Assembly: GCA_016214265.1 (NCBI GenBank)
Contig: JACROU010000049.1
Location: 9,589 to 73,588 of the forward strand
Length of the DNA: 64,000 nucleotides
Direction of reading: 5' to 3'
From: Candidatus Omnitrophota bacterium
GTDB lineage: Bacteria > Omnitrophota > Omnitrophia > Omnitrophales > JACROU01
Shown here: in pieces, positions 1 to 64,000 of the stretch
How the letters are laid out: the number at the start of each line of letters is the position of its first letter
How positions within the stretch are numbered: the stretch's first letter is position 1
Notes under the pieces: model-generated
The model's database searches: none
Told to the model about the DNA's origin: nothing
The model's input: only the letters and a program-made list of their open reading frames with translations
Program-made: the position numbers and the translations under genes

Positions 1-159
1 CACGATTTTCGTTACAGCCTGAACAGTGAGAAACTTCGCGGGCTTGGTTTCGTGCCTAAAGTTAGTTTTGAGGAAGGACTTTCGCGCACCATCGATTGGT
101 ATCTTAAAAATGATTGGTGGTGGCAGCCTCTCAAAAAAGATGTGTACACGCTGAAATAA
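1..159 (+). CDS. rfbB: dTDP-glucose 4,6-dehydratase, C-terminal fragment (gene begins upstream of the window)
   Basis: Frame 1 reads ...HDFRYSLNSEKLRGLGFVPKVSFEEGLSRTIDWYLKNDWWWQPLKKDVYTLK*, with TAA stop at 157-159. The RY..D..K....GW.P...FEEGL..T..WY..N..WW tail is characteristic of RmlB/RfbB C-termini. The gene sits directly before rfbD. Confidence 0.6.
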   Translation, partial: HDFRYSLNSEKLRGLGFVPKVSFEEGLSRTIDWYLKNDWWWQPLKKDVYTLK

Positions 160-166
160 TTCTGCC

Positions 167-1051
167 ATGAAAATTTTAATTACTGGAATTAGCGGTATGT
201 TGGGCAGTGATTTGGCAAAGGTTCTGTCAGGCTCTCATCTCTTGTTCGGGCTTGGGCGGAAAAAACGGAGTTTCGGCGGCAAAGTCCAGTATGTGAGTTG
301 TGATCTTTTGGATACCGCTCATCTTGAAAAATGCGTCAAGCGGATTAGCCCTGACATAGTTATTCATTCCGCGGCTAAAACCCAGGTGGATGATTGTGAG
401 CTTGATCCCTATGAAGCTTATTTGGGGAATGTGCTGGCGACTCAATTTTTGATCAAAACCGTGAAACCGTATCGGCCGCGTTTCATTTATATCAGCACCG
501 ATTACGTTTTTGACGGAAAAAAACGGGGCCCGTATCTTGAGACAGACGTGCCTGCGCCGCTTAATGTTTACGGTGCTACCAAACTTTTGGGCGAGGATGT
601 TGTTCGCGGTTCCGGTTTGCCGTATGTGATTGTGCGGACCTCCTGGCTTTATGGATTGAACGGGCCCAATTTTGTTGCGACGATTTTAAAAATCAGCCGT
701 GAAAAGAATGTGTTAAAAGTCGTGACGGATCAACAGGGCTGTCCGACGTATACGAAAGATTTAGCAGAAGCGATAGAAAAAATCATTAATGCGAAGAATG
801 TTTTTGGTATCTTCAATGTGACGAATAGCGGTGCAACAAATTGGAATGCTTACGCCAAATTGATTTTGAGCGAATCGGGTGTCAATCACACAAAAGTGCT
901 CAACATTAAAACGAATGATTTGGACCGGCCGGCGCTTAGGCCCCGGAATTCCGTGCTTAGTAATGTCAAATTTGAAAAACGTTTTGGATGTAAAATCAGA
1001 AATTGGCGGCTTGCGCTCCGTGATTATTTGAAGGAGTTTCAGAAAAAATGA
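167..1051 (+). CDS. rfbD: dTDP-4-dehydrorhamnose reductase (RmlD)
   Basis: 294-aa ORF. Glycine-rich N-terminal NAD(P)-binding loop ITGISGMLG, plus ISTDYVFDG, NVYGATKLLGE and VVTDQQGCPTY motifs typical of RmlD substrate-binding domain proteins. Located next to the rfbB tail. Confidence 0.75.
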   Translation: MKILITGISGMLGSDLAKVLSGSHLLFGLGRKKRSFGGKVQYVSCDLLDTAHLEKCVKRISPDIVIHSAAKTQVDDCELDPYEAYLGNVLATQFLIKTVKPYRPRFIYISTDYVFDGKKRGPYLETDVPAPLNVYGATKLLGEDVVRGSGLPYVIVRTSWLYGLNGPNFVATILKISREKNVLKVVTDQQGCPTYTKDLAEAIEKIINAKNVFGIFNVTNSGATNWNAYAKLILSESGVNHTKVLNIKTNDLDRPALRPRNSVLSNVKFEKRFGCKIRNWRLALRDYLKEFQKK

Positions 1052-2349
1052 ATATGCTCGAGAAGAAAATTAAAGCGGCTGATGCACGTATCGCAGTCAT
1101 CGGCCTTGGCTATGTTGGGCTGCCGCTTGCGGTCGCTTTTGGTAAAGCCGGATTTCATGTCACTGGCATTGATGTCAGCCCGAAAAAATTGAAAGAAATC
1201 CGCTCCGGAAAAACCCCGGTTATTGGGGTTACGGATCAAGAGCTTAAAGATCTTCAGAAGAAAAAACGGCTTGATGTGATGCCAGAATACTCTGCGCTAA
1301 AAACTGCAGACGTTATTATTATTTGCGTTCCAACACCATTGAGTAAAAGCCTGGATCCGGATATGTCCTTTATTCTGGCGGCAGCGTCAGCGATTGCGGA
1401 TCATCTCAAAAAAGGCCAGCTCATTATTTTGGAAAGTACGACGTATCCCGGAACTACGGAGGAAGTGCTTCAGCCTGAATTTGAGAAGAAAGGATTAGTG
1501 GCCGGACGCGATTTCTTATTGTGCTTTTCTCCTGAGCGTATCGATCCAGGCAATAAGCGATTCGAGTTAAAAGATATTCCTAAAATCGTCGGGGGCGTTA
1601 CTGCGGAATCCTCACGCCTGGGCGTATTGCTTTATCAGCAAATCATTAGTAAGGTAATGCCGGTTTCCTCTCCTCGTGTTGCCGAAATGGCGAAGCTGCT
1701 TGAAAATACGTTTCGCATTGTGAATATTGGGCTGGTCAATGAACTTGCTACTGTTGCCAAAGATTTGAACATTGATATTTGGGAAGTTATTGACGCGGCC
1801 AGTACCAAGCCATTTGGGTTTATGCCTTTTTATCCTGGGCCCGGTATCGGCGGACATTGCATCGGCGTGGACCCGATTTATCTTTCGTGGAAAGCGAAAT
1901 TTCACGGTCGTGAATTGCGGTTCATCGAATTAGCCCGGCAAATGAACTCGGAAATGCCCGAATTTGTTGTCCGCAGGGCGAGTGAAATTCTAAATGACCT
2001 CGGGCTTGCAGTGAAAGGCTCGAAGATTTTAATGCTCGGGATCGCCTACAAAAAAGATATCGAAGATACGCGCGAATCACCAGCGTTCGCTGTTTTGGAA
2101 AGGCTGGCCAAACAGGGGGCCGAAATTATTTATCATGATCCCTATGTGTTGAATGCGCAGTGGAACGGCACGGTAAAATCCTCTTCAAAGCTGAATGCGA
2201 AAACGCTGAAGAGTGCCGACCTGGTTTTAATTACAACCGATCACACCAACATTCCTTACGACATCGTGGTTCAACATTCCAAGGTCATTCTCGACACACG
2301 AAATGTGCTTAAAAAATTTAGTGGACACAAAAATATTGTTCGTCTTTAG
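1048..2349 (+). CDS. UDP-N-acetylhexosamine (GlcNAc/ManNAc) 6-dehydrogenase, nucleotide-sugar dehydrogenase family (WbpA/TviB/WecC-like)
   Basis: 433 aa. N-terminal IAVIGLGYVGLPLAVAFGKAG Rossmann motif of the HexNAc-dehydrogenase subfamily, as opposed to the GTGYVG of Ugd. Central GGHCIGVDP catalytic Cys region and a C-terminal UDP-binding domain. Overlaps rfbD by 4 nt. Confidence 0.75.
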   Translation: MNMLEKKIKAADARIAVIGLGYVGLPLAVAFGKAGFHVTGIDVSPKKLKEIRSGKTPVIGVTDQELKDLQKKKRLDVMPEYSALKTADVIIICVPTPLSKSLDPDMSFILAAASAIADHLKKGQLIILESTTYPGTTEEVLQPEFEKKGLVAGRDFLLCFSPERIDPGNKRFELKDIPKIVGGVTAESSRLGVLLYQQIISKVMPVSSPRVAEMAKLLENTFRIVNIGLVNELATVAKDLNIDIWEVIDAASTKPFGFMPFYPGPGIGGHCIGVDPIYLSWKAKFHGRELRFIELARQMNSEMPEFVVRRASEILNDLGLAVKGSKILMLGIAYKKDIEDTRESPAFAVLERLAKQGAEIIYHDPYVLNAQWNGTVKSSSKLNAKTLKSADLVLITTDHTNIPYDIVVQHSKVILDTRNVLKKFSGHKNIVRL

Positions 2350-2366
2350 AAAGAGATAGAAAAATC

Positions 2367-3326
2367 ATGGGCTATTATCTTGTCACAGGTGGGGCCGGAT
2401 TTATCGGCTCAAACATCGTGGAAAAATTGGTGAAGCTCGGAAAAAAAGTCCGTGTGCTTGATAATTTTTCGACCGGACTTCGCGAACATCTGGAGCCTTT
2501 CGAAGACAAAATCGATTTAGTCGAAGGGGATATCCGCGATGCGGAAGTGGTGGCGCATGCTGTTCGTGGTGTCGATTACGTATTTCACATTGCGGCCAAT
2601 CGCGCGGTTCTCAAGTCCGTTGAAAATCCCTTCGAGACGCACGAGGTTAATGTTACCGGAACTCTTAATTTGCTGATAGCCTCGAAAGAGGCGAAAGTGA
2701 AGCGCTTTGTGTTTACGTCTTCATCCGCCGTTTACGGCGACACCAAAAAGTTTCCCTCGAGTGAGACGGATGCCATGGCCCCGCAGTCTCCTTATGGTTC
2801 GTCGAAACTGATCGGCGAGGAATACTGCCGTTTGTTCGCGCAATCGTTTGGGTTGGATACTGTGTCGCTCCGTTATTTTAATGTTTACGGGCCTCGGCAA
2901 CATCCGGAATCCAGGTACTCACTCGTGATTCCGATTTTTCTGGATTGTTTGCTCAAAAACAAAAGCCCCGAAATTCATTGGGATGGCAGGCAATCGCGTG
3001 ATTTTGTCTACATTGATGACGTGGTTCAGGGAAATCTGTTGGCTATCCAGGGCCCGGCGAAGGGCGGAGCTGTTTACAATATTTCCACCGGTAAAGAGCT
3101 TTCGATTCTTGAAATTTTTAACGCGATCGCAAAACGTTTAGGAAAAACTCATGTAAAGCCGAAATTCGCTCCGAAGCGCCCCGGTGATGTGCGGCGGACA
3201 CTCGCGGATATTCGAAAAGCTAAAAAAGAATTGGGGTATAAAGTCTCCGTTCAGTTTGAAGAGGGCATTCAGAAATCGATCGATTATTTTATTAAGGATA
3301 GAAAGTTGGAGAGGACTGGAGTATGA
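2367..3326 (+). CDS. NAD-dependent nucleotide-sugar 4-epimerase (WbpP/TviC-like SDR)
   Basis: 319 aa. [12 protein letters not shown]...VLDNFSTG at the N-terminus, YGSSK catalytic YxxxK, extended-SDR fold. Classic partner of the upstream HexNAc dehydrogenase. Confidence 0.7.
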
Positions 3327-4285
3327 AGCGGGTTTTAGTCACGGGCGGTGCGGGTTTTATCGGGAGTCATCTGAGTACACTTTTTCTTTCACGCGGATGG
3401 CAAGTTGTTTGTATTGATAATTTTTTGACCGGAAAACCTGAGAATATTGACCACCTGAGGCGCGAAAGAAATTTTCGATTGCTGGAACAGGACGTTTCTA
3501 AATATATTGAGTTTCCAGATTCGGTGGATTTAGTTCTTCATTTTGCGTCTCCGGCCAGCCCATTTGATTATCACCGGTATCCGATTCAAACGCTAAAAGT
3601 CGGGGCGCTCGGAACGCATAATGCGCTTGGACTAGCAAAAGCCAAGCGATCAGGATTTCTTCTGGCCTCCACGTCGGAAGTTTACGGTGATCCGCAAGTT
3701 CATCCGCAGAATGAAGATTATTGGGGGCACGTCAATCCTATTGGCCCTCGCGGCGTTTATGACGAAGCGAAGCGGTTTGCGGAGGCGATGACGCTTGCGT
3801 ATCATCGGACTCACGGAGTTGACACTAAAATCGTCCGGATTTTCAATACGTATGGACCGCGCATGCAACCGAATGACGGCCGTGCGATTCCCGCGTTTAT
3901 AGCGGAGGCGCTGAATGGCGATCCACTCACGGTGTTCGGCAACGGCGCTCAAACGAGAAGTTTTTGTTACGTGGATGATCTGATTGAGGGAATCTATCGC
4001 CTGTCACAAAGTGACTATCACGGTCCTGTGAATATTGGCAATCCAAACGAGATGACCATTTTGCAGCTCGCCGAAAAAATTAAAGAGATCACCAAATCTT
4101 TGAGTCAAATTGTTTTTAAGGAGCTTCCCGTTGATGATCCGAAAATCCGCCGGCCGGATATTGCGCGCGCAAAAACAATTTTGAAATGGGAGCCGAAAGT
4201 CGATTTGACTACGGGCCTCAAACACACAATCGAGTATTTTAAAAAGGTGAAGCAGGAAAAAGGGGTGCTCGAGTGGCAAAAGTAA
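3323..4285 (+). CDS. UDP-glucuronate decarboxylase family enzyme (UDP-xylose synthase, UXS-like)
   Basis: 320 aa. [79 protein letters not shown] and [11 protein letters not shown] together give a near-complete match to the UXS/ArnA-decarboxylase signature. Confidence 0.75.
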
Positions 4286-5169
4286 TGAATGTGAATGATA
4301 CGGACGTGTTGGATGTCACGATTCTTCTCCCGGCTTATAATGAGGAAGAAGCTATCTTAAAAGTGATTGATGATGTTGAGCGTGCGATGTCAGGCACATC
4401 ATACAAATATGAAATTTTGGTTGTCGACGATGCTTCGAATGATAATACGGTTAAGCGCGCTGAGGAAAAACGGGTTCGTGTGATTCAACGTCCAATCCGC
4501 CAGGGGTCCGGGGCTTCACGTAAAACCGGCATTGTGAATGCGAAAGGGAAGATTATCGTTATGCTCGATGCTGACGGCACGTATACCGCCGCGGATATTC
4601 CGAACCTTCTGGCGTATTTTCCGGATTTTGATCAGGTCAACGGGGCTCGGACCAGCGAGCAGGGCACGATGAAGCTGCTTCGTACGCCCGCAAAATGGCT
4701 AATTCGCCAGTTTGCCTGCTATTTGACGGGAACCAAGATTCCAGATTTGAATACCGGGCTTAAAGCATTCAAAAAAGATATTATGATGAAATATTTGTGG
4801 GTGATGCCCAACGGATTTTCCTGTGTGACCTCGATGACGCTTGCGTTCCTGGTGAATGGCCATCGCGTCAAATACATTCCAACCGAGTATCATTCCCGCA
4901 TCGGAAAGTCGAAATTTCATCCCATTCGTGATGCGGCCAATTACATTAAAACGGTGATTCGCATGGTCATGTATTTTGATCCGCTCAAAGTGTTTTTGCC
5001 GCTTGGGGGTATTCTTTTACTTCTTGGAATTATCAAGTCGATATTCAGCCTTCTGGATACGCACAGTCTGCAGGAATCCGATGTAATTATATTTATGAGT
5101 GCGATTGTGGTTTTCGCGATAGGTTTTCTTGCGGATTTGATTGTTGCCTATCAAAAGCAGGGACGCTGA
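4273..5169 (+). CDS. GT2 polyprenyl-phosphate glycosyltransferase (ArnC/DPM1/GtrB-like) with C-terminal membrane anchor
   Basis: 298 aa. LLPAYNEE...[10 protein letters not shown] and the DAD motif MLDADGT identify a GT-A fold. Two predicted TM helices at the C-terminus ([34 protein letters not shown]) match the GtrB/ArnC family. Confidence 0.65.
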
Positions 5170-5180
5170 ATTACTAAGCT

Positions 5181-6818
5181 ATGAAAGAAAAAGAAGCTGT
5201 TCTTCATTCATCTCTTTCCCAAAAAATGATAGCTGCAAAAGAGTATCTTGCCCGCGAAGCGATGTTGTATATTCCCAAAGTCATTGAGCTTCTCGACAGA
5301 AATCCGATCTCAAAAACTTATGGTTGCTTTGACCGGCAATTTTGGCATTACCGCACTTCTGATTTTCCGAGTGGCATGTATCAGGAATATGTTCTGCCGT
5401 TGGCATTGGTGTATACCTATGAATTTCCCAATAATCCCTATTATCAGGAGCCGCGTCTACGCGAGTGGGTGATTGCCGGCATCGATTTCGCCTCAAAAGC
5501 TGCGCATCCCGATGGTTCCTGTGATGACTATTACCCTTTCGAGAAAGCGCTTGGAGCGGCGGCATTTTCGCTTTACGCCGCAAGTGAGTCTTATCTTGTG
5601 CTTGGACTCGATGAACCGCGACTTTTGGAATTCTTTAAGAAACGCGCTGAATGGTTGATGAGGAGCGGGGAAATCGGACGACTTTCCAACCACCATGCGC
5701 TTGTGGCCCTTTGCTTGTGGAACCTGTGGCTGTTGACCGGCGAACAGAGATTTCAAAAAGCCGCGCAGAAGAAAATTCGCGAGTTGATTTCCTGGCAATC
5801 GAAAGAGGGCTGGTTTCCGGAGTATGAAGGTTGTGATCCGGGATATCTCAGCATTTGCGTTGATTTTCTCGCCAAATTTTATCAGAAATCACAGAATCCG
5901 GAATTGGTGGAGCCCCTGGGGCGGGCTTTTCGGTTTATGACGCATTTTCTGCATCCCGATGGCAGTTACGGCGGAGAATACGGAAGCAGGAACACGTTTC
6001 ACTTTTTTCCCCATGGACTTGAAATTGTCGGTAAGTCTGACTCGGACGCTTGCGCGCTTGTCGATGCGTATCTTGCCGGTGCCGGCCGTGGTTTGCGGGC
6101 TTCAACAGATGATGACCGCATTTTTGGTCATTTGGTGTACAACTATCTTCAGGCCTATTTAGATTTCAACTCCGTCAGACCAAAGGCATTTCAAAGATTT
6201 CAAGGGTCCAGATATTTTCCAGAGTCTGGTCTTTACGTGCGCGAAAACGGTAGCCAATATTTCGTGACGAATGTGAAAAAGGGCGGCGTGTTTAAATATT
6301 TTAGTGAGAAAAAGCTGACGGAATCCGACACGGGAGTGGTGATTAAAACTACGGAAGACCGGGTGGCAGTTTCTCAAATTATATCGAAAAATAAAATCAG
6401 TGTTGAGCGAGATGAGATTTCGGTGTCCGGATTTTTTTATGAGCGGGCGGATCTTCAATTGAAATCAGTTAAGTTTCTGATATTTCGAATATTTCTTCTG
6501 ACTTTCGGCAGGCTTTCGAGGAATCTGACACGATTTCTGCTTCAGCGAAAGATTATTCTCGGAAAGAAAAAAGTGAAGATTAAATTTACCCGCTGCTTTC
6601 GTTTCAATGCTGGGTTTTCAGTAGAAGATATGATTGAAATCTTAAACCCAAAAATTCAAGTTGCTCAGCTTGCGGTCAGTTCTGATCTCACGTCGATTTA
6701 TGTGGCTACCAGCCAGCCGTATCAATCAGGCTGTCTGAAACCTTGGCACTTTTTGAATGACAAGGTGCAAGAGCTGAACCGGAACCGGATAGTGAGTTTT
6801 TCGAGGCAATGGTCATGA
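5181..6818 (+). CDS. hypothetical protein (W/Y-rich, possibly an alpha/alpha-toroid fold; no signal peptide)
   Basis: 545-aa ORF in the same orientation and tight spacing as the glycan genes. Contains a duplicated HPDGS(C/Y) motif (AAHPDGSCDDYY and FLHPDGSYGGEYG). No family confidently recognised. Confidence 0.4.
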   Translation: MKEKEAVLHSSLSQKMIAAKEYLAREAMLYIPKVIELLDRNPISKTYGCFDRQFWHYRTSDFPSGMYQEYVLPLALVYTYEFPNNPYYQEPRLREWVIAGIDFASKAAHPDGSCDDYYPFEKALGAAAFSLYAASESYLVLGLDEPRLLEFFKKRAEWLMRSGEIGRLSNHHALVALCLWNLWLLTGEQRFQKAAQKKIRELISWQSKEGWFPEYEGCDPGYLSICVDFLAKFYQKSQNPELVEPLGRAFRFMTHFLHPDGSYGGEYGSRNTFHFFPHGLEIVGKSDSDACALVDAYLAGAGRGLRASTDDDRIFGHLVYNYLQAYLDFNSVRPKAFQRFQGSRYFPESGLYVRENGSQYFVTNVKKGGVFKYFSEKKLTESDTGVVIKTTEDRVAVSQIISKNKISVERDEISVSGFFYERADLQLKSVKFLIFRIFLLTFGRLSRNLTRFLLQRKIILGKKKVKIKFTRCFRFNAGFSVEDMIEILNPKIQVAQLAVSSDLTSIYVATSQPYQSGCLKPWHFLNDKVQELNRNRIVSFSRQWS

Positions 6819-7768
6819 TCAAACGTGTGATTGCACTGATTCTTACGGTTCTGGTAGTTTTTGTTCTTATCAAATTGATCAATATTCAGGCATTTTTAGA
6901 GGCTCTTTCGCATCCTCGCTGGCCGGATTTGATTGCAGCCCTTCTTTTTTTTATTCCACTCGTTGGCATTACCGCGTTTCGTTGGCAAATTCTTGTTCAC
7001 AAAAGTTGTCATTGTTCCTTGTGGGAATCTGTCAAGCTGCAGCTTGCCTCGAATACGCTTAATTTAATTCTGCCGTCAAAACTTGGCGATTTATCGAAGG
7101 GCTATTTTTTGCGCAATACTGGCAAGGTGGATTTGTCGCGCGGGATGAATATCGTGATTTTTGAGAAGCTGATTGACCTGTCCAGCCTCGGGATTGTTTA
7201 CTTGACCGGACTTTGTTTTCACGGATATTTTGCGAAAGCCGATTATATCTGCCTTGGGCTCATCGTTTTCTTTATTGTGGCCACAGCGGCGATCTATTTT
7301 ATTCCACTTCGAATCATTCCGGGATACACCGCATTGCTTGCTTGGCTTGAAGGACGGGGAAAGTTATTAAGTAAAATCGGGTATTTCCTGGAGGACGGGC
7401 AAAAACTCATTTTTGCAATTCGTGAAAATAACCTTCAAATTATTTCGATTGTGGCGTTAAGCATTTTACTTTGGTTTTTGCATATGACTCAGGTGTATTT
7501 CTTTTTCCACACTGTTGGGGCGCTTCCAAATTTGATGACCGTTTTTCATTGGGCACCGATGGCAATTTTGGTGGGGCTGATTCCGGTGACGATTTCCGGA
7601 ATCGGGATTCGGGATGGGTCTTTTATGTTTCTTTTCAGAAGTTATGGTTCACAGGCGGTTTTGTTCGCAGCATCTGTTTTGATCACCCTCCGTTACATTA
7701 TTCCAGGCGTACTTGGGCTTTTTTTTATCAATCAGTACTTGGTTCGCAATACCGTTAAGCAAAAATAA
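6809..7768 (+). CDS. flippase-like multi-TM membrane protein (UPF0104 / LPG-synthase-TM-like)
   Basis: 319 aa with about 8 hydrophobic helices. Signature region LASNTLNLILPSKLGDLSKGYFL is typical of the flippase-like domain family that usually accompanies GT2 genes. Overlaps the upstream gene by 10 nt. Confidence 0.55.
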   Translation: MVMIKRVIALILTVLVVFVLIKLINIQAFLEALSHPRWPDLIAALLFFIPLVGITAFRWQILVHKSCHCSLWESVKLQLASNTLNLILPSKLGDLSKGYFLRNTGKVDLSRGMNIVIFEKLIDLSSLGIVYLTGLCFHGYFAKADYICLGLIVFFIVATAAIYFIPLRIIPGYTALLAWLEGRGKLLSKIGYFLEDGQKLIFAIRENNLQIISIVALSILLWFLHMTQVYFFFHTVGALPNLMTVFHWAPMAILVGLIPVTISGIGIRDGSFMFLFRSYGSQAVLFAASVLITLRYIIPGVLGLFFINQYLVRNTVKQK

Positions 7769-8477
7769 AATGACCCCATCTATCACTGTTGTTATCCCAG
7801 CTTATGATGAAGCTTCCAGACTTCCAAACACATTAAAGGAAATCAGAGACTTTTTGAGAGATTCGGGAATGGCTTATGAGGTGATTGTTGTCGATGATGG
7901 AAGCAAAGATGCAACGGTGGAAGTGGCGAAAAGTGAGCTAGCCGGAACTCCTCATTTGGTTCTGATCAACGGAAAAAATAGAGGAAAAGGATGTTGCGTG
8001 CGCAAGGGAATGCTGGCCGCGAGCGGAAAATATATTTTATTTACCGATGCTGATCTCTCGACGCCAATCCGTGAGTTGAATCGCATGATTCCTTATTTGG
8101 AAGATGGCTATGACATTGTGATTGGTTCCCGTGCTGTGCAGGACCCCGTTGTGAAGCGCGATATGGTGTGGTACAGGGAGATTATGGGGAGAACTTATAA
8201 TTTATTCGCACAGCTTATTTTGTTCCCAGGAATTACAGATTCGCAATGTGGGTTTAAATGTTTCAAACATGATGTGGCCCGTGATTTGTTTTCACGTCAA
8301 AAGCTCGAGGGTTTTTCTTTTGATGGGGAAATTCTTTATTTAGCCCGGAAACAAAAATACCGGATTAAAGAGCTTGCCGTTCACTGGTTCCAGGATCCAA
8401 AAAGCAAGGTCAAATTATTCAAAGATTCCATCCGGATGTTTTTCGAATTGATCAAAATTAGATTGTTACACGCTTAA
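7769..8477 (+). CDS. GT2 glycosyltransferase (polyprenyl/dolichyl-phosphate beta-glucosyltransferase-like, soluble)
   Basis: ATG at 7769 gives MTPSITVVIPAYDEASRL...VIVVDDGSKDAT...FTDADLSTP (DxD) with no TM segment. The longer 7713 start in the ORF track lies inside the upstream gene. Confidence 0.65.
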
Positions 8478-8480
8478 TTG

Positions 8481-9212
8481 TTAAGCAGTGGGGGAGTACT
8501 TTTTTGAGGAGCGGTAGCGCCAGAATGTGAGCGCTTCCCAAAGTGCAAATCCCATAATCCGCATGTTGACGGAAGATTTTCCCCAATGCCGGCCCCGGTG
8601 ATTGGAGGGGATTTCTTTGATTTTGAAATTCAGATCATGAGCTTTGATGATGATTTCCGGCAAAACAAATAGAGATTTTGAGCGCAAATTGATTTTGTTG
8701 AGTACATCACGCGACCAGGCCTGTGACCAGTTGTAATCATTGATGCGCAATTTAAACAGGAAGTTCAACAGAAAGATGTAAATAATAGACAGGAAAAACC
8801 GGAATAATTTGTATGCATTTCTCTGCCATCGGACGCCTAAAACGACGTCGGCACCCTCCACGCCATGATCGAGCAGGTTGACAAAATTGGGGATTTCAGT
8901 GCTGTCAAATTCTTCATCGGCGCCGATATACATTACGAATTTTCCGGTAGATTTGGCGATGCCGTCTTTTAGCGAGCGTGTATAGCCTTGATTATTCCCA
9001 TGAATCAGGAGCTGGGTTCGCGGATACTTTTTGACTTCTTCCTGAATTATTTTGAGGGTGCCGTCTTTGCTGCCGTCCTCAACGATAATAACCTCGGAAT
9101 TCCATTGGGGATTGGCCTCTGTCACACGGTGCAGGTTGCGGAGCATGTTGGCAATATTCTGCTCTTCGTTATAAACAGGGATAATGAAACTGATCAGGGG
9201 TTCGGTATTCAT
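8481..9212 (-). CDS. GT2 glycosyltransferase
   Basis: Minus-strand ORF. MNTEPLISFIIPVYNEEQNI...EVIIVEDGSKDGT...YIGADEEFD (DxD-like). The start at MNTEPL is preferred over the upstream Met. Convergent with the previous GT2; the stop codons are 3 nt apart. Confidence 0.6.
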   Translation of the reverse strand: MNTEPLISFIIPVYNEEQNIANMLRNLHRVTEANPQWNSEVIIVEDGSKDGTLKIIQEEVKKYPRTQLLIHGNNQGYTRSLKDGIAKSTGKFVMYIGADEEFDSTEIPNFVNLLDHGVEGADVVLGVRWQRNAYKLFRFFLSIIYIFLLNFLFKLRINDYNWSQAWSRDVLNKINLRSKSLFVLPEIIIKAHDLNFKIKEIPSNHRGRHWGKSSVNMRIMGFALWEALTFWRYRSSKKYSPTA

Positions 9213-9359
9213 CGGGGCGAGATGATAGCAAAATGAAAGCATTAATTAAACCCTCATTTTTTCATGCCGATAATATATAAGCCAATCGGGCATTGCTTTC
9301 AAAAGCCGATAACGTCAAGTATACTAATATGTAGTGAATAGCTTCCTCCTGGAGGAAAT

Positions 9360-9911
9360 ATGCCTCAATATCAGCAAAAGCGACAAATAAAAACGCTTCT
9401 AATTGATCCACAAATGCAGAAAGAATATACGCTGCTTTTGGTAGTGCTCATTATTGTTGCTGCTATTGTCATTTCATTTATTGTTAATTGGACCATTCGT
9501 GAATCGATGACCGGGGCGTATCGTCTTGGCAAGGTAAGTCCTTATGAAGTTATGTCGACCATTAATTATTTGCTTACCGTGCGGATTACGATTACTCTTT
9601 TGTGTACAATTTTTATCGCTGGATTCTTAAGTATAAAGTTCTTGCATCGGGTCGGCGGCCCGATTTACCGTTTTCGAATCACGTTAAAACAAATAGCCAA
9701 TGGACAAATACCCAATGATATTCATCTTCGCCGCAATGACTTCTATAAAGATGTTGCTGAAGAGATGAACAAGGTTCTGGCGCAGCTCAGAAATAAACAT
9801 GAAAACGCTAACAAGCTGGTAGCCGAATTGGAACGCATTCCCAAAAGCAGTCTTCCACCGGAAGTTTCTCAGAATCTTTCACAAATGATCTTGGAATTAA
9901 AGAAGATTTAG
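9360..9911 (+). CDS. membrane protein with two TM helices and a HAMP-like domain, no output domain
   Basis: 183 aa. TM1 LLLVVLIIVAAIVISFIV and TM2 ITITLLCTIFIAGFLSI are followed by HRVGGPIYRFRITLKQIANGQIPNDIHLRRNDFYKDVAEEMNKVLAQL (HAMP AS1-connector-AS2 pattern) and a short coiled coil. RBS GGAGGAAATATG. Confidence 0.5.
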   Translation: MPQYQQKRQIKTLLIDPQMQKEYTLLLVVLIIVAAIVISFIVNWTIRESMTGAYRLGKVSPYEVMSTINYLLTVRITITLLCTIFIAGFLSIKFLHRVGGPIYRFRITLKQIANGQIPNDIHLRRNDFYKDVAEEMNKVLAQLRNKHENANKLVAELERIPKSSLPPEVSQNLSQMILELKKI

Positions 9912-9917
9912 GAGCCT

Positions 9918-9945
9918 TGACAAGGCGAGAAATCGTCCTATAATC
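9918..9945 (+). promoter_or_regulatory. sigma70-type promoter (TTGACA-16 nt-TATAAT)
   Basis: Consensus -35 TTGACA at 9918-9923 and consensus -10 TATAAT at 9940-9945 with a 16-nt spacer, in the 115-nt gap upstream of nusA. Confidence 0.55.
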
Positions 9946-9979
9946 ACTTCTTGTCACTCAATTTTGAAAGGACCAAAGA

Positions 9980-10011
9980 GTGGGCCGTTAATCGGCCCAC
10001 TTTTTATTTTT
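9980..10011 (+). terminator. intrinsic (rho-independent) terminator / candidate attenuator in the nusA leader
   Basis: Perfect 8-bp GC-rich stem GTGGGCCG (9980-9987) / CGGCCCAC (9993-10000) with a 5-nt loop TTAAT, then TTTTTATTTTT (10001-10011). It lies about 35 nt downstream of the promoter -10 and 16 nt upstream of the nusA start. Confidence 0.6.
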
Positions 10012-10026
10012 GGGTAAATCAACAAT

Positions 10027-11379
10027 ATGAACACTGAACTCTTACAAAGCCTGCATTATATCGAAAAAGAAAAGAACGTTAGCCGAGAAATTCTTCTAGA
10101 AGCACTTCGTTTAGCGTTGCTTTCTGCCTGCAAAAAGACTTTTCCAGATAAAGAAAATTTGGATGTACAGATTGATATTGAGACGGGGGATATCCGGCTT
10201 TTGGATAACGGTGAATTGATTACTAACGCGGAATTTGGCCGAATTGCTGCTCAGACCGCAAAACAAGTTATTATTCAAAAAATCCGCGAAGCCGAACGCG
10301 AAGCTATCTATAACGATTATTCCTCAAAGATTCACGACATTGTTAACGGAACGGTACATCGGATCGATCAGCGCGTTATTATCGTCGATTTGGGAAAAAC
10401 GGAAGGCATTCTTCCGATGCGTGAGCAGTCCCACAAAGAACATTTTCGTCAAGGCGATCCAATTAAAGTTTATGTGCTGGAAGTTAATAAATCCTCCCGG
10501 GGCCCCGAAATTCTTTTATCCCGCTCACATCCGAATCTTGTTAAAAAACTTTTTGAAATTGAAGTGCCTGAAATCAGTGAAAATATTGTTCAGATCAAAG
10601 GCGCTGCCCGTGAGGCGGGTGCCCGCACGAAAATCGCAGTCACGAGTTCGGATGACAAAATTGATTGCGTTGGTTCTTGCGTGGGAATGCGCGGTCAGCG
10701 GGTGAAAAATATTGTCCGAGAACTTCAGGGTGAAAAAATTGATATCGTCCGTTTTTCAGAGGACGCTGAAACTTATGTCCGTAATGCTTTGAGTCCGGCT
10801 CAGCTTGCGGAAGTGCACTTGAACAAGGAACACAGAACTGCAAATATTTTTGTTCAAGATGATCAGTTGTCACTGGCTATCGGAAAGAAGGGGCAGAATG
10901 TCCGTTTGGCTTCCAAACTGACTGGATGGAAGCTTGAGGTTCGGAGTCTGAGTCAGAAAATTCCTTTGTCTGACCTTGAAGGTGTGGGAGCGAAGACCGA
11001 GGAAATTTTGAGAGCAGCTGGTATCACGACTCTAAAGGATATTCTTAAGTCCACGGCTGAAGATCTTGCGAAGATTAAGGGAATTGGTCCTAAAACTGCT
11101 GAGAAAATTATTGATTCTGCACATAAAATTCTGTTGAAAGAGGGTAAGACTCTTCCGCTCATTCCGGAATTGGAAATTCAAACTCCGATTGAAGAATTTC
11201 AGTCCATGGAATCTGAAGAACCAGGGCAGGCGCAGGAAGAACCACAAGCTGTAGAAACTCCTGCTGAGGAATTAAAACCTAAAAAGCCGCGCCGCAAAGC
11301 AAAAAAAGCTGCAGCTGAAGAAACAGTGAAGGAAGTTGACCAGACGGAAGATTTTGGAAAAGAAGAGAGCAAAGAATAA
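10027..11379 (+). CDS. nusA: transcription termination/antitermination factor NusA
   Basis: 450 aa. N-terminal NusA domain (LLQSLHYIEKEKNVSREILLEALRLAL), S1 and two KH regions (GMRGQRVKNIVRELQGEKIDIV), HhH repeats (GVGAKTEEIL..., GIGPKTAEKII), and an acidic/lysine-rich C-terminal tail. Confidence 0.9.
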   Translation: MNTELLQSLHYIEKEKNVSREILLEALRLALLSACKKTFPDKENLDVQIDIETGDIRLLDNGELITNAEFGRIAAQTAKQVIIQKIREAEREAIYNDYSSKIHDIVNGTVHRIDQRVIIVDLGKTEGILPMREQSHKEHFRQGDPIKVYVLEVNKSSRGPEILLSRSHPNLVKKLFEIEVPEISENIVQIKGAAREAGARTKIAVTSSDDKIDCVGSCVGMRGQRVKNIVRELQGEKIDIVRFSEDAETYVRNALSPAQLAEVHLNKEHRTANIFVQDDQLSLAIGKKGQNVRLASKLTGWKLEVRSLSQKIPLSDLEGVGAKTEEILRAAGITTLKDILKSTAEDLAKIKGIGPKTAEKIIDSAHKILLKEGKTLPLIPELEIQTPIEEFQSMESEEPGQAQEEPQAVETPAEELKPKKPRRKAKKAAAEETVKEVDQTEDFGKEESKE

Positions 11380-11381
11380 TT

Positions 11382-13661
11382 ATGAGATTGCATGAACTGG
11401 CAAAAAAATTAAAAATGCCTAGCAAGGATTTGCTGACATTAGCGACGAGGCTAAAAATTGATATCAAAAGTCATATGTCGATTTTAACCGCGTCTGAAGT
11501 GGCTTTGCTGGAGAAAGAACTTAAGCCGAAAGCGCCACCGGCTCCAGTTTCGCCGCAAGCTGAGAAAGAAGTAAAATTAGCTCCTGCTGCTAAGCCAATT
11601 TTGGGAGCCACGCAGATTAATAAAGGATCTTCAAAGACTTCGTTTCCGACGAAGCCCGTTTCAACGCCCGTGAAATCAGATGTGAAACCCGTAGCAAAAG
11701 TTCCGGCTCCGGCTGCTACGACTCCGTCTTCCTCTGTTCCAGCTGCGCCGGTGTCAGTTCCTGTCACAGTAGATCCGGTTCGACCTGCCGCAAAATCAAT
11801 TCCGTTAAAAACTCAGATGCCGCCGCTTAAGAAGCCGGTTGTTGCCCCTGTTTCTGCTGGAGCGCAAGCGTCTGCGCCAGCCGCCCCTGCAGTGTCCAAA
11901 GAATTGATAGTAAAAATGCCGATAACGGTTGGTGCTTTGTCCACACATTTAAATTTGAGAACATCAGATTTAATCAAAGCTTTGATGGGACTTGGAATTT
12001 TTGCCAACGTCAATCAATTACTGAACGATAAAATTTGCGCTCGTTTGGGAGAAAAATTAGGTTATGTGATCAAGCCTGCGCCATCAGAAGAGGAGTCGAT
12101 ATTTAAAGAGCTTAAGGGTGAGGATAAAGAAAAAGATTTGATCATCCGACCCCCCGTAGTGACTTTGATGGGGCATGTTGATCATGGAAAAACTTCACTA
12201 TTGGACGCGCTTCGCAAAAGTAATTTGGTTACGAAGGAGGCGGGACGAATCACGCAGCACATCGGGGCTTATGAAATTGAAATACCAGGTAAAGGGTTTG
12301 TCACATTTCTGGATACTCCGGGCCATGCAGCGTTTACATCGATGCGGGCACGTGGTGCCAACGTTACAGACGCAGTGGTTCTCGTTGTTGCTGCTGATGA
12401 CGGTGTGATGCCGCAAACTATTGAAGCTATCGATCATGCCCGCGAAGCAAAAGTTCCGATTATTGTAGCGATGAATAAAATCGATTTGCCAAATGCCCAG
12501 CCGGACCGCGTTAAGGCGCAGCTTCAAAAGCACGACCTTGTTTCTGAAGAATGGGGCGGAAAAACAATCGTGGTTCCAGTTTCGGCTAAAACAGGAAAAG
12601 GAATTCCCGAATTGCTAGATTACTTGCTTTTGGAGGCAGAAATTTTGGAATTGAAAGCAAATCCTAATCGATCAGCGCAAGGGACTGTGATTGAAAGTAA
12701 ACTCACCAAAAGTCACGGTGCAGTAACATCGGTTTTGGTTCAGAATGGAACGCTTCGTCCTGGCGATATGATGATTTGCGGACAGTTTTACGGCAAGATT
12801 CGCGCAATGCATAATGATCGTGGAAAATTGGTAAAAGAGGCGGGGCCGTCCCGTGCTGTTGAGATTCAGGGATTAAATGGATGTCCGGAATCGGGAGAGA
12901 TTTTTTATGTTACTCCAGATGAAAAGTCGGCTCGACGCATTGCCGAAAAACGTTTGTTGGACATTCGGGAAAAAGAGCTCTCGGGTAAATTCTCGAAGCA
13001 TTTAAGCTTGGATGATTTATTTTCCAGAATTGAAGAGGGGAACATTAAAGAACTCCGCATTATCATTAAGGCGGATGTGCAAGGCTCTATCGAAGTTCTT
13101 CAGCAATCGCTTGAAAAAATCAGCAGTGAGAAAATCAAACTTAGAACCATTCATGGCGGTGTCGGCGGAATTAATGAATCTGATGTTATGTTAGCCGCTG
13201 CATCGGATGCTATTATTATCGGTTTTCACGTGAAAATTGATCCTCAGGCTGAGGCATTGCGTGAAAAGGAAGGTGTTGATGTTCGTCTTTACAGCATCAT
13301 TTACGAGGCTGTTGATGACGTGACTAAAGCTATGGAAGGTTTGCTTGAGCCGACTCTTAAAGAAGTTGTTCAAGGAACCGCGCAGGTTCGCCAAATTTTT
13401 AAATCTTCAAAAGTGGGCACGATTGCCGGAAGCATTATGTTGAAGGGACGAATTACCCGCAGTAACAGGGCTCGCGTAATTCGCGACCGTATTGTTATTT
13501 TTGATGGCAAAATCGCTTCGTTAAAGCGATTCAAAGATGATATCAAGGAAGTAACCGAAGGTCATGACTTTGGGATTTCATTTGAAGGGTTCAATGATGT
13601 CAAAGAAGGTGACATTCTTGAAGCCTACAAAGTCGAAAAAATTGCGACTAGGCTGGTTTAA
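11382..13661 (+). CDS. infB: translation initiation factor IF-2
   Basis: 759 aa. N-terminal IF2_N ([18 protein letters not shown]) and a Pro/Ala-rich linker. GTPase motifs [12 protein letters not shown] (G1), DTPGH (G3) and NKID (G4). C-terminal beta-barrels. 2-nt gap after nusA. Confidence 0.92.
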
Positions 13662-13666
13662 ATGTC

Positions 13667-14020
13667 ATGCAAGGAAAACGCACAGAACGATACGCAGAGC
13701 TAATTAAGCAGTCGCTCAGCCAAAACATTCTCACCAAAATTCGTGATCCACGCATGGGGTTTGTAACGCTCACACATGTTGAGATCGCGCCTGATTTAAA
13801 ATACGCAAAAATTTATTACACGGTAATGGGAGATGAAAAAGTTCAGAAATCGACCGCGGCCGCGCTTGAACATTCGCGTGGTTTTCTTCAACGTGAGTTG
13901 GCTTCCGAAATTAAAATGAGAATCACGCCTATTCTTCAGTTTCATTTTGATAATTCCGTCGGTGAAAATATGAAAATCGAAGCAATTCTGAAAAAAATCC
14001 ACGAAGAACGAAGCGAATAA
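13667..14020 (+). CDS. rbfA: ribosome-binding factor A
   Basis: 117 aa. KDPRMGFVTLTHVEIAPDLKYAKIYYTV matches the RbfA KH-like core. Canonical position after infB. Confidence 0.85.
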   Translation: MQGKRTERYAELIKQSLSQNILTKIRDPRMGFVTLTHVEIAPDLKYAKIYYTVMGDEKVQKSTAAALEHSRGFLQRELASEIKMRITPILQFHFDNSVGENMKIEAILKKIHEERSE

Positions 14021-14030
14021 CTTTTCTCTT

Positions 14031-15002
14031 ATGCCCTCAAATTCTCTCCAACAAGTTGTTCGAGCAATAGAAGATCGTGATAATTTTTTGCTCTCGGCAC
14101 ACATTTCTCCGGAAGGGGATTGTATTGCCAGCGCGTTAGCGCTTGATAGCCTGCTTGGAAAAATCCGAAAAAAATCATTTGTTTTGTGTGAGGATAAAAT
14201 TCCAGAACAGCTCTATTTTTTAGATAATGGACGCTGGAATACACTGAAAAGTAATCCGTCATTATTATATTCTTTCGATAACAGTATCGTAGTGGATTGT
14301 CCGGCGCTTGATCGAATCGGAAAAGTAAAAGATGTGATCGAGACGCGTAAAACATTTCTTATCAATATCGACCATCACATCTCTAATAAAAATTTTGGTG
14401 ATATTAATTTTGTGGATTCCGGGGCGGCCGCAACCGGTGAATTAATATATGATTTGTTCCAGGCTTTCAGAGTTCCGCTTGCCGATGATGATTTGCGTAA
14501 TATCTATGTCTCATTGTCAACAGATACGGGATCGTTTCGTTATTCCAATACGACGGCAAAGACTCACGAAATTGTCGCTGATTTATTGCGTCACGGATTG
14601 AAAACCGACAAGCTGAATGAGCAGCTGTACGATAGTGTCCCGCGGCGGAAAGTAGATTTGTTCCGCATTTTTCTTGCGCGATTGGAATTTGATGAGAACG
14701 GCAGTATAGCATCTGCAATTCTTCGTGATGAGGACTTAAAGGCAACAGGCTGCGCCAAAATTGATTTGGAGGGATTTGTGGAGTATTTGCGCTCCATCAT
14801 TGAAGTTCAGGTCTCATTTTTAATTTGTCAGCAAGGGGTGGATTCCCGTATTTCATTCCGTTCTAAGGGCAGTTTCGATGTCAATAAATTGGCAGGACTT
14901 TTTGGCGGAGGCGGCCACGCAAAAGCCGCAGGTTGTACGATTCACGCCCCAGTTGAAAAAGCAAAAAAACTCATTCTTGAACAAGTTCGAAAGTTGAAAT
15001 AG
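14031..15002 (+). CDS. nrnA: DHH/DHHA1 phosphoesterase (NrnA-like oligoribonuclease/pAp phosphatase)
   Basis: 323 aa. DHH motif NIDHHISN, DHHA1 motif GGGGHAKAAG, and the conserved position between rbfA and truB. Confidence 0.75.
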   Translation: MPSNSLQQVVRAIEDRDNFLLSAHISPEGDCIASALALDSLLGKIRKKSFVLCEDKIPEQLYFLDNGRWNTLKSNPSLLYSFDNSIVVDCPALDRIGKVKDVIETRKTFLINIDHHISNKNFGDINFVDSGAAATGELIYDLFQAFRVPLADDDLRNIYVSLSTDTGSFRYSNTTAKTHEIVADLLRHGLKTDKLNEQLYDSVPRRKVDLFRIFLARLEFDENGSIASAILRDEDLKATGCAKIDLEGFVEYLRSIIEVQVSFLICQQGVDSRISFRSKGSFDVNKLAGLFGGGGHAKAAGCTIHAPVEKAKKLILEQVRKLK

Positions 15003-15709
15003 TGGAAAACACCACCGGTATTTTTTTGATCGATAAGCCGCAGGGATGGACTTCCAATGATGTATGTCAATTTATCAAACGAAAATTTAAATTTAAAAAG
15101 GTAGGGCATGGCGGGACTTTAGATCCATTTGCGACGGGGGTTCTAGTGCTTTTTGTTGATGATGCTACCCAGCTTTCACATTTGAGTTTGAATGACAAAA
15201 AAGTTTACGAAGGTGTAATTCATCTTGGGCTTGCGACCTCAACCGGTGATCCGGAGGGGGAAGTGCTCGGCCGGATGGAAATACCTGATGATTGGAATCG
15301 TGACTGGCTACAGTCAGTTCTAAATATTTTTTTGGGCCACTCCCAACAAAAACCGCCGATGATGTCGGCTATCAAAAAGAATGGAATTCCTCTTTACCGC
15401 CTTGCTCGAAAAGGGATTGAGGTGGATCGCGAACCTCGAAATATTGAAATTTCTGAATTAACCGTTTTAGATTGGCAGAGACCTTTTCTTCATTTTCGAG
15501 CTCAGGTATCCAAGGGGACTTATATCCGTGTATTGGCCGAAGATATCGGACTGAAATTGAGTACCAAAGCTTCGCTTTCAGTTTTGAGGCGTATTGCTTC
15601 GGGGGACTATCATATTGAGCGCTCAATTTCTATCGATCAAATTAAACAAATGAACACGAAAGAAGAATTATTGATTCATGCAAGTCTTAACGCAGTTTCA
15701 CGCTTATAA
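15002..15709 (+). CDS. truB: tRNA pseudouridine(55) synthase
   Basis: GTG start. LIDKPQGWTSNDV...KVGHGGTLDPFATGVL (catalytic Asp motif) and the PPMMSAIK region typical of TruB. Confidence 0.85.
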   Translation: MENTTGIFLIDKPQGWTSNDVCQFIKRKFKFKKVGHGGTLDPFATGVLVLFVDDATQLSHLSLNDKKVYEGVIHLGLATSTGDPEGEVLGRMEIPDDWNRDWLQSVLNIFLGHSQQKPPMMSAIKKNGIPLYRLARKGIEVDREPRNIEISELTVLDWQRPFLHFRAQVSKGTYIRVLAEDIGLKLSTKASLSVLRRIASGDYHIERSISIDQIKQMNTKEELLIHASLNAVSRL

Positions 15710-16694
15710 GCCGAAAAAATACAAGTCTTTGGTGCTTACCCTCGGTACATTTGACGGGGTTCATGAAGGGCATCAGCATGTTCTGGCGAAAGTTTTAAAA
15801 CATGCCCGGGCGATTGGCGGAACTGCGGCAATCTTAACTTTTGCCGAACATCCCTTGCATGTACTGCGACACAAAGAACCTCCTTATTTGATTACTTCTA
15901 CTCAACATCGTTTGCGCCTTTTGGATCAACTTGGATTTGATTTGTGTTTTTTGATTCGATTTAATAAAAAGTTTAGTCTGCAGACGTCCGAACAATTTGT
16001 AAAAAATATTTTGATGAATCAGCTTCATGTCGGTGAAGTAGTGCTGGGATATGATTCGCGCTTTGGAAAAAATCGTGAGGGGTGCGCGCAAGACATGGCT
16101 CGCCTTGCCAAAAAAAATGGTTTTAAATTTTCAACTGAAAATCCTCGGCTTTATTACAGCAAGCCAATTTCCAGTACACAAATTCGTTCTTTGATTGTTC
16201 GGGGGGATCTTGGGAAGGTAAAAAAATGCCTGGGACGCACTTATTCAATTTTGGGAGATGTGGAAAAGGGAAGTGGGGTTGGAGGTAAATTGCTAGGTTT
16301 CCCAACTGCGAATTTAAATCCGCATAGCGAAGCACTTCCTCCGAAGGGGGTGTATCTTGTTCGTTTGGATGTTGTTGAGGTGGGGCTTGGCAAAACAAGA
16401 TTTGCCAACCAGTATGTTTTGAGGGATAAAATTTTAAAAACCGGATTATTTGGTTTGTTGAATATCGGCCACCGCCCAACTGTTCAAAAGGAATTGGGGC
16501 TTTCTTCGAAAGGAATAGTTCCCGAAATACATATTTTGAATTTCAAAGGTAACCTGTATGGAAAAACTTTGGAAGTTACCTTTATCAAAAAAATACGGGA
16601 TGAAATTCGATTTGAATCATTAGATAAACTAAAAAAACAGATCAAAAAAGATGTTCATTTCGCCGATAAATTAATCTCTATTTCAACAGGATAA
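15678..16694 (+). CDS. ribF: bifunctional riboflavin kinase / FMN adenylyltransferase
   Basis: 338 aa. LTLGTFDGVHEGHQHVL is the FAD-synthetase nucleotidyltransferase motif. The C-terminal riboflavin-kinase domain has GFPTANL and NIGHRPT. Overlaps truB by 32 nt. Confidence 0.85.
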   Translation: MQVLTQFHAYKPKKYKSLVLTLGTFDGVHEGHQHVLAKVLKHARAIGGTAAILTFAEHPLHVLRHKEPPYLITSTQHRLRLLDQLGFDLCFLIRFNKKFSLQTSEQFVKNILMNQLHVGEVVLGYDSRFGKNREGCAQDMARLAKKNGFKFSTENPRLYYSKPISSTQIRSLIVRGDLGKVKKCLGRTYSILGDVEKGSGVGGKLLGFPTANLNPHSEALPPKGVYLVRLDVVEVGLGKTRFANQYVLRDKILKTGLFGLLNIGHRPTVQKELGLSSKGIVPEIHILNFKGNLYGKTLEVTFIKKIRDEIRFESLDKLKKQIKKDVHFADKLISISTG

Positions 16695-16764
16695 CCGAAT
16701 TAGATCAGTATTCGTAACCCTTTGTATAGAATTAAGTTACAAAAAGCGTTAGAAAATCAGGCTT

Positions 16765-16792
16765 TTGACTTTACTTCCTGTGCTTGTATAAG
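16765..16792 (+). promoter_or_regulatory. sigma70-type promoter upstream of rpsO (TTGACT-16 nt-TATAAG)
   Basis: TTGACT at 16765-16770 and TATAAG at 16787-16792, in the 175-nt intergenic region before rpsO, leaving a leader of about 70 nt. Confidence 0.45.
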
Positions 16793-16869
16793 TATACTAC
16801 AAGTTTGCGTAACCGATTTTGTTGCAAGGACTTATCAGAAAAACAAAGAAAGAAAAAGGAGCTTGATCA

Positions 16870-17139
16870 ATGTCACTGACGAAACAAAAAAAACATGAAC
16901 TGGTGAAATCTTACCAGAGAGGAAAAGCTGATACGGGTTCTCCCGAAGTTCAAATTGCCCTTCTCACCGAGCGAATCAATACTTTGACTGAACATTCCAA
17001 AGCACATAAGAATGATCATCACACTCGCTACGGGCTTATTCAGATGGTTTCAGACAGAAAACGTTTGTTGAAATATTTGAAGAATATTGCGCCTGAGAGA
17101 TATGAAAAGATTCTCGAAAAATTAGATTTAAGAAAATAA
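16870..17139 (+). CDS. rpsO: 30S ribosomal protein S15
   Basis: 89 aa. [42 protein letters not shown]...HHTRYGL is near-consensus S15. Confidence 0.9.
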
Positions 17140-17171
17140 ATGACAAGAAAAAAGAAAGAGAGAAAAAAGAA

Positions 17172-19283
17172 ATGAGTGAAATTACACGTGTGTCTGTTCC
17201 TTTTGGGCGGGAGAGTTTAATTCTCGAAACTGGGAAATTAGCAAAACAATCTGACGCAGCTGTACTCGTCCAATACGGAGGCACTGTGGTGTTGGTGACC
17301 GTTGTCGGCTCCAGAGAAATGGAAGAAGGTCAAGATTTTTTTCCTCTGACCTGTGATTATCGTGAAAAAACATATGCAGCTGGAAAAATTCCTGGTGGTT
17401 ATTTTAAACGCGAAGGCAAACCTACTGAAAAAGAAGTTCTCACGTCCCGTTTGATGGATCGTCCGATACGCCCTATGTTTCCGGATGAATACTTTAATGA
17501 AGTTCAAATTATGGCAACTGTTTTGTCTGTGGATGCTGAAACCAATCCGGATATTCTGGCCATGATCGGAGCTTCCGCCGCGCTTACAATTTCTCCGATT
17601 CCTTTCGCTGAACCCATTGCCGCGATTCGTGTGGGTTATATTGACGGGCAATATGTGGTTAATCCTACTTATGCCCAGCTTGAAAAGAGTAAATTGGATT
17701 TGATTCTTGCGGCATCAAAAGAAAATATCGCAATGATTGAATCGGGATCCAACGAAATTTCAGAAGACGAGATGATTAAGGCGATTGAATTTGGTCATAA
17801 ATCGCTTCAGCCCGTGATTGAACTCCAGAAAAAAATGATATCTCAGGTGGGAAAGAAAAAATGGGAAGCCTTAGGCAAAAAGATTGCGCCGGATATTACC
17901 AAGAAAATCGAAAAAATTTGCGAAGGCAAGTTTGACAAGATCAATCTTATTAATGAAAAGGAAGCCCGCCAGACAGCGATTGACGATCTCTACAAAGAGG
18001 TGCTTGCTCAATTTGATAAAACTGCTGAAGGTTTTTGCGAAATTGACATTAAATTTGTTTATCATGAAATTGAAAGTCGGGAAGTTCGAAATTTAATTTT
18101 GAAAAAGAAAAAAAGACCTGATGGGCGTTCTTTCAAGGATATTCGTCCAATTTCCTGTGAGATTGGCCTTCTTCCGCGTACTCATGGCAGTGCGCTTTTT
18201 ACCCGCGGTCAGACGCAAAGTTTGTGCGTCGCCACTTTGGGAACTAGCGCGGATGAACAGATGATTGACGCGCTTGAAGGCGAATACTACAAGCGTTTTA
18301 TGCTTCATTATAATTTTCCTCCGTTCAGTGTTGGTGAAATTGGGCCGAACCGGGGACCGGGGCGCAGAGAAGTGGGGCATGGTGCGTTGGCTGAACGCGC
18401 GCTTCGTCCGATGATGCCGACTCAGGATGAGTTTCCTTACACGGTTCGTATTGTTTCCGATATTTTGGAATCCAACGGTTCTAGTTCGATGGCGACCGTT
18501 TGTGGTGGAACCCTCTCTCTGATGGATGCGGGCGTTCCGCTCAAAGCTCCTGTTGCTGGCATTGCAATGGGGTTGGTAAAGCAGGATAACGATTTCGCCG
18601 TGTTGACGGATATTCAGGGCGTTGAAGATCATTTGGGCGATATGGATTTTAAAGTTGCGGGAACCCGAAAGGGAATCAACGCGCTTCAAATGGACATTAA
18701 AATCAAAGGCTTGACGCCCGAGATCATGAAGCAGGCGCTTGCTGAAGCGTATGAAGCCCGGATGAAAATTCTGGATATTATGGAAAAAACCATTTCAACA
18801 CCACGCAAAGAGCTTTCAGTTTTTGCGCCGCGCATCACGACACTCATTATTAATCCTGAAAAGATTAAGAATGTGATCGGGCCCGGTGGAAAAGTGATTA
18901 AGAAAATCATTGAAGAAACCGGTGTCAAAATTGATATTTCTGATGACGGAAAAGTACTGATTGCTTCGTCGGATTCCAAAGCCGCTGAAATGGCTATTGG
19001 GAAAATCAAAGCCCTTACTGAGGAAGTGGAAGTTGGAAAAATTTATTATGGAAAAGTACGCAAAATAATGAATTTTGGCGCCTTCTGTGAAATTATTCCC
19101 GGCACCGATGGTTTAGTGCACGTTTCTGAGATTGCGGAAGGATTCGTGAAAAATGCAGAAGATCATCTCAAGGTTGGCGACGTTGTCGCTGTGAAGGTGA
19201 TTGGAATCGATGCCTCCGGGAAAATTAATCTTAGCGCAAAACAAGCCAAGAAAGAATTGGGGATTACACAAGACGCGAAATGA
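17172..19283 (+). CDS. pnp: polynucleotide phosphorylase (polyribonucleotide nucleotidyltransferase)
   Basis: 703 aa. Two RNase PH domains, KH ([21 protein letters not shown]) and C-terminal S1 ([20 protein letters not shown]...). Canonical rpsO-pnp linkage. Confidence 0.92.
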
Positions 19284-19729
19284 AAAAAATCAATGTCCGG
19301 GTTAAACGGCTTTCTCATGGCGAAAACATAGAAGCTCCCGGTTACATGAGTTCGGGTGCAGCCGGCATGGACTTGCGCGCTGCAGTGAAAGAACCGATGA
19401 CGTTGGAGCCAGGTAGGTGGAAGATGATCCCAACCGGCCTAGCTATAAGTCTGCCACAGGGCTACGAAGCGCAGATTAGGCCTCGAAGCGGGCTGGCAGC
19501 AAAAAATGGAATTACCTGCCTCAATAGTCCCGGGACCATTGATTCAGATTATCGCGGTGAGATCAACATTATTCTGATTAACCTGAGCGATCAGCCGTTT
19601 TTGATTGAGCGGGGTATGCGCATCGCGCAGATGGTTTTTTCCGAAGTGACACAGGCCGAGCTTGAATTTGAAGAAGAGTTGGATATGACGATCCGCGGTG
19701 TCGGCGGATTTGGTCACACTGGGATTTGA
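19280..19729 (+). CDS. dut: dUTP diphosphatase
   Basis: 149 aa. [29 protein letters not shown] and RIAQMVF motifs of trimeric dUTPases. Confidence 0.88.
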
Positions 19730-19730
19730 C

Positions 19731-22217
19731 ATGAAAAAAGAGCGGGTGAATGAAATATTTGGAGTCATGCTTCTTTTTCTGGGTGCTTTTCTTCTGGCCA
19801 GTCTTTTCTTTCATCACAATGAAGATCATTCTTTCTTCAGTTCTCATGCCGGACAGCCTATCAAAAATCTTACGGGTGTCGCCGGCGTATATATTTCCCA
19901 CTATCTGATCTTAACTCTCGGATTTTCTTCTTATTTTGTGCCCGCAGCCTTTTTCTTTTTGGCGGGATGTCTCTTCCTTCAGAAAGTTCCTGAGCGTAAA
20001 TTCTTCAAATTTATTGGGTTGGGTTTTTTTGTTATTTCTTCAACCGCGATCTTTACGCTACTGACTCCAATGGACCAGAAGGTGAATACTGGAGGATTGG
20101 TCGGATATCTGGTTGCAAATTTTTTGCACGCCTATTTTGGTCAGCTGGGTGGATTGATTCTTTCTATTTCCTGCTTGTTGTTGTCATTTTTACTTGCGAC
20201 AGAATTCTTGCTTTATCCTATCTTTAGAAATATCTGGAATTGGTTTTATTCGGGGCTTCAAGAGCGGGTTGGAGAAAAGAATGCGCGTGAAAAAGAAAAG
20301 AGAGCAACATCGCAGCTAAAGAAAAGTGAAAAAAAGCTGGAGTTTAGCCTTAAAGGATTAAAGGAAAGATCTCAAACTGCGCAATCAAACAAACCTCCGC
20401 AAATCTCTGTAAAAAAAGGTGAGAAGGCGGATATCAAGCAGGTTGAAGTGCGTCCATTTGTGTTTAAAGACGTTCCGCTAAAAGTAAAAAAGTATGATCC
20501 ACTCGCGCTCAAAAGTGAAGTAGCGCTTAAAGATGACAAAAAACCCGTTATTAAAAAAAATGAGATTAAAGAAGATAAGAAGCTGGAAAAGAAAGCTGAG
20601 TCGCTGAAGGAGCAGGAAGTAAAAGAACGGCAAAAAGACGGATTAGTTGCTGAAGCCCCGAAGCTCAAAGAAAAGGACGGTGAGGTTCCTCCGGTGCCTG
20701 TAACTGATGTTGTTTCCATTTCAATCTCAAAATCAGACATCAATTCATCCTATCGGTTTCCAACGCTCGATCTTCTTAACAATCCTGAGCCTGTGACTCA
20801 TAAATTGGAAGATGACTTGGCTGAAAACTCCCGCATTCTTGAACAAACCCTGCGTGATTTTGGTATTGATGTAAAAGTGGTTGAGGTGGAGCAGGGACCT
20901 GTTATTACCCGTTACGAGATTTTGCCTGCCCCAGGTGTGAAGGTAAGCAGTATCACCAGTCTTGAAGATGATTTAGCTCTGGCGCTCAAGGCAACTAGTG
21001 TGCGCATTATAGCGCCGATTCCGGGTAAAGCCGCTGTTGGGATTGAAATTCCCAATTCCACAACCAATATGGTTTTTATCAAAGATTTGCTTGAAACCCG
21101 CGAGTACGCGAATCGCAAGTCGAAATTGCCTCTTGTGCTGGGAAAAGATTCCAGCGGCCGCACGTTGATTGCGGATTTGACGGAGATGCCACATTTGCTG
21201 ATTGCCGGCACAACCGGTTCTGGAAAAACAGTTTGCGTGAATGCGATTATCCTCGGATTTCTTTACTCGCTGTCTCCAGCCGATTTGAAATTGGTGATGA
21301 TTGATCCCAAAATGGTTGAGCTAGCTGTCTATAACAAGATTCCGCACATGATTTCTCCCGTAGTGACTGATGTGCGGAAAGCCGCGCAGTGTCTTAACTG
21401 GGTTGTCGGTGAAATGGAATCCCGTTATCGTCTGCTGGCCCGTGTCGGTGTGCGCAACATTCATTCGTTTAACACGCGCTCTGAAGACGACCGCAGTCGT
21501 GAGACTAATGAGATTCCGGCGAAGCTTCCATATATTGTTGTTATCATCGATGAATTGGCGGACCTCATGATGGTGGCGCAGGACAAAGTGGAGGGTGCGA
21601 TTACCCGATTGGCGCAGCTTTCGCGCGCGGTAGGCATTCACATTATTCTTGCGACTCAGCGGCCGTCCGTTGACGTAATTACAGGCGTGATCAAAGCTAA
21701 TTTCCCGGCCCGTATTTCATTCAAAGTGGCCTCCAAAGTGGATTCGCGCACGGTGCTGGACGGCAATGGAGCCGACACGCTTCTGGGTAAAGGCGATATG
21801 CTTTTCCTTGAACCCGGACAGCCGAAACCTATTCGCGGCCAGGCGGCGCTTGTCAAAGATAACGAAATTAACAAAGTCGTTAAATTTGTTGCCGATCAGG
21901 AAAAGCCGCAATATCTTGAAAGTCTGATGCAAGCTGGTGATCCAAAGCAATCCGGTGTCAGTCAGGAGAAAGATGAGATGTATGACGAGGCCGTGCGTGT
22001 TGTGCTTCAAACCGGACAGGCTTCGGCTTCAATTCTTCAGCGCCGGTTGCGACTTGGCTATTCCCGCGCCTCACGAATGATTGATCAGATGGAACAGAAT
22101 GGTATTGTCGGGCCCTTTCAGGGTTCTAAACCCCGAGAAATTCTAGTCCCGAGGGAGAGTTTTCCGGGAGGCGTTGAATCCTCAGCTTCTGAAAATTCTG
22201 AAGTAACCACGTCTTAA
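19731..22217 (+). CDS. ftsK: DNA translocase FtsK
   Basis: N-terminal 4-TM domain, a K/E-rich linker, a motor domain with Walker A GTTGSGKTVCVN and Walker B VVIIDELADLMM, and a C-terminal gamma winged-helix (QRRLRLGYSRASRMIDQME). ATG at 19731 is preferred to the 19698 start, which overlaps dut. Confidence 0.88.
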   Translation: MKKERVNEIFGVMLLFLGAFLLASLFFHHNEDHSFFSSHAGQPIKNLTGVAGVYISHYLILTLGFSSYFVPAAFFFLAGCLFLQKVPERKFFKFIGLGFFVISSTAIFTLLTPMDQKVNTGGLVGYLVANFLHAYFGQLGGLILSISCLLLSFLLATEFLLYPIFRNIWNWFYSGLQERVGEKNAREKEKRATSQLKKSEKKLEFSLKGLKERSQTAQSNKPPQISVKKGEKADIKQVEVRPFVFKDVPLKVKKYDPLALKSEVALKDDKKPVIKKNEIKEDKKLEKKAESLKEQEVKERQKDGLVAEAPKLKEKDGEVPPVPVTDVVSISISKSDINSSYRFPTLDLLNNPEPVTHKLEDDLAENSRILEQTLRDFGIDVKVVEVEQGPVITRYEILPAPGVKVSSITSLEDDLALALKATSVRIIAPIPGKAAVGIEIPNSTTNMVFIKDLLETREYANRKSKLPLVLGKDSSGRTLIADLTEMPHLLIAGTTGSGKTVCVNAIILGFLYSLSPADLKLVMIDPKMVELAVYNKIPHMISPVVTDVRKAAQCLNWVVGEMESRYRLLARVGVRNIHSFNTRSEDDRSRETNEIPAKLPYIVVIIDELADLMMVAQDKVEGAITRLAQLSRAVGIHIILATQRPSVDVITGVIKANFPARISFKVASKVDSRTVLDGNGADTLLGKGDMLFLEPGQPKPIRGQAALVKDNEINKVVKFVADQEKPQYLESLMQAGDPKQSGVSQEKDEMYDEAVRVVLQTGQASASILQRRLRLGYSRASRMIDQMEQNGIVGPFQGSKPREILVPRESFPGGVESSASENSEVTTS

Positions 22218-22218
22218 A

Positions 22219-22953
22219 ATGCCTTCAAAAAAGCTTAAAATCCTAGTGGTTCAGCATGTTTCCTACGAAAGTTCCGGCATAATGGCTCCGTATTTCAAGA
22301 AATCCGGACATATCGTGAACCATTTCAAGCTCTATGATAAGAAAAGCCGCTTTACGAAAGATTTATTCAAGAATGATGTCTTTCTGTTTATGGGTGGTCC
22401 TATGAGCGTCAATGACGTGAAAGAATTTCCGTGGCTTGTTGACGAGAATCTGTTTATCCAGGATTTGCTTGCCAAAGAAAAAGGCGTGCTCGGGGTTTGC
22501 CTGGGTGCTCAGCTGCTTGCCAAAGCATTGGGGGCGCGAGTTTATCCTGGTCCCAAAAAGGAAATTGGCTGGTATACCGTTGATTTGACAAAAGAGGGTT
22601 TAGAGGATAATTGTTTACAGTCGTTGGAACGGGAGCCCAGAAACCGGGTTCGGGTGTTTCACTGGCATGGCGAGACCTTTGATTTGCCGAAGAAAACCGT
22701 GTGTCTTGCAGGCTCGAAAATTTGTCGGAATCAGGCGTTTAAATTAAATCCGAGAACTTATGCGGTTCAATTCCATCTGGAAATGGATCGTCCTCTGATT
22801 AACCGGTGGCTCGTGCACGGACGGGATGAAATTGTAAAGAGCGGTTTTAAGTCTGGTGTTATTCGTGAGGAGTCAGAAAAATATCTGAAAGGTTATCAGA
22901 AGAATGCTCGCCAGTTCTTCGATGCGTTTATCCATGAAATCTCTAAAAGCTAG
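22219..22953 (+). CDS. class I glutamine amidotransferase-like protein (GATase1)
   Basis: 244 aa. The GVCLGAQLL catalytic-Cys motif and a later His (FHWHGETF, FHLE) fit the GATase1 triad arrangement. Confidence 0.65.
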   Translation: MPSKKLKILVVQHVSYESSGIMAPYFKKSGHIVNHFKLYDKKSRFTKDLFKNDVFLFMGGPMSVNDVKEFPWLVDENLFIQDLLAKEKGVLGVCLGAQLLAKALGARVYPGPKKEIGWYTVDLTKEGLEDNCLQSLEREPRNRVRVFHWHGETFDLPKKTVCLAGSKICRNQAFKLNPRTYAVQFHLEMDRPLINRWLVHGRDEIVKSGFKSGVIREESEKYLKGYQKNARQFFDAFIHEISKS

Positions 22954-24301
22954 TTCTAAAAAAATTTCTGTTGGCATGCTCTCCCTAGGCTGTCCCAAAA
23001 CACTGGTGGATAGTGAGGTTGCGCTCGGCATTCTTCAAAACGAGGATTACGAGATTGCTGATTCCGTCACAGATTGTGATGTGGCGATTGTGAATACCTG
23101 CGCGTTTATTCATGATGCCCGCAAAGAATCAATCGAGAAAATTCTAAGTTTGAGTGTCCTGAAGGATGAGGGGCGCATTCAAAAGCTAGTAGTGATGGGC
23201 TGCCTGGCGCAGAAATATCATCACGAGCTGAAAGATCAAATGCCACAAGTGGACGCGTTTGTCGGCAGTGCGGATTTCCCAAAAATAGCAGAAATTCTTA
23301 ACGATGTCCGCCAGGGCCGTCGTGTGGTCGAAGTGGGAAAACCTCTTTTTCTTTACGATTACGATTCGCCGCGTTTTTCGCTGACACCATCTCATTTTCG
23401 TTACGTTAAAATTTCCGAAGGCTGCAATCACAAATGTTCGTTTTGTATTATTCCTGATTTAAAAGGTCTGCACCGCTCCCGAAGAATTGAGGATGTGATG
23501 AGCGAAGTGCGCGCGCATGGCCGCGCAGGAGTGAAAGAAGTCATTTTAACCGGGCAGGACACCACATTTTACGGAAGGGATTTTGCCGGTGAATTTATGT
23601 TGCCGGAGCTTTTGCGATCTTTGAATTCTGTCGACGAGATTTCATGGATTCGTTTGCTCTATGCCTATCCCGCACATTTAAGCGATGCGATTCTGGACGC
23701 GATTGCAGAATCTCAGAAAATTGTGAAGTACGTGGATGTGCCGTTGCAGCATATTGCTGATCCGATTCTTAAAAGCATGCGCCGTGGCGTGACAAGCGAA
23801 TTTATTCGTGCTTTGGTTAAAAGGATACGGCAGAGAATTCCGGGCGCGGCTATTCGCACCACGTTTATTGTCGGTTTTCCCGGTGAGACAGAGCAAGATT
23901 TTAATGAGTTGCTGGATTTCCTGGAGGAAACGAAATTTGACCGGCTTGGTGTTTTTCCTTATTCTTATGAACAAGATTCTTATTCCGGGACTTTGCCGGA
24001 TCAGATTCCTGACGAAATAAAGGAACAGCGGTTTCATCAGGCGATGAGTCTTCAGCAGAAGATTTCAAAGAAGAATTTCCGGCAGTTGATTGGCAAAACA
24101 CTTCCAGTTTTGATTGAAGGCGTCGCCGAGGAAAAGAAACAGGGTTTTGTGGGGCGTTCATATATGGACGCGCCGGATGTAGATGGTCTGGTTTACGTAA
24201 AATCGAAATCGAATCATAAACTGAAAGCCGGTGATTTGATCCCGTGCCGGATCACTGATTCTTTCGAATACGACCTAGCGGGAGAATATGTCACCGATTA
24301 A
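22934..24301 (+). CDS. rimO: ribosomal protein S12 methylthiotransferase RimO (radical-SAM MTTase)
   Basis: MKSLKASSKKISVGMLSLGCPKTLVDSEVALG matches the RimO MTTase N-domain. Radical-SAM cluster CNHKCSFC and a C-terminal TRAM domain are present. Start chosen at 22934 by analogy to the N-terminal length of E. coli RimO. The track start 22904 overlaps the upstream gene. Confidence 0.75.
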   Translation: MKSLKASSKKISVGMLSLGCPKTLVDSEVALGILQNEDYEIADSVTDCDVAIVNTCAFIHDARKESIEKILSLSVLKDEGRIQKLVVMGCLAQKYHHELKDQMPQVDAFVGSADFPKIAEILNDVRQGRRVVEVGKPLFLYDYDSPRFSLTPSHFRYVKISEGCNHKCSFCIIPDLKGLHRSRRIEDVMSEVRAHGRAGVKEVILTGQDTTFYGRDFAGEFMLPELLRSLNSVDEISWIRLLYAYPAHLSDAILDAIAESQKIVKYVDVPLQHIADPILKSMRRGVTSEFIRALVKRIRQRIPGAAIRTTFIVGFPGETEQDFNELLDFLEETKFDRLGVFPYSYEQDSYSGTLPDQIPDEIKEQRFHQAMSLQQKISKKNFRQLIGKTLPVLIEGVAEEKKQGFVGRSYMDAPDVDGLVYVKSKSNHKLKAGDLIPCRITDSFEYDLAGEYVTD

Positions 24302-24851
24302 AATTACACCGAATCATCTGACGATTATCCGCGTCATCCTCGCATTTGTAACTTTCTATCTCTTAATCCAATCATCATTTACAGCAAGAATTGTTGCGCT
24401 TTTTGTCTTTACTGTGGCCGCGCTTACTGATTTATGGGACGGCCAGTTGGCCCGTAGCGGTGCTATGGTCACCAATTTTGGAAAAATTCTGGATCCCATC
24501 GCAGATAAAATTCTTATCCTTGGTACTTTGTTTATTCTCAGTGATTTGGGAATGTACCCGTTTTGGGCTTTGATTCCTATTTTTGTCAGGGAGGTTGGGG
24601 TGACTGGCATTCGTTTTTATTTTTTGGGGAAAAATATTGTAGTGGCTGCAGAACGAAGCGGGAAGATTAAAGTGATTAGCCAGATCATTTCCCTTTTTGT
24701 CACATATGTTTGTTTGATGGTGAGGGACTATTCCCACTCAAATATCTTTTTTGACCTTGCGAATTATACTTTTCTTGCTGGCGCAACCTGGTTTTCACTT
24801 TCTTCGGGATGGGATTTTCTGAAACATAACTGGAGGAATCTGTATGCATAA
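24288..24851 (+). CDS. pgsA: CDP-diacylglycerol--glycerol-3-phosphate 3-phosphatidyltransferase
   Basis: 187 aa. CDP-alcohol phosphotransferase motif DLWDGQLAR...GKILDPIADK. Multi-TM protein. Confidence 0.8.
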   Translation: MSPIKITPNHLTIIRVILAFVTFYLLIQSSFTARIVALFVFTVAALTDLWDGQLARSGAMVTNFGKILDPIADKILILGTLFILSDLGMYPFWALIPIFVREVGVTGIRFYFLGKNIVVAAERSGKIKVISQIISLFVTYVCLMVRDYSHSNIFFDLANYTFLAGATWFSLSSGWDFLKHNWRNLYA

Positions 24852-25317
24852 ATCATTGCTTAAATTTGTGCTTTCGGCTTTTGGTCTGGGATTTATTCCG
24901 TTTGCACCTGGCACGTGGGGAAGCCTTGGTGGTCTTGCCCTTATTTGGCTGATTCATCGTTATCCCGTGGTTCCTGTTGCCGATCTTCTGATCTTTTTTG
25001 TCCTGTTGTTAATTACCGCCACGTTTGCGTCGGCTTATCTGAAGGTGACTGAGGGGAAAGAAAAAGATCCTCAATTTATCGTTATGGATGAAGTGCTTGG
25101 CATTTTCGCGACATTTATTTCACTACCGCTTAGTTGGACTACGGCAGTGATGGGATTTGTCCTTTTCAGAGTGTTTGATACCTTAAAACCGTTTGGCATC
25201 CGCCGACTTGAAAAAATTGAAGGCGCCACTGGAATTATTCTGGATGATATCGTCGCAGGACTTTTTGCTCATGTTATTGTCTTTATCTACATAAAAGTGG
25301 GCGGCCCGGTATGGTGA
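24844..25317 (+). CDS. pgpA: phosphatidylglycerophosphatase A
   Basis: 157 aa. GLGFIPFAPGTWGSL...VMDEV...FRVFDTLKPFGIRRLE is a PgpA signature. Overlaps pgsA by 8 nt. Confidence 0.8.
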   Translation: MHKSLLKFVLSAFGLGFIPFAPGTWGSLGGLALIWLIHRYPVVPVADLLIFFVLLLITATFASAYLKVTEGKEKDPQFIVMDEVLGIFATFISLPLSWTTAVMGFVLFRVFDTLKPFGIRRLEKIEGATGIILDDIVAGLFAHVIVFIYIKVGGPVW

Positions 25318-26438
25318 GATCTAGTTCAGGGGTTTTTCTTCTTTCTATCGGCTCGGAACTTCTTAAAGGGGAAGTGCTTAACACCAACGTCTTATTTTTA
25401 GGCCGCGTTCTTTTTGAACACGGTATGAAACTTGTTGGAGAGCGTTCCGTGCCGGATGACCCCGCACAAATTCACGTAGCGTTGCGTGAAGTTCTGGAAA
25501 TGTCCGATTTCGTGATTACCTCTGGAGGATTGGGACCGACATTTGATGATATTACGCATCAAACCCTTTCAGATTATTTTTATGGAGCGCAGGAATCGCC
25601 GATCAAGAATCATGTCGGCAAGGCGCCGGGAATCATGTTTCGATCTGCAGATAGAATTGTTATCGCATTGCCTGGTGTTCCCAGAGAATTTGAAGCGATG
25701 ATGCTGAAGGAAGTTCTTCCCAAGTATCTTGTAATGAAAAGAAGGAAGCTTGATTCTTTTTCTGTTAAGGCCGTTGGGATTTCAGAAGTTGATTTTCTAA
25801 AAAAGCTAGGGATGCTTCCTGATCCTCGGAATGTGGAATGCGGGATTTATCCATCGCTTGGGGAAGTCCGGTTTACCGCAGTGGGCAATAACTTACAGGC
25901 GTTGAAGAAGAAGCTTCAATCAAAGCTGAAGGATTATATTTACTCGTTTGATAACTCGGAGAGTTTCGAGCAGATTTTGGGTAAGCTGCTTTGCGCGAAA
26001 AAGAAAACTCTTTCTGTGGCGGAAAGTTGCACTGGTGGTTTAGTGACAAAACTTCTCACAGATATTCCTGGATCTTCCAAGTATTTTGTTGGCGGCATTA
26101 TTGCCTACGCCAATTCGGTAAAAGAAAATTTTGCGAATGTTCCGAAGTCCGTACTGTCAAGATACGGTGCTGTATCGAAAGAAGCCGGGATGTTATTGGC
26201 AGCGAATGTCCGCGCGCTGATGAACAGCAACTACGGAATTGGAATTACCGGAATTGCGGGGCCTGGTGGGGGTACGAAACAGAAACCTGTTGGACTTGTT
26301 TTTATTGCCGTAGCCAATTCAAAGCAGACATTTGTTGAGAAATTTCAATTTCGAGGCGACCGTGAACGCGTGCGACTACTGGCGGCCAAACGAGCGTTTT
26401 ATCTTTTATGGCACAAAATCAAATTCGAGCGTTTTTAG
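25311..26438 (+). CDS. cinA: competence/damage-inducible protein CinA (MoCF-binding plus CinA C-terminal domain)
   Basis: 375 aa. The N-terminal MoaB/MogA-like fold has TSGGLGPTFDDIT. The C-terminal CinA domain has LSVAESCTGGL...GIGITGIAGPGGG. Confidence 0.8.
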   Translation: MVRSSSGVFLLSIGSELLKGEVLNTNVLFLGRVLFEHGMKLVGERSVPDDPAQIHVALREVLEMSDFVITSGGLGPTFDDITHQTLSDYFYGAQESPIKNHVGKAPGIMFRSADRIVIALPGVPREFEAMMLKEVLPKYLVMKRRKLDSFSVKAVGISEVDFLKKLGMLPDPRNVECGIYPSLGEVRFTAVGNNLQALKKKLQSKLKDYIYSFDNSESFEQILGKLLCAKKKTLSVAESCTGGLVTKLLTDIPGSSKYFVGGIIAYANSVKENFANVPKSVLSRYGAVSKEAGMLLAANVRALMNSNYGIGITGIAGPGGGTKQKPVGLVFIAVANSKQTFVEKFQFRGDRERVRLLAAKRAFYLLWHKIKFERF

Positions 26439-26995
26439 CCGTTCCTTTCGGAGAAATTTTCGAGAAGGAATTCTCGAGACTCGAAAAAGCATTCGCTGCT
26501 TATTCGAACGACATTAAATTCACGGATCCTCGTAATGTACATTTGACACTTCATTTCTTTGGATCCATTGATATCGAAAGAGTGGAAACTATCACATTGA
26601 TGCTTCGGAACTTGGCATCGCGGTTTCGTGCTTTTGATTTAGCGCTAAAAGATATCGGTGCGTTTCCGAATGTTAATCACCCAAAAGTGTTGTGGGTGGG
26701 GCTTGATGGGAATATCTGCGAACTTAAGGATTTAAAAGAAGCTTGCGATTTGGAGCTGGTTCGAATCGGTGTTCCGATTGAAGGACGGGATTTTAATCCC
26801 CATTTAACTTTAGGTCGTGTTCGTGAGGGGTCCCGGGTTCATATTATCATTCCGGATTTTCTAAAAAATTACACCTATGAACAAAAGCAAAAAGTCCGTG
26901 AAATTGTCCTTTTTCAAAGTGAACTTACAGCGAAAGGGCCCATCCACACGCCGCTCGAGCGCTTTGAGTTCAAATCTTCTCCTCGAAATTTATAA
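26408..26995 (+). CDS. thpR: RNA 2',3'-cyclic phosphodiesterase (2H family, LigT/ThpR)
   Basis: 195 aa with two H-x-T-x motifs (HLTLHFFG and HLTLGRV). Confidence 0.75.
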   Translation: MAQNQIRAFLAVPFGEIFEKEFSRLEKAFAAYSNDIKFTDPRNVHLTLHFFGSIDIERVETITLMLRNLASRFRAFDLALKDIGAFPNVNHPKVLWVGLDGNICELKDLKEACDLELVRIGVPIEGRDFNPHLTLGRVREGSRVHIIIPDFLKNYTYEQKQKVREIVLFQSELTAKGPIHTPLERFEFKSSPRNL

Positions 26996-27611
26996 ACGGT
27001 TGCGCCAGGATGGCGGGGATCAGAAATGGTGGCCAGGGGATACCCCATTTGAGGTGATGGTGGGAGCAATACTCACTCAAAATACGGCCTGGACGAATGT
27101 GGAAAAGGCTATAAATAATTTAAAACTCGCAAAAGTGCTTCATCCCAAGAAACTCGATCGGGCACCTCTTGCGCAGCTGCGTGTCTGGCTGAAACCCAGC
27201 GGGTTTTTTAATATCAAGACAAAGCGTCTGAAGCACTTCCTGGATTTTTTTAAATCGAGATACCAATTTTCGGTTGAAAAAATGAAGAGAGTTGATGCGA
27301 TAGCTCTTCGCCATGAGTTGCTTTTAGTGAACGGAATTGGCAAAGAGACGGCCGATTCCATTCTGCTTTATGCGCTCGGGAAGAAAATATTTGTGGTAGA
27401 TGCGTATACCCGCCGTATATTTTCACGGCATAATCTGATTGAAAAAGATTTGCCATATGATGACATCCGAAATTGGTTTGAAAAGCAACTTCCAGCCGCG
27501 CAGGAAATTTATAATGATTATCATGCCCAAATCGTTCGGATCGGGAAAGACTATTGCCGCAAGAATCCCGACTGTGGACGTTGTCCGCTAGAATTTCTTT
27601 TCCATAAATAA
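26877..27611 (+). CDS. HhH-GPD base-excision DNA glycosylase (endonuclease III-like)
   Basis: EVMVGAILTQNTAWTNVEKA...LLVNGIGKETADSILLYALGK (HhH-GPD) and a C-terminal Cys cluster CRKNPDCGRCPL. The track start overlaps thpR by about 120 nt. The true start is probably internal, for example TTG near 26963. Confidence 0.6.
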   Translation: MNKSKKSVKLSFFKVNLQRKGPSTRRSSALSSNLLLEIYKRLRQDGGDQKWWPGDTPFEVMVGAILTQNTAWTNVEKAINNLKLAKVLHPKKLDRAPLAQLRVWLKPSGFFNIKTKRLKHFLDFFKSRYQFSVEKMKRVDAIALRHELLLVNGIGKETADSILLYALGKKIFVVDAYTRRIFSRHNLIEKDLPYDDIRNWFEKQLPAAQEIYNDYHAQIVRIGKDYCRKNPDCGRCPLEFLFHK

Positions 27612-27747
27612 AACCTTCCATTAGCCTCTTTAATTAGTCGTTAATTTGCAAGGATGCAGGGTGGAAGTTATACTTAGCTTGTGACGTCTAACTCATTTAT
27701 TTTAAAGTGGATAGAAGTTCTTTCGTCGCAATGACGGGGAGCACAAT

Positions 27748-28263
27748 ATGGAGTCTCAATCAAAGGGCCAACGAATTGGTGAAATTCTTCTGGATCACGG
27801 AATTTTGAGCAGGGAAGAATTAAACAAGGCTCTTGAAACCCAAAAGGCAAAGGGTGGGTTGATTGGAGCAATTTTGGTGAATAGTGGTTTTGTGAAGGAA
27901 GAGGATCTGGCCTTTGCATTAGCAAAGCAATTTAATTACCCCTTTCTTTCCTTGGATAACGTAACCGTGAATAGGAATTTGATGAAAGAGTTTGGCAGAG
28001 AATTTCTGCTTGAGAATTGCTTTGTGCCGATCGAAAAGACCCGTGATGTGCTGACGGTTGCACTGGCTGATCCTTCAGATGATGAAACCATCAAGAAAAT
28101 ACAATCAAAGACAAATTTGAGTATTTTGGCTTTTGTCGGTGGCGTAAAACAAATTGAAGAAATGATACGCAGGGTTTTTGGCGGAACCAAAGAAAGTGAT
28201 TCTATTAAAACGGATTCAATTTTAAAAAAAGCGGCAGAAGACAAAATGAAAGACAAGAAGTGA
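27748..28263 (+). CDS. standalone MshEN (c-di-GMP-binding) plus GspE/PilB N-terminal domain protein, no ATPase domain
   Basis: 171 aa. Residues 9-61 give RIGEILLDHGILSREELNKALETQ-KAKGG-LIGAILVNSGFVKEEDLAFALAKQ, i.e. two 24-residue MshEN motifs (RLGxxLLxxGLIxxxxLxxxLxxQ) separated by a 5-residue spacer. A GSPII_E_N-like region follows (FLSLDNVTVNRNLMKEF...LTVALADPSD). The protein ends before any Walker motifs. Confidence 0.7.
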   Translation: MESQSKGQRIGEILLDHGILSREELNKALETQKAKGGLIGAILVNSGFVKEEDLAFALAKQFNYPFLSLDNVTVNRNLMKEFGREFLLENCFVPIEKTRDVLTVALADPSDDETIKKIQSKTNLSILAFVGGVKQIEEMIRRVFGGTKESDSIKTDSILKKAAEDKMKDKK

Positions 28264-28288
28264 TGTTGTAAAAAGAGGAGGGGCGCAA

Positions 28289-30034
28289 ATGGCAAAAAGT
28301 CTCCTCAATGAAAAACTGATTCGAAGAATGGTTGAAAAAGGGTTGATTCGCGCTGAGGATGCCGAATTGGTTTTGTCCAAAGGCGGTTCCCGGTCGGAAG
28401 TATCCCTGTTTAATGCTTTGGTGGAAAAAGACCTCTTGAGCGAAGATGAAATTTTCAACTTCCTCAAGGATGAATTTGGTTATCCTGCTGCCGATCCCAC
28501 GCATTTTACAATTACCCCGGAAGTTTTGAAGCTAATCCCGCAGGAAGTGGCTTTGGAACATAAAGTACTCCCATTATTTTTAATCGATAATGTCCTCACG
28601 ATAGCAACTTCAGATCCAACATCAATAATTGCGCTTGATGATATTCGTGCAAAATTGAAATTAAAATTCGACGTCATGCTTTGTCTCCCGAACAAATTGG
28701 ATGAAGCAATAGAGAAAAATTATACCCAATTTTCAGTCGCGGAAGTACCTCAAGGCCAAATCGAAGAGCTGATGAACATTGTTCAAAGGGATGACTCTGA
28801 TGTGAGCGATGAAGACGCTGCGGCGCTTCGACAGCAGGCTTCCGAAACTCCTGTAATCAAAGTGGCAAATTTGTTAATTGCAGAGGCCATACGGAAAAAT
28901 GCTTCAGACTTATTTGTTGAACCTTGGGAAAAATCCGTTCGTATCCGTATTCGGGTGGATGGTGTCCTGGAAGAACTGAAGGCTCCGCCAAAGTCTATGG
29001 CCAACGCTCTTATTTCCCGAATCAAGGTGATGAGTCAGTTAAATATTGCCGAACGACGTATACCGCAAGATGGTCGTTTTAAAGTAAAAATTCAAAATCG
29101 TGAAGTTGATGTGCGTGTTTCAGTAGTGCCGTCAAGTTTTGGCGAAAAAATTTGTTTGCGTATTCTTGATAAAAAAGGCACCGTTCTGCATTTGAATAAA
29201 TTGGGTTTTTTGGAAGAGGAACTTGAAAAAATCCGCCAATGCGCCTCAAAGCCCCACGGAATGATTTTGGTTACCGGACCCACTGGGAGTGGAAAGTCTA
29301 CGACGCTGTACTCAATTTTGAATTTGCTTCATAGCCCCGAAAAAAACATCACAACAGTCGAAGATCCCGTTGAATATCAAATAGCAGGGATCAATCAGGT
29401 GAATGTGCATGAAAATATCGGTCTGACTTTTGCCGCTGCGCTTCGATCCATTTTGCGGCAGGATCCCGACATTGTCATGATTGGTGAAATCCGTGACTTT
29501 GATACTTTGGATATCGCCATCAAAGCCGCGCTTACGGGACATCTGGTGTTGAGCACGCTTCACACGAATGACGCGATCAGTTCTTTGATCCGAATCCGTA
29601 ACATGGGCTTGGAACCTTTTCTTATTTCATCATCTATTTTGATGATATCAGCACAGCGCCTAGCCCGTCGGCTTTGTCAGCAGTGCCGCGAACCGTACAC
29701 GCCGGATCATGAGACTATCGAGCGTTATCATTTAACGGAAAAATCGGCGGGTGGACCCATTCAACTTTATCATCCCGTCGGCTGCCAGCATTGCGGAAGG
29801 AAGGGCTACCAGGGGCGCACTCTTTTGACCGAAGTCTTTCTTCTAACGCCTAAAATTAGATCTCTTATTATGACCCAGGTTTCTCAGGATGAATTGAAAC
29901 GGGCCGCAAAAGAGGAGGGAATGAGAACGCTGAGGGATACGGGAATTATTAAATCGCTCCAGGGAGAAACTTCGCTGGAGGAGGTAATTCGTTTGACTGC
30001 CGGGGAAATTGAAATCAGCAAAAATGCGACATGA
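28289..30034 (+). CDS. pilB: type IV pilus assembly ATPase PilB (GspE family)
   Basis: 581 aa. N-terminal GspE_N domains, Walker A GPTGSGKSTTLYS, Asp box, Walker B IVMIGEIRD, His box, and a C-terminal tetracysteine (CQQCRE...CQHCG). Confidence 0.85.
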   Translation: MAKSLLNEKLIRRMVEKGLIRAEDAELVLSKGGSRSEVSLFNALVEKDLLSEDEIFNFLKDEFGYPAADPTHFTITPEVLKLIPQEVALEHKVLPLFLIDNVLTIATSDPTSIIALDDIRAKLKLKFDVMLCLPNKLDEAIEKNYTQFSVAEVPQGQIEELMNIVQRDDSDVSDEDAAALRQQASETPVIKVANLLIAEAIRKNASDLFVEPWEKSVRIRIRVDGVLEELKAPPKSMANALISRIKVMSQLNIAERRIPQDGRFKVKIQNREVDVRVSVVPSSFGEKICLRILDKKGTVLHLNKLGFLEEELEKIRQCASKPHGMILVTGPTGSGKSTTLYSILNLLHSPEKNITTVEDPVEYQIAGINQVNVHENIGLTFAAALRSILRQDPDIVMIGEIRDFDTLDIAIKAALTGHLVLSTLHTNDAISSLIRIRNMGLEPFLISSSILMISAQRLARRLCQQCREPYTPDHETIERYHLTEKSAGGPIQLYHPVGCQHCGRKGYQGRTLLTEVFLLTPKIRSLIMTQVSQDELKRAAKEEGMRTLRDTGIIKSLQGETSLEEVIRLTAGEIEISKNAT

Positions 30035-30045
30035 GGTGACATGCG

Positions 30046-31740
30046 ATGAATCGTCAAGAAATGCAGAGCTTATTGGTGGAAGAAGGCATCGTCAGTCGTG
30101 AGGCCATGGATCGAGCCCGTCTGCTTCAGGCAGAAAAAGGGGGAGAGCTTATTTACATTCTTGTGAATGAGGGGCTGATGAAGGAACGGGATTTTACCTG
30201 TTTTATGTCCCGTCATCTTGGAATACCATTTATTTCGCTTCCATCGATTCATCTTGTCCATGATCTGGTTCGTCTAATTCCACAAAAGTTGGCCTACCGA
30301 TACGACGCTATAGTTGTCAGTAAATTATCCAACATTCTTACTGTGGCTATGCCGGATCCTCTTAATATTCTTGCGATTGATGATTTGAAGCAGGCGACGG
30401 GACTGCAAATTATTCCGGTGCTAGCGTCAGTCAGTGAAATCAGAAATTGTCTGGATGAGCAATTCCAAACCTCAGAGCATCTTTCAGAAGTTATTGAGTC
30501 TGTAGAGGATAGTGATATCAAAGTGATTGAAGAATCGTCAGAAACAGAATTGATGGACGTAAAAGAAACAGACGTGCCGCTTATCCGAATGGTAAATCTT
30601 GTACTTCAAGACGCGATTAAACAGCGCGCTTCTGATATTCATTTTGAGCGGTATGAAGACAAGTTTCGAATTCGTTACCGCATTGACGGCGTATTAAAAG
30701 AAGCCGTAATGCCGCCGGTTCGAATGCATCCGACAGTGACTGCGCGACTTAAAATTTTGTCAACGCTTGATATCACCGAGAAAAGATTGCCACAGGATGG
30801 CCGGTTCAAAATCCGTCTCGGTAATAAAGAAATCAATTTTCGTGTTTCGGTTTTACCAACTTATTATGGTGAAAAGGTCGTGCTTCGCATTTTGGATACC
30901 ACCTCGCTTTCTTTTGGTTTGGAGCGTCTAGGATTTAACGCGGTAGATTTAAAAAAACTAAAAGAAGCTATCGAAAAACCGTACGGTATGATTTTGATTA
31001 CGGGGCCGACTGGAAGTGGTAAATCAACAACGCTGTATTCCATTTTAAGTAAATTGAATACATCCGAACGTAACATCATGACGATTGAAGATCCTGTGGA
31101 ATATCAGCTGGAAGGAATTACACAGACTCAAGTGCATCCAGAAATTGGACTTACGTTTGCCAACGGTCTTCGTTCTCTCTTGCGGCAGAATCCCGATATT
31201 ATTCTTGTTGGAGAAATTCGTGATGGTGAAACAGCAGATATTGCTGTAAAGGCGGCGCTGACGGGGCATTTGCTATTTAGCACACTTCATACCAACAGTG
31301 CGGCCGGGGCCATTACGCGGCTGGTGGATATGAATGTTGAGCCATTTTTGATAGGCGCCTCGCTTCTTATTTCCGTCGCTCAGCGTCTTTGCCGGCGGAT
31401 TTGTGAGAATTGCAAAGAAAAAGTGGATATTCCCAACAATGTGTTAAAGCGGCTTAAAATCAAAGATGATATTTGGGGCGATGGCAAGGCTTTTCAGGGA
31501 AAAGGATGCAACGTTTGTCATGGTACGGGCTATCTCGGACGAATGGCTTGCAGCGAATCGCTTATTGTTGATGACCCAATCCGGGAAATGATTCTGGCGC
31601 GAAAATCCAGTTTTGATATTCAGACTCATGCGATTAAAAATGGAATGAAGACTTTGTTCGAAGATGCCGTCGATAAGTTTGCGAAAGGTTATACGACGCT
31701 TCAGGAAGTTTTGAGAATTACTTCAGAAGAGATGATTTAA
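30046..31740 (+). CDS. second PilB/GspE-type secretion ATPase (full length, N-terminal domain retained)
   Basis: 564 aa. Walker A GPTGSGKSTTLYS, Walker B IILVGEIRD and a tetracysteine CENCKE...CNVCHG. The N-terminal about 150 aa are GSPII_E_N-like. Not PilT-like, since PilT lacks the N-domain and is about 350 aa. Confidence 0.8.
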   Translation: MNRQEMQSLLVEEGIVSREAMDRARLLQAEKGGELIYILVNEGLMKERDFTCFMSRHLGIPFISLPSIHLVHDLVRLIPQKLAYRYDAIVVSKLSNILTVAMPDPLNILAIDDLKQATGLQIIPVLASVSEIRNCLDEQFQTSEHLSEVIESVEDSDIKVIEESSETELMDVKETDVPLIRMVNLVLQDAIKQRASDIHFERYEDKFRIRYRIDGVLKEAVMPPVRMHPTVTARLKILSTLDITEKRLPQDGRFKIRLGNKEINFRVSVLPTYYGEKVVLRILDTTSLSFGLERLGFNAVDLKKLKEAIEKPYGMILITGPTGSGKSTTLYSILSKLNTSERNIMTIEDPVEYQLEGITQTQVHPEIGLTFANGLRSLLRQNPDIILVGEIRDGETADIAVKAALTGHLLFSTLHTNSAAGAITRLVDMNVEPFLIGASLLISVAQRLCRRICENCKEKVDIPNNVLKRLKIKDDIWGDGKAFQGKGCNVCHGTGYLGRMACSESLIVDDPIREMILARKSSFDIQTHAIKNGMKTLFEDAVDKFAKGYTTLQEVLRITSEEMI

Positions 31741-31789
31741 TAACAGATCCGGAAGTGTTTTCGGATGCAAGACATACGGGAGGTTTGGA

Positions 31790-33016
31790 ATGCCCAAGTT
31801 TGAATATTTAGTCAAAGACTCTCAGGGACGAGACGTGAAAGGTATTCAGGAAGCGCAGGATGCCGGTTCCCTCATTGCGGATTTTCATAAACGTGGTTTT
31901 GTCATTGTTCAGATCAATCAGCTTAAAGAAACAGCCGGACTATTTTCCGTCAAACGTGAAGGAAGTAAAAAGCGGGGGAGAAAAATCAAATTAGAAGATA
32001 TGGTGGTTTTCTCAAGGCAACTTGCCACCATGATCAACGCCGGCGTTCCTCTGGTTCAGTCTCTGGATATTTTGGGTGAGCAAATGGACAACCCCTCATT
32101 TCAGGAGGTTGCCAGGAAGCTAAAATCGAGTGTTGAGGGCGGAAAAAGTTTCTCGGAAAGTCTGGATGAACACAAAAAGGTATTTTCGACCCTATTCATT
32201 AATATGGTGCGAGCGGGTGAATCGAGCGGAAAATTGGACGAAATTCTTGATCGATTATCCGCCTATATGGAGAAAACAAATGCTTTAATTAATAAAGTCC
32301 GGTCCGCGATGATTTATCCAGCGGTTGTTACGAGCGTAGCGTTGATTATAACTTATGCGATGTTTACTTTCGTAATCCCCAAGTTCGCGGAAATTTTTTC
32401 CACGCTAGACGCCAAACTTCCCTTGCCGACACAGATTGCTATCAGCGCCAGCTATTTTGTTCGAAAAAACTCATTATTTATTCTTGGGTCGATTGCGCTG
32501 ATCGTTTTTTTTCTTCGAACAATTGTCCGAACACGGAACGGGCGGTTGTGGTTTGACCGGACATTGTTAACGCTTCCGGTTGTGGGCCCGCTATTTGTCA
32601 AAGTTGCTGTTAGTAAATTTAGTCGCACGTTAGCCACACTAGTAAAGAGCGGCGTTCCGATTCTAACAGCTCTTGAAATTGTGTCCAAGACAGCTGGTAA
32701 TCTTCAAATTGAAATTGTGATTGATCAGCTTCGAACGTCGATCAAGGAGGGCGGCGGTATTGCCGGGCCGCTTTCAAAAAGCAAATATTTCCCGCCAATG
32801 GTAACCCGAATGATTGCCGTGGGTGAGGAGACAGGAGAAATGGAGCAGATGCTTGGAAAAATTGCAGATTTTTATGATCAGCAGGTAGACAACGCGGTGC
32901 AGGGAATTACGTCTCTGATCGAGCCGATGATCATCGTGTTTCTCGGTGTTGTGATTGGAGGAATTGTTATCGCCATGTTCTTGCCGATTTTGACGATTAC
33001 GCAAGCGATTAAGTAG
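31790..33016 (+). CDS. pilC: type IV pilus platform protein PilC (GspF family)
   Basis: 408 aa. Two GspF repeats (e.g. FSRQLATMINAGVPLVQSL and FSRTLATLVKSGVPILTAL) and three TM segments. Confidence 0.85.
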   Translation: MPKFEYLVKDSQGRDVKGIQEAQDAGSLIADFHKRGFVIVQINQLKETAGLFSVKREGSKKRGRKIKLEDMVVFSRQLATMINAGVPLVQSLDILGEQMDNPSFQEVARKLKSSVEGGKSFSESLDEHKKVFSTLFINMVRAGESSGKLDEILDRLSAYMEKTNALINKVRSAMIYPAVVTSVALIITYAMFTFVIPKFAEIFSTLDAKLPLPTQIAISASYFVRKNSLFILGSIALIVFFLRTIVRTRNGRLWFDRTLLTLPVVGPLFVKVAVSKFSRTLATLVKSGVPILTALEIVSKTAGNLQIEIVIDQLRTSIKEGGGIAGPLSKSKYFPPMVTRMIAVGEETGEMEQMLGKIADFYDQQVDNAVQGITSLIEPMIIVFLGVVIGGIVIAMFLPILTITQAIK

Positions 33017-33026
33017 AGGGGGAGCA

Positions 33027-34268
33027 ATGGTTTTGGATGTATTCGTGCTTAATGTCAGAACGTTTATTGTGGCAAGGCTCCTCGTTGCTACGATTCTTTT
33101 GTGCCTGGGGTTCTGGACTTATCCTCAGCATCGGTGGCTCTTTTCCGTTCTCGTTATTTTTCTTTGTGTTCTTAGCATTGTTTATATCCTGTGGTTTTTG
33201 TCCGGCAAGAAAATTCGAGGATTGGCTTATACCCAAATTTTGATTGATCTGATTTGGGAAAGTGCTTTGGTGCACTTTACCGGTGGGATAGACAGTGTCT
33301 TTATTGTTTTTTACGTGATTACAATTTTGGGTTCTGCATTGGTTCTTCCGGCGAAAGGGAGTATCTGGACGACACTATTAACCTGCATTATTTTTAGCTT
33401 ATTAATTTTATTCGAGTTCGTTAATTTAAATTTTCCTGGGCATTTTATTTTAAGGCGTTATTACAATCTCAGAGACTGGTTTCCAATATTTTATCTTGCG
33501 CTAGTGAGGATGACAATTTTTGGGATCGTGGGTTATCTGGGAACTTATTTATCAGTCCGGATATACAATTTGGAAAAAAAGCTTAAAAATCAGGAACAAT
33601 TGACTAATTTAGGCGAGCTAACGGCGAGAATTGCTCACGAAATAAAAAATCCTCTAACAGCGATTAGCGGTACAGTTGAGGTGTTAAGTAAAGAGCTAGA
33701 ACCGCAGCTTTCTGATGAGAACAAGCATTTGATGCAAAGCGTTGTCAAAGAGACGCGAAGGTTAAAAAATATCTTAACTTCAATTCTAGATTATTCACGT
33801 GTGGATACGGTACATCGGGAATATTTTGATTTATCGCAAGCGATTGAGGAAGTGCTTGCGGTGGCCGGTAATGCGCCTCAGAAAAATGGGAAGGTGCATA
33901 TCATTAAGACATTTGATAGAAAGCCGTTAAGATTTTACGGAGATTCAAACCGTATTAAACAAATGCTGTTCAATTTGGTTCTCAACGCTTATGAGGCAAT
34001 GCCCGTGGGCGGGGATTTGGTGTTGACAATCCGAAGCGAGGGGGAAGAACAGGTTGTGATTTCCATCATGGATAGTGGAAAGGGCATTTCAAAAGAAATG
34101 CAGAAGGTTCTGTTTCAGCCGTTCCATTCCACAAAACATGGTGGAACAGGTTTGGGCTTAGCCATTGTGCAAAAAATTGTAGAAAACCATGGCGGTAAAA
34201 TTACGGTTCGAAGCCAGGCTGGATTAGGAACGGAATTTATTATTCAACTGCCTTTGTTAGCAAAGTGA
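33027..34268 (+). CDS. pilS: sensor histidine kinase (PilS-like; six-TM sensor domain)
   Basis: 413 aa. N-terminal polytopic membrane domain, HisKA H-box ELTARIAHEIKNPLTAISG, and HATPase_c N, G1 and G2 boxes (NLVLNAYEAM, DSGKGI, GGTGLGLAIV). Confidence 0.7.
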   Translation: MVLDVFVLNVRTFIVARLLVATILLCLGFWTYPQHRWLFSVLVIFLCVLSIVYILWFLSGKKIRGLAYTQILIDLIWESALVHFTGGIDSVFIVFYVITILGSALVLPAKGSIWTTLLTCIIFSLLILFEFVNLNFPGHFILRRYYNLRDWFPIFYLALVRMTIFGIVGYLGTYLSVRIYNLEKKLKNQEQLTNLGELTARIAHEIKNPLTAISGTVEVLSKELEPQLSDENKHLMQSVVKETRRLKNILTSILDYSRVDTVHREYFDLSQAIEEVLAVAGNAPQKNGKVHIIKTFDRKPLRFYGDSNRIKQMLFNLVLNAYEAMPVGGDLVLTIRSEGEEQVVISIMDSGKGISKEMQKVLFQPFHSTKHGGTGLGLAIVQKIVENHGGKITVRSQAGLGTEFIIQLPLLAK

Positions 34269-35655
34269 AATATATGGATAAGAAAACGATACCGGTCATG
34301 ATTATCGATGATGAAGAAAGTATACTTAATTTTATGAGCAAGGCTCTGAAGAAGGAAGGCTACGAGCCGCATTGTTTTGTGGAGCCGCGCCTTGCGACGG
34401 CGAAGCTCTCGACGGTAAATCCACAAATCGTGATTACTGATATTGTGATGCCTACTATGAACGGCCTCCAGGTTTTGGAAGCGGTGAAGCAATTTAATGT
34501 GGAGACTAATGTGATTTTGATTACGGCTCATGCCTCAGTGGAATCTGCGATTTCCGCCATGAGGGGAGGTGCTTTTGATTACATTACGAAACCATTTGAG
34601 ATTGATGAATTAGTAGTGACGCTGAAAAGGGCGTTGAGTTCGAAACGACTAAATACGGTTTTTCCCGCAATTGAGAAGAAGACTCAATCCATGTATCAGG
34701 TTTCCAAATTGATCGGCAACAGCCCTAAGATGCACGAGATTTACCGGCTATTGGAAAAGGTTGCTAAGTCAGACAGTACGGTATTGGTGGTTGGCGAGAG
34801 CGGCACGGGAAAAGAAATGGTGGCGAGGGCGATTCATTACAGTTCTCCCCGAAAGTCAAATCCGTTTGTAAGCGTTAACTGTGCGTCATTGCCTGATCAG
34901 TTGCTTGAAAGCGAATTGTTTGGTCACGAGAAAGGTTCATTCACGGGAGCGTTGGCAACAAAACCAGGATTACTTGAGTTGGCTCACGGAGGCTCGTTTT
35001 TGCTTGATGAAGTGGGGGATATGTCATTGCCGGTTCAGGCGAAACTGCTCCGGGCTCTCCAGGAGCGTGAAATAAAACGGGTGGGAGGTATCGAAAACAT
35101 TCCTGTCGATGTCCGGATCATTGCTGCCACCAGCAAGGATCTACAAGCTGAAATCGAAAAGAAAAATTTTCGGGAAGATTTGTTTTACCGCCTCAATGTT
35201 ATCCCGATTTTTTTGCCTCCTTTAAGAGAACGTCGTGAGGACATCCCTGAATTGATATCGCATTTTATCGGATATCTAAAAGAAAAATATCATATGCCCA
35301 AAGAATTGGAGTTTTTGCCAGACGGAATGGATTACTTAATGACTTATCATTGGCCGGGCAATATTCGCGAGTTAGAAAATATCGTTGAAAGAATTTTTAT
35401 GCTCGCCGAAAAAAAATCGCTTGGCAGAGATGATATTGTTCAGCTGTTGGGCACAGAATTGCGTTCTGTGAAGGATATGACGCGCGGCGGTACGATGCTG
35501 ATCGAACTCAAAAATGAAACCGAGAACGTTTTGAAAAGAAGGCGATTGAGCAGGCACTCGAGCAATCGCATGGAAATAAACTTCAGGCAGCTAAACGGCT
35601 TCATATTAGTCGTCAGACGCTGCAGTATAAAATCAAAAAGTACAACTTGGAATAG
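34265..35655 (+). CDS. pilR: sigma54-dependent response regulator (PilR/NtrC family), with an apparent -1/+2 frameshift before the C-terminal Fis-type HTH
   Basis: REC domain (VMIIDDEESIL...ITDIVMP), sigma54 AAA+ domain (GESGTGKE, ESELFGHEKGSFTGA, GNIRELEN). The track frame ends in nonsense (ENVLKRRRLSRHSS...). The frame shifted by -1/+2 reads ...FEKKAIEQALEQSHGNKLQAAKRLHISRQTLQYKIKKYNLE* (canonical HTH) and stops at 35653-35655, but is closed upstream by TGA at 35515-35517. The shift therefore lies between 35518 and 35533 (AAAA/TTTT runs). Confidence 0.75.
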
Positions 35656-35834
35656 GCCAGTTTTTAGGACAAAGTGCAAAATTTTTTTACATTCGGAAGT
35701 TGGTAAGGCTGTTTTTGACAAAATAAAAAGCTTCAGACTATATAGAAATAACCCGAAAATTATAAACGCTTAGTTGGCATCCTATTTGTTGCCATAAATA
35801 CGTACCATGATTTTCCAAAGGAGGTAATCATAAA

Positions 35835-36272
35835 ATGTTAACTAAATTAAATTCCAAAAAAGGATTTACCCTCGTAGAAATTATGATTGTGGTGGCCATT
35901 ATTGGTTTGTTAGCGGCTATCGCAATTCCTAACCTCTTGAGGGCTCGTTTGAACGCGAATGAATCAGCAGCAAAATCGTCACTCCGTACGTTGAGCACAG
36001 CTTGTGAAAGTTTCAGGGCTGCACAGAATCCGCCGAGTTATCCGGCGAATTTAGCCGCGCTCTCTGGAGCAAATCCACCGTATATCGATGCAACACTGGC
36101 TGGCGGAACTAAACAAGGCTATACATTCACTTATACTTTGGTGAACGTAAATCAATATACGTGCACAGCTGCGCCGACAACGGCTAATATTACTGGAGTG
36201 AATACTTTTTTTGTTGATGAAACGGGGGTGATTCGCTTTAACAATGCTGCGGGTAACCCAATAGAAGGCTAA
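35835..36272 (+). CDS. pilA: type IVa major pilin (prepilin with N-terminal methylation motif)
   Basis: 145 aa. Leader MLTKLNSKKG followed by FTLVEIMIVVAIIGLLAAIAIP (class III signal, Phe+1/Glu+5). C-terminal Cys pair for the disulfide loop. Strong RBS AAAGGAGG. Confidence 0.8.
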   Translation: MLTKLNSKKGFTLVEIMIVVAIIGLLAAIAIPNLLRARLNANESAAKSSLRTLSTACESFRAAQNPPSYPANLAALSGANPPYIDATLAGGTKQGYTFTYTLVNVNQYTCTAAPTTANITGVNTFFVDETGVIRFNNAAGNPIEG

Positions 36273-36290
36273 TTCTCTTTCGAATACATT

Positions 36291-36336
36291 GGGGCACTAT
36301 CTCAAATGGTAGTGCCCTGGTGTATTTTCTTATTTC
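36291..36336 (+). terminator. intrinsic terminator/attenuator hairpin downstream of pilA
   Basis: Stem GGGGCACTAT (36291-36300) / ATGGTAGTGCCCT (36307-36318; 8 perfect bp GGGCACTA/TAGTGCCC) with loop CTCAAATG, followed by a T-rich tract GGTGTATTTTCTTATTTC. Confidence 0.55.
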
Positions 36337-36359
36337 AAGGATGAGTGTGAGAATAATCA

Positions 36360-37445
36360 ATGTCGAACACGGAATTGAAGTCAACAATCTCTAGGGCTGG
36401 TAGCGAACTTTTTCAAAAAGCTCGCGAGTTAGTGCGTCCTGAAATTGCCCGTTTTTCCACAGGCCTTCACATCGGTAAACAAAACATTATTCTGAGCGAG
36501 TTTGAAATAAAAAAAGATGAAACTATTCTCCTGAATTTAACTCACGAAAAAACCGCAGCTTCTTCTGATCGAAATTTGGAATTGTTGACCCGGCTTTATG
36601 CCAAAGAAGGTTATGAATTTCAGCATGTCGCGGTTTCGGTTCCGCGTGAATCCGCAGTAGTTCGCATTATTACCTTTCCGTTGATGGATGAAAAACAATT
36701 AAAAACTTCGCTCGAGTTTGAAGCAGAAAAATATGTCCCCTTTAATCTTTCGGAGATTTATTTTGATTGTCAGTCGCTGATGGGTAAAGAGCAGCGATCA
36801 GGCATGCGGCAGATGAAAGTGCTTCTGGCGGCATGTAAGCGGGATGTCATTATGGGGTTGATTCAGCAGATACAGAAAGCACGGGGACAAGTGGATGCTA
36901 TCAATTTAGATTCACTGGCCACTCTTAATGCTTTCCTCCGAACACAGGCCAAAGAACCTCTACCATCATCGGCGCTTCTGGATATTGGAACAAATGTTTC
37001 TAATTTGAGTTTGATGGAAAATAATCAAATTGTTTTCTTGCGCGATATTTCATTTGGCGGTGCTGATTTGTCTCAGACACTCACAAAAAACCTTCAGATT
37101 TCAGCAGATGAGGCAGAGGCAGTTAAGACCGGCGTTCAGGCCGGAACCGCCCCTTATGAGCCGCTGCTGCGAGCGGTTATCGAAAAAATTATTCACGAAG
37201 TCAAAATTACGATTCATTACGTTGAAGGACAATTGGGTAAACCCATGAATATGAAACAACTGCATCTTGCCGGCGGAATGGCTCGAAATCCACTTCTTCA
37301 AGAGTCAATTCGGAATTTGCTCGGATTAGAGCCTGTAATTTGGGATCCGCTTAAAGGAGTCAAGATTGCAAGTTGGGTGAACGCAGATTTGGTTAAGGAA
37401 TTCGAGACGGTGCTTCCAGTCAGCGTGGGATTGGCGCTTAGTTGA
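36360..37445 (+). CDS. pilM: type IV pilus assembly protein PilM (actin-like ATPase fold)
   Basis: 361 aa. PRESAVVRIITFPLMDEKQLKTSLEFEAEKYVPFNLSEIYFDCQ matches the conserved PilM core. Sits in the canonical pilMNOPQ position. Confidence 0.7.
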   Translation: MSNTELKSTISRAGSELFQKARELVRPEIARFSTGLHIGKQNIILSEFEIKKDETILLNLTHEKTAASSDRNLELLTRLYAKEGYEFQHVAVSVPRESAVVRIITFPLMDEKQLKTSLEFEAEKYVPFNLSEIYFDCQSLMGKEQRSGMRQMKVLLAACKRDVIMGLIQQIQKARGQVDAINLDSLATLNAFLRTQAKEPLPSSALLDIGTNVSNLSLMENNQIVFLRDISFGGADLSQTLTKNLQISADEAEAVKTGVQAGTAPYEPLLRAVIEKIIHEVKITIHYVEGQLGKPMNMKQLHLAGGMARNPLLQESIRNLLGLEPVIWDPLKGVKIASWVNADLVKEFETVLPVSVGLALS

Positions 37446-37457
37446 TAGGGCGAAACT

Positions 37458-38114
37458 ATGATTACAATTAATTTGCTTCCGACAGAATTTCGCAGAAAAA
37501 TCGAACAACCCCATGTTATCTCTTTGCGGTTTGGGATGATAGTGGCATGTCTCATAGTGTTTGTTTTGTGGATTAGTCTGGCTTTTATGGTAGGCACAGC
37601 AAAAAGAGAAATGGACAATATGTCCGGCGATTGGAAACGGTTGGAGACTGGATCTAAGGAAGCAGACAAGATTATGCTAGATATTAATCAGAATTTTTTA
37701 GAGCGCAAGAAAACTTGTGATCTCATTTCCATATCTGATATGTCATGGGCTTACGTTTTGAATCAAATAAGCGATTTGATTCCCGATAGTGCCTGGCTTA
37801 GGAAAATCAAACTATCCTCATCTGGAATGGATGAGTGGGAATTTTGGATGAAAGGAATTGAGAAAGCGCCTGAAGATGAGCCGGCGATTAAATCTATTGG
37901 TCATTATATCAGCGCGATTAAGCCGACCTTAGAGCAGGATGAAAAGCAAAAAACAAAAACTGCTGTACCGGGAGCGGGTTCCAGAGAATTGAACGTGCAA
38001 ACATCGACGGCACAGGAAACAATCAATAACAATGTGCTGACTTCGTTTGAGGCGACTTTTACGATGAAAGGCAAGCAAGATGAAAGTGTTCGGGATAAAC
38101 ATAAATCTTCCTGA
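37458..38114 (+). CDS. pilN: type IV pilus assembly protein PilN
   Basis: 218 aa. N-terminal MITINLLPTEFRRK (INLLP motif), a single TM helix and a periplasmic domain. Confidence 0.65.
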   Translation: MITINLLPTEFRRKIEQPHVISLRFGMIVACLIVFVLWISLAFMVGTAKREMDNMSGDWKRLETGSKEADKIMLDINQNFLERKKTCDLISISDMSWAYVLNQISDLIPDSAWLRKIKLSSSGMDEWEFWMKGIEKAPEDEPAIKSIGHYISAIKPTLEQDEKQKTKTAVPGAGSRELNVQTSTAQETINNNVLTSFEATFTMKGKQDESVRDKHKSS

Positions 38115-38682
38115 TCTGAAGTTTGCGGATCCAAAAGAAGCGAAATTCATCGCGATGACGGGAGGTATTGTCCTTGTCGCGCTTCTGATCGGGGTTGTGC
38201 CGAATATTTATCAGCTTTTCCATGTCACGTCAAAAATAACTCAAATGAAATCGAAGTCGCGAATTGCAGAGGAAAAAATTAAAAATCTACCACAACTCAG
38301 AAATAAGTTAAAAGCATACGTTTCTCAAATCGACGAACTTGAAGAGCAGTTTTTTGATGTGGATCAGGTTGCCGAACTGATTGGAATGATTTCAGAATTA
38401 GCGAAGGAATCCGGGGTGATCATTCTTTCATCCAAGCAGTTCGAATATAAAGGAAACGATGTTGTTGCCAAGAATCCATTTTATAAACCTATCTTGTTGA
38501 AGCTCGAGCTAGAGGGTCGCTATCACAATTTTGGTAAATTCGTGAATTTGCTGGAGCGGCATTCCAAACTAATCCTTCTTTCGGAGATGAGCATTGAACA
38601 GTCGGAAAAGAAAAAAGATGCACTTGCGATTGAGCTGAGTATTCTGACCTTTTTGAAAGTGGGGCGGGAGGTTTCATCATGA
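38080..38682 (+). CDS. pilO: type IV pilus assembly protein PilO-like
   Basis: 200 aa. Single N-terminal TM (IAMTGGIVLVALLIGVV), a coiled-coil segment and a periplasmic domain. Position between pilN and pilP. The start is uncertain because of overlap with pilN. Confidence 0.55.
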   Translation: MKVFGININLPDLKFADPKEAKFIAMTGGIVLVALLIGVVPNIYQLFHVTSKITQMKSKSRIAEEKIKNLPQLRNKLKAYVSQIDELEEQFFDVDQVAELIGMISELAKESGVIILSSKQFEYKGNDVVAKNPFYKPILLKLELEGRYHNFGKFVNLLERHSKLILLSEMSIEQSEKKKDALAIELSILTFLKVGREVSS

Positions 38683-39032
38683 AAAAGATTCTGCTTGTGC
38701 TGGTTATATTGTCCGGAGCGTTTATTCAGGGGCAATTTTTGATAGCTTCACAGGATGGATTTTTGTATGATAGCCATAAGCATCGTGATCCTTTTGTCCC
38801 TTTGATAGGCCCCGGAGCTCAGGCTGGCGATCAACCAGATCTTTCAGTATCGAGCATTAAGCTAGAAGGTATTGTGGTCGATCCTAAACAAGGCTCGTTT
38901 GTCATGGTTGATGGCGAGGTTTATGAGGAAGGGCACAAGATCGGTCCTTATTTGATTGAAAAAATTGAAGCAAAACGGGTAATTTTGAAATATAATAAAG
39001 AACATTACGAGCTGCGTTTAAGCGAAGATTAA
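38679..39032 (+). CDS. pilP: PilP-like small periplasmic pilus protein
   Basis: 117 aa. Signal/lipobox-like N-terminus MKKILLVLVILSGAF, conserved RDPFVPL motif and a beta-rich C-terminus. Position immediately before the secretin. Confidence 0.5.
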   Translation: MKKILLVLVILSGAFIQGQFLIASQDGFLYDSHKHRDPFVPLIGPGAQAGDQPDLSVSSIKLEGIVVDPKQGSFVMVDGEVYEEGHKIGPYLIEKIEAKRVILKYNKEHYELRLSED

Positions 39033-39071
39033 TTATCCGTAACCTCATAAGTATCCACAATTAAGGATTGC

Positions 39072-40565
39072 ATGAAGCAAATTATATCCTTGATGTTAGC
39101 TCTTTTAATGACGGTTCCCGCATACGCTCAGACTCTCGTACGGGCGCAGGATCCCACACCCGCTGTCGACTCAGGTAAAGACAAGGCAACTGTTGCTAGC
39201 CAAGATAATCTTCCTCCTGGAAATGTTAATCTTGATTTTAAAGAAGCGGATATCAAAAACGTGCTTCGCGTGATTGCTCTGAAGGGCGGGGTGAATATTG
39301 TCGCTGGTCCCGAGGTGGCGGGAACGGTAACAGTCCGACTTCAAAATGTTCCGTGGGAAAAGGCTTTAGAAGTAGTGCTTAAAACTTACGGGTACGTATT
39401 TGAACGTGACGGAAATGTGGTGCGTGTGACTACAAAAGACAAAGTGGCTCAGGAAGAATTGGAAACGAAGACATTTTTCTTGAATTACTCGACGGCAACA
39501 GAAGTTATGGATTCGATTTCAGAATTGTTGTCAGATCGCGGAAAAGTAAAAGCGAATGTTCGGACGAATACTATTATCGTGACGGATGTGGCCGCCAATC
39601 TTTACAAAATTTCGCAAGTGGTTGCGAATTTGGATCGACGGACGCCGCAGGCTTATATCGATTCGAAAATTATTAATACGCAGCTTGATAAGTCGGAGAA
39701 TTTGGGAATAAATTGGAATGTTGCCGGAACTCTACAGGGTGCGGCCGTGCCAACGACGTTTCCGTTTGATTCGGGAAGAGGAACGCCGTTGGGAGGTGCT
39801 GGAGGGTCGTTTTTTCCTATTTTACAACCTGGAGGAACACCGATTCCCAATCCGACAAATCCGCGAGCATTTCCTCAATTGGCTGTAGCTACGGCAAATG
39901 TTGCAAGCGAAACTTATACTCTTGGAACTTTGAGTTTGGCAGCTTTTGCAGCAACACTGAATTTGTTAAGGACGCGAACGAACACAAAGATTGTTTCAAA
40001 TCCGCGTATTGTCGTTTTAAATAATCAAACAGCAAAGGTGCAGGTAGGGCAGGAAATTTACATTCCACATTTTGAATTAAATGAACAAACAGGTGCTTAT
40101 GTAATTAATGATTTTGAACATAAAGATATCGGGGTGGTCATGAATGTGACTCCCCATATTAATACTGCGGAAGAAATCATGGTTGAAGTTAAACCAGAAG
40201 TGAGTACGCAGGGACCCAACGTGGTTTACACCCCAACATTGAGCGCTCCCACATTCAACAAAACGGTTGCATCAACTCAAGTGTTGATTCGAGATGGCGA
40301 GACGATTGCGATTGGGGGATTGATGACAGATAATCGTGCATCAACGTATACGCGGGTTCCTTTTTTTGGTGATCTTCCATGGGTGGGTAATGTATTCAGG
40401 GCAAAACGGGAAACAGCTGATGCCACTAACAGAAAGGCAGAAACCCTTTTCTTTGTCACAGTAGGCATTATAGATACAGAAGGACAGCTTACTCGTGAAA
40501 CATTACATCCCCAATTAGATCAAGTTGCAGGTGCTGCCGTTACTGGAGCAAAGGCAACTTCGTAA
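39072..40565 (+). CDS. pilQ: type IV pilus secretin PilQ (GspD family)
   Basis: 497 aa. Signal peptide ending AYAQ, N0/secretin-N domain (NVLRVIALKGGVNIVAGPEV), and the secretin C-domain (TKIVSNPRIVVLNNQTAKVQVGQEI...LIRDGETIAIGGL...VPFFGDLPWVGNVFR). Confidence 0.8.
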   Translation: MKQIISLMLALLMTVPAYAQTLVRAQDPTPAVDSGKDKATVASQDNLPPGNVNLDFKEADIKNVLRVIALKGGVNIVAGPEVAGTVTVRLQNVPWEKALEVVLKTYGYVFERDGNVVRVTTKDKVAQEELETKTFFLNYSTATEVMDSISELLSDRGKVKANVRTNTIIVTDVAANLYKISQVVANLDRRTPQAYIDSKIINTQLDKSENLGINWNVAGTLQGAAVPTTFPFDSGRGTPLGGAGGSFFPILQPGGTPIPNPTNPRAFPQLAVATANVASETYTLGTLSLAAFAATLNLLRTRTNTKIVSNPRIVVLNNQTAKVQVGQEIYIPHFELNEQTGAYVINDFEHKDIGVVMNVTPHINTAEEIMVEVKPEVSTQGPNVVYTPTLSAPTFNKTVASTQVLIRDGETIAIGGLMTDNRASTYTRVPFFGDLPWVGNVFRAKRETADATNRKAETLFFVTVGIIDTEGQLTRETLHPQLDQVAGAAVTGAKATS

Positions 40566-40592
40566 TTCACTTCCTCTCAAGGTTCATTTGTT

Positions 40593-40629
40593 GCTGAATC
40601 TTGTCTAATTTCTTCAGCCAATTTTTATT
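40593..40629 (+). terminator. weak candidate terminator after pilQ
   Basis: 6-bp stem GCTGAA (40593-40598) / TTCAGC (40613-40618) with a 14-nt loop, followed by AATTTTTATT. Low stability. Confidence 0.3.
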
Positions 40630-40668
40630 ATCAGTCTCATTACATCTAAAAAAAGGAATTCCATTACC

Positions 40669-42249
40669 ATGAAACGTGAAATTTTAATTAGTCTCGAAGC
40701 CAACGAAAAGCGTGTGGCGATTCTCGAGAATGGCCAGCTCGAGGAATTTTTTATCGAGCGTGCCGATCAAAAATATATGCTGGGTAATATTTACAAAGGG
40801 ACGGTGCGTACCATCGTTCCCGGAATCGAGGCGGCATTTATCAATATTGGCTCCGAAAAGGACGGTTTTCTTTACGTCACCGATGCGGTACGGAATCCTC
40901 TGGATGCCGAGGAAGAACCCGGCGAAGTGGAGGGAGACGATGAAATCGAGGAAGTCCGCAAGCCCGCGAGGCGTCAACATCATTCCCGCGTCAAAATTAA
41001 TGAACTCTTGAAAGAAGGCCAGGAAGTCATTGTACAGGTAGTCAAAGAGCCTATTCGAACCAAGGGGCCGCGCTTGACTACTTTCTTTTCATTTCCTGCG
41101 CGCTATCTGGTGATGATGCCTGGCGAGCGTCGTTTGGGCTTGAGTCGACGCATTAACGAGCCCAAGGAACGAGAGCGCATCCGAGCTATTTTTAACCGCA
41201 TGGATATCCCTGAAGATGTTGGTTTTATTGTGCGAACTGCTGCGGAAGGCAAGGCCGATAAAGAGTTTGAGCGCGATATCAAATATCTTTTGGGAATTTG
41301 GTCTCAGTTAAAAAAAGATATCAATACCAAGCCAGCTCCTTCTTTGATTCATGAAGAGCTGGATCTGGTCGAGCGAATTATCCGTGACTCTTTCACGGAA
41401 GAGACTGCTTCAATTATTGTCGATGATCGCCACATTTTTAGCAGTATTCAGAATTTTCTGAAGGTGTACATGCCTGATGAGCATGTCAATCTTCAGATGT
41501 ATCATGACCGGGTTCCGCTTTTTGAGAAATTTAATATCGAAAAAGAAATCGAGAAGACGTTTCAAAAAAACGTTTATTTAAAATCTGGCGGTCATTTGGT
41601 GATTGAACAAACCGAGAGTTTGGTGGCTATTGACGTCAATACCGGTAAGTTTACGGGACGTCATAATCTTGAGGAGACGGTGTATCGGACGAACTGCGAA
41701 GCGGCCCGTGAAATTGCGCGGCAGTTGCGGCTTCGCGATATCGGAGGCATTATCATTGCCGACTTTATCGACATGGAGGAGGAAGAACATCGGCGCAGTG
41801 TGCTTAGGATTTTTAAAGATGCTGTTCGCCGTGACCGTGCCAAAACGAATATTCTTAAAATTTCGGAACTTGGCTTAGTCGAGATGACGCGGCAACGGGT
41901 GCGCCCGTCGCATGAAAGCGCTCTTTATCAACCTTGTCCGCATTGCGGCGGGAAGGGCGTTGTGAAATCGGTGACGACGATGCTTATTCAAGCAATCAAG
42001 CAAATCCGCAAAGCGCTCAGTGACTCCAAGCGGAAAACCTTGGAGGTTTCTGTCCATCCTGACGTTGCAGAACGGTTGCTTGTCCAGGAAAAGCGTATTA
42101 TCAAGAATTTTGAGCATCAATATCAGAGTCGAATTATCATTATGGCTAATCCCGCGCTTCACGTTGAAGACATTCGCATCAATATTGGAAAGGCGCCGGA
42201 ACGCATGGGTGGAATCATGTCAATTTTCGGGGGGAAGAAGAAGCAATAG
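40669..42249 (+). CDS. rng: ribonuclease G / RNase E family endoribonuclease
   Basis: 526 aa. S1 domain at the N-terminus (MLGNIYKGTVRTIVPGIEAAFINIG), DNase I-like region, catalytic VAIDVNTGKF, and a Zn-link CPHCGGKG. Confidence 0.85.
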   Translation: MKREILISLEANEKRVAILENGQLEEFFIERADQKYMLGNIYKGTVRTIVPGIEAAFINIGSEKDGFLYVTDAVRNPLDAEEEPGEVEGDDEIEEVRKPARRQHHSRVKINELLKEGQEVIVQVVKEPIRTKGPRLTTFFSFPARYLVMMPGERRLGLSRRINEPKERERIRAIFNRMDIPEDVGFIVRTAAEGKADKEFERDIKYLLGIWSQLKKDINTKPAPSLIHEELDLVERIIRDSFTEETASIIVDDRHIFSSIQNFLKVYMPDEHVNLQMYHDRVPLFEKFNIEKEIEKTFQKNVYLKSGGHLVIEQTESLVAIDVNTGKFTGRHNLEETVYRTNCEAAREIARQLRLRDIGGIIIADFIDMEEEEHRRSVLRIFKDAVRRDRAKTNILKISELGLVEMTRQRVRPSHESALYQPCPHCGGKGVVKSVTTMLIQAIKQIRKALSDSKRKTLEVSVHPDVAERLLVQEKRIIKNFEHQYQSRIIIMANPALHVEDIRINIGKAPERMGGIMSIFGGKKKQ

Positions 42250-42606
42250 CTTAGGGCCGTATAATTTGCTTTTTCTCAAAGGCTCCAAATCGGAATCGTG
42301 GGCTAGATGTTCGAAGTCTTCATAGCCGAGTTTTACAGCTTTTTTTACGGCTATGTAAGCTTTTTTTAACTGTCCCGTCAGACTATAACTGCATGCTAAA
42401 TTGTAAAAAATAGTGTCATCTTCAGGGCATAATGTCGCAAGCCGCTCATCGAGTAACAACCCCTTTTTGATTTCTCCTACTTTTGTGTAAAGATCGGCCA
42501 GGGCAATTAGTGCGTCGGTATAATGCGGTTTTTCTGTCAAAAGCGTTTCAAATAGGTTGATTTCAAAGTGAATTTGCTCATTGAGTTTTGATCGTGATGT
42601 GGCCAT
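42220..42606 (-). CDS. small tetratricopeptide-repeat protein
   Basis: 128 aa on the minus strand. Helical TPR-like repeats (YTDALIALADLYTKVGEIKKG, IFYNLACSYSLTGQLKKAYIAVKKAV). Its 3' end overlaps the rng 3' end by 30 nt (convergent). Confidence 0.5.
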   Translation of the reverse strand: MATSRSKLNEQIHFEINLFETLLTEKPHYTDALIALADLYTKVGEIKKGLLLDERLATLCPEDDTIFYNLACSYSLTGQLKKAYIAVKKAVKLGYEDFEHLAHDSDLEPLRKSKLYGPKLLLLLPPEN

Positions 42607-42674
42607 AAAGTTCTCATCCTAACATGAAAATTGTTATATAATGCTGCAAAATTTTACACGAAAGGTGCTCTCAT

Positions 42675-43691
42675 TTGGAATATCTTCTATTTGTGGTCCT
42701 GTTTCTCCTGGGGATTTACTTTTTTTACGTCATGAGCCGGAATTTGCAAAATGACGTGAAAAGTCTGACTCAGGAAATAACCTCCTCGTTAAAGGATCAA
42801 AACCAGCTCCTCAACGAAACACAGCGGCATTTGGGAGACCGTCTGGATGGCGCAGCGCGCGTTGTAGGCGAGGTTCAGAACCGGCTTGGGCGTATGGAGC
42901 AGGCAAGCCAGCAGATTTTTGATTTGGGTAAGGATATCCGTCAGCTTGAAAATATTTTAAGAGCGCCGAAGCTTCGCGGTGTTTGGAGTGAACTATTTTT
43001 GGATGAACTGATCGCTCAGGTGGTTCCGAAGGAAAATTATATTCTTCAGTATGCGTTTAAAAACGGCGTGAAGGTTGATGCGGTTCTAACGTTGCAAGAA
43101 GGCCTTGTTCCCATAGATGCCAAGTTTCCACTCGAGAACTTCAAACGAATTTTGGAAAGTCAAGATGATGACGAGCGCCGACAGCTTAAAACGGCATTTG
43201 CTAATAACGTTAAGAAACATATCGATGATATTCATGACAAATACATTCTTCCCAAGGAAGGGACGTTTGATTTTGCTCTGATGTATATTCCTGCAGAAAA
43301 CGTTTATTACGAGATTATGTCCGGTCGTGACGAAGTGATAGGTGCCAAGGGGCTTGCCGAGTACGCCCGGTCCAAAAAAGTGATCGCGGTTTCGCCAAGC
43401 ACATTTTTTTCTTACCTTCAGACGATATTGCTTGGATTGAAAGGCATGCGTATCGAGCAAAGCGCCCGCGAAGTGCTGGAGCATTTGACGCGCCTGAAAA
43501 TAGATTTCTCAAAATTTACTGATGATTTCCGGGTTTTAGGGAATCACTTGAAAAATGTTCGTTCGACTTATGACCGCTGTGAAAAATTGATGGGCCGGGT
43601 GGATGAAGGCCTGTCGATTGCCGATCAAGGTGAAAAGGCCCTCCAACTTGAAAAAACAAAAGGGAAGGTTTCTGATGAAGAACTTGTTTAA
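42675..43691 (+). CDS. rmuC: DNA recombination protein RmuC
   Basis: 338 aa, TTG start. N-terminal TM plus a long coiled coil, and the conserved C-terminal RmuC nuclease-like region (DAVLTLQEGLVPIDAKFPLENF...YILPKEGTFDFALMYIPAENVYYE). Confidence 0.8.
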   Translation: MEYLLFVVLFLLGIYFFYVMSRNLQNDVKSLTQEITSSLKDQNQLLNETQRHLGDRLDGAARVVGEVQNRLGRMEQASQQIFDLGKDIRQLENILRAPKLRGVWSELFLDELIAQVVPKENYILQYAFKNGVKVDAVLTLQEGLVPIDAKFPLENFKRILESQDDDERRQLKTAFANNVKKHIDDIHDKYILPKEGTFDFALMYIPAENVYYEIMSGRDEVIGAKGLAEYARSKKVIAVSPSTFFSYLQTILLGLKGMRIEQSAREVLEHLTRLKIDFSKFTDDFRVLGNHLKNVRSTYDRCEKLMGRVDEGLSIADQGEKALQLEKTKGKVSDEELV

Positions 43692-44109
43692 AATCATTTC
43701 TGTCCAATTACTTTTTGTATCTGCACTCGGCATTGTATTTGCCCAGCAGCAAAATGAGGAGCAGCAGCCTGCACCGATTCCAGCGCAAGCGGCTGTCGTA
43801 CAGTCGGCGCAGTCAACGCAAGCGCTGACTCCGACCCCAGTACCATCACCGGTTCAGAAAGATGATAAACGATCTCTGACAGTAATGACGACAGACACGC
43901 CCGGCGTAGACATTGGGAAAAAAGATCTGCTGACAGAAATATTTGCGCCGGTTGGGGATGTGATGTTTGGTTTTATCAAAACATCTTCAGATGTTGTGGG
44001 TGGCGCGTGCCAGGGATGTGTGGATGCTTTCGAGGGAACCATGAAGTTTTTGCTGACGCCATTCGGTTTTAAGCCAGAGCATAGTGAAAAAAGGGTTTTG
44101 TTTTCATAA
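43675..44109 (+). CDS. hypothetical secreted protein
   Basis: ATG at 43675 gives MKNLFKIISVQLLFVSALGIVFAQQ (signal peptide), then a Q/P/A-rich linker and a C-terminal Cys pair (GGACQGC). The 43603 start lies inside rmuC. Confidence 0.45.
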   Translation: MKNLFKIISVQLLFVSALGIVFAQQQNEEQQPAPIPAQAAVVQSAQSTQALTPTPVPSPVQKDDKRSLTVMTTDTPGVDIGKKDLLTEIFAPVGDVMFGFIKTSSDVVGGACQGCVDAFEGTMKFLLTPFGFKPEHSEKRVLFS

Positions 44110-44124
44110 GCTAACGGATCCTGA

Positions 44125-44544
44125 TTGATTATGAAATTTCATACCGAATATCTTTGGTTCCAAACCAAAGAACCACGGGACTATATCAATATCACTTCCC
44201 AAATTGAGGAAATTATTCGCAGTAGTAAGATTCAGGAAGGGATGGTGCTCGTCTCAGCGATGCACATCACGGCCGGGGTTTATGTTAATGATGCTGAAGA
44301 CGGACTGATTCACGACATTGACCAGTGGCTTGAGAAACTATGTCCGTTCAAAAAAGATTATCGTCATCATCAAACCGGTGAAACGAATGGCGATGCGCAT
44401 CTGAAAAGTCTTTTAATTCATCACGAAATTATCGCTCCCATCACAAAAGGGCGCATCGATTTTGGCGCGTGGCAGCAGATTTATTATGCCGAGTTCGACG
44501 GCCAGAGAAAGAAACGCGTTATCGTCAAGGTGATGGGAGAGTAA
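44125..44544 (+). CDS. yjbQ: YjbQ family protein (UPF0047, secondary thiamine-phosphate synthase-like)
   Basis: 139 aa. [27 protein letters not shown]...[21 protein letters not shown] matches the YjbQ signature. Confidence 0.75.
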
Positions 44545-44546
44545 TC

Positions 44547-45179
44547 GTGGTGCAATTCGATCTTTTCGAAGGTTCTGTCAATCAAATCCTTACGGCTTCT
44601 ACATATTTAAAATTCAAGAAACTTTTGTCCGGATCAGACTGTGAGCGTTGCACACTCTCGCATGCCAGAACGAATATTGTGGTTGACCGTGGTAATTCAA
44701 AATCAGAAATTATTTTTATTGGAGAGGCTCCGGGTGAGAAGGAAGACAAGCAGGGGAAGGCGTTTGTTGGCCGTGCCGGAAAACTACTGGATGAGTTTTT
44801 GCTCGAAATCGGGATTCAATCGGACCGGGATATTTTAATTCTTAACGTGGTGAAATGCCGCCCGCCGGAGAATCGGGCCCCGCTTGCGGAGGAGGCTAGC
44901 GCGTGCTCTCCGTTTTTAGCTCGCCAGCTGGTGTTAGTCCAGCCAAAGGTGATCGTGCTCTTGGGGGCTACGGCGTTGAAATATCTGGCTAAGGATAAAA
45001 AAGAGTTCGAGATGCACAAAGAGGTCGGCAAGTTTTTTATGCTTCCGGAATATCCCGGAATCCAGTTTTTCGTAATTTATCATCCCGCCTATCTTTTATA
45101 TGACCCGCGCAAAAAAGAAGTGTTTCGGAACCATTTGGCAAGGTTTAAACAATATTTGACGGATCGGAGGTTGTTATGA
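44547..45179 (+). CDS. udg: uracil-DNA glycosylase, family 4
   Basis: GTG start at 44547, since the upstream part of the track ORF overlaps yjbQ. CERCTLSHARTNIVVDRGN...IIFIGEAPGEKEDKQGKAFVGRAGKLLDEFL and HPAYLL motifs of family-4 UDGs with Fe-S cysteines. Confidence 0.75.
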   Translation: MVQFDLFEGSVNQILTASTYLKFKKLLSGSDCERCTLSHARTNIVVDRGNSKSEIIFIGEAPGEKEDKQGKAFVGRAGKLLDEFLLEIGIQSDRDILILNVVKCRPPENRAPLAEEASACSPFLARQLVLVQPKVIVLLGATALKYLAKDKKEFEMHKEVGKFFMLPEYPGIQFFVIYHPAYLLYDPRKKEVFRNHLARFKQYLTDRRLL

Positions 45180-46894
45180 CCACAAACTTGACAATCGCTC
45201 AAATATTCAACGATATCGCTGAGCTTTTAGAGCTCAAAGAAGAAAATCCGTTTAAGATCCGCGCCTACCGGAATGGGGCCCAAACGCTTGAGAATTTGAC
45301 AGAGGATGTTCACGAAGTTGCGCGACGTGAGGAACTTACCAAGTTGCCGGGAATTGGCAAGGATTTATCCGAGAAGATCAAAGAATTTTTGACCGCGCAC
45401 AAAATCAAATACTATGATCAGCTCAAAAAAGAAATCCCGCAGGTGCTTATAGATATGAAGAGTATTCCGGGAATCGGCCCCAAAAAGGCGCTGCTGTTGC
45501 ATAAAAAACTGAAAATCAAAAATTTGGGAGAGCTTGAGAAAAAATGTTCTGAACATAAATTGCAGACCTTGCCAGGCATTCGGGCTAAAACAGAAGAAAA
45601 TATTTTGAAGGGCCTCGAATTTCTAAAAAAATCCGAAGGCCGGTTTTCTCTGGAAAACGGAGTCCCGTTGGCGGATGAAATTATCAGAGCACTCAAAAAA
45701 CTGAAAGAGGTAAAGCGGATTTCAGTCGCGGGCAGTGTGCGGCGACGAAAAGATACGATTCATGATGTGGACATACTGGTTACCGCTCAAAATTCCGCTA
45801 AGGTGATGGAAACTTTCGTCGGACTTCCGGTTGTTTCGGATGTGATTGCCGAAGGCGATACCAAGTCGAGCATTCGCACAATCAATGGTTTGCAGGCGGA
45901 TTTGCGTGTGGTTGATCCCGCGGCTTATGGAGCTTGTCTCCTTTATTTTACGGGTTCAAAAGCGCATAACATCCGCATCCGGGACATTGCTAAGAAAAAG
46001 GGGTACAAACTTAACGAGTACGGACTTTTTAGCGAAAAAAACGACAAACTTATCGCCAGCAAGAGTGAGGAGGAAATCTATAAAATTTTAGGGATGGAAT
46101 GCGTGCCGCCTGAGCTTCGGGAAGATCACGGGGAAGTTGAAGTTGCGCTCAAACACGCACTTCCGCATCTTGTAACCGAGAAACAAATTAGGGGCGATTT
46201 CCATTCACACACTAACGAAAGTGATGGTGAGAATACACTCGAGGAGATGGCGGAATCGGCAAGGAAACATGGGTTGGAATATTTGGTGGTGACCGATCAT
46301 TCTAAGTCGCTCACGGTAGCAAATGGACTGACGGAAAAAAGGCTTATGGCTCGCGTTGAGGCGATTCGCAAGCTCAACAAGAAATTAAAGGGATTGACGC
46401 TTTTGACCGGTTCTGAGGTCGATATTTTAGCGGACGGAGTGCTGGATTATTCGGACGATGTGTTGAAGGAGTTGGATTTTGTGGTTGCTTCGATTCATAG
46501 CGGATTTAAGCAACCCCGCGAAAAAATGACTCAGCGGATTCTGAAGGCGATGGATAACAAATACGTCAATCTGATTGGGCATCCGACAGGACGACTAATC
46601 GGTATCCGCGATGCCTACGACGTCGATGTGGATAAAATGATTCGTCATGCAAAAGCAACGAATACGGCGCTTGAAATTAACGCCCATCCGAAAAGGCTGG
46701 ATTTGAACGAGGTTTATATTCGTCAGTCTGTTGACGCTGGCGTAACCCTGGCTATCGCGACGGATTCGCATGCCGTGAACCAATTTGATAATCTGACGTA
46801 CGGTGTCAGCGAAGCGCGACGAGGATGGTGCGAGTCGAAAAATATTTTGAACACACTGACTCTTGCCGAATTGAGGAAGAAGATCAGAAAATGA
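45176..46894 (+). CDS. polX: DNA polymerase X family protein with C-terminal PHP domain (PolX)
   Basis: 572 aa. N-terminal HhH lyase-like region (IAQIFNDIAELLELKEENPFKIRAYRN), GS-motif nucleotidyltransferase (GSVRRRKDTIHDVDIL), and PHP histidines (DFHSHTNESDG...VVTDH). Confidence 0.85.
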   Translation: MTTNLTIAQIFNDIAELLELKEENPFKIRAYRNGAQTLENLTEDVHEVARREELTKLPGIGKDLSEKIKEFLTAHKIKYYDQLKKEIPQVLIDMKSIPGIGPKKALLLHKKLKIKNLGELEKKCSEHKLQTLPGIRAKTEENILKGLEFLKKSEGRFSLENGVPLADEIIRALKKLKEVKRISVAGSVRRRKDTIHDVDILVTAQNSAKVMETFVGLPVVSDVIAEGDTKSSIRTINGLQADLRVVDPAAYGACLLYFTGSKAHNIRIRDIAKKKGYKLNEYGLFSEKNDKLIASKSEEEIYKILGMECVPPELREDHGEVEVALKHALPHLVTEKQIRGDFHSHTNESDGENTLEEMAESARKHGLEYLVVTDHSKSLTVANGLTEKRLMARVEAIRKLNKKLKGLTLLTGSEVDILADGVLDYSDDVLKELDFVVASIHSGFKQPREKMTQRILKAMDNKYVNLIGHPTGRLIGIRDAYDVDVDKMIRHAKATNTALEINAHPKRLDLNEVYIRQSVDAGVTLAIATDSHAVNQFDNLTYGVSEARRGWCESKNILNTLTLAELRKKIRK

Positions 46895-46918
46895 TTATCA
46901 TCCCGGCAAGAACCGGGA

Positions 46919-47212
46919 ATGGCGGAAAGAATTATGGCACAAGAACGATTGCGATTAGTGATAAGTGGATATGTCCAGGGAGTCTTTTTCCGGGCGCATG
47001 CTGATTCAGAAGCGAAGAAGCTCGGACTTAAGGGATGGGTCCGCAATAGAGCGGATGGAACTGTCGAAATTGTTGCGGAAGGCGAACGAAAAGCTTTAGA
47101 TCGGCTCAAAGAATGGGCGCATCACGGTCCTCCGTCTGCCCGGGTGACAGATGTTAAAGTTAATTATGAGCCGCCAACGGATGAATTTGAAAATTTTTCA
47201 GTGAGATATTGA
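46919..47212 (+). CDS. acyP: acylphosphatase
   Basis: 97 aa. VSGYVQGVFFRAH...GLKGWVRNRADGTVE signature. Confidence 0.8.
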   Translation: MAERIMAQERLRLVISGYVQGVFFRAHADSEAKKLGLKGWVRNRADGTVEIVAEGERKALDRLKEWAHHGPPSARVTDVKVNYEPPTDEFENFSVRY

Positions 47213-47213
47213 T

Positions 47214-48515
47214 ATGAAATCGACCGCGTTAAAAATTCTCAAAACTTTAAGAAAATCCGGGTATGAAGCACTTTGGGCCGGGGGGAGTGTTCGGGATTTG
47301 GTTATGAGAAAAAAGCCGCATGATTTCGATATCGCGACTTCTGCCAAACCGGAAGATGTGGAACGGTTGTTCAAAAGGACCATTCCTGTCGGCAAACAGT
47401 TCGGTGTTATTTTGGTTCATGAGGACGCTCAGAACTTTGAAGTGGCAACGTTCCGTTCCGAAGGTAAGTATGTTGACGGACGGCATCCGGAAGAAGTGCG
47501 TTTTACCACGGCGAAAGAAGATGCTCTGCGTCGGGACTTTACGGTAAACGCGCTTTTTTATGATCCGATAACGAAGAAAGTAATAGATTATGTGGACGGC
47601 CGTAAAGATATTCGCGCAAAAATTATCCGAACGGTAGGGGATCCGTACAAACGATTTGAGGAAGATAAGCTTCGTATTCTTCGGGCGATTCGTTTTGCCG
47701 CTAATCTCAATTTCAACATTGAACCGAATACCTGGAAAGCGGTCCGGGATACAGCGTCTAAAATTAATCAGGTTAGTCAGGAGCGGATTCGTGAAGAGCT
47801 CGTCAAAATTCTTACTCGATCCAACGCCGGAAAAGGGCTGCTTCTGCTTGACGAAAGCGGTTTGTTGAAAGAAATTTTGCCTGAAATTGCTGCAATGAAA
47901 GGTGTTGAGCAGGGAAAAGATTTTCATCCAGAAGGGGATGTTTTTATTCACACCAAATTGCTGCTCGATAAATTAAAGCATCCAGACGTGACGCTTGCTT
48001 TCGGGGCGCTCCTTCATGATGTGGGCAAGCCCGTAACGTTCCAGCGGGAAGGTGAGAAAATCCATTTTTATCAGCATGCCGATATCGGTGCTCAAATGAC
48101 GAAACAATTGATGAAGCGGCTGCGGTTTTCGAATAAAGAAATTGAGGATGTTACGGAATGTGTTCAAGACCACATGAAGTTCGCGGATGTGAAGAAAATG
48201 CGTGAGGGTAAGTTAAAACGATTTCTGGCCTCTGAAACTTTTTCGGTTCAACTGGAACTTCACCGGATCGACTGTCTTTCCAGCCACGGAAAGCTGGATA
48301 ATTATCAATTTTTGAAGAATAAGATCCGCCAAATCCGCAAAGAAGACTTGAAACCCAAGCCATTGATTAGTGGAGAGGACTTAATTGAGGCCGGATATCG
48401 GCCTGGGCCGGCAATGGGTAAAATTCTCCACGAAGCCTATGATGCCCAGCTGGAAGGGGTTATAAAGAATCGGGAAGCGGCTTTAAAGTGGGTTGAAGGG
48501 CGTTTTAAGTGTTAA
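47214..48515 (+). CDS. cca: CCA tRNA nucleotidyltransferase (class II, with HD domain)
   Basis: 433 aa. GGSVRDL...DFDIAT Pol-beta NT motif, RRDFTVNALFYD, and a C-terminal HD (LLHDVGK). Confidence 0.85.
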   Translation: MKSTALKILKTLRKSGYEALWAGGSVRDLVMRKKPHDFDIATSAKPEDVERLFKRTIPVGKQFGVILVHEDAQNFEVATFRSEGKYVDGRHPEEVRFTTAKEDALRRDFTVNALFYDPITKKVIDYVDGRKDIRAKIIRTVGDPYKRFEEDKLRILRAIRFAANLNFNIEPNTWKAVRDTASKINQVSQERIREELVKILTRSNAGKGLLLLDESGLLKEILPEIAAMKGVEQGKDFHPEGDVFIHTKLLLDKLKHPDVTLAFGALLHDVGKPVTFQREGEKIHFYQHADIGAQMTKQLMKRLRFSNKEIEDVTECVQDHMKFADVKKMREGKLKRFLASETFSVQLELHRIDCLSSHGKLDNYQFLKNKIRQIRKEDLKPKPLISGEDLIEAGYRPGPAMGKILHEAYDAQLEGVIKNREAALKWVEGRFKC

Positions 48516-48583
48516 ACTTCTTATAGAATGCGCTTTTATATGAGAAAATACGCAATTCCAGCATGTGAGAGGGGGGCTTAAGG

Positions 48584-49048
48584 ATGAGCGTCTCCATTAA
48601 GTTAAAAGATCTTCTGGACAAGAATCGTATCAAATACAAAGCAATGGTCCACAGCCGGGTAATTACGGCGCAAGAAGTTGCGCAGGTCGAACACATTCCT
48701 GGGAGGGATCTTGCAAAAACTGTGGTAATCCGTAAAGGCAAAGAGTACTTTTTATTTGTTCTACCGGCTCCGAAGCAGGTTGATTTTTCCGAGGTGAGAA
48801 AATTGTTTAACTCACACGATGTTGCCCTTGCTACGGAAGCGGAATTCCGGGGGCTTTTTCCGGATAGTGAGTTGGGGGCAATGCCTCCTTTCGGAGTTAT
48901 CTATGGAATTAAAACGTACGTGGATGACTCGCTGAAATCTGAAAAAGAAATTGCATTTAATGCCGGTACGCATACGGACACCATTTTGATGTCCCGTGAG
49001 GATTATGAAAAAGTGGTTAAACCCGATTACATTAAGTTCGCAGCATGA
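48584..49048 (+). CDS. YbaK/ProX-like aminoacyl-tRNA deacylase domain protein
   Basis: 154 aa. KTVVIRKGKEYFLFVLPAPKQVDFSEVRK...AEFRGLFPDSELGAMPPFG pattern of the YbaK/ProX editing-domain fold. Confidence 0.6.
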   Translation: MSVSIKLKDLLDKNRIKYKAMVHSRVITAQEVAQVEHIPGRDLAKTVVIRKGKEYFLFVLPAPKQVDFSEVRKLFNSHDVALATEAEFRGLFPDSELGAMPPFGVIYGIKTYVDDSLKSEKEIAFNAGTHTDTILMSREDYEKVVKPDYIKFAA

Positions 49049-49458
49049 ATATCATGGATAAACCCGAACTACAGTTTTCGGTGATTTGCGATGACATCCG
49101 CCGGGAAGATAACGGGAAGTTAATGTTATTGGGACTGTTTGAGGTGATTGCCGCGCGGCAATTTCCTGCCACCCATCCGCGACTTTTTATCGCCAACCGG
49201 TGGTGCAAATGGGATGGTCGATTCAAAGAAAGAACCCGCATCGTTTATTCCGAAACAAAAGAAGTGATTGTGGAAAGTCCCGAGGTTGAAGTTGAACTTC
49301 AGGATTTTTCAACGCATCACACGGTGCTCTCTCAGTTCGATAATGTGAAATTTCCCGGACCTGGAAAATATTTTGTCGAGATATTGCTCGACGGTGAGCT
49401 TTTCCGTTATTTCCCAATCAATCTGCTTGCAATGAACCAAGAATCACGAGAATCATGA
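49045..49458 (+). CDS. hypothetical protein (small, cytoplasmic)
   Basis: 137-aa ORF with good coding periodicity, a 4-nt overlap with both neighbours (ATGA junctions), and no recognisable motif. Confidence 0.4.
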   Translation: MNIMDKPELQFSVICDDIRREDNGKLMLLGLFEVIAARQFPATHPRLFIANRWCKWDGRFKERTRIVYSETKEVIVESPEVEVELQDFSTHHTVLSQFDNVKFPGPGKYFVEILLDGELFRYFPINLLAMNQESRES

Positions 49459-50180
49459 ACCTCGTTAAATTATTAATTCTTTCTCCGGCATGTTATTTTT
49501 TTTTAGCGACATCTTGCTGGGCGGGCGTGTATTTCGAATCTGAAATTCATTCCAATCTCGATCCTGATATCCACAAGTCTCAGACATTTATTTCCGGCAC
49601 CAAGATGAAGACTTTAATCGACGATTCGTATGGTTGGATCATTGATCTTTCAAGCGGCAAGCTCATTGATTATGATCTCTCCAATAAAACGTATTACGAA
49701 ATATCACTTACAGATATGTCCAAGGAGTGGGAAGCCATCGGGGTCAAGATGAAAAGTGTGGAATCACAAAATAAACAGCAAGAAAACGTTTTTGTTCCGG
49801 TGCTCAAAAGAGTAAAGAAAACGAAAAAAATCATGGGATATGACACGAGCTTGGTGCAGGTGGACTTGAATCAGACTGAGAGTCAGGATTTGTGGGTCAC
49901 CAAACAGATTCCTTCTACGGAAGAAGTACTGAATTTTTGGCGTGCCTTTTACCGATATTCGTCGTCTCCGCTCAAACAATTTGAGCCGTTAAAGCGTCAT
50001 TTTGAAATCATGTCTAAACTTGATGCATTTGTAGTGCTTAGAAAGACCCAAATTCATCCTCCGGGAGTGGTGGGTGCATTTGAGGAAGAGGAGCAAGTGA
50101 CCAAAGTCGAAGATCGAAATTTTGCGGCAGATTTTTTTGAATTGCCGAAAGATTTACAAAGAAAGGATTCGATATCATGA
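49455..50180 (+). CDS. hypothetical secreted protein (signal peptide; beta-rich)
   Basis: 241 aa. N-terminal MNLVKLLILSPACYFFLATSCWAG signal. No family assigned. Confidence 0.4.
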   Translation: MNLVKLLILSPACYFFLATSCWAGVYFESEIHSNLDPDIHKSQTFISGTKMKTLIDDSYGWIIDLSSGKLIDYDLSNKTYYEISLTDMSKEWEAIGVKMKSVESQNKQQENVFVPVLKRVKKTKKIMGYDTSLVQVDLNQTESQDLWVTKQIPSTEEVLNFWRAFYRYSSSPLKQFEPLKRHFEIMSKLDAFVVLRKTQIHPPGVVGAFEEEEQVTKVEDRNFAADFFELPKDLQRKDSIS

Positions 50181-50719
50181 AAAAATTGATTCTGACTGTT
50201 TTGGGGCAGGACCGGCCGGGTATCGTTGCAGAAGTGACAGGCGTTTTATTTAAGCATCATTGCAATATCGAGGATTCCAGCATGACGATTCTTGAGGGGG
50301 AATTTGCCATGTTGTTGGTCGTTTCGCTACCGGAGAATATGAATTCGTCAGATTTGAAGGAGAAATTTGATTCGCTTGTGAAGAAGTCAGATCTTTATAT
50401 CAACATCAAAAGTTTTGCTGAAGGGGTGTTGAAAAGCGTTGTCCCTGAACCCAGGAATTATGTCATTTCGGTGATCGGTGCTGATAAACCCGGTATTGTT
50501 TATCATATTGCCAAATTACTGGCGGAACACGATGCCAATATCACTGACGTGGAAACCAAGCGTATTGGCAAGGGTGACCGCGTTGTATACGCCATGATTT
50601 TGGAATCGAACATTCCGGTGAATGTGAAGATTCCTCAACTTGAATCAGAATTTGCCGAGCTCGGTAAGAAGCTTTCCGTTGAAATAACGATTAAACCCAT
50701 AGAATCATTGACGTTTTAA
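50177..50719 (+). CDS. tandem ACT-domain protein (GcvR/UPF0237-like)
   Basis: 180 aa. Two ACT-like repeats (LILTVLGQDRPGIVAEVTGVLFKHHCNI and VISVIGADKPGIVYHIAKLLAEHDANI). Confidence 0.65.
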   Translation: MKKLILTVLGQDRPGIVAEVTGVLFKHHCNIEDSSMTILEGEFAMLLVVSLPENMNSSDLKEKFDSLVKKSDLYINIKSFAEGVLKSVVPEPRNYVISVIGADKPGIVYHIAKLLAEHDANITDVETKRIGKGDRVVYAMILESNIPVNVKIPQLESEFAELGKKLSVEITIKPIESLTF

Positions 50720-50721
50720 TC

Positions 50722-51219
50722 ATGACCGTTCGGCGTATTGTTGAATATCCTAATCCGCTTTTGCGCCATGAAACAATCCCTGTCGCAAAAATCGATTCAC
50801 GAATCCGCCAACTTATTACGGATTTAATAGACACACTGCATGCGTTTCCTGGATGCGTGGGAATTGCCGCTAATCAAATTGGAGAGCGGGACAGGATTGC
50901 TATTGTGGATGTCTCTGAAAAGGAAAAAGATAAAAATGCACTTATTCTGATCAATCCTCAAATCGTTTCTTTCATCGGAGAGAAATTTTTGCGGGAAGGA
51001 TGCTTGAGCGTCCAAAATCTGACGGCAAATGTTAAACGGTCCGATGAAGTGGTGGTGGAGTGGATGGACGAGAGCGGCAAAGAGCGGGTTCATCACGCTC
51101 ATGGCATTGAAGCGGTTTGTATTCAGCATGAAGTGGATCATTTAAATGGCGGACTTTTTATCGATCGTGTTTTAAACGCGCAGACGGATATTTTTAGACG
51201 AAAAAAATACCTGCATTGA
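50722..51219 (+). CDS. def: peptide deformylase
   Basis: 165 aa. GIAANQIG, EGCLSV and HEVDHLNG motifs. Confidence 0.88.
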   Translation: MTVRRIVEYPNPLLRHETIPVAKIDSRIRQLITDLIDTLHAFPGCVGIAANQIGERDRIAIVDVSEKEKDKNALILINPQIVSFIGEKFLREGCLSVQNLTANVKRSDEVVVEWMDESGKERVHHAHGIEAVCIQHEVDHLNGGLFIDRVLNAQTDIFRRKKYLH

Positions 51220-51974
51220 AAGGAGACATATTTACAGTCATGTCGGAACCTCGAGGTGAAGTGAAGTATTTGTTTGTTAAGCGAGATGCGTATTCTAGGC
51301 TCGCCATTGGAATTTTGTCCATTTTAGTAATTATCCAGATACTGTTTTTTGTTTGGACTTTAAAACTGCTCGCAAACCGTCAGCCTGTCAAAAAACACGT
51401 GGCAGCGGTTAGGGTGATTGAAAAACCCGTTTTGCGCTCGAAGGTTTATGCGCCCAAAACGGTTTCGACTAGCGTGGTCAAGGAAGAAACCCCAATTCGC
51501 GTGAAGCCGGTGGGAGAGCGGAAAGGTGTTTCATTCACTTTTGACGATCCTCAGGCTCATCCCAAAATTGGCGAGGAATTGGTTCTGGCAAAAAAGAATT
51601 CGAGCAATTTGGCAGAGACAATTTCGGTGCATGTTGATGAAGCAGCCCGTTTGGGGGTGAAAGGCAAGGGGTTAAGAATTGAATATCAATTTTTGGATGC
51701 CAGTTCGTTTATGGATTGGGTCGGGCTCGACTTTAGGGTGCCGAGCAAGGGTTCTGAATTAATTTTCTGGATTCGGGGCGATGCCAAAACCGGTTTCAGC
51801 CAAAAACTGAAAGTTTTGATTTCTTCAGGCGGACAAACAAGGACTTTGCCAATTAACGCACTTGGCGCGTTCTGGAAACGGGTGCATTTTCCAGTTAGCG
51901 GAAATGTGGATTCAATACGACTGATCATTTTGAGATCAAATGATTACGACACTGACGGTAAACCCTGCGATTGA
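51216..51974 (+). CDS. hypothetical membrane-anchored protein
   Basis: 252 aa. Single N-terminal TM (LAIGILSILVIIQILFFVWTL), then a beta-rich domain. No family recognised. The start may be the internal Met at about 51240. Confidence 0.4.
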   Translation: MKGDIFTVMSEPRGEVKYLFVKRDAYSRLAIGILSILVIIQILFFVWTLKLLANRQPVKKHVAAVRVIEKPVLRSKVYAPKTVSTSVVKEETPIRVKPVGERKGVSFTFDDPQAHPKIGEELVLAKKNSSNLAETISVHVDEAARLGVKGKGLRIEYQFLDASSFMDWVGLDFRVPSKGSELIFWIRGDAKTGFSQKLKVLISSGGQTRTLPINALGAFWKRVHFPVSGNVDSIRLIILRSNDYDTDGKPCD

Positions 51975-52881
51975 TTTAACTCTTGAGGTGAACGGACTTG
52001 TGGTTGAAGACGTCAACCGCGTGAAGCATTTCCATGAGAATATCGGGGGAAAAGGAATTAATGTTTCCAAAGTGCTTCATGAGCTGGGGCTTGCGAAATT
52101 ACACACCCTCGCCGTACTTGGCGGAAGACGCTCTGGCCGTTTCGAGCGTATTGCAAAATCAGACGGACTAAAAATCAACAAAGTTCAGATTGCGGATGAG
52201 ACGCGAATTAACATCACGATTTATGACCAGTTGAGTCACAAAACCACAAAATTAAATCAGCCTGGCCCTCAAATTACAGTCGCTGAGGAAGAAAATTTAC
52301 TCGAAATTTGTCTTAAAACCGCCAGAATCAGCAAATATTTTTTAATGGCAGGTTCATTGCTGCCAGGGTTAAAGATGAATTGGTACGCCAAGTTACTGTC
52401 GAATATAAGGGGAAATGGTTCGTATGTGGCTCTGGATGCTGATGGTGAAACGCTGAAGAAGGCTCTGCCAGAAAAGCCTTCGTTAATTAAGCCCAATCGA
52501 TACGAAGCTGAGCGTGTATTGGGTAAACGGCTTCCCAATGAGAAATCTTTGGTCTGGGCAGGTCGGCGTTTGCGCGAAATGGGGGCTCAGAACGTAATAC
52601 TTTCCCTAGGCGGGGAAGGGGCCTTATTTTCAGGTAAAGAAGGGGCATGGCGCGGCTATTCTATCCCTGTTCGGGCCAAGTCCACTATTGGGGCTGGTGA
52701 CTCATTGATGGCTGGATTTTTATTCCAGCAGATTCGAGGGAAAAGTATTCCAGAGTCACTTGCTTTTGGAATGGCCTGTGGAACTCATACAGCGACTTTG
52801 GGAGCTACAGAATTTTGCACGAAACCGGAAGTGATGAAATTGGTGTCGAAGATGGTTATTAAAAAAGTGAATGGAGATTAA
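51940..52881 (+). CDS. PfkB-family carbohydrate kinase (1-phosphofructokinase / tagatose-6-phosphate kinase-like)
   Basis: 313 aa. N-terminal TLTVNPAIDLT, GGKGINVS, and the C-terminal GAGDSLMAGF anion-hole motif of ribokinase-superfamily kinases. Confidence 0.75.
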   Translation: MITTLTVNPAIDLTLEVNGLVVEDVNRVKHFHENIGGKGINVSKVLHELGLAKLHTLAVLGGRRSGRFERIAKSDGLKINKVQIADETRINITIYDQLSHKTTKLNQPGPQITVAEEENLLEICLKTARISKYFLMAGSLLPGLKMNWYAKLLSNIRGNGSYVALDADGETLKKALPEKPSLIKPNRYEAERVLGKRLPNEKSLVWAGRRLREMGAQNVILSLGGEGALFSGKEGAWRGYSIPVRAKSTIGAGDSLMAGFLFQQIRGKSIPESLAFGMACGTHTATLGATEFCTKPEVMKLVSKMVIKKVNGD

Positions 52882-52883
52882 AC

Positions 52884-54539
52884 ATGAGTGAAATTCTGAA
52901 AAAAATTTCAAAATTGGTGGAATCGGAAGATCCTGAACTGGCTGGCGCAAGCTTAAAAGTGGTCGGCGCGTTAAAACTCAAAAACAATCAAATTTTCAAA
53001 GGAATCAAGAAACATATTGAGAATGAGAATCCGCGATTGAAACAGGCCGCAATTGATACGTTGGGAAGAATCGGTTCTCAGGAATCCGTAGCGTATCTTT
53101 TTCCTATTTATAAGAATGACGCGAATTTAAGATCTCAGGTAGGGCATGCATTGGCTCAAATCGGGGATCCCGTGCTTCCGGCGCTTGAAAAAGAATATGA
53201 AAAAGCTGGGAATCAGCGGGAATATCGAAAATCGCTTCTTTCCGTGATTGCTCGGGTGAAATCACACGGGGCATTGAAATTTTTACTTGGGGCGTTATTT
53301 GATGAGGATTTGGAGATTTTAAAGCATGTTTGTTATGAAATGCGTAATGTTATCGAAAAAATAGATCTGAAAGAAAAAGCGAGTATTCAGCTTGCGGTAG
53401 CTGAAGGGATTCGCCGTGCGCAAACAAAAAAATTGAATAACACGCTCGTTTCTTTAATTATTATAGTCGGATATTTGGCGGATAAAAAATCCAAGAAAAC
53501 CTTGCTTCATTTTCTGGACAAAAAATTCCCATTCGTTCTGCGCCGCAACGCGCTGATATCTTTGGGGAGAATAGGTCTTCAGGGAAAAGGAAACGAAGAC
53601 ATGGTTGATGTTTTGGTGGCACTTTTTGAAGACAATGATTTTGCTGGTTTTCACCGCAGTATTATTGAAATCCTGGAAAAGCAGGAATTTTCAAAACCGG
53701 TTCTGAAACAGATCGTTAGACATGCGGAAAGCAAGTCGCCTGAAATCCGGCGTTTTGCGCTCTCTAAAATGAGCCATGTAGACACAAAAGAAAATGTGCA
53801 GCTACTGGTGAATAATTTGTTTCATCAGGATTATCAGGTACGCCAGTCATCGGAAGAAGCGCTGAAGAAAATGGCTTCGTCCGTACCGACATTGCTAAAA
53901 GTTCTGGCAAAAGAAGAATCCCCGGATCGATTGAACCGGATCGGGAATATTTTGTCGTTTCATCGCGGCGAGGTCTCTCAGTTGCGACTTAAAGAGATTT
54001 TCGCCTCGATGGAAAAGGCCATTGAGAAATTTGAGGATGTGAAAGCCCAGGCATACTTCAATATGCTGAAGCAAATCAACCCCGACTTCACACATCACGC
54101 GATTTTGAAGGAAGCGGCAGCTCTCAAAACAAAGAAAAAGTACAAAGAAGAGGTTAAATTGCTTGAATTATTGTCTTCTAGCACCGTTTTTACTAAAGAA
54201 GCTAAATGGGAGCTTATGGTGGCAAATTTGAAGCTTTCGTCAAAGGATTTGTCATCCGTAGCCAGAAATAATGATAGGGCTCTGGCTATGGTTATGGGGT
54301 TTATCAAGGCTCAGGACAAGGATTTGATCAAACGTCTATTCAAGGAAAAGGTGTTAACGCCTCAGGAGCTTTATTATCTGGGATTTCATTTCTCGGAAAA
54401 ACTATTCGATCAGAAACAATTTGGGGTGGACTTACTCAAGACCATGATAAAAAAGTCGCCTCGAAATCAGTTCAGCATTCAGGCGAAAAAGCGCCTGCAA
54501 GTCGTAGGAACTGCCACACAAACACTCGAGCAAAGCTAA
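52884..54539 (+). CDS. HEAT/PBS-lyase-type repeat protein
   Basis: 551 aa, all-helical, with repeated A..ALG.IG....V..L motifs (AIDTLGRIGSQESVAYL, VGHALAQIGDPVLPAL, ALISLGRIGLQG). Confidence 0.6.
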   Translation: MSEILKKISKLVESEDPELAGASLKVVGALKLKNNQIFKGIKKHIENENPRLKQAAIDTLGRIGSQESVAYLFPIYKNDANLRSQVGHALAQIGDPVLPALEKEYEKAGNQREYRKSLLSVIARVKSHGALKFLLGALFDEDLEILKHVCYEMRNVIEKIDLKEKASIQLAVAEGIRRAQTKKLNNTLVSLIIIVGYLADKKSKKTLLHFLDKKFPFVLRRNALISLGRIGLQGKGNEDMVDVLVALFEDNDFAGFHRSIIEILEKQEFSKPVLKQIVRHAESKSPEIRRFALSKMSHVDTKENVQLLVNNLFHQDYQVRQSSEEALKKMASSVPTLLKVLAKEESPDRLNRIGNILSFHRGEVSQLRLKEIFASMEKAIEKFEDVKAQAYFNMLKQINPDFTHHAILKEAAALKTKKKYKEEVKLLELLSSSTVFTKEAKWELMVANLKLSSKDLSSVARNNDRALAMVMGFIKAQDKDLIKRLFKEKVLTPQELYYLGFHFSEKLFDQKQFGVDLLKTMIKKSPRNQFSIQAKKRLQVVGTATQTLEQS

Positions 54540-54604
54540 CGCAAATTGTACGTAGAAGGAAAAGTATTATGATGTATAACGTCCTATAATGTATCTTATG
54601 TTAA

Positions 54605-54949
54605 CTATTTGTATATAGTGAATAGCGCCTGCAGGCCTTTGCAGTATTCCAGTGCATCCTGGGTTTTCCATCGGGTGGGAAAGTCGCGGCATTGTGCGGG
54701 TTTTACTGAGTGAATGCGGCAAGTGTTTCCTTCAAGCATCAGACACGAGCCATCGGGCTTGTTTTTGAGGGTTAATCGCGGCTTTTCGATGAGGTCACAG
54801 AAGCTATTGACGAAGGTCTCTTCTGTGATGTTTAAATGCTCTGAGATGCGGCTTATTTCATTCGTGGCGATATAAATATAGCCGGGATTAGTGCAGCATT
54901 TAAGGCAGCGCTGGCATTGGAATTCGTCTAAATGGTCCAAATAACTCAT
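54605..54949 (-). CDS. ykgJ: YkgJ-family cysteine-cluster protein (UPF0153)
   Basis: 114 aa. CQRCLKCC near the N-terminus plus C..C..C in the C-terminal half. Confidence 0.65.
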   Translation of the reverse strand: MSYLDHLDEFQCQRCLKCCTNPGYIYIATNEISRISEHLNITEETFVNSFCDLIEKPRLTLKNKPDGSCLMLEGNTCRIHSVKPAQCRDFPTRWKTQDALEYCKGLQALFTIYK

Positions 54950-55389
54950 TTTAATTTGCTGGAAACCAGGGAACTAACAGCTTTCCCATCTGCCCTCCCT
55001 TTAGTTTCTTCCATCACAAGTTTCATGACTTTACCCATATCCGCCTTGGTCGAAAGTCCGCTTGCGGCAAGGACTTTATTGACGATGGCTTCCAGTTCCT
55101 GAGACGTCATTTGTGCGGGTAAATAGGTTTCGAGGATTTTTAGCTCACGCTCTTCTTTGGCTACGAGGTCGGGGCGGTTACCTTTTTTGAACTCTTCAAT
55201 ACTATCGCGTCGCTGTTTCACCTGCCTCGTGATAATCAGGATGACATCCTCATCCACAGCATCCTTTTTTATTTTTTCGATAAGATATAGTTTTACGGCG
55301 GACATAACTCCCCGAAGTGTGTTTGTGCGGACTTCATCCCGGTCTTTCATTGCCGCTTTCATATCATCTTGAATTTTTACCAGAATCAT
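54946..55389 (-). CDS. yqeY: GatB/YqeY domain protein
   Basis: 147 aa. DDMKAAMKDRDEVRTNTLRGVMSAVK...ILETYLPAQMTSQELEAIV signature. Confidence 0.75.
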   Translation of the reverse strand: MILVKIQDDMKAAMKDRDEVRTNTLRGVMSAVKLYLIEKIKKDAVDEDVILIITRQVKQRRDSIEEFKKGNRPDLVAKEERELKILETYLPAQMTSQELEAIVNKVLAASGLSTKADMGKVMKLVMEETKGRADGKAVSSLVSSKLK

Positions 55390-55403
55390 GATTCTTTCTC
55401 CTC

Positions 55404-55901
55404 TTATTGTTGATATGCGTCTGAAAGTTCAACTATTTTTGCTTGAAGTTTTGACAGATCCAAAAGAGCGACCGTCGGCTTGCCGTTCATGAGTCCGGAG
55501 CCTTCTCCGGGATTTAAAATTAGCGCCCGGTTCATTTTCTCGATTCTTGAGTTGTGAGTATTGCCGCAAATAATAATATCCACAAGCGTGCTTTCTTTGC
55601 CGAGGTTAACCGTCTTTTCGTCATGAATGATCAAAATTGATCGGTTATCTAAAATTAAATAATACGGAGGTTCTTTAATCGCGCCATGTGAAATATCAGC
55701 CGGACCCATTTTCCGGGCGTCGCTGTTGCCAAGTACCGCAAAAAATGGCACGCCGGAACATAGAAATTCCTTGGCGGTGGCCGGAGATGTGAAATCTCCA
55801 GCATGGATGATAGCGCCGACTTTTTGGGCTTTAAAAAATTTTATCGCATTCTGTACTTCCAGAATCGCGTCATGAGTGTCTGAGATTACGCCTACGAGCA
55901 T
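55404..55901 (-). CDS. yfcE: YfcE/MJ0936-family metallophosphoesterase
   Basis: 165 aa. GVISDTHD, HAGDF and GNTH motifs of the calcineurin-like phosphodiesterase family. Confidence 0.7.
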   Translation of the reverse strand: MLVGVISDTHDAILEVQNAIKFFKAQKVGAIIHAGDFTSPATAKEFLCSGVPFFAVLGNSDARKMGPADISHGAIKEPPYYLILDNRSILIIHDEKTVNLGKESTLVDIIICGNTHNSRIEKMNRALILNPGEGSGLMNGKPTVALLDLSKLQAKIVELSDAYQQ

Positions 55902-55907
55902 GTGGAT

Positions 55908-57776
55908 TTACCAGTCCTTGGCAACTTCGTGCCGCTTATAACTCTCGGGCGGACGTCTTAGATAAAGGAGCTCTTTTTCTGCGTCCTGGAGCGCGTTTAA
56001 GATTTTCAAAGCGCTTTCTTTGGAGATACGGTTAAACGAGCCGCGCGACTGCATGTTTGATCCTATAGCTTGAGGCGATTTATCTCCCGATTCTTCCCCG
56101 CCGCCAGGCATTTGCTTTTCAGTGGACTCCGAACCGGATTCCTCTGAGGGCTGCTGGGTGTCCTGTTCGCTGGTTCCGGATTGGTTTTTCTCCTGCAGCG
56201 CCTGCTCGCTTTGATAAGGGGTTTCTTCATTTTTTTGAGCGGTTTCTTGATCGGATTGTTCTTCTATGTTTTCTCCTTGCTCGGCTTCAGATTTTTTGCT
56301 TTCCTCGCCCTTTTCCTTTTGATCCTGATCTTGTTTTTCCTCTCCACCTTTTCCTTGTTCACCCTCTTGCATATTTTTCTGATCCTGCTTTTCCTGCTCT
56401 TGGCCTGGGCGTTGCAAACTCTTGCGCAATTCTTCTTCAAGTTTTTTGCTTAAATCACTTTCGCTTCCAAGATTTTGATCTTTCTTTTCGCCCTTCTGAT
56501 CTTTATCTTTTTGATCCTGTTGTTGCTCCTGCCCCTTACCTTGTTCGGGCTTGTTCTGATCTTTGCCTTTTTCTTGCTCATCTTTTTTATCCTGCTCGCC
56601 CTTTTGATCCGATTTTTGCTTGTCTTGTTCCTCGCCTTGCTCACCTTGTTTTTTATCTTGCTGCTGGTTTTCTTGTCCGCCTTTTTCCCCATGGCTAGGT
56701 TGATTTTTTTGATCTTGCCCTGATTGTTTTTGTTGCTGTTGATCCTGCCCTTGTTGGCCACCCTGGTTCTGATCCTTTTGGTCTTTCTGCTTTTGTTGCT
56801 GATCTTTCTGCTGATTCTTGTCCCCTTGCTGATTCTTTCTATCTTGCTCTGACTTTTGCTTTTGCTGATCCGATTGTTTGCCTTGAGCCCCTTGCTGATT
56901 TTGATCCTGCTTCATTTGGTCCTTCTGATCTTTCTGTTCCGACCCTTGAGCGCCTTGTTGTTGGTCTTTTTGGTCTTGCTTATTCTGATCCTTTTCTTGC
57001 TGATTCTTCTGGTCATTTTGTTGCTGGTCCTTTTGATCCTTCTGCTCCGACCCTTGACCGCCTTGTTGCTGCTGCTGTTTATCTTTCTGATTCTGTTGGT
57101 TTTGCTGCTGTTGCTGGGCTCCGCCGCCGTCACTTTGATTCTGCTGTTGTTGCTGGTTCTGCTGTTGATTCTGTTGAGACTGATTCTGTTGGTTTTGCTG
57201 TTGCTGTTGTTGGTTCTGTTGAGATTGGTTCTGCTGCTGATTCTGTTGAGATTGGTTCTGCTGATTTTGTTGTTGTTCGTTTTTCTGATTTTCCTTCTTT
57301 TCCTCTGGGGTACGGCGCTGGTCCTGTTGTTTTTCATGCTCATTTTTCTTTTGCAATAGAAATTCCAAATTATACTTGGCATCCAAATCTTTCGGATTGA
57401 TATCGAGGGCTTTTTTGTACGCGGCGATGGCCTGATCGAAATTGCCAAGCCGGTATTGCGAATTTCCGTAATTGTAAAGCGCCTGTTCTGTAAGCGTAGA
57501 ATTTTTGGGAAGAACTTTTAAAGACCGCTCAAATTCCTGATTTGCCTCTTTGTGCTGACCCAATTTGTATAGGGCACTTCCCATGTTGTAATGAATTTCA
57601 GGATTTGCGGTATCCTTTCTGGAAGCATCTCTGTAGTTTTCAAGAGCTTGACGATACCGCTTTTCTTGGAAGAGATCATTTCCTTTTTTGGTTAGAGATT
57701 CCTTTGTATCCAGAAAACCCATAAAAAATGGGCAAATTCCAAGAAGCAATAATACAGTTAAACATCTTATTTTCAT
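55908..57776 (-). CDS. TPR-repeat protein of the Bat-like operon (BatC-like) with a ~420-aa Q/N/K/D/E low-complexity insertion
   Basis: 622 aa. N-terminal hydrophobic signal/anchor, about 3 TPR repeats (YNMGSALYKLGQHKEANQEFERSL, YNYGNSQYRLGNFDQAIAAYKKAL). A long tract of QQNQQNQSQQNQ..., KDQ, EQG and EEK repeats follows, then a short structured C-terminus (SFNRISKESALKILNALQDAEKELLYLRRP). Confidence 0.6.
   Translation of the reverse strand: MKIRCLTVLLLLGICPFFMGFLDTKESLTKKGNDLFQEKRYRQALENYRDASRKDTANPEIHYNMGSALYKLGQHKEANQEFERSLKVLPKNSTLTEQALYNYGNSQYRLGNFDQAIAAYKKALDINPKDLDAKYNLEFLLQKKNEHEKQQDQRRTPEEKKENQKNEQQQNQQNQSQQNQQQNQSQQNQQQQQQNQQNQSQQNQQQNQQQQQNQSDGGGAQQQQQNQQNQKDKQQQQQGGQGSEQKDQKDQQQNDQKNQQEKDQNKQDQKDQQQGAQGSEQKDQKDQMKQDQNQQGAQGKQSDQQKQKSEQDRKNQQGDKNQQKDQQQKQKDQKDQNQGGQQGQDQQQQKQSGQDQKNQPSHGEKGGQENQQQDKKQGEQGEEQDKQKSDQKGEQDKKDEQEKGKDQNKPEQGKGQEQQQDQKDKDQKGEKKDQNLGSESDLSKKLEEELRKSLQRPGQEQEKQDQKNMQEGEQGKGGEEKQDQDQKEKGEESKKSEAEQGENIEEQSDQETAQKNEETPYQSEQALQEKNQSGTSEQDTQQPSEESGSESTEKQMPGGGEESGDKSPQAIGSNMQSRGSFNRISKESALKILNALQDAEKELLYLRRPPESYKRHEVAKDW
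56040..57310. repeat. simple-sequence / low-complexity DNA encoding the Q/N/K/D/E tract
   Basis: The plus strand is dominated by CTG/TTG/CTT/TTT repeats (...ctgttgttgctggttctgctgttgattctgttgagactgattctgttgg...). Multiple long antisense ORFs of poly-L/I/F occur here (e.g. 56856-57359), which are artifacts of the repeat. Confidence 0.8.
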
Positions 57777-58789
57777 GAAGCTATCCCCGTCTTCTTACGA
57801 TCGCTAATCAGGAGCTCAAGCATAAGTAGAATTAAAGCCGGAAATAGGAAAATCTGATAGTGCTCTTCCTTTTCAATAACATCCTGGGCTTTAAATGTCT
57901 TCTTGCCCAGCCCCTGTATATGAGTGTAAATCAAATCCATCTCTTTTTCACTGGGGGTGGACGGAAAATATAGGCCGCCTGTTTCCCGGGCGATTTTCTC
58001 AAGAAGTTCGTCATCCAGCTTGCTGATAACCACTTTCCCAAGGCGGTCCTTCTTGAATCCGCTTACTTGTCCTCCCCTGCCTGAGGTTAAGGGGATTGGG
58101 GCGCCCTGTTTTGTGCCAAAACCAATACAATAGATGCGTACTTTGGCGGCTTTAGCCTTTTGTATGACCTCAGTGGCCTGACTGGTAGTCTCTTCACCAT
58201 CCGAGAAAATCATCATTACTTTATATTTGTTATCTCCCTTCGGAAAGGCCCCGAGGCCCGTTCGAATAGCATCTGTGAGCGATGAGCCGGGATCCGGGAC
58301 ATAGCCAACTTTGATTGCGTCCAGGAAGAGAAGAAATGCCCCGTAATCGATCGTTAGTGGAGCCTGCAAAAAAGCAGATCCCGAGAAAGCAACCAAAGCG
58401 ATGCGGTCGCCTTTCAATTTTTTGAGAACATTGCGAATTTCAATTTTGGCTTTATCGAACCTGCTGGGTTTCGTGTCCTGAGTGAGCATGCTGAGCGAGG
58501 TGTCAAAAAGGAAAACGATGTCTACACCCTTTCGCTGTACTTGCCTTTTTTCTTCTCCCCATTGCGGACGCGCTAACGCCAATACACACAGTAGAACCGC
58601 CATTATAATCAACGCGGCTTTAAACGCCGGACGCTTTGAGGACGAAAATGGCGCAAGTTTTGGAATCATTTCAAGATCTGCGAATTTGCCAAGTGATCGG
58701 GATTTGATCCAGTGACGGAACCCGAAAATAAGCGCCGCGATAGGAATCAAGACTAGAAAAACAAAAGCAGATGGATTAAAAAATTGCAT
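57773..58789 (-). CDS. vWA-domain membrane protein (BatB-like)
   Basis: 338 aa. Two N-terminal TM helices and a vWA MIDAS motif (DIVFLFDTSLSM...SDGEET). Confidence 0.7.
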   Translation of the reverse strand: MQFFNPSAFVFLVLIPIAALIFGFRHWIKSRSLGKFADLEMIPKLAPFSSSKRPAFKAALIIMAVLLCVLALARPQWGEEKRQVQRKGVDIVFLFDTSLSMLTQDTKPSRFDKAKIEIRNVLKKLKGDRIALVAFSGSAFLQAPLTIDYGAFLLFLDAIKVGYVPDPGSSLTDAIRTGLGAFPKGDNKYKVMMIFSDGEETTSQATEVIQKAKAAKVRIYCIGFGTKQGAPIPLTSGRGGQVSGFKKDRLGKVVISKLDDELLEKIARETGGLYFPSTPSEKEMDLIYTHIQGLGKKTFKAQDVIEKEEHYQIFLFPALILLMLELLISDRKKTGIAS

Positions 58790-58801
58790 AGGGCCTCTTT
58801 A

Positions 58802-59782
58802 TCACGGTAATTTTATCAGCACAGTGGATCCGAGAATGATTTCTAAAAGTAAAATGAGCAAAGCCGGCCACAGGGCGTAATGAAACAGTTCGTTGTAGTT
58901 GGAATACTCTTTCACTTTAATTTCGCTCTTCTCAAGCTTGTCGATTTTTTTGTAAGCGTCTTGTAGCCCCTGAGTGTCGCGTGCGCGAAAGAATATTCCG
59001 TTGGTAATGTCCGCGATGCGTTTCAGCACTTTCTCATCAATGTCGACCTTAGCCTGAACATATCGGCGGCCAAACAGAGGATCATCAATTGGGAAAGGAA
59101 CCAGGCCTCCTTTTCCGATGCCAATGGTATAGATTTTGATGCCAAAACCTTGAGCCAATTCCGCGGCGGTAATCGGATCGATGTTGCCGGAATTGTTTTC
59201 TCCGTCAGTAATAAGAATGATGACTTTGCTTTTCGCGTCGCTCTCGCGCAGGCGATTGACCGCGTTGGCGATACCAAGTCCGATAGCCGTTCCGTCCTTG
59301 ATCATGCCAAGCTTGATGTCGTCTACGAGAGATGTCAGCACGTCATAGTCCAAAGTCATCGGGCATTGGGTATAACTCTGCCGCGCAAATACCACCAGGC
59401 CGATTCGGTCATGCTTTCTTCCCAGGATAAATCTCTTAGCTTCTTCCTTCGCCACGGTAATGCGGTTTTGCGGATGAAAGTCCTCAGCCTGCATGGAACC
59501 AGAGATATCCAACGCAATCACAATATCGATGCCCTTGGTCTCGACTTCCCGTTCACTCTCCGTGGATTGGGGTCTGGTCATAGCGAGAATAACAAGAACC
59601 AAAGCCAATATTCGAATGAGTGCCAGCAAACGCGTTGGATTTTGGGACTCGGTGATTTTGATTTTATTGATCACGGCGAGTGTGGGAAAGCGTAAGCTGG
59701 GCCTTCTCTTCTTAATCGCTGTAAAGAAGAGCCATGGCAGAATCAATAATGCCAAAAAGAAAATCGGTGATGCAAAATGCAT
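58802..59782 (-). CDS. vWA-domain membrane protein (BatA-like)
   Basis: 326 aa. N-terminal TMs, MIDAS IDIVIALDISGSM...TDGENN, and a C-terminal TM. Confidence 0.7.
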   Translation of the reverse strand: MHFASPIFFLALLILPWLFFTAIKKRRPSLRFPTLAVINKIKITESQNPTRLLALIRILALVLVILAMTRPQSTESEREVETKGIDIVIALDISGSMQAEDFHPQNRITVAKEEAKRFILGRKHDRIGLVVFARQSYTQCPMTLDYDVLTSLVDDIKLGMIKDGTAIGLGIANAVNRLRESDAKSKVIILITDGENNSGNIDPITAAELAQGFGIKIYTIGIGKGGLVPFPIDDPLFGRRYVQAKVDIDEKVLKRIADITNGIFFRARDTQGLQDAYKKIDKLEKSEIKVKEYSNYNELFHYALWPALLILLLEIILGSTVLIKLP

Positions 59783-60729
59783 TATTTGGATACCTCTTCT
59801 CGTGCTTCAATCGGTTTAGTCTTTTCCACAAGCTGGATCGCTAATTTTAAGTCTTTTTGAATTTCGCTGGGCGCCGGTGCGATGTTGGCAAATTTAACAA
59901 AGTCAGTCGCCTCAAAAAAGAGATCCGCGACCTGAATCTGATCAAGCGGCAAATCTCTTTTCTGAAATTCATAAATAATTTCGGAACTGGTATCTTCAAG
60001 AGCTTTAAATCCGTAGCGCTTTTGAAAATATTTTTTGATAACGTTCGACATGCGAAAATAATATTCCTGCACGTGCCCCTTTGCTAGCAGTCCGGAATCC
60101 TCGAGCCGGTGCAGTGCCTGAATAGCTTCTTCAGCCGGTTTGAGTGGTGGCGCGAAGAAGCGCAACAAAAGATCCCGGTGATTGAACCAAAGCCAGACAA
60201 AGAGAATCACCAGCAATCCCAGCAGAGTTCCGGCCGCAATCAAAATCATTTTAAAGAGCTGGGAAGGCAGATTCGTGATGGATTTGATATCCCGAATGTC
60301 ACGCTTTGGTGCCCGGGATTTATCGATGGATTCTACGGTGACATAAAGTTTGTTGGTTTTAATTTCTTTTTCTTTGCCGTCAACGTCTTTATACCGGATG
60401 GTGATGGGGTCGATAACGTATTCCCCAACCGAATATGAGGTGATAGTGAAAATTTTGCCCTCAACGATGTAGCCCTTTTCTTTTGTGGGGGTAATTTCCC
60501 GTGTTGATTTGATGTCGAAATCGCGAAGCTTGGTCACCGGGTTGGTGGTCAAAATATCCACGTCTGGGTCGTGGCGGATCTCAATTTTATAGTCGACTTT
60601 ATCCCCTACCGTCATGAAGGCCTTATTGACCGAGGCTTTGACGATAATGGAGGGTTTAGCCGCGTAAACCGCAGGAATAAGCAGCAGGGCAGCTATAACT
60701 AAAGCAAAGAAAAAGCGTAATGGTTTCAT
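59782..60729 (-). CDS. DUF4381-like bitopic membrane protein (signal peptide, periplasmic beta domain, TM, cytoplasmic helical domain)
   Basis: 315 aa. Signal MKPLRFFFALVIAALLLIPAVYA, central TM ILIAAGTLLGLLVILFVWLWF, and a helical C-domain. Its position between DUF58 and vWA genes matches the usual Bat-operon layout. The family call rests on architecture and context only. Confidence 0.45.
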   Translation of the reverse strand: MKPLRFFFALVIAALLLIPAVYAAKPSIIVKASVNKAFMTVGDKVDYKIEIRHDPDVDILTTNPVTKLRDFDIKSTREITPTKEKGYIVEGKIFTITSYSVGEYVIDPITIRYKDVDGKEKEIKTNKLYVTVESIDKSRAPKRDIRDIKSITNLPSQLFKMILIAAGTLLGLLVILFVWLWFNHRDLLLRFFAPPLKPAEEAIQALHRLEDSGLLAKGHVQEYYFRMSNVIKKYFQKRYGFKALEDTSSEIIYEFQKRDLPLDQIQVADLFFEATDFVKFANIAPAPSEIQKDLKLAIQLVEKTKPIEAREEVSK

Positions 60730-60731
60730 GC

Positions 60732-61619
60732 CTACCTAAACCGTTTTTCGCGAGCGCGGAAGAATTTAATAAGGGGTTCCACGTACGATTTCGTAATATT
60801 GATTTCAATTTTATCCAGGCCCACTTTTTTGAAAAGTTTGTCAATTTGCTCAAGATTTTGCGATGTTATTTTCTTGAAAATCTCCTGAAATTTTGAGCTG
60901 TTGGTGTGCGCCATGACCTCATCGCCGGTTTCAGCGTCTTCCAGAACGACGTAACCCATTTTCGGAATTTCCCGCTCGCGCGGATCAAACAAATGAATAC
61001 CGATGATGTCGTGTTCTTTCCCAAGAATTTTAAGCGGTTTTTCATATCCGCTATCGAGAAAATCGGAAATAAGAAAAATGACAGCCCGTCGGTTTAGGAC
61101 ATTGCTCAAATATTGAAGCACCATGCCCATATCTGTTTTCGTGCGTTCGGGTTTGTAAGTGAGAATCTCGCGCACGACTCGAAGGGCGTGTGACTTTCCT
61201 TTTTTGACGGGGATGTATTTTTCGATCCGGTCCGTAAAAAATGCCAGGCCCACTTTGTCGTTGTTGATGACAGCTGAGAAAGCCAGAAGAGCCGTAATTT
61301 CCGCAGCGACTTCATACTTCATTTTTTTGCCAGACCCGAAAAAATTGGAAAACGAGGCATCGACGACGAAAAGAACCGTGAGCTCGCGCTCTTCGACGTA
61401 TTTTTTGACGAACGGACGTTGACTTCGCGCCGTCACGTTCCAGTCGATGGTGCGGATATCGTCACCCGGGACGTACTCGCGAACGTCGGCGAATTCGATG
61501 CCTTGTCCTTTGAAGACAGACTCATACTCCCCGCCGAACAAATCGTTAACGAGCCGGTTTGTCCGGATTTCGATGAGTTTAACTTTGCTGAGTGTTTCTT
61601 TGGACAGCGTTGGGGTCAT
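60732..61619 (-). CDS. DUF58 domain protein (MoxR-associated)
   Basis: 295 aa. GEYESVFKGQGIEFADVREYVPGDDIRTIDWNVTARS is the DUF58 signature. Located downstream of MoxR. Confidence 0.75.
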   Translation of the reverse strand: MTPTLSKETLSKVKLIEIRTNRLVNDLFGGEYESVFKGQGIEFADVREYVPGDDIRTIDWNVTARSQRPFVKKYVEERELTVLFVVDASFSNFFGSGKKMKYEVAAEITALLAFSAVINNDKVGLAFFTDRIEKYIPVKKGKSHALRVVREILTYKPERTKTDMGMVLQYLSNVLNRRAVIFLISDFLDSGYEKPLKILGKEHDIIGIHLFDPREREIPKMGYVVLEDAETGDEVMAHTNSSKFQEIFKKITSQNLEQIDKLFKKVGLDKIEINITKSYVEPLIKFFRAREKRFR

Positions 61620-62611
61620 GGAACCTCAATTTGATCGAAAATCTTGGTAATGATGTCTTCTGAGGTCATTTCCTCTGCTTCTGCTTCGTACGTGACCAGA
61701 ACGCGGTGGCGAAGAACATCCATGCCGATTTGTTTGACGTCTTCCGGCGTGACATAGGCCCGTCCGCGCAGGAATGCATGTGCTTTTGCTGCGGTCGTGA
61801 GCATGATGCTGGCACGTGGAGAAGCACCGTAGGCAATCAGGCTCTTCAGATTTTCCAGTTTGTAAAGCGCCGGGGTCCTTGTGGCGAACACAAGATCCAG
61901 GATGTAATCCTTCACTTTCTCGTCCACATAAATTTGTTCGACGAGTTTACGCAGGCGCATGATGTCTTGCGGCGTCAGCACGGGATTGACCTTGGGTTCA
62001 TGGCCCGAAGTGACCAGCTCAAGAATTTCCTTTTCTTCTTTTTTGTTTGGGTACGTAATTTTCAGTTTCAACATGAAACGGTCGACTTGAGCTTCGGGAA
62101 GCGGATATGTTCCTTCCTGCTCGATCGGGTTTTGTGTTGCGAGCACCAGAAAAGGCTCTTCCAGTTTGAATGTGTTCTCGCCGATCGTGACCTGGCGTTC
62201 CTGCATGGCCTCGAGAAGTGCGCTCTGAACTTTGGAGGGGGCGCGATTAATTTCGTCTGCCAGAATGATGTTAGCGAACACGGGGCCCTTCTTCGTTGTG
62301 AAGTTTCCGTCTTTCGGGTTATACACAAGCGTTCCGATTAAATCGGCGGGCAACAAATCCGGCGTGAACTGAATGCGTTGGAATTTTGTTTGCACGGCCT
62401 CGGCCAGGGTTTTAACGGATTTTGTTTTCGCTAGTCCCGGAACGCCCTCGATGAGGATATGTCCGTTGCCCAAAATGCTGATCAAAAGCCGCTCGATCAG
62501 ATACTTCTGACCAACGATGACTTTGTGAATTTCGTTCGTGAGCTCCTGGATTTTGCTGTGCTCGGATTTTACTTTTTCTGTAAGATCTTTAATGGCTGTT
62601 GCTGTTTCCAT
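61616..62611 (-). CDS. moxR: MoxR-family AAA+ ATPase
   Basis: 331 aa. Walker A GVPGLAKT, Walker B ILADEINRAP, sensor regions, and the C-terminal AAA lid typical of MoxR. Confidence 0.88.
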   Translation of the reverse strand: METATAIKDLTEKVKSEHSKIQELTNEIHKVIVGQKYLIERLLISILGNGHILIEGVPGLAKTKSVKTLAEAVQTKFQRIQFTPDLLPADLIGTLVYNPKDGNFTTKKGPVFANIILADEINRAPSKVQSALLEAMQERQVTIGENTFKLEEPFLVLATQNPIEQEGTYPLPEAQVDRFMLKLKITYPNKKEEKEILELVTSGHEPKVNPVLTPQDIMRLRKLVEQIYVDEKVKDYILDLVFATRTPALYKLENLKSLIAYGASPRASIMLTTAAKAHAFLRGRAYVTPEDVKQIGMDVLRHRVLVTYEAEAEEMTSEDIITKIFDQIEVP

Positions 62612-62626
62612 GAGTTTTCCTCTCCT

Positions 62627-63484
62627 TTAAACTGCCTTTTTCGATTCGATAAATTGTTCCACAAAACGTTTAATTTCTTTCACATCTGTATAATTTAAAG
62701 CGTCTGTTGAATATTTCAGTTCTGTCAACTGCTCAATAATTTTAGTTAAAAGTTTTTTATCGTCATCTGAAAAAGCGTTGTGTTTTTCTACGATGCCTAG
62801 ATCGGTTGATTCCAGGCCGTGCGCTTTTTTGAGATAGAGTGAGAATTCTCTGACTAGCCGGGCAATATATTCCTGATATTCATTCTTTTTTAGAAGCGGC
62901 TCCAGAGCAGCAAGTTTTTCGAGGATTTGCACATTTGGATCCAGAAGTTTCGCTTTTTCTTTTTTCGCCTTTCTGATCATGATGGCGAAAATGGTGATTG
63001 ATGCAATTAGACCCAGCAATCCTGCCCCAATTCCGATTGGAATCCACGGAATATTAAGCGGTTTTCGGTTGACGCGGAATGATCGTCCGGGAACCTCAAT
63101 CTGTTGTGTTGCAGTTCTTCCCTCCTGGATATATTCAATCGGAAATGCGTCAATCCCCACTTCCCCGCTTTTGGTGGGTACCAAGTCAAAAACGAAACTG
63201 CGAACCTGTTTTAATTTACCGCCTTCGCTGGGCATCGATTCCGTGGAAACTGCAGTGTTTTCGACCGCGAGGCCTTTCGTATCGATGTTCGGCGGAATGA
63301 GCTTGATACTGCTATCATCAGCGCCCCACCATTCGATACGTACCGTGTACGTGATAGCGGAATCTTCACGAGGAGGATTTTCAGAAAATTGCAGGTCCGT
63401 CTTGACCTCGAATTTCTGTGCCACATCCTGGGCGTAAAGCGGACTGGCTAGAAGAAGTATGAATAAGATAAGAACGCGTAACAT
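62627..63484 (-). CDS. paralog of the DUF4381-like membrane protein (same architecture), first gene of the Bat-like operon
   Basis: 285 aa. Signal MLRVLILFILLLASPLYAQ, TM IGIGAGLLGLIASITIFAIMI, and a C-terminal helical domain with recognisable similarity to the 59782-60729 protein (LEPLLKKNEYQEYIARL vs LAKGHVQEYYFRM). Confidence 0.45.
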   Translation of the reverse strand: MLRVLILFILLLASPLYAQDVAQKFEVKTDLQFSENPPREDSAITYTVRIEWWGADDSSIKLIPPNIDTKGLAVENTAVSTESMPSEGGKLKQVRSFVFDLVPTKSGEVGIDAFPIEYIQEGRTATQQIEVPGRSFRVNRKPLNIPWIPIGIGAGLLGLIASITIFAIMIRKAKKEKAKLLDPNVQILEKLAALEPLLKKNEYQEYIARLVREFSLYLKKAHGLESTDLGIVEKHNAFSDDDKKLLTKIIEQLTELKYSTDALNYTDVKEIKRFVEQFIESKKAV

Positions 63485-63573
63485 AAGTTGACCATTTTGG
63501 CTTTACGGAGGGGGTAAATCAAGAGGAAAAAGAAGCTGAGGCGGGACTTGCCCGCCCCAGCAATAAGTACCGA

Positions 63574-64000
63574 TTACGCCGCGACTTGGGTGGCTTTCGA
63601 GGCTGCCAGATCCGCGATAAGCTTCGTCCAGATATCAGAGCCTCCGGCCAGCTCCTCACCGGTGTGGATTTTGATATCCAGATCACGGAAGCCAAGTGTT
63701 AAGAGATACTTGGCTAGCAGTGTCGCAGTTAGATTAATTTCTTCAGCCTTTGCGGATTTTACCTTCGCCAAGGCAAGTCCCGCGCGATGGGTTTTAAGGC
63801 TGGCTATGACTTGCTTTTGCGCCACAAAACCCGTCGGGATTTTGGACTGAGCGATAAATTCGTTCAGACTCTTTCCGATATTTTGCGGAGCGGCTTGAAC
63901 GGTGACATGCCTCAGAGCACGTTTTAAACGGTTCACGGCTGCTTCATCTGCCGCAAGCCAAACGGTCAGCTTCAACTTCGGATCCAATTTGGCGAGCAGT
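63574..64000 (-). CDS. hypothetical protein, C-terminal part (gene continues beyond the window end)
   Basis: Minus-strand ORF ending at 63574 and open to the window edge. The track start is TTG. No family recognised (…KLKLTVWLAADEAAVNRLKRAL…GEELAGGSDIWTKLIADL…). Confidence 0.3.
   Translation of the reverse strand, partial: LLAKLDPKLKLTVWLAADEAAVNRLKRALRHVTVQAAPQNIGKSLNEFIAQSKIPTGFVAQKQVIASLKTHRAGLALAKVKSAKAEEINLTATLLAKYLLTLGFRDLDIKIHTGEELAGGSDIWTKLIADLAASKATQVAA

Follow-up and report, generated by a model that had tools for sequence, protein, structure and literature searches.

A stand-alone MshEN protein encoded at the head of an Omnitrophota type IV pilus operon is a candidate trans-acting c-di-GMP receptor

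The type IV pilus operon of a Candidatus Omnitrophota bacterium begins with a gene whose 171-aa product is an MshEN domain only; its c-di-GMP motif is intact, and it lacks an ATPase. We analyzed the entire 64-kb stretch of DNA that carries this gene (here, the window) together with related Omnitrophota loci. The protein appears to be a stand-alone c-di-GMP receptor that relays the signal in trans to the pilus motor, a reading to which we assign a probability of roughly 0.6. Other loci across the phylum show the same gene order, and the protein is therefore probably a separate subunit that passes a c-di-GMP signal to the motor. The gene and the parts of its product are as follows:

27748..28263, forward strand: stand-alone MshEN gene, 171 aa, heading the pilus operon (open reading frame and translation)
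27772..27843, forward strand: c-di-GMP motif I, residues 9 to 32, RIGEILLDHGILSREELNKALETQ, matching 11/11 key positions
27844..27858, forward strand: spacer KAKGG, 5 residues, the canonical length
27859..27930, forward strand: c-di-GMP motif II, residues 38 to 61, LIGAILVNSGFVKEEDLAFALAKQ, matching 10/11 key positions of the classic motif and 11/11 of the extended (R/K/L) motif
27931..28191, forward strand: MshEN_C/T2SSE_N1-type subdomain, residues 62 to 148 (Pfam PF05157; strands and helices of the AF2 model)
28192..28260, forward strand: Lys-rich C-terminal tail, residues 149 to 171, with the conserved segment ILKKA.E.K.K.KK

An earlier reading, made from the sequence alone, had proposed this open reading frame with its two 24-residue motifs and KAKGG spacer, and both the translation and the coordinates agree with it. 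The whole motif occupies 53 residues, 9 to 61 (27772-27930), of the 171-aa protein. As the reference, we used the consensus (R/K/L)LGxx[LVI][LVI]xxG[LVIF][LVI]xxxxLxxxLxxQ for each motif, present in two copies with a 5-residue spacer, as derived from PMC5013675 and PMC11731258. Of the 22 key positions of the published motif, 21 are present in the protein; residue 38 is Leu where the motif calls for Arg, and allowing R/K/L at the first position brings the count to all 22. The motifs had been called near-perfect; motif I is complete, and motif II departs from the classic form only at its first position.

Profile searches bear out the proposed MshEN identity. The NCBIfam model NF053729 (“c-di-GMP_motif,” MshE related) matches the protein over 53/53 model positions at 64.7 bits (E = 4.6e-18), against a curated cutoff of 38 bits, and the Pfam MshEN model PF05157 matches residues 62 to 148 at 57 bits, against a cutoff of 23.1 bits. 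When all six frames of the 64-kb window are scanned with the relaxed Wang et al. motif, 27772-27930 is the sole site returned. As the sequence-only reading had described, a GspE_N-like domain (the PF05157 match at 62 to 148) follows the motifs and the protein then stops: the chain ends at residue 171, and Pfam finds no match to the T2SSE ATPase domain (PF00437) in it. The C-terminal T2SSE domain with Walker A that marks a PilB/GspE assembly ATPase is absent, and the model TIGR02538 aligns only over its positions 2 to 154, at 70 bits against a cutoff of 675 bits. Alignment of the motif to Vibrio cholerae MshE, suggested as a check, gives coinciding residue numbers throughout, with both proteins in the same register (R9, G11, G18, L25, L29, Q32, G40, G47, L54, L58, and Q61).

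The predicted structure is that of an MshEN domain. An AF2 model built from an alignment of seven sequences (mean pLDDT, 82) has helices at residues 10 to 16, 22 to 35, 39 to 45, and 51 to 62, followed by three strands with flanking helices, which together form an N-terminal four-helix bundle and an alpha/beta N1 subdomain. The top PDB matches of this model in Foldseek are 5HTL, which is MshE with c-di-GMP (E = 5e-10; TM-score, 0.72, target normalized), and the c-di-GMP-bound GSPII-B domain of Thermus PilF. The tail (residues 149 to 171) has low pLDDT and is modeled as a low-confidence helix. Residues L159, K160, K161, and K166 of the tail are invariant in the clade of 170- to 179-aa proteins, and the 145- to 157-aa class of the stand-alone MshEN family has no Lys-rich tail. 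The tail could be a membrane- or partner-binding peptide.

Two published sets of measurements bear on ligand binding. The GSPII-B domain of Thermus PilF has Leu (L196) at position 1 of motif II and binds c-di-GMP with a Kd of 6 nM; the L196R substitution weakens binding fourfold, and the authors widened the consensus to (R/K/L)LG (PMC11731258). Because this domain carries the same residue and binds at 6 nM, Leu38 is no defect and accords with tight binding. The V. cholerae MshEN variant G11L shows no detectable binding, and G40I binds 72-fold more weakly (PMC5013675). The 171-aa protein probably binds c-di-GMP. Motif scans of the open reading frames and domain searches detected no GGDEF, EAL, HD-GYP, or PilZ genes within the 64-kb window. 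Hydrolysis of c-di-GMP yields pGpG, which NrnA-like enzymes can break down. A gene for a DHH/DHHA1 (NrnA-like) phosphoesterase is located at 14031-15002 in a nusA-infB-rbfA-truB operon, and no other gene in the window has even a remote connection with c-di-GMP turnover.

The protein belongs to a large family. It is identical to the hypothetical protein HZC17_06180 of a Candidatus Omnitrophica metagenome-assembled genome (MAG), and six orthologs from independent samples share 56 to 77% identity with it, are 170 to 179 aa long, and keep both the stop position and the motif. Residues I10, G11, L14, G18, L25, L29, Q32, G36, G37, L38, G40, L43, V44, L54, L58, and Q61 are invariant in the orthologs, and position 9 is R or K. 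A phmmer search of 1.84 billion representatives yielded 15,610 matches at E ≤ 0.001. Among the best 150 of these are 46 proteins of ≤230 aa, nearly all initiated by Met, most of which keep the motif well and usually have Leu at position 1 of motif II. Searching with a profile of 20 of these short proteins yielded >4,000 matches at E ≤ 1e-10; the best 120 are all 140 to 250 aa long with MshEN as the only Pfam domain, and the organism-named matches of this search are all Candidatus Omnitrophica or Omnitrophota. Each of the 10 stand-alone MshEN proteins that we tested passes NF053729, with scores of 54.9 to 71.8 bits. Scanning GTDB genomes with patterns drawn from the ortholog alignment recovered one further ortholog (L006) and also hit three unrelated MshEN fusions, two of them NfrB-like glycosyltransferases and one a multidomain PilB. 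In another class of 210 to 221 aa (P0170; L013, 7001-7639), two consecutive MshEN_N four-helix modules precede the N1 subdomain, and proteins of this subclass could have two c-di-GMP sites each.

Two PilB paralogs are encoded immediately downstream of the MshEN gene:

28289..30034, forward strand: PilB1, 581 aa, with a degenerate MshEN motif (T2SSE, 472 bits; TIGR02538, 645 bits)
30046..31740, forward strand: PilB2, 564 aa, with a degenerate MshEN motif (T2SSE, 457 bits)

Both paralogs are full length, as TIGR02538 aligns over positions 1 to 562 of 564 in PilB1 (residues 9 to 570) and over positions 2 to 563 of 564 in PilB2. Both also retain their N-domains (Pfam MshEN, 64 and 61 bits, respectively), which had been described earlier as carrying degenerate motifs. 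NF053729 does not match PilB1 of the window, and it matches PilB2 at 24.6 to 27.6 bits, under the cutoff. PilB1 keeps 10 to 11 of the 22 key positions and PilB2 keeps 15, and neither protein has Gly at the positions equivalent to residues 11 and 40 (G11->Q and G40->I in PilB2). The description is thus right, because substitutions at these two glycines (G11L and G40I) cripple MshEN binding (PMC5013675). In the window's clade, every PilB1 and every PilB2 (five of each) likewise scores under the NF053729 cutoff and lacks Gly11 and Gly40. In the sister clades that are linked to GGDEF genes, the PilB1 proteins score 43 to 64 bits and three of the five PilB2 proteins score 43 to 49 bits, above the cutoff; both ligand-facing glycines are replaced here as well, in PilB1 mostly by Thr or Ser (RLTELLI... 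or RLSDILI...). Because these sister-clade PilBs pass NF053729, the statement that the motif is intact only in trans is firm only for the window's clade. The tandem pair of full-length PilBs is constant in related Omnitrophota pil clusters. We found no PilT in the pil cluster of the window.

The remainder of the cluster and its flanking elements are as follows:

27645..27674, forward strand: possible sigma-70-like promoter, weak (9/12 positions matched), within the 136-nt gap upstream of the MshEN gene
31790..33016, forward strand: PilC platform protein (Pfam T2SSF, 226.6 bits)
33027..34268, forward strand: PilS-like histidine kinase (HisKA and HATPase_c; weak 6TM_PilS)
34265..35773, forward strand: PilR-like sigma-54 activator with an apparent frameshift near 35524 (Response_reg, Sigma54_activat, and AAA_lid_14)
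35835..36272, forward strand: major pilin candidate (N_methyl motif)
36282-36327: terminator-like hairpin with a 20-bp stem, after the pilin gene
36360..40565, forward strand: pilM, pilN-like, pilO, pilP-like, and pilQ (secretin) genes (PilM_2, PilO, T2SSB, and Secretin/STN)

The cluster is a complete type IVa set in the order mshEN-pilB1-pilB2-pilC-pilS-pilR-pilA, followed by pilMNOPQ. The T2SSB match of the pilP-like gene, at 27.0 bits, is slightly under its cutoff of 28.4 bits, and the pilN-like open reading frame (37458-38114) has no Pfam match. Sigma-70-like sites in the region of the possible promoter are no more numerous than in shuffled sequence. A GGGGAG Shine-Dalgarno-like sequence lies 5' of the MshEN ATG. 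The pilB1 gene starts 25 nt past the MshEN stop with an AGGAGG Shine-Dalgarno sequence, and the 25-nt gap contains no terminator-like site. The PilR-like protein is 82% identical to its orthologs over residues 1 to 417 and then continues with 85 unrelated residues, and the Fis-type helix-turn-helix (HTH_8-type) C terminus, ending in GNKLQAAKRLHISRQTLQYKIKKYNLE and a stop codon, sits in another frame. This break near 35524 is either an assembly error in the MAG or a genuine loss of the DNA-binding domain. Elsewhere in the window, genes on the reverse strand at 57773-62611 encode a MoxR AAA ATPase, a DUF58 protein, a BatA/VWA protein, a VWA protein, and a TPR protein, a set that resembles a Bat aerotolerance-type operon and includes a 314-aa open reading frame (59782-60729) with no Pfam match. 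A 545-aa open reading frame (5181-6818), also with no Pfam match, lies within a sugar-nucleotide/glycosyltransferase cluster at 167-9242.

The association of the MshEN gene with the motor genes extends well beyond the window. The stand-alone gene is directly upstream of two pilB genes in 10 of the 11 contexts that we read. The order MshEN-PilB-PilB-PilC is kept in L001, L004, L006, and L010, and the L005 sequence stops after PilB1. L001 and L004 keep the full order MshEN-PilB-PilB-PilC-kinase-regulator-pilin-PilM, and the order in L006 and L010 is kept to the kinase or regulator, where the sequence that we read stops. L010, a member of the window's clade, shares its layout. The genes upstream of the cluster in L004 are unrelated to those of the window, indicating that what is conserved is the association with the pil genes rather than the neighborhood as a whole.

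Seven of the contexts (L010 to L016) are those of family relatives, and in five of them, all from distant Omnitrophota, a GAF-GGDEF gene immediately precedes the MshEN-PilB-PilB module. The genes preceding the module are located as follows:

L011: 4442-6994
L012: 3288-6988
L013: 5589-7004
L014: 5677-7041
L016: 3335-7038

The GAF-GGDEF protein has a HAMP match in four of these five loci, and PilT (3/5) and an HD_5 (HD-GYP-type) protein (2/5) are also encoded upstream of the module, so that the sister layout reads [HD_5]-GAF-GGDEF-[PilT]-stand-alone MshEN-PilB-PilB-PilC. L014 has a large GGDEF/HEAT protein in place of PilC. Of the indirect evidence for c-di-GMP as the ligand and the pilus motor as the target, the strongest is that a diguanylate cyclase gene repeatedly heads the module. 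The genes abut or overlap in the sister loci; the spacing is a 25-nt gap in the window, with abutting genes in L011 and a 4-nt overlap in L014, and such tight spacing fits cotranslation. The window's clade has no GAF-GGDEF, PilT, or HD_5 gene at that position and instead has PilS/PilR inside the cluster. The remaining relative, the 249-aa protein P0054 of L015 (7001-7750), is MshEN-only and does not adjoin pilB; its gene is placed after pilMNOPQ, an RNase G gene, and a deacetylase gene and before rplU-rpmA-obg. P0054 shows that the stand-alone MshEN family has members outside the motor operon. As a prediction, the trans-acting sensor is well supported by these genome comparisons.

The sequence-only reading had also suggested that the module was split off from the PilB ATPases, and the comparison of N-domains does not support this. 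In a neighbor-joining tree of the N-domains from nine loci, the stand-alone proteins form one clade apart from both PilB groups, and identity averages 43% among the stand-alone proteins compared with 25 to 27% to the PilB N-domains. Because both PilBs keep whole N-domains and the stand-alone proteins branch separately, the evidence argues for an old, separately maintained paralog rather than a recent split. A recent fission of a (MshEN)2-T2SSE PilB is unlikely on the same grounds, given the separate clade and the ~25 to 27% identity to the adjacent PilB N-domains.

In the mechanism that we propose, c-di-GMP would be clamped by the paired 24-residue motifs in the N-terminal four-helix bundle, and the loaded MshEN protein would dock on the pilus motor, most plausibly at the degenerate N-domains of PilB1 and PilB2 or at the PilM/PilC platform that those domains contact. 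MshE-type ATPases have their c-di-GMP input built in, in cis, and the stand-alone MshEN would thereby provide it in trans. We infer, with better than even odds, that the protein works on the motor as a subunit of its own, and by analogy with MshE the likely effect of its loaded form would be to license pilus extension. A more elaborate scheme, which we offer tentatively, is that the Omnitrophota motor may consist of three cotranslated parts, two PilBs with blunted sensors and an MshEN protein with the only high-affinity site, fed by the GAF-GGDEF protein encoded upstream in most lineages and forming a local circuit that gates extension.

A serious rival, although we consider it unlikely, is that the protein is a c-di-GMP-gated competitor or decoy, whose N1-type subdomain fills the docking site on PilM/PilC and either inhibits extension or switches the PilB paralog in use. 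N1 domains of GspE bind GspL, the PilM homolog. The 171-aa protein has kept a full MshEN_C/N1 subdomain that is homologous to the PilB N-domains, the N1 folds 2BH1 and 4PHT are weak, partial matches of its model (E of about 0.9), and the PilB paralogs are always paired, which would provide something to switch between. However, no sequence feature separates a decoy from an activator, and c-di-GMP binding promotes assembly in the characterized MshE/PilB systems (PMC5013675; PMC7096442).

It is improbable that the protein is a ligand-independent accessory subunit, or a receptor with a nonpilus target such as exopolysaccharide or transcription, which owes its place in the operon to coregulation. 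Such a role would be in keeping with the absence of c-di-GMP turnover genes from the 64-kb window, with the orphan PA3740, which is linked to swarming and not to a pil operon, and with the location of P0054 away from pilB. Yet the ligand-contacting positions are all invariant in the orthologs, all 10 tested stand-alone proteins pass the c-di-GMP motif model, and in 10 of 11 contexts pilB follows the gene directly, at near-zero spacing. That the gene is a truncated third pilB, a pseudogene, or the N-domain of PilB1 severed by a frameshift or assembly artifact, as the apparent frameshift in the nearby pilR of the same MAG might suggest, is effectively refuted by the full-length PilB1 with its own N-domain, the conserved stop codon and 170- to 179-aa length in six orthologs from independent samples, the >100 MshEN-only relatives, and the strong Shine-Dalgarno sequence before pilB1.

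[quoted passage not shown] If the trans-acting receptor is real, a conserved free MshEN between a cyclase gene and a PilB pair would mean that the domain can serve, in addition, as a subunit that diffuses or docks. Such an arrangement would offer a simple system for studying transmission from MshEN to the ATPase ring, which is hard to address in fusions. The lifestyle of Omnitrophota is thought to depend on attachment to other cells, and our results point to c-di-GMP-controlled pili in this uncultured phylum.

The individual elements of this arrangement have precedents, and the novelty claimed for a trans-acting sensor was overstated, although the conserved, tight linkage to motor genes fits that proposal. 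Stand-alone MshEN proteins and trans control by c-di-GMP of a PilB with a degenerate N-domain are already known, and the family is abundant in public data. In the literature that we searched, which covered only a minority of subscription-journal papers, we found no description of a free MshEN gene heading pil operons or of the Omnitrophota expansion. Stand-alone architectures were tabulated in 2016 as “MshEN-xT2SSE_N1” for Pseudomonas aeruginosa PA3740 and (MshEN_N)2 for cce_1044 (PMC5013675, Supplementary Table 4); the same study reports c-di-GMP binding and a swarming phenotype for PA3740, and it lists ATPases of the tandem type (MshEN)2-4-T2SSE as well (PMC5013675). Like PA3740 and Cyanothece cce_1044, the Omnitrophota protein is MshEN-only without an ATPase, and it has the PA3740-type architecture. 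PA3740 differs in its link to swarming and not to a pil operon and in its highly diverged N1 subdomain, and the likeness lies in the architecture.

The FimX-PilZ-PilB system of Xanthomonas and Pseudomonas (7LKM, 7LKN, and 7LKO) likewise combines a separate c-di-GMP sensor with a PilB whose MshEN-like N-domain does not bind the ligand, and this PilB N-domain is a structural match to our AF2 model. There, however, the sensor is an EAL domain that acts via a PilZ adaptor and has an unrelated fold, and the likeness is functional only; no EAL or PilZ motif occurs in any open reading frame of the window. The closest relatives in fold are the cis systems. V. cholerae MshE (5HTL), Clostridium perfringens PilB2, and Myxococcus xanthus PilB have the same domain, a four-helix MshEN_N with an N1-type subdomain, and such ATPases share the tandem 24-5-24 motif in the same register, with MshE as the best structural match. 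In contrast to the MshE type, the Omnitrophota MshEN is a separate polypeptide without an ATPase, its linked ATPases are degenerate, and its motif II has Leu for Arg. That Leu is shared with GSPII-B of Thermus thermophilus PilF (8PDK), and the structural alignment with this domain shows 31% identity. PilF carries three MshEN domains in tandem, GSPII-B among them, fused to its ATPase, whereas the Omnitrophota domain is encoded by a gene of its own.

Follow-up and report, generated by a model that had tools for sequence, protein, structure and literature searches.

The low-complexity tract of a Candidatus Omnitrophota BatC protein as an extreme-length variant of a family linker

We analyzed a low-complexity tract encoded in a 64,000-nucleotide stretch of DNA from Candidatus Omnitrophota (hereafter, the window). 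Judging from sequence comparison across the family, this tract is an extreme-length member of the known BatC linker family, not a new type of element. It lies within a 622-residue protein encoded on the reverse strand, as are all features below unless noted (positions 55908 to 57776, including the stop codon), and assigned to BatC from the open reading frame (ORF) list, its sequence, Pfam TPR matches, and the NCBIfam model TPR_BatC_Lepto; an exact look-up of the 622-residue protein found no database record. The protein starts with a signal-anchor (residues 1 to 21, MKIRCLTVLLLLGICPFFMGF; 57714 to 57776), whose sequence is hydrophobic at residues 5 to 21, which AF2 predicts to be helical from residue 2 to 19, and which is positionally homologous to the fourth transmembrane (TM) helix of BatB::BatC fusion proteins. 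Three TPRs and a capping helix follow (residues 22 to 146; 57339 to 57713), matching Pfam TPR_1, TPR_2, and TPR_11 and modeled with a pLDDT of 97 to 98. In Foldseek this domain resembled CTPR3 (1na0; 37% identity, rmsd 1.2 Å), the other matches being the TPRs of SGT, RPAP3, and OGT. The linker itself, rich in Q, K, E, G, D, N, and S, covers residues 147 to 577 (431 to 432 amino acids; 56046 to 57338) and was delimited by the family HMM and alignment, in addition to being apparent from composition, entropy, the open frame, and AF2. The protein ends with a conserved C-terminal module of 45 residues (578 to 622; 55911 to 56045), defined by alignments across phyla and by AF2.

The batC gene stands at the end of a MoxR-DUF58-BatA-BatB-BatC envelope operon, in agreement with the original identification of the protein as a TPR protein resembling BatC and encoded in a Bat operon. 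All six genes gave Pfam or NCBIfam matches: the MoxR-type AAA+ ATPase (61616 to 62611; AAA_3, 2.1e-66, and AAA_lid_2), the DUF58 protein (60732 to 61619; Pfam DUF58, 1.6e-75), a 315-residue membrane protein (59782 to 60729) with a sub-threshold match to Pfam BatD (DUF11-like domain; E = 0.0033, 18.5 bits against a cut-off of 24.1), BatA (58802 to 59782; Pfam and NCBIfam), BatB (57773 to 58789; Pfam VWA and BatA_N, NCBIfam VWA_BatB_Lepto), and BatC. In BatB, two N-terminal TM helices precede a VWA domain whose MIDAS motif is DTSLS, and one C-terminal TM helix follows it; BatA has the same architecture with the MIDAS motif DISGS. The batC start codon overlaps the batB stop codon (ATGA). Among 26 related loci, 25 showed the same gene order, with batC immediately downstream of or fused to batB, the exception (L022) being a short BatA-only fragment, and 16 kept the 315-residue membrane protein at the same position. 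The best NCBIfam match of the 622-residue protein was NF047507 (TPR_BatC_Lepto; 7e-24, profile positions 28 to 184 of 214), at 84.5 bits, or 95.1 bits once the linker was removed, below the curated cut-off of 175 bits; since this is an "exception"-type, Leptospira-specific model, proteins of a distant phylum would not be expected to reach that cut-off. With the linker deleted, the Leptospira profile aligned on into the C-terminal helix.

The gene order MoxR, DUF58, BatA, BatB, TPR is that of the known Bat operons (B. fragilis batA-E, Leptospira NF047507, and the Borrelia BB0170-BB0176 region), whose BatC proteins have in common with the Omnitrophota protein a membrane anchor, three TPRs, a polar linker, and a C-terminal helix motif. 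The polymorphism of split or fused batB and batC has also been reported in Leptospira (PMC3557215). What distinguishes the Omnitrophota protein from known BatC is a linker of about five times the family median and an operon that stops at BatC, whereas in other phyla BatD and a BatE-like TPR protein lie downstream.

The tract had been placed at about 56040 to 57310 as a Q/N/K/D/E low-complexity region, which agrees closely with the limits determined here, and the motifs cited for it (QQNQQNQSQQNQ, KDQKDQ, and GEQDKKDEQEKGKDQ) are all present in the protein. Shannon entropy in 40-residue windows was 3.5 to 3.9 bits in the TPR and C-terminal parts and fell to 1.6 to 2.8 bits over residues ~150 to 500. 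Residues 146 to 580 consist of 33.6% Q, 13.3% K, 11.7% E, 9.4% G, 8.5% D, 6.9% N, and 6.9% S, and the hydrophobic and cysteine residues ILVFMWYC make up 3% of them, compared to 34% in the TPR part. The translated frame contains no stop in 431 codons, while mononucleotide shuffles contained 16 on average and none of 2,000 reached zero; one unbroken ORF thus connects the ordinary TPR N terminus to the short structured C terminus, as had been proposed. Long Leu/Ile/Phe-rich antisense ORFs are indeed found on the forward strand (56181 to 56453, 56475 to 56723, and 56856 to 57359). The coding strand is poor in T (8.4%), and antisense frames 0 and 2 hold only 5 and 2 stops; these ORFs mirror the T-poor coding strand and are by-products.

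A polar linker at this place turned out to be the rule in the family. Our genome set yielded 22 complete BatC or BatB::BatC proteins from the 26 loci, spanning Omnitrophota, WOR-3, Bacteroidota, Desulfobulbales-type Desulfobacterota, Myxococcota, and Verrucomicrobiota, and all 22 had the same plan: TPR, Q/K/D/E/N-rich polar linker, conserved helix, and a [KRQM][DN]W end. A family profile combining the TPR and the C-terminal motif was built from the genome loci and replaced a TPR-only word-indexed search, which had given four weak matches. The TPR-linker-helix plan with a [KR][DN]W end was found in 221 of 240 database relatives. Linkers of 38 to 128 residues (median 82; 91% polar, mean Q fraction 0.36) were present in 103 of 120 profile matches, which ended in DW in 100 cases and NW in 3, and 118 of 120 Bacteroidota relatives had K/Q/D/N-rich linkers of 50 to 90 residues, with a KDW end in 114 of the 118. 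When the full protein was searched with phmmer against 1.84 billion representatives, only about 15 BatC-like proteins were among the 150 matches listed, giant multi-TPR proteins being dominant. The HMM of the C-terminal motif failed to detect the window protein, L002, and L005, probably through HMMER composition-bias correction in long low-complexity sequences, and the boundaries of these three were taken from manual alignment. On these sequences, the combination of a Q/K/D/E/N-rich linker with a conserved C-terminal helix and a DW end is a family rule in at least five named phyla. The tract had been called unusual for a BatC-like protein; this does not hold for its kind but does hold for its degree, only the length being exceptional, at about 430 residues where 60 to 95 are typical.

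That tract length varies among relatives, as had been anticipated, was evident within Omnitrophota, where linkers measured ~130 to 390 residues in relatives (e.g., about 363, 388, and 261) and 432 in the window protein, the longest found. The next-longest linkers (388, 363, 276, 261, and 259 residues) were all from Omnitrophota where a taxonomic label was available, and the remaining ones were database or metagenome-assembled genome (MAG) sequences of the same fused type. Relative to the closest orthologue, L001, the TPR domain is ~78% identical and the C-terminal module ~93%, while the linker carries many indels and does not align except for one island, a pattern typical of the evolution of a disordered region. 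The island (residues 438 to 455, SESDLSKKLEEELRKSL; 56412 to 56465) pairs with SESELSKKLEEDLRKSL of L001 and is predicted by AF2 to form a short helix (residues 439 to 454, pLDDT ~75). A repeat search also detected an imperfect duplication in the linker (56917 to 57115), comprising two 91-nucleotide copies, 78% identical and spaced by 108 nucleotides (36 residues), which encode the peptide block (Q)G.QGSEQKDQKDQ... and look like a trace of linker growth by in-frame duplication.

At the nucleotide level, the description of the tract as simple-repeat, microsatellite-like DNA was contradicted. The longest exact repeated substring was 23 nucleotides, the longest perfect runs were 11 nucleotides for a 3-nucleotide unit (3.7 units) and 15 nucleotides for a 6-nucleotide unit (2.5 units), and Tandem Repeats Finder reported only weak arrays with periods of 24, 36, and 45 and matches of 67 to 78%, all within 56983 to 57275. 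The sole tandem structure, a weak one whose periods are ~36 to 45 nucleotides, resides in an uncharged Q/N block (residues 166 to 235; 57072 to 57281). No single codon occurs more than three times in a row, the longest Q run is six, and the Gln codons are interleaved (CAA:CAG, 82:64). Given this mixture of synonymous codons and the 23-nucleotide maximum for exact repeats, the tract is cryptically simple in protein and is not a DNA-level repeat. For the same reasons, the proneness to slippage or assembly collapse that had been ascribed to it is unlikely. A contingency locus, i.e., a slippage-prone simple sequence repeat providing on/off switching or high-frequency length change, could be evoked from the differing tract lengths of related genomes, but we regard it as extremely improbable given that the tract lacks a slippable near-perfect array of 1- to 6-nucleotide units, its perfect runs and single-codon runs being as short as described and its arrays so imperfect.

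The source of the genome, which is of the metagenome type, and the low complexity of the sequence could also point to an assembly artifact, in which a repeat was made chimeric, collapsed, or expanded, or two genes were joined by a frameshift. Such an artifact is highly improbable, since the longest exact repeat is shorter than the usual assembly k-mers, the frame has 0 stops where 16 are expected and finishes with the C terminus conserved in the family, and linkers of 261 to 388 residues with the same flanks occur in independent MAGs from other studies. The frameshifted join of two genes, which had been named as a possible refutation, was excluded: orthologues hold the TPR and the same C-terminal motif within one ORF, and the open frame here runs into the conserved tail.

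Regarding composition, sequences are usually called Q/N-rich and prion-like when they contain at least 30 Q or N per 80-residue window, and residues 166 to 235, with 81% Q+N, exceed such thresholds on composition only. This block might thus act as a prion-like or phase-separating domain that gathers Bat complexes into a periplasmic condensate or gel. We consider this very unlikely, as the tract is for the most part a balanced polyampholyte devoid of aromatic "stickers" and the equivalent Bacteroidota linker is K/D-rich with less Q, indicating that Q/N content is not the conserved property.

Structure predictions pointed to a largely disordered linker. AF2 confidence was low over most of it, with a pLDDT below 50 for the greater part of residues 215 to 244, 350 to 437, and 472 to 581, and the entire linker of a 215-residue homologue was predicted as coil with a pLDDT of 45 to 57; the Uversky charge-hydropathy plot was uninformative, as it called the TPR domain disordered as well. 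Nevertheless, AF2 placed two long helices inside the tract, at residues 157 to 210 (pLDDT 61 to 82) and 244 to 338 (pLDDT 53 to 90), so that a stiff rod, rather than a random coil, may make up part of the linker. That much of the tract forms a helical rod fixing a distance, as a single alpha-helix (SAH) or a Q-rich coiled coil, nonetheless seems quite unlikely. The tract does not qualify as an SAH, with 0.04 to 0.22 opposite-charge pairs per residue; i/i+3 and i/i+4 pairs are sparse (0.04 and 0.15 per residue), Asp outnumbers Glu in the central K/D/Q-rich part, Gly accounts for 9% of residues with GG/GGG breaks, a hydrophobic heptad is missing, and AF2 draws the short homologue's linker as coil. 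Moreover, AF2 often returns helices for such sequences, and these two may be an artifact, since the alignment columns of the linker are not truly homologous.

The C-terminal module is arranged as an amphipathic helix (ISKESALKILNALQDAEKELLYL), an RRPP... segment, and a KDW carboxyl end, with an AF2 helix at residues 586 to 607 (pLDDT 76 to 90). Searches of PDB sequences, NCBIfam, and Pfam with the C-terminal 50 to 59 residues returned nothing significant. Among natural proteins, the BatC TPR domain is structurally closest to the three-TPR modules of Hop, SGT, and RPAP3, which bind the EEVD-COOH end of Hsp70/90; by analogy, the invariant acidic-aromatic C terminus of the BatC family could act as a C-terminal peptide ligand. 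Differing from that type of binding, the tail was not docked in AF2 monomers: in the 622- and 215-residue members, judged from confidence values only, the last 10 to 15 residues had a pLDDT below 57, which gives no support for docking on the protein's own TPR. In a manual alignment to Hop TPR1, the Lys/Arg residues of the canonical carboxylate clamp were not conserved in BatC.

The fusion proteins gave information on topology. In six of them (L002 and L004 to L008), the VWA and TPR domains are joined by a TM-DRKK-TM junction, which would put both on the same side of the membrane, and experiments on BB0173, a BatA homologue of Borrelia, showed that its VWA domain faces the periplasm (PMC5700661). 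From the charge distribution, the arrangement of the fusion proteins, and the BB0173 topology, we infer that the TPR domain, linker, and C-terminal module are periplasmic. The BatC linker would then probably serve as a flexible, hydrophilic tether between the membrane-anchored periplasmic TPR and the C-terminal module. The inner-membrane anchor would hold the three TPRs in the periplasm, and a linker that is hydrophilic, largely unstructured, and non-sticky would leave the C-terminal module free to seek out and bind a partner at some distance from the TPRs, candidates being the periplasmic VWA/MIDAS domains of BatA or BatB, the TPR groove of another subunit, or a component of the outer envelope. 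Selection would preserve the composition of the linker and an uninterrupted reading frame into the C-terminal module, but neither the sequence nor the precise length. Length would therefore drift as in-frame indels and duplications arise, and the Omnitrophota linkers would in this way have reached 3 to 5 times the family norm.

Against this reading, the tether alone leaves the 3- to 5-times-longer Omnitrophota linkers unexplained. Their excess length could be neutral: any flexible hydrophilic spacer of at least roughly 40 residues would work, and Omnitrophota would have gained in-frame duplications and insertions under almost no length constraint, leaving 432 residues without any length-specific function. 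Linker length ranges more than 10-fold across the family (38 to 432 residues) between unchanged flanking modules, indels turn over fast between close relatives, and the duplication with 108-nucleotide spacing has decayed, all of which would fit. We nevertheless hold neutrality to be somewhat unlikely, as the shift is lineage-wide, with post-TPR tails of 182 to 433 residues in nine of nine Omnitrophota-type loci against 69 to 167 in other phyla, which could reflect selection, and as the linker contains the conserved helix island.

FtsN is a precedent for the tether: in this protein, a glutamine-rich central region lies in the periplasm between membrane-proximal helices and the C-terminal SPOR domain (PMC7939390). 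E. coli FtsN thus resembles BatC in being an inner-membrane-anchored bitopic protein whose Q-rich periplasmic region joins a membrane-proximal part to a C-terminal binding module, but the two have no sequence homology, and BatC ends in a 45-residue helix and DW tail instead of a SPOR domain. Spacers of the TonB and LpoB type are low-complexity or disordered segments that give a membrane-anchored protein reach across the periplasm; TonB combines a rigid Pro-rich (EP/KP) spacer with a folded C-terminal domain, LpoB has its anchor in the outer membrane, and the FtsN linker is several times shorter than the 432-residue linker of BatC. BatC shares with TonB and LpoB the low-complexity or disordered spacer, which may give it a similar reach. 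By analogy with these three proteins, length could be adaptive, acting as a ruler or periplasm-spanning reach by which the C-terminal module would extend from the inner membrane as far as the peptidoglycan or the outer membrane, and greater in Omnitrophota because the operon lacks BatD and BatE or the envelope differs. The estimated random-coil end-to-end distance is ~20 nm for 432 residues compared to ~7 nm for 82, and the early end of the Omnitrophota operons is in line with this explanation, which we still judge rather unlikely: BatD and BatE might sit elsewhere in the genome, and the C-terminal module has no recognizable outer-membrane- or peptidoglycan-binding domain.

Returning to the tether, we found no description of a family-wide tether and DW tail in the literature on BatC linkers, BatC C-terminal motifs, or Omnitrophota. 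A broader and distinctly speculative proposal is that the TPR-tether-helix-DW-COOH plan could be a functional module common to all envelope systems of the Bat/MoxR-VWA type, in which the invariant terminal Asp-Trp would be a tethered ligand for the BatA/BatB MIDAS or for a TPR groove in trans, tether length would set reach or effective concentration, and the Omnitrophota expansion together with the absence of BatD and BatE would mark a rewired complex.

For annotation, the long spurious ORFs that the tract creates in other frames and on both strands should not be called genes. For the BatC family, these results clarify the anatomy of the protein, in which the low-complexity tract is a conserved linker, probably selected for composition, and the C-terminal helix and DW tail are the conserved piece. 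The Omnitrophota proteins, with linkers of about 130 to 432 residues, provide natural length variants with which the role of tether length may be probed.

The low-complexity tract lies within a 622-aa ORF (window 55908..57776, minus strand) that comprises a hydrophobic anchor (aa 1-21), a TPR domain matched by Pfam TPR families (aa 22-146), a linker (aa 147-577; window 56046-57338, minus strand, about 432 aa) and a last 45 residues in which ordinary composition resumes. Complexity in 40-aa windows was 1.6-2.8 bits in the linker versus 3.5-3.9 in its flanks, and residues 146-580 were composed of Q (34%), K (13%), E (12%), G (9%), D (8.5%), N (7%) and S (7%), with just 3% hydrophobic residues. 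ORF translation, entropy and composition thus confirmed the low-complexity tract in a TPR protein reported in the original prediction, whose coordinates and quoted peptides were correct. On composition alone, the linker qualifies as a Q/N-rich domain, with no sign of prion-like behavior.

On the minus strand, the gene ends a series of genes of one orientation, in which domain matches identified a MoxR AAA+ ATPase (61616-62611), a DUF58 protein (60732-61619), BatA (58802-59782) and BatB (57773-58789), a 315-aa membrane protein (59782-60729) being encoded between DUF58 and BatA. The top NCBIfam match of the 622-aa protein was Leptospira BatC (84.5 bits, under the 175-bit cutoff of this lineage-specific model); its homology, its place in the operon and its architecture make it a BatC-family member, which fails only the Leptospira-specific cutoff. 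A genome scan with BatA as the query returned 26 loci. The closest are nine metagenome-assembled genomes (MAGs) at 60-76% identity that share the gene order of the window (six carry the label Candidatus Omnitrophota/Omnitrophica, and the other three are uncultured bacteria); the remaining loci lie at 45% or less. The 315-aa protein, kept between DUF58 and BatA in 16/26 loci, runs from a signal sequence through a beta-rich N-terminal part and a TM helix in mid-protein to a C-terminal domain; its sole match was to Pfam BatD, below threshold (18.5 versus 24.1 bits). In the window, the batB stop and batC start overlap as ATGA (57773-57776, minus strand). The two genes are fused in six of the nine closest relatives (L002 and L004-L008; ORFs of 538 aa, cut by a contig end, to 908 aa) and split in three (L001, L003 and L019), indicating that fusion and fission recurred within one phylum; the same polymorphism is known from Leptospira (PMC3557215). 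All these Omnitrophota operons (window, L001-L008 and L019) stop at BatC and are followed by metallophosphoesterase and/or YqeY genes (in the window, 55404-55901 and 54946-55389, minus strand). In WOR-3, Bacteroidota and Desulfobulbales loci, a BatD of ~590-620 aa and a BatE-like TPR protein of ~250 aa are encoded downstream of BatC; no BatD homologue was found within the 64-kb window. Convergent to the bat-side genes is a 551-aa protein (52884-54539, plus strand) of helical-repeat appearance (HEAT-like by eye), and L001-L003 have an ORF of 550-552 aa at the matching relative position, on the opposite strand.

The tract had been thought to consist of simple-repeat DNA prone to slippage and assembly collapse, and repeat-unit decomposition, disorder prediction and a comparison of tract lengths had been proposed; all three were carried out. 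Tandem Repeats Finder detected just weak arrays, of periods 24, 36 and 45 and with 67-78% matches, inside 56983-57275. Within the 1.3-kb tract, exact repeated substrings reached at most 23 nt, perfect trinucleotide runs 11 nt and one-codon runs three codons, while CAA and CAG glutamine codons (82:64) were interleaved; a single decayed duplication was left (91 nt, 78% identical, 108 nt apart). The DNA is therefore not a simple repeat, the tract being "cryptically simple" at the protein level, and high-frequency slippage or collapse is not expected. For the same reasons, we rejected a microsatellite or contingency locus. Although T makes up only 8.4% of the coding strand, shuffled sequences had a mean of 16 in-frame stops and never zero, compared to none in the 431 codons of the real frame, showing that chance does not account for the open frame; an assembly artifact or frameshift is unlikely. 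The predicted antisense Leu/Ile/Phe-rich ORFs do exist (56181-56453, 56475-56723 and 56856-57359, plus strand) but are by-products of tract composition, as are K/R/N/S-rich ORFs in another frame (56450-56761 and 56912-57448, minus strand). Gene callers could take these spurious ORFs (window 56181-57448) for genes.

All 22 complete BatC or BatB::BatC proteins from the 26 loci combine three TPRs with a segment rich in Q/K/D/E/N and a conserved C-terminal end; they span Omnitrophota, WOR-3, Bacteroidota, Desulfobulbales-type Desulfobacterota, Myxococcota and Verrucomicrobiota. The end reads G-x-M-[ST]-K-E-x-A-x-x-[LI]-L-x-A-L-x-x-x-E, then ~15-20 variable residues and a final [KR]-[DN]-W. A profile built from the TPR and the C-terminal module matched 598 proteins at E<=1e-6, and 103 of the best 120 had both modules, with linkers of 38-128 aa (median, 82) that were 91% Q/N/K/D/E/S/G/P/T (mean Q, 0.36) and ended in DW (100 proteins) or NW (3 proteins). 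Searching with a Bacteroidota member gave 2169 relatives, including cultured Pedobacter species; among the best 120, 118 had 50-90-aa linkers composed of K, Q, D and N in KDQDKK-type repeats, and 114 ended in KDW. In Pedobacter proteins P0295, P0336 and P0340, these are true (KDQDKK)n peptide repeats of 50-90 aa; compared to Omnitrophota linkers, those of Bacteroidota have more K and D and less Q and are about 60% charged. High polarity and mixed charge, rather than glutamine as such, are common to the two phyla. Once the linker was deleted from the 622-aa protein, the Leptospira BatC profile extended into the C-terminal helix; the C-terminal module alone had no match among Pfam and NCBIfam models or PDB sequences. 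The original interpretation was thus partly supported: its view that such a spacer is unusual for BatC holds for the length of 432 aa, which is the outlier, but a polar linker as such is a family trait.

This linker was the longest among the loci proteins and database relatives compared, followed by 388 (L002), 363 (L001), 276, 261 and 259 aa, all from Omnitrophota MAGs or sequences of the same fused type; in other phyla, 69-167 residues follow the TPR. Compared with L001, its closest orthologue, the 622-aa protein shows about 78% identity in the TPR and about 93% in the C-terminal 42 residues, while the linker, with many indels, keeps composition alone, except for one short island, SES[DE]LSKKLEE[ED]LRKSL (aa 438-455). 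This predicted helix, SESDLSKKLEEELRKSL (window 56412-56465, minus strand; AF2 pLDDT about 75), is partly kept in L002 and may be a second interaction motif. Relatives share a gradient from an uncharged Q/N block by the TPR through a balanced K/D/Q polyampholyte to an acidic E/S/G part. An unalignable linker of kept composition between conserved flanks indicates that selection acts on composition and on an uninterrupted frame up to the C-terminal module rather than on sequence. The Omnitrophota excess of 3-5 times the family norm is compatible with neutral drift as well as with adaptive longer reach; that these operons end at BatC, without a downstream BatD/BatE-like TPR, may be relevant.

An AF2 model from a 104-sequence alignment gave the TPR domain a canonical three-TPR-plus-cap fold (pLDDT 97-98), whose nearest structural matches were consensus CTPR3 (37% identity, rmsd 1.2 A) and the SGT, RPAP3 and OGT TPRs. 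Most of the linker had pLDDT <50 (215-244, 350-437 and 472-581), in line with disorder. AF2 also drew two long helices in it, at 157-210 and 244-338, the latter (window 56763-57047, minus strand; pLDDT rising to 90) continuing unbroken for 95 residues through K/D/Q-rich low-complexity sequence. Helix 244-338 could be an artifact of alignment columns that are not homologous, or a segment that really is stiff; both helices call for caution, since linker columns are indeed non-homologous and single alpha-helix or coiled-coil features, sought in the linker sequence, were absent. The C-terminal helix (586-607) was confident (pLDDT 76-90), unlike the last 15 residues. In a 215-aa homologue, the entire linker was coil (pLDDT 45-57) and the tail was again unplaced, so that the monomer models did not support docking of the DW tail on its own TPR.

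In the fusion proteins, a pair of hydrophobic helices and their short DRKK loop part the VWA and TPR domains, placing both on the same membrane side, and the positively charged loops point to a cytoplasmic orientation of the loops. The VWA domain of BB0173, a Borrelia BatA homologue, was shown experimentally to face the periplasm (PMC5700661). Together, these features make a periplasmic TPR, linker and tail most likely. In the simplest reading, the linker would be a hydrophilic, non-sticky tether letting the membrane-anchored TPR present the C-terminal module to a distant partner; by a rough coil estimate, the linker ends would lie about 20 nm apart at 432 aa, compared to about 7 nm at the typical 82 aa. 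FtsN similarly has a periplasmic glutamine-rich linker between its membrane-proximal part and C-terminal binding domain (PMC7939390). Candidate partners would be the MIDAS sites, in which BatA and BatB each keep DxSxS, a TPR groove in trans or an outer-envelope component. MIDAS sites characteristically take an acidic ligand. That the DW tail serves as a tethered ligand of MIDAS or TPR, with reach set by linker length, is a long shot.

In the searchable literature, Bat proteins, whose function has been called elusive, are described just as "VWA and TPR domains that may form a periplasmic complex" (PMC3557215, PMC5700661), and we found no mention there of a BatC linker or DW tail. The protein with the 432-aa linker is an extreme member of a known family, and the more useful by-product of its analysis is the family-wide tether-plus-DW-tail anatomy of BatC.
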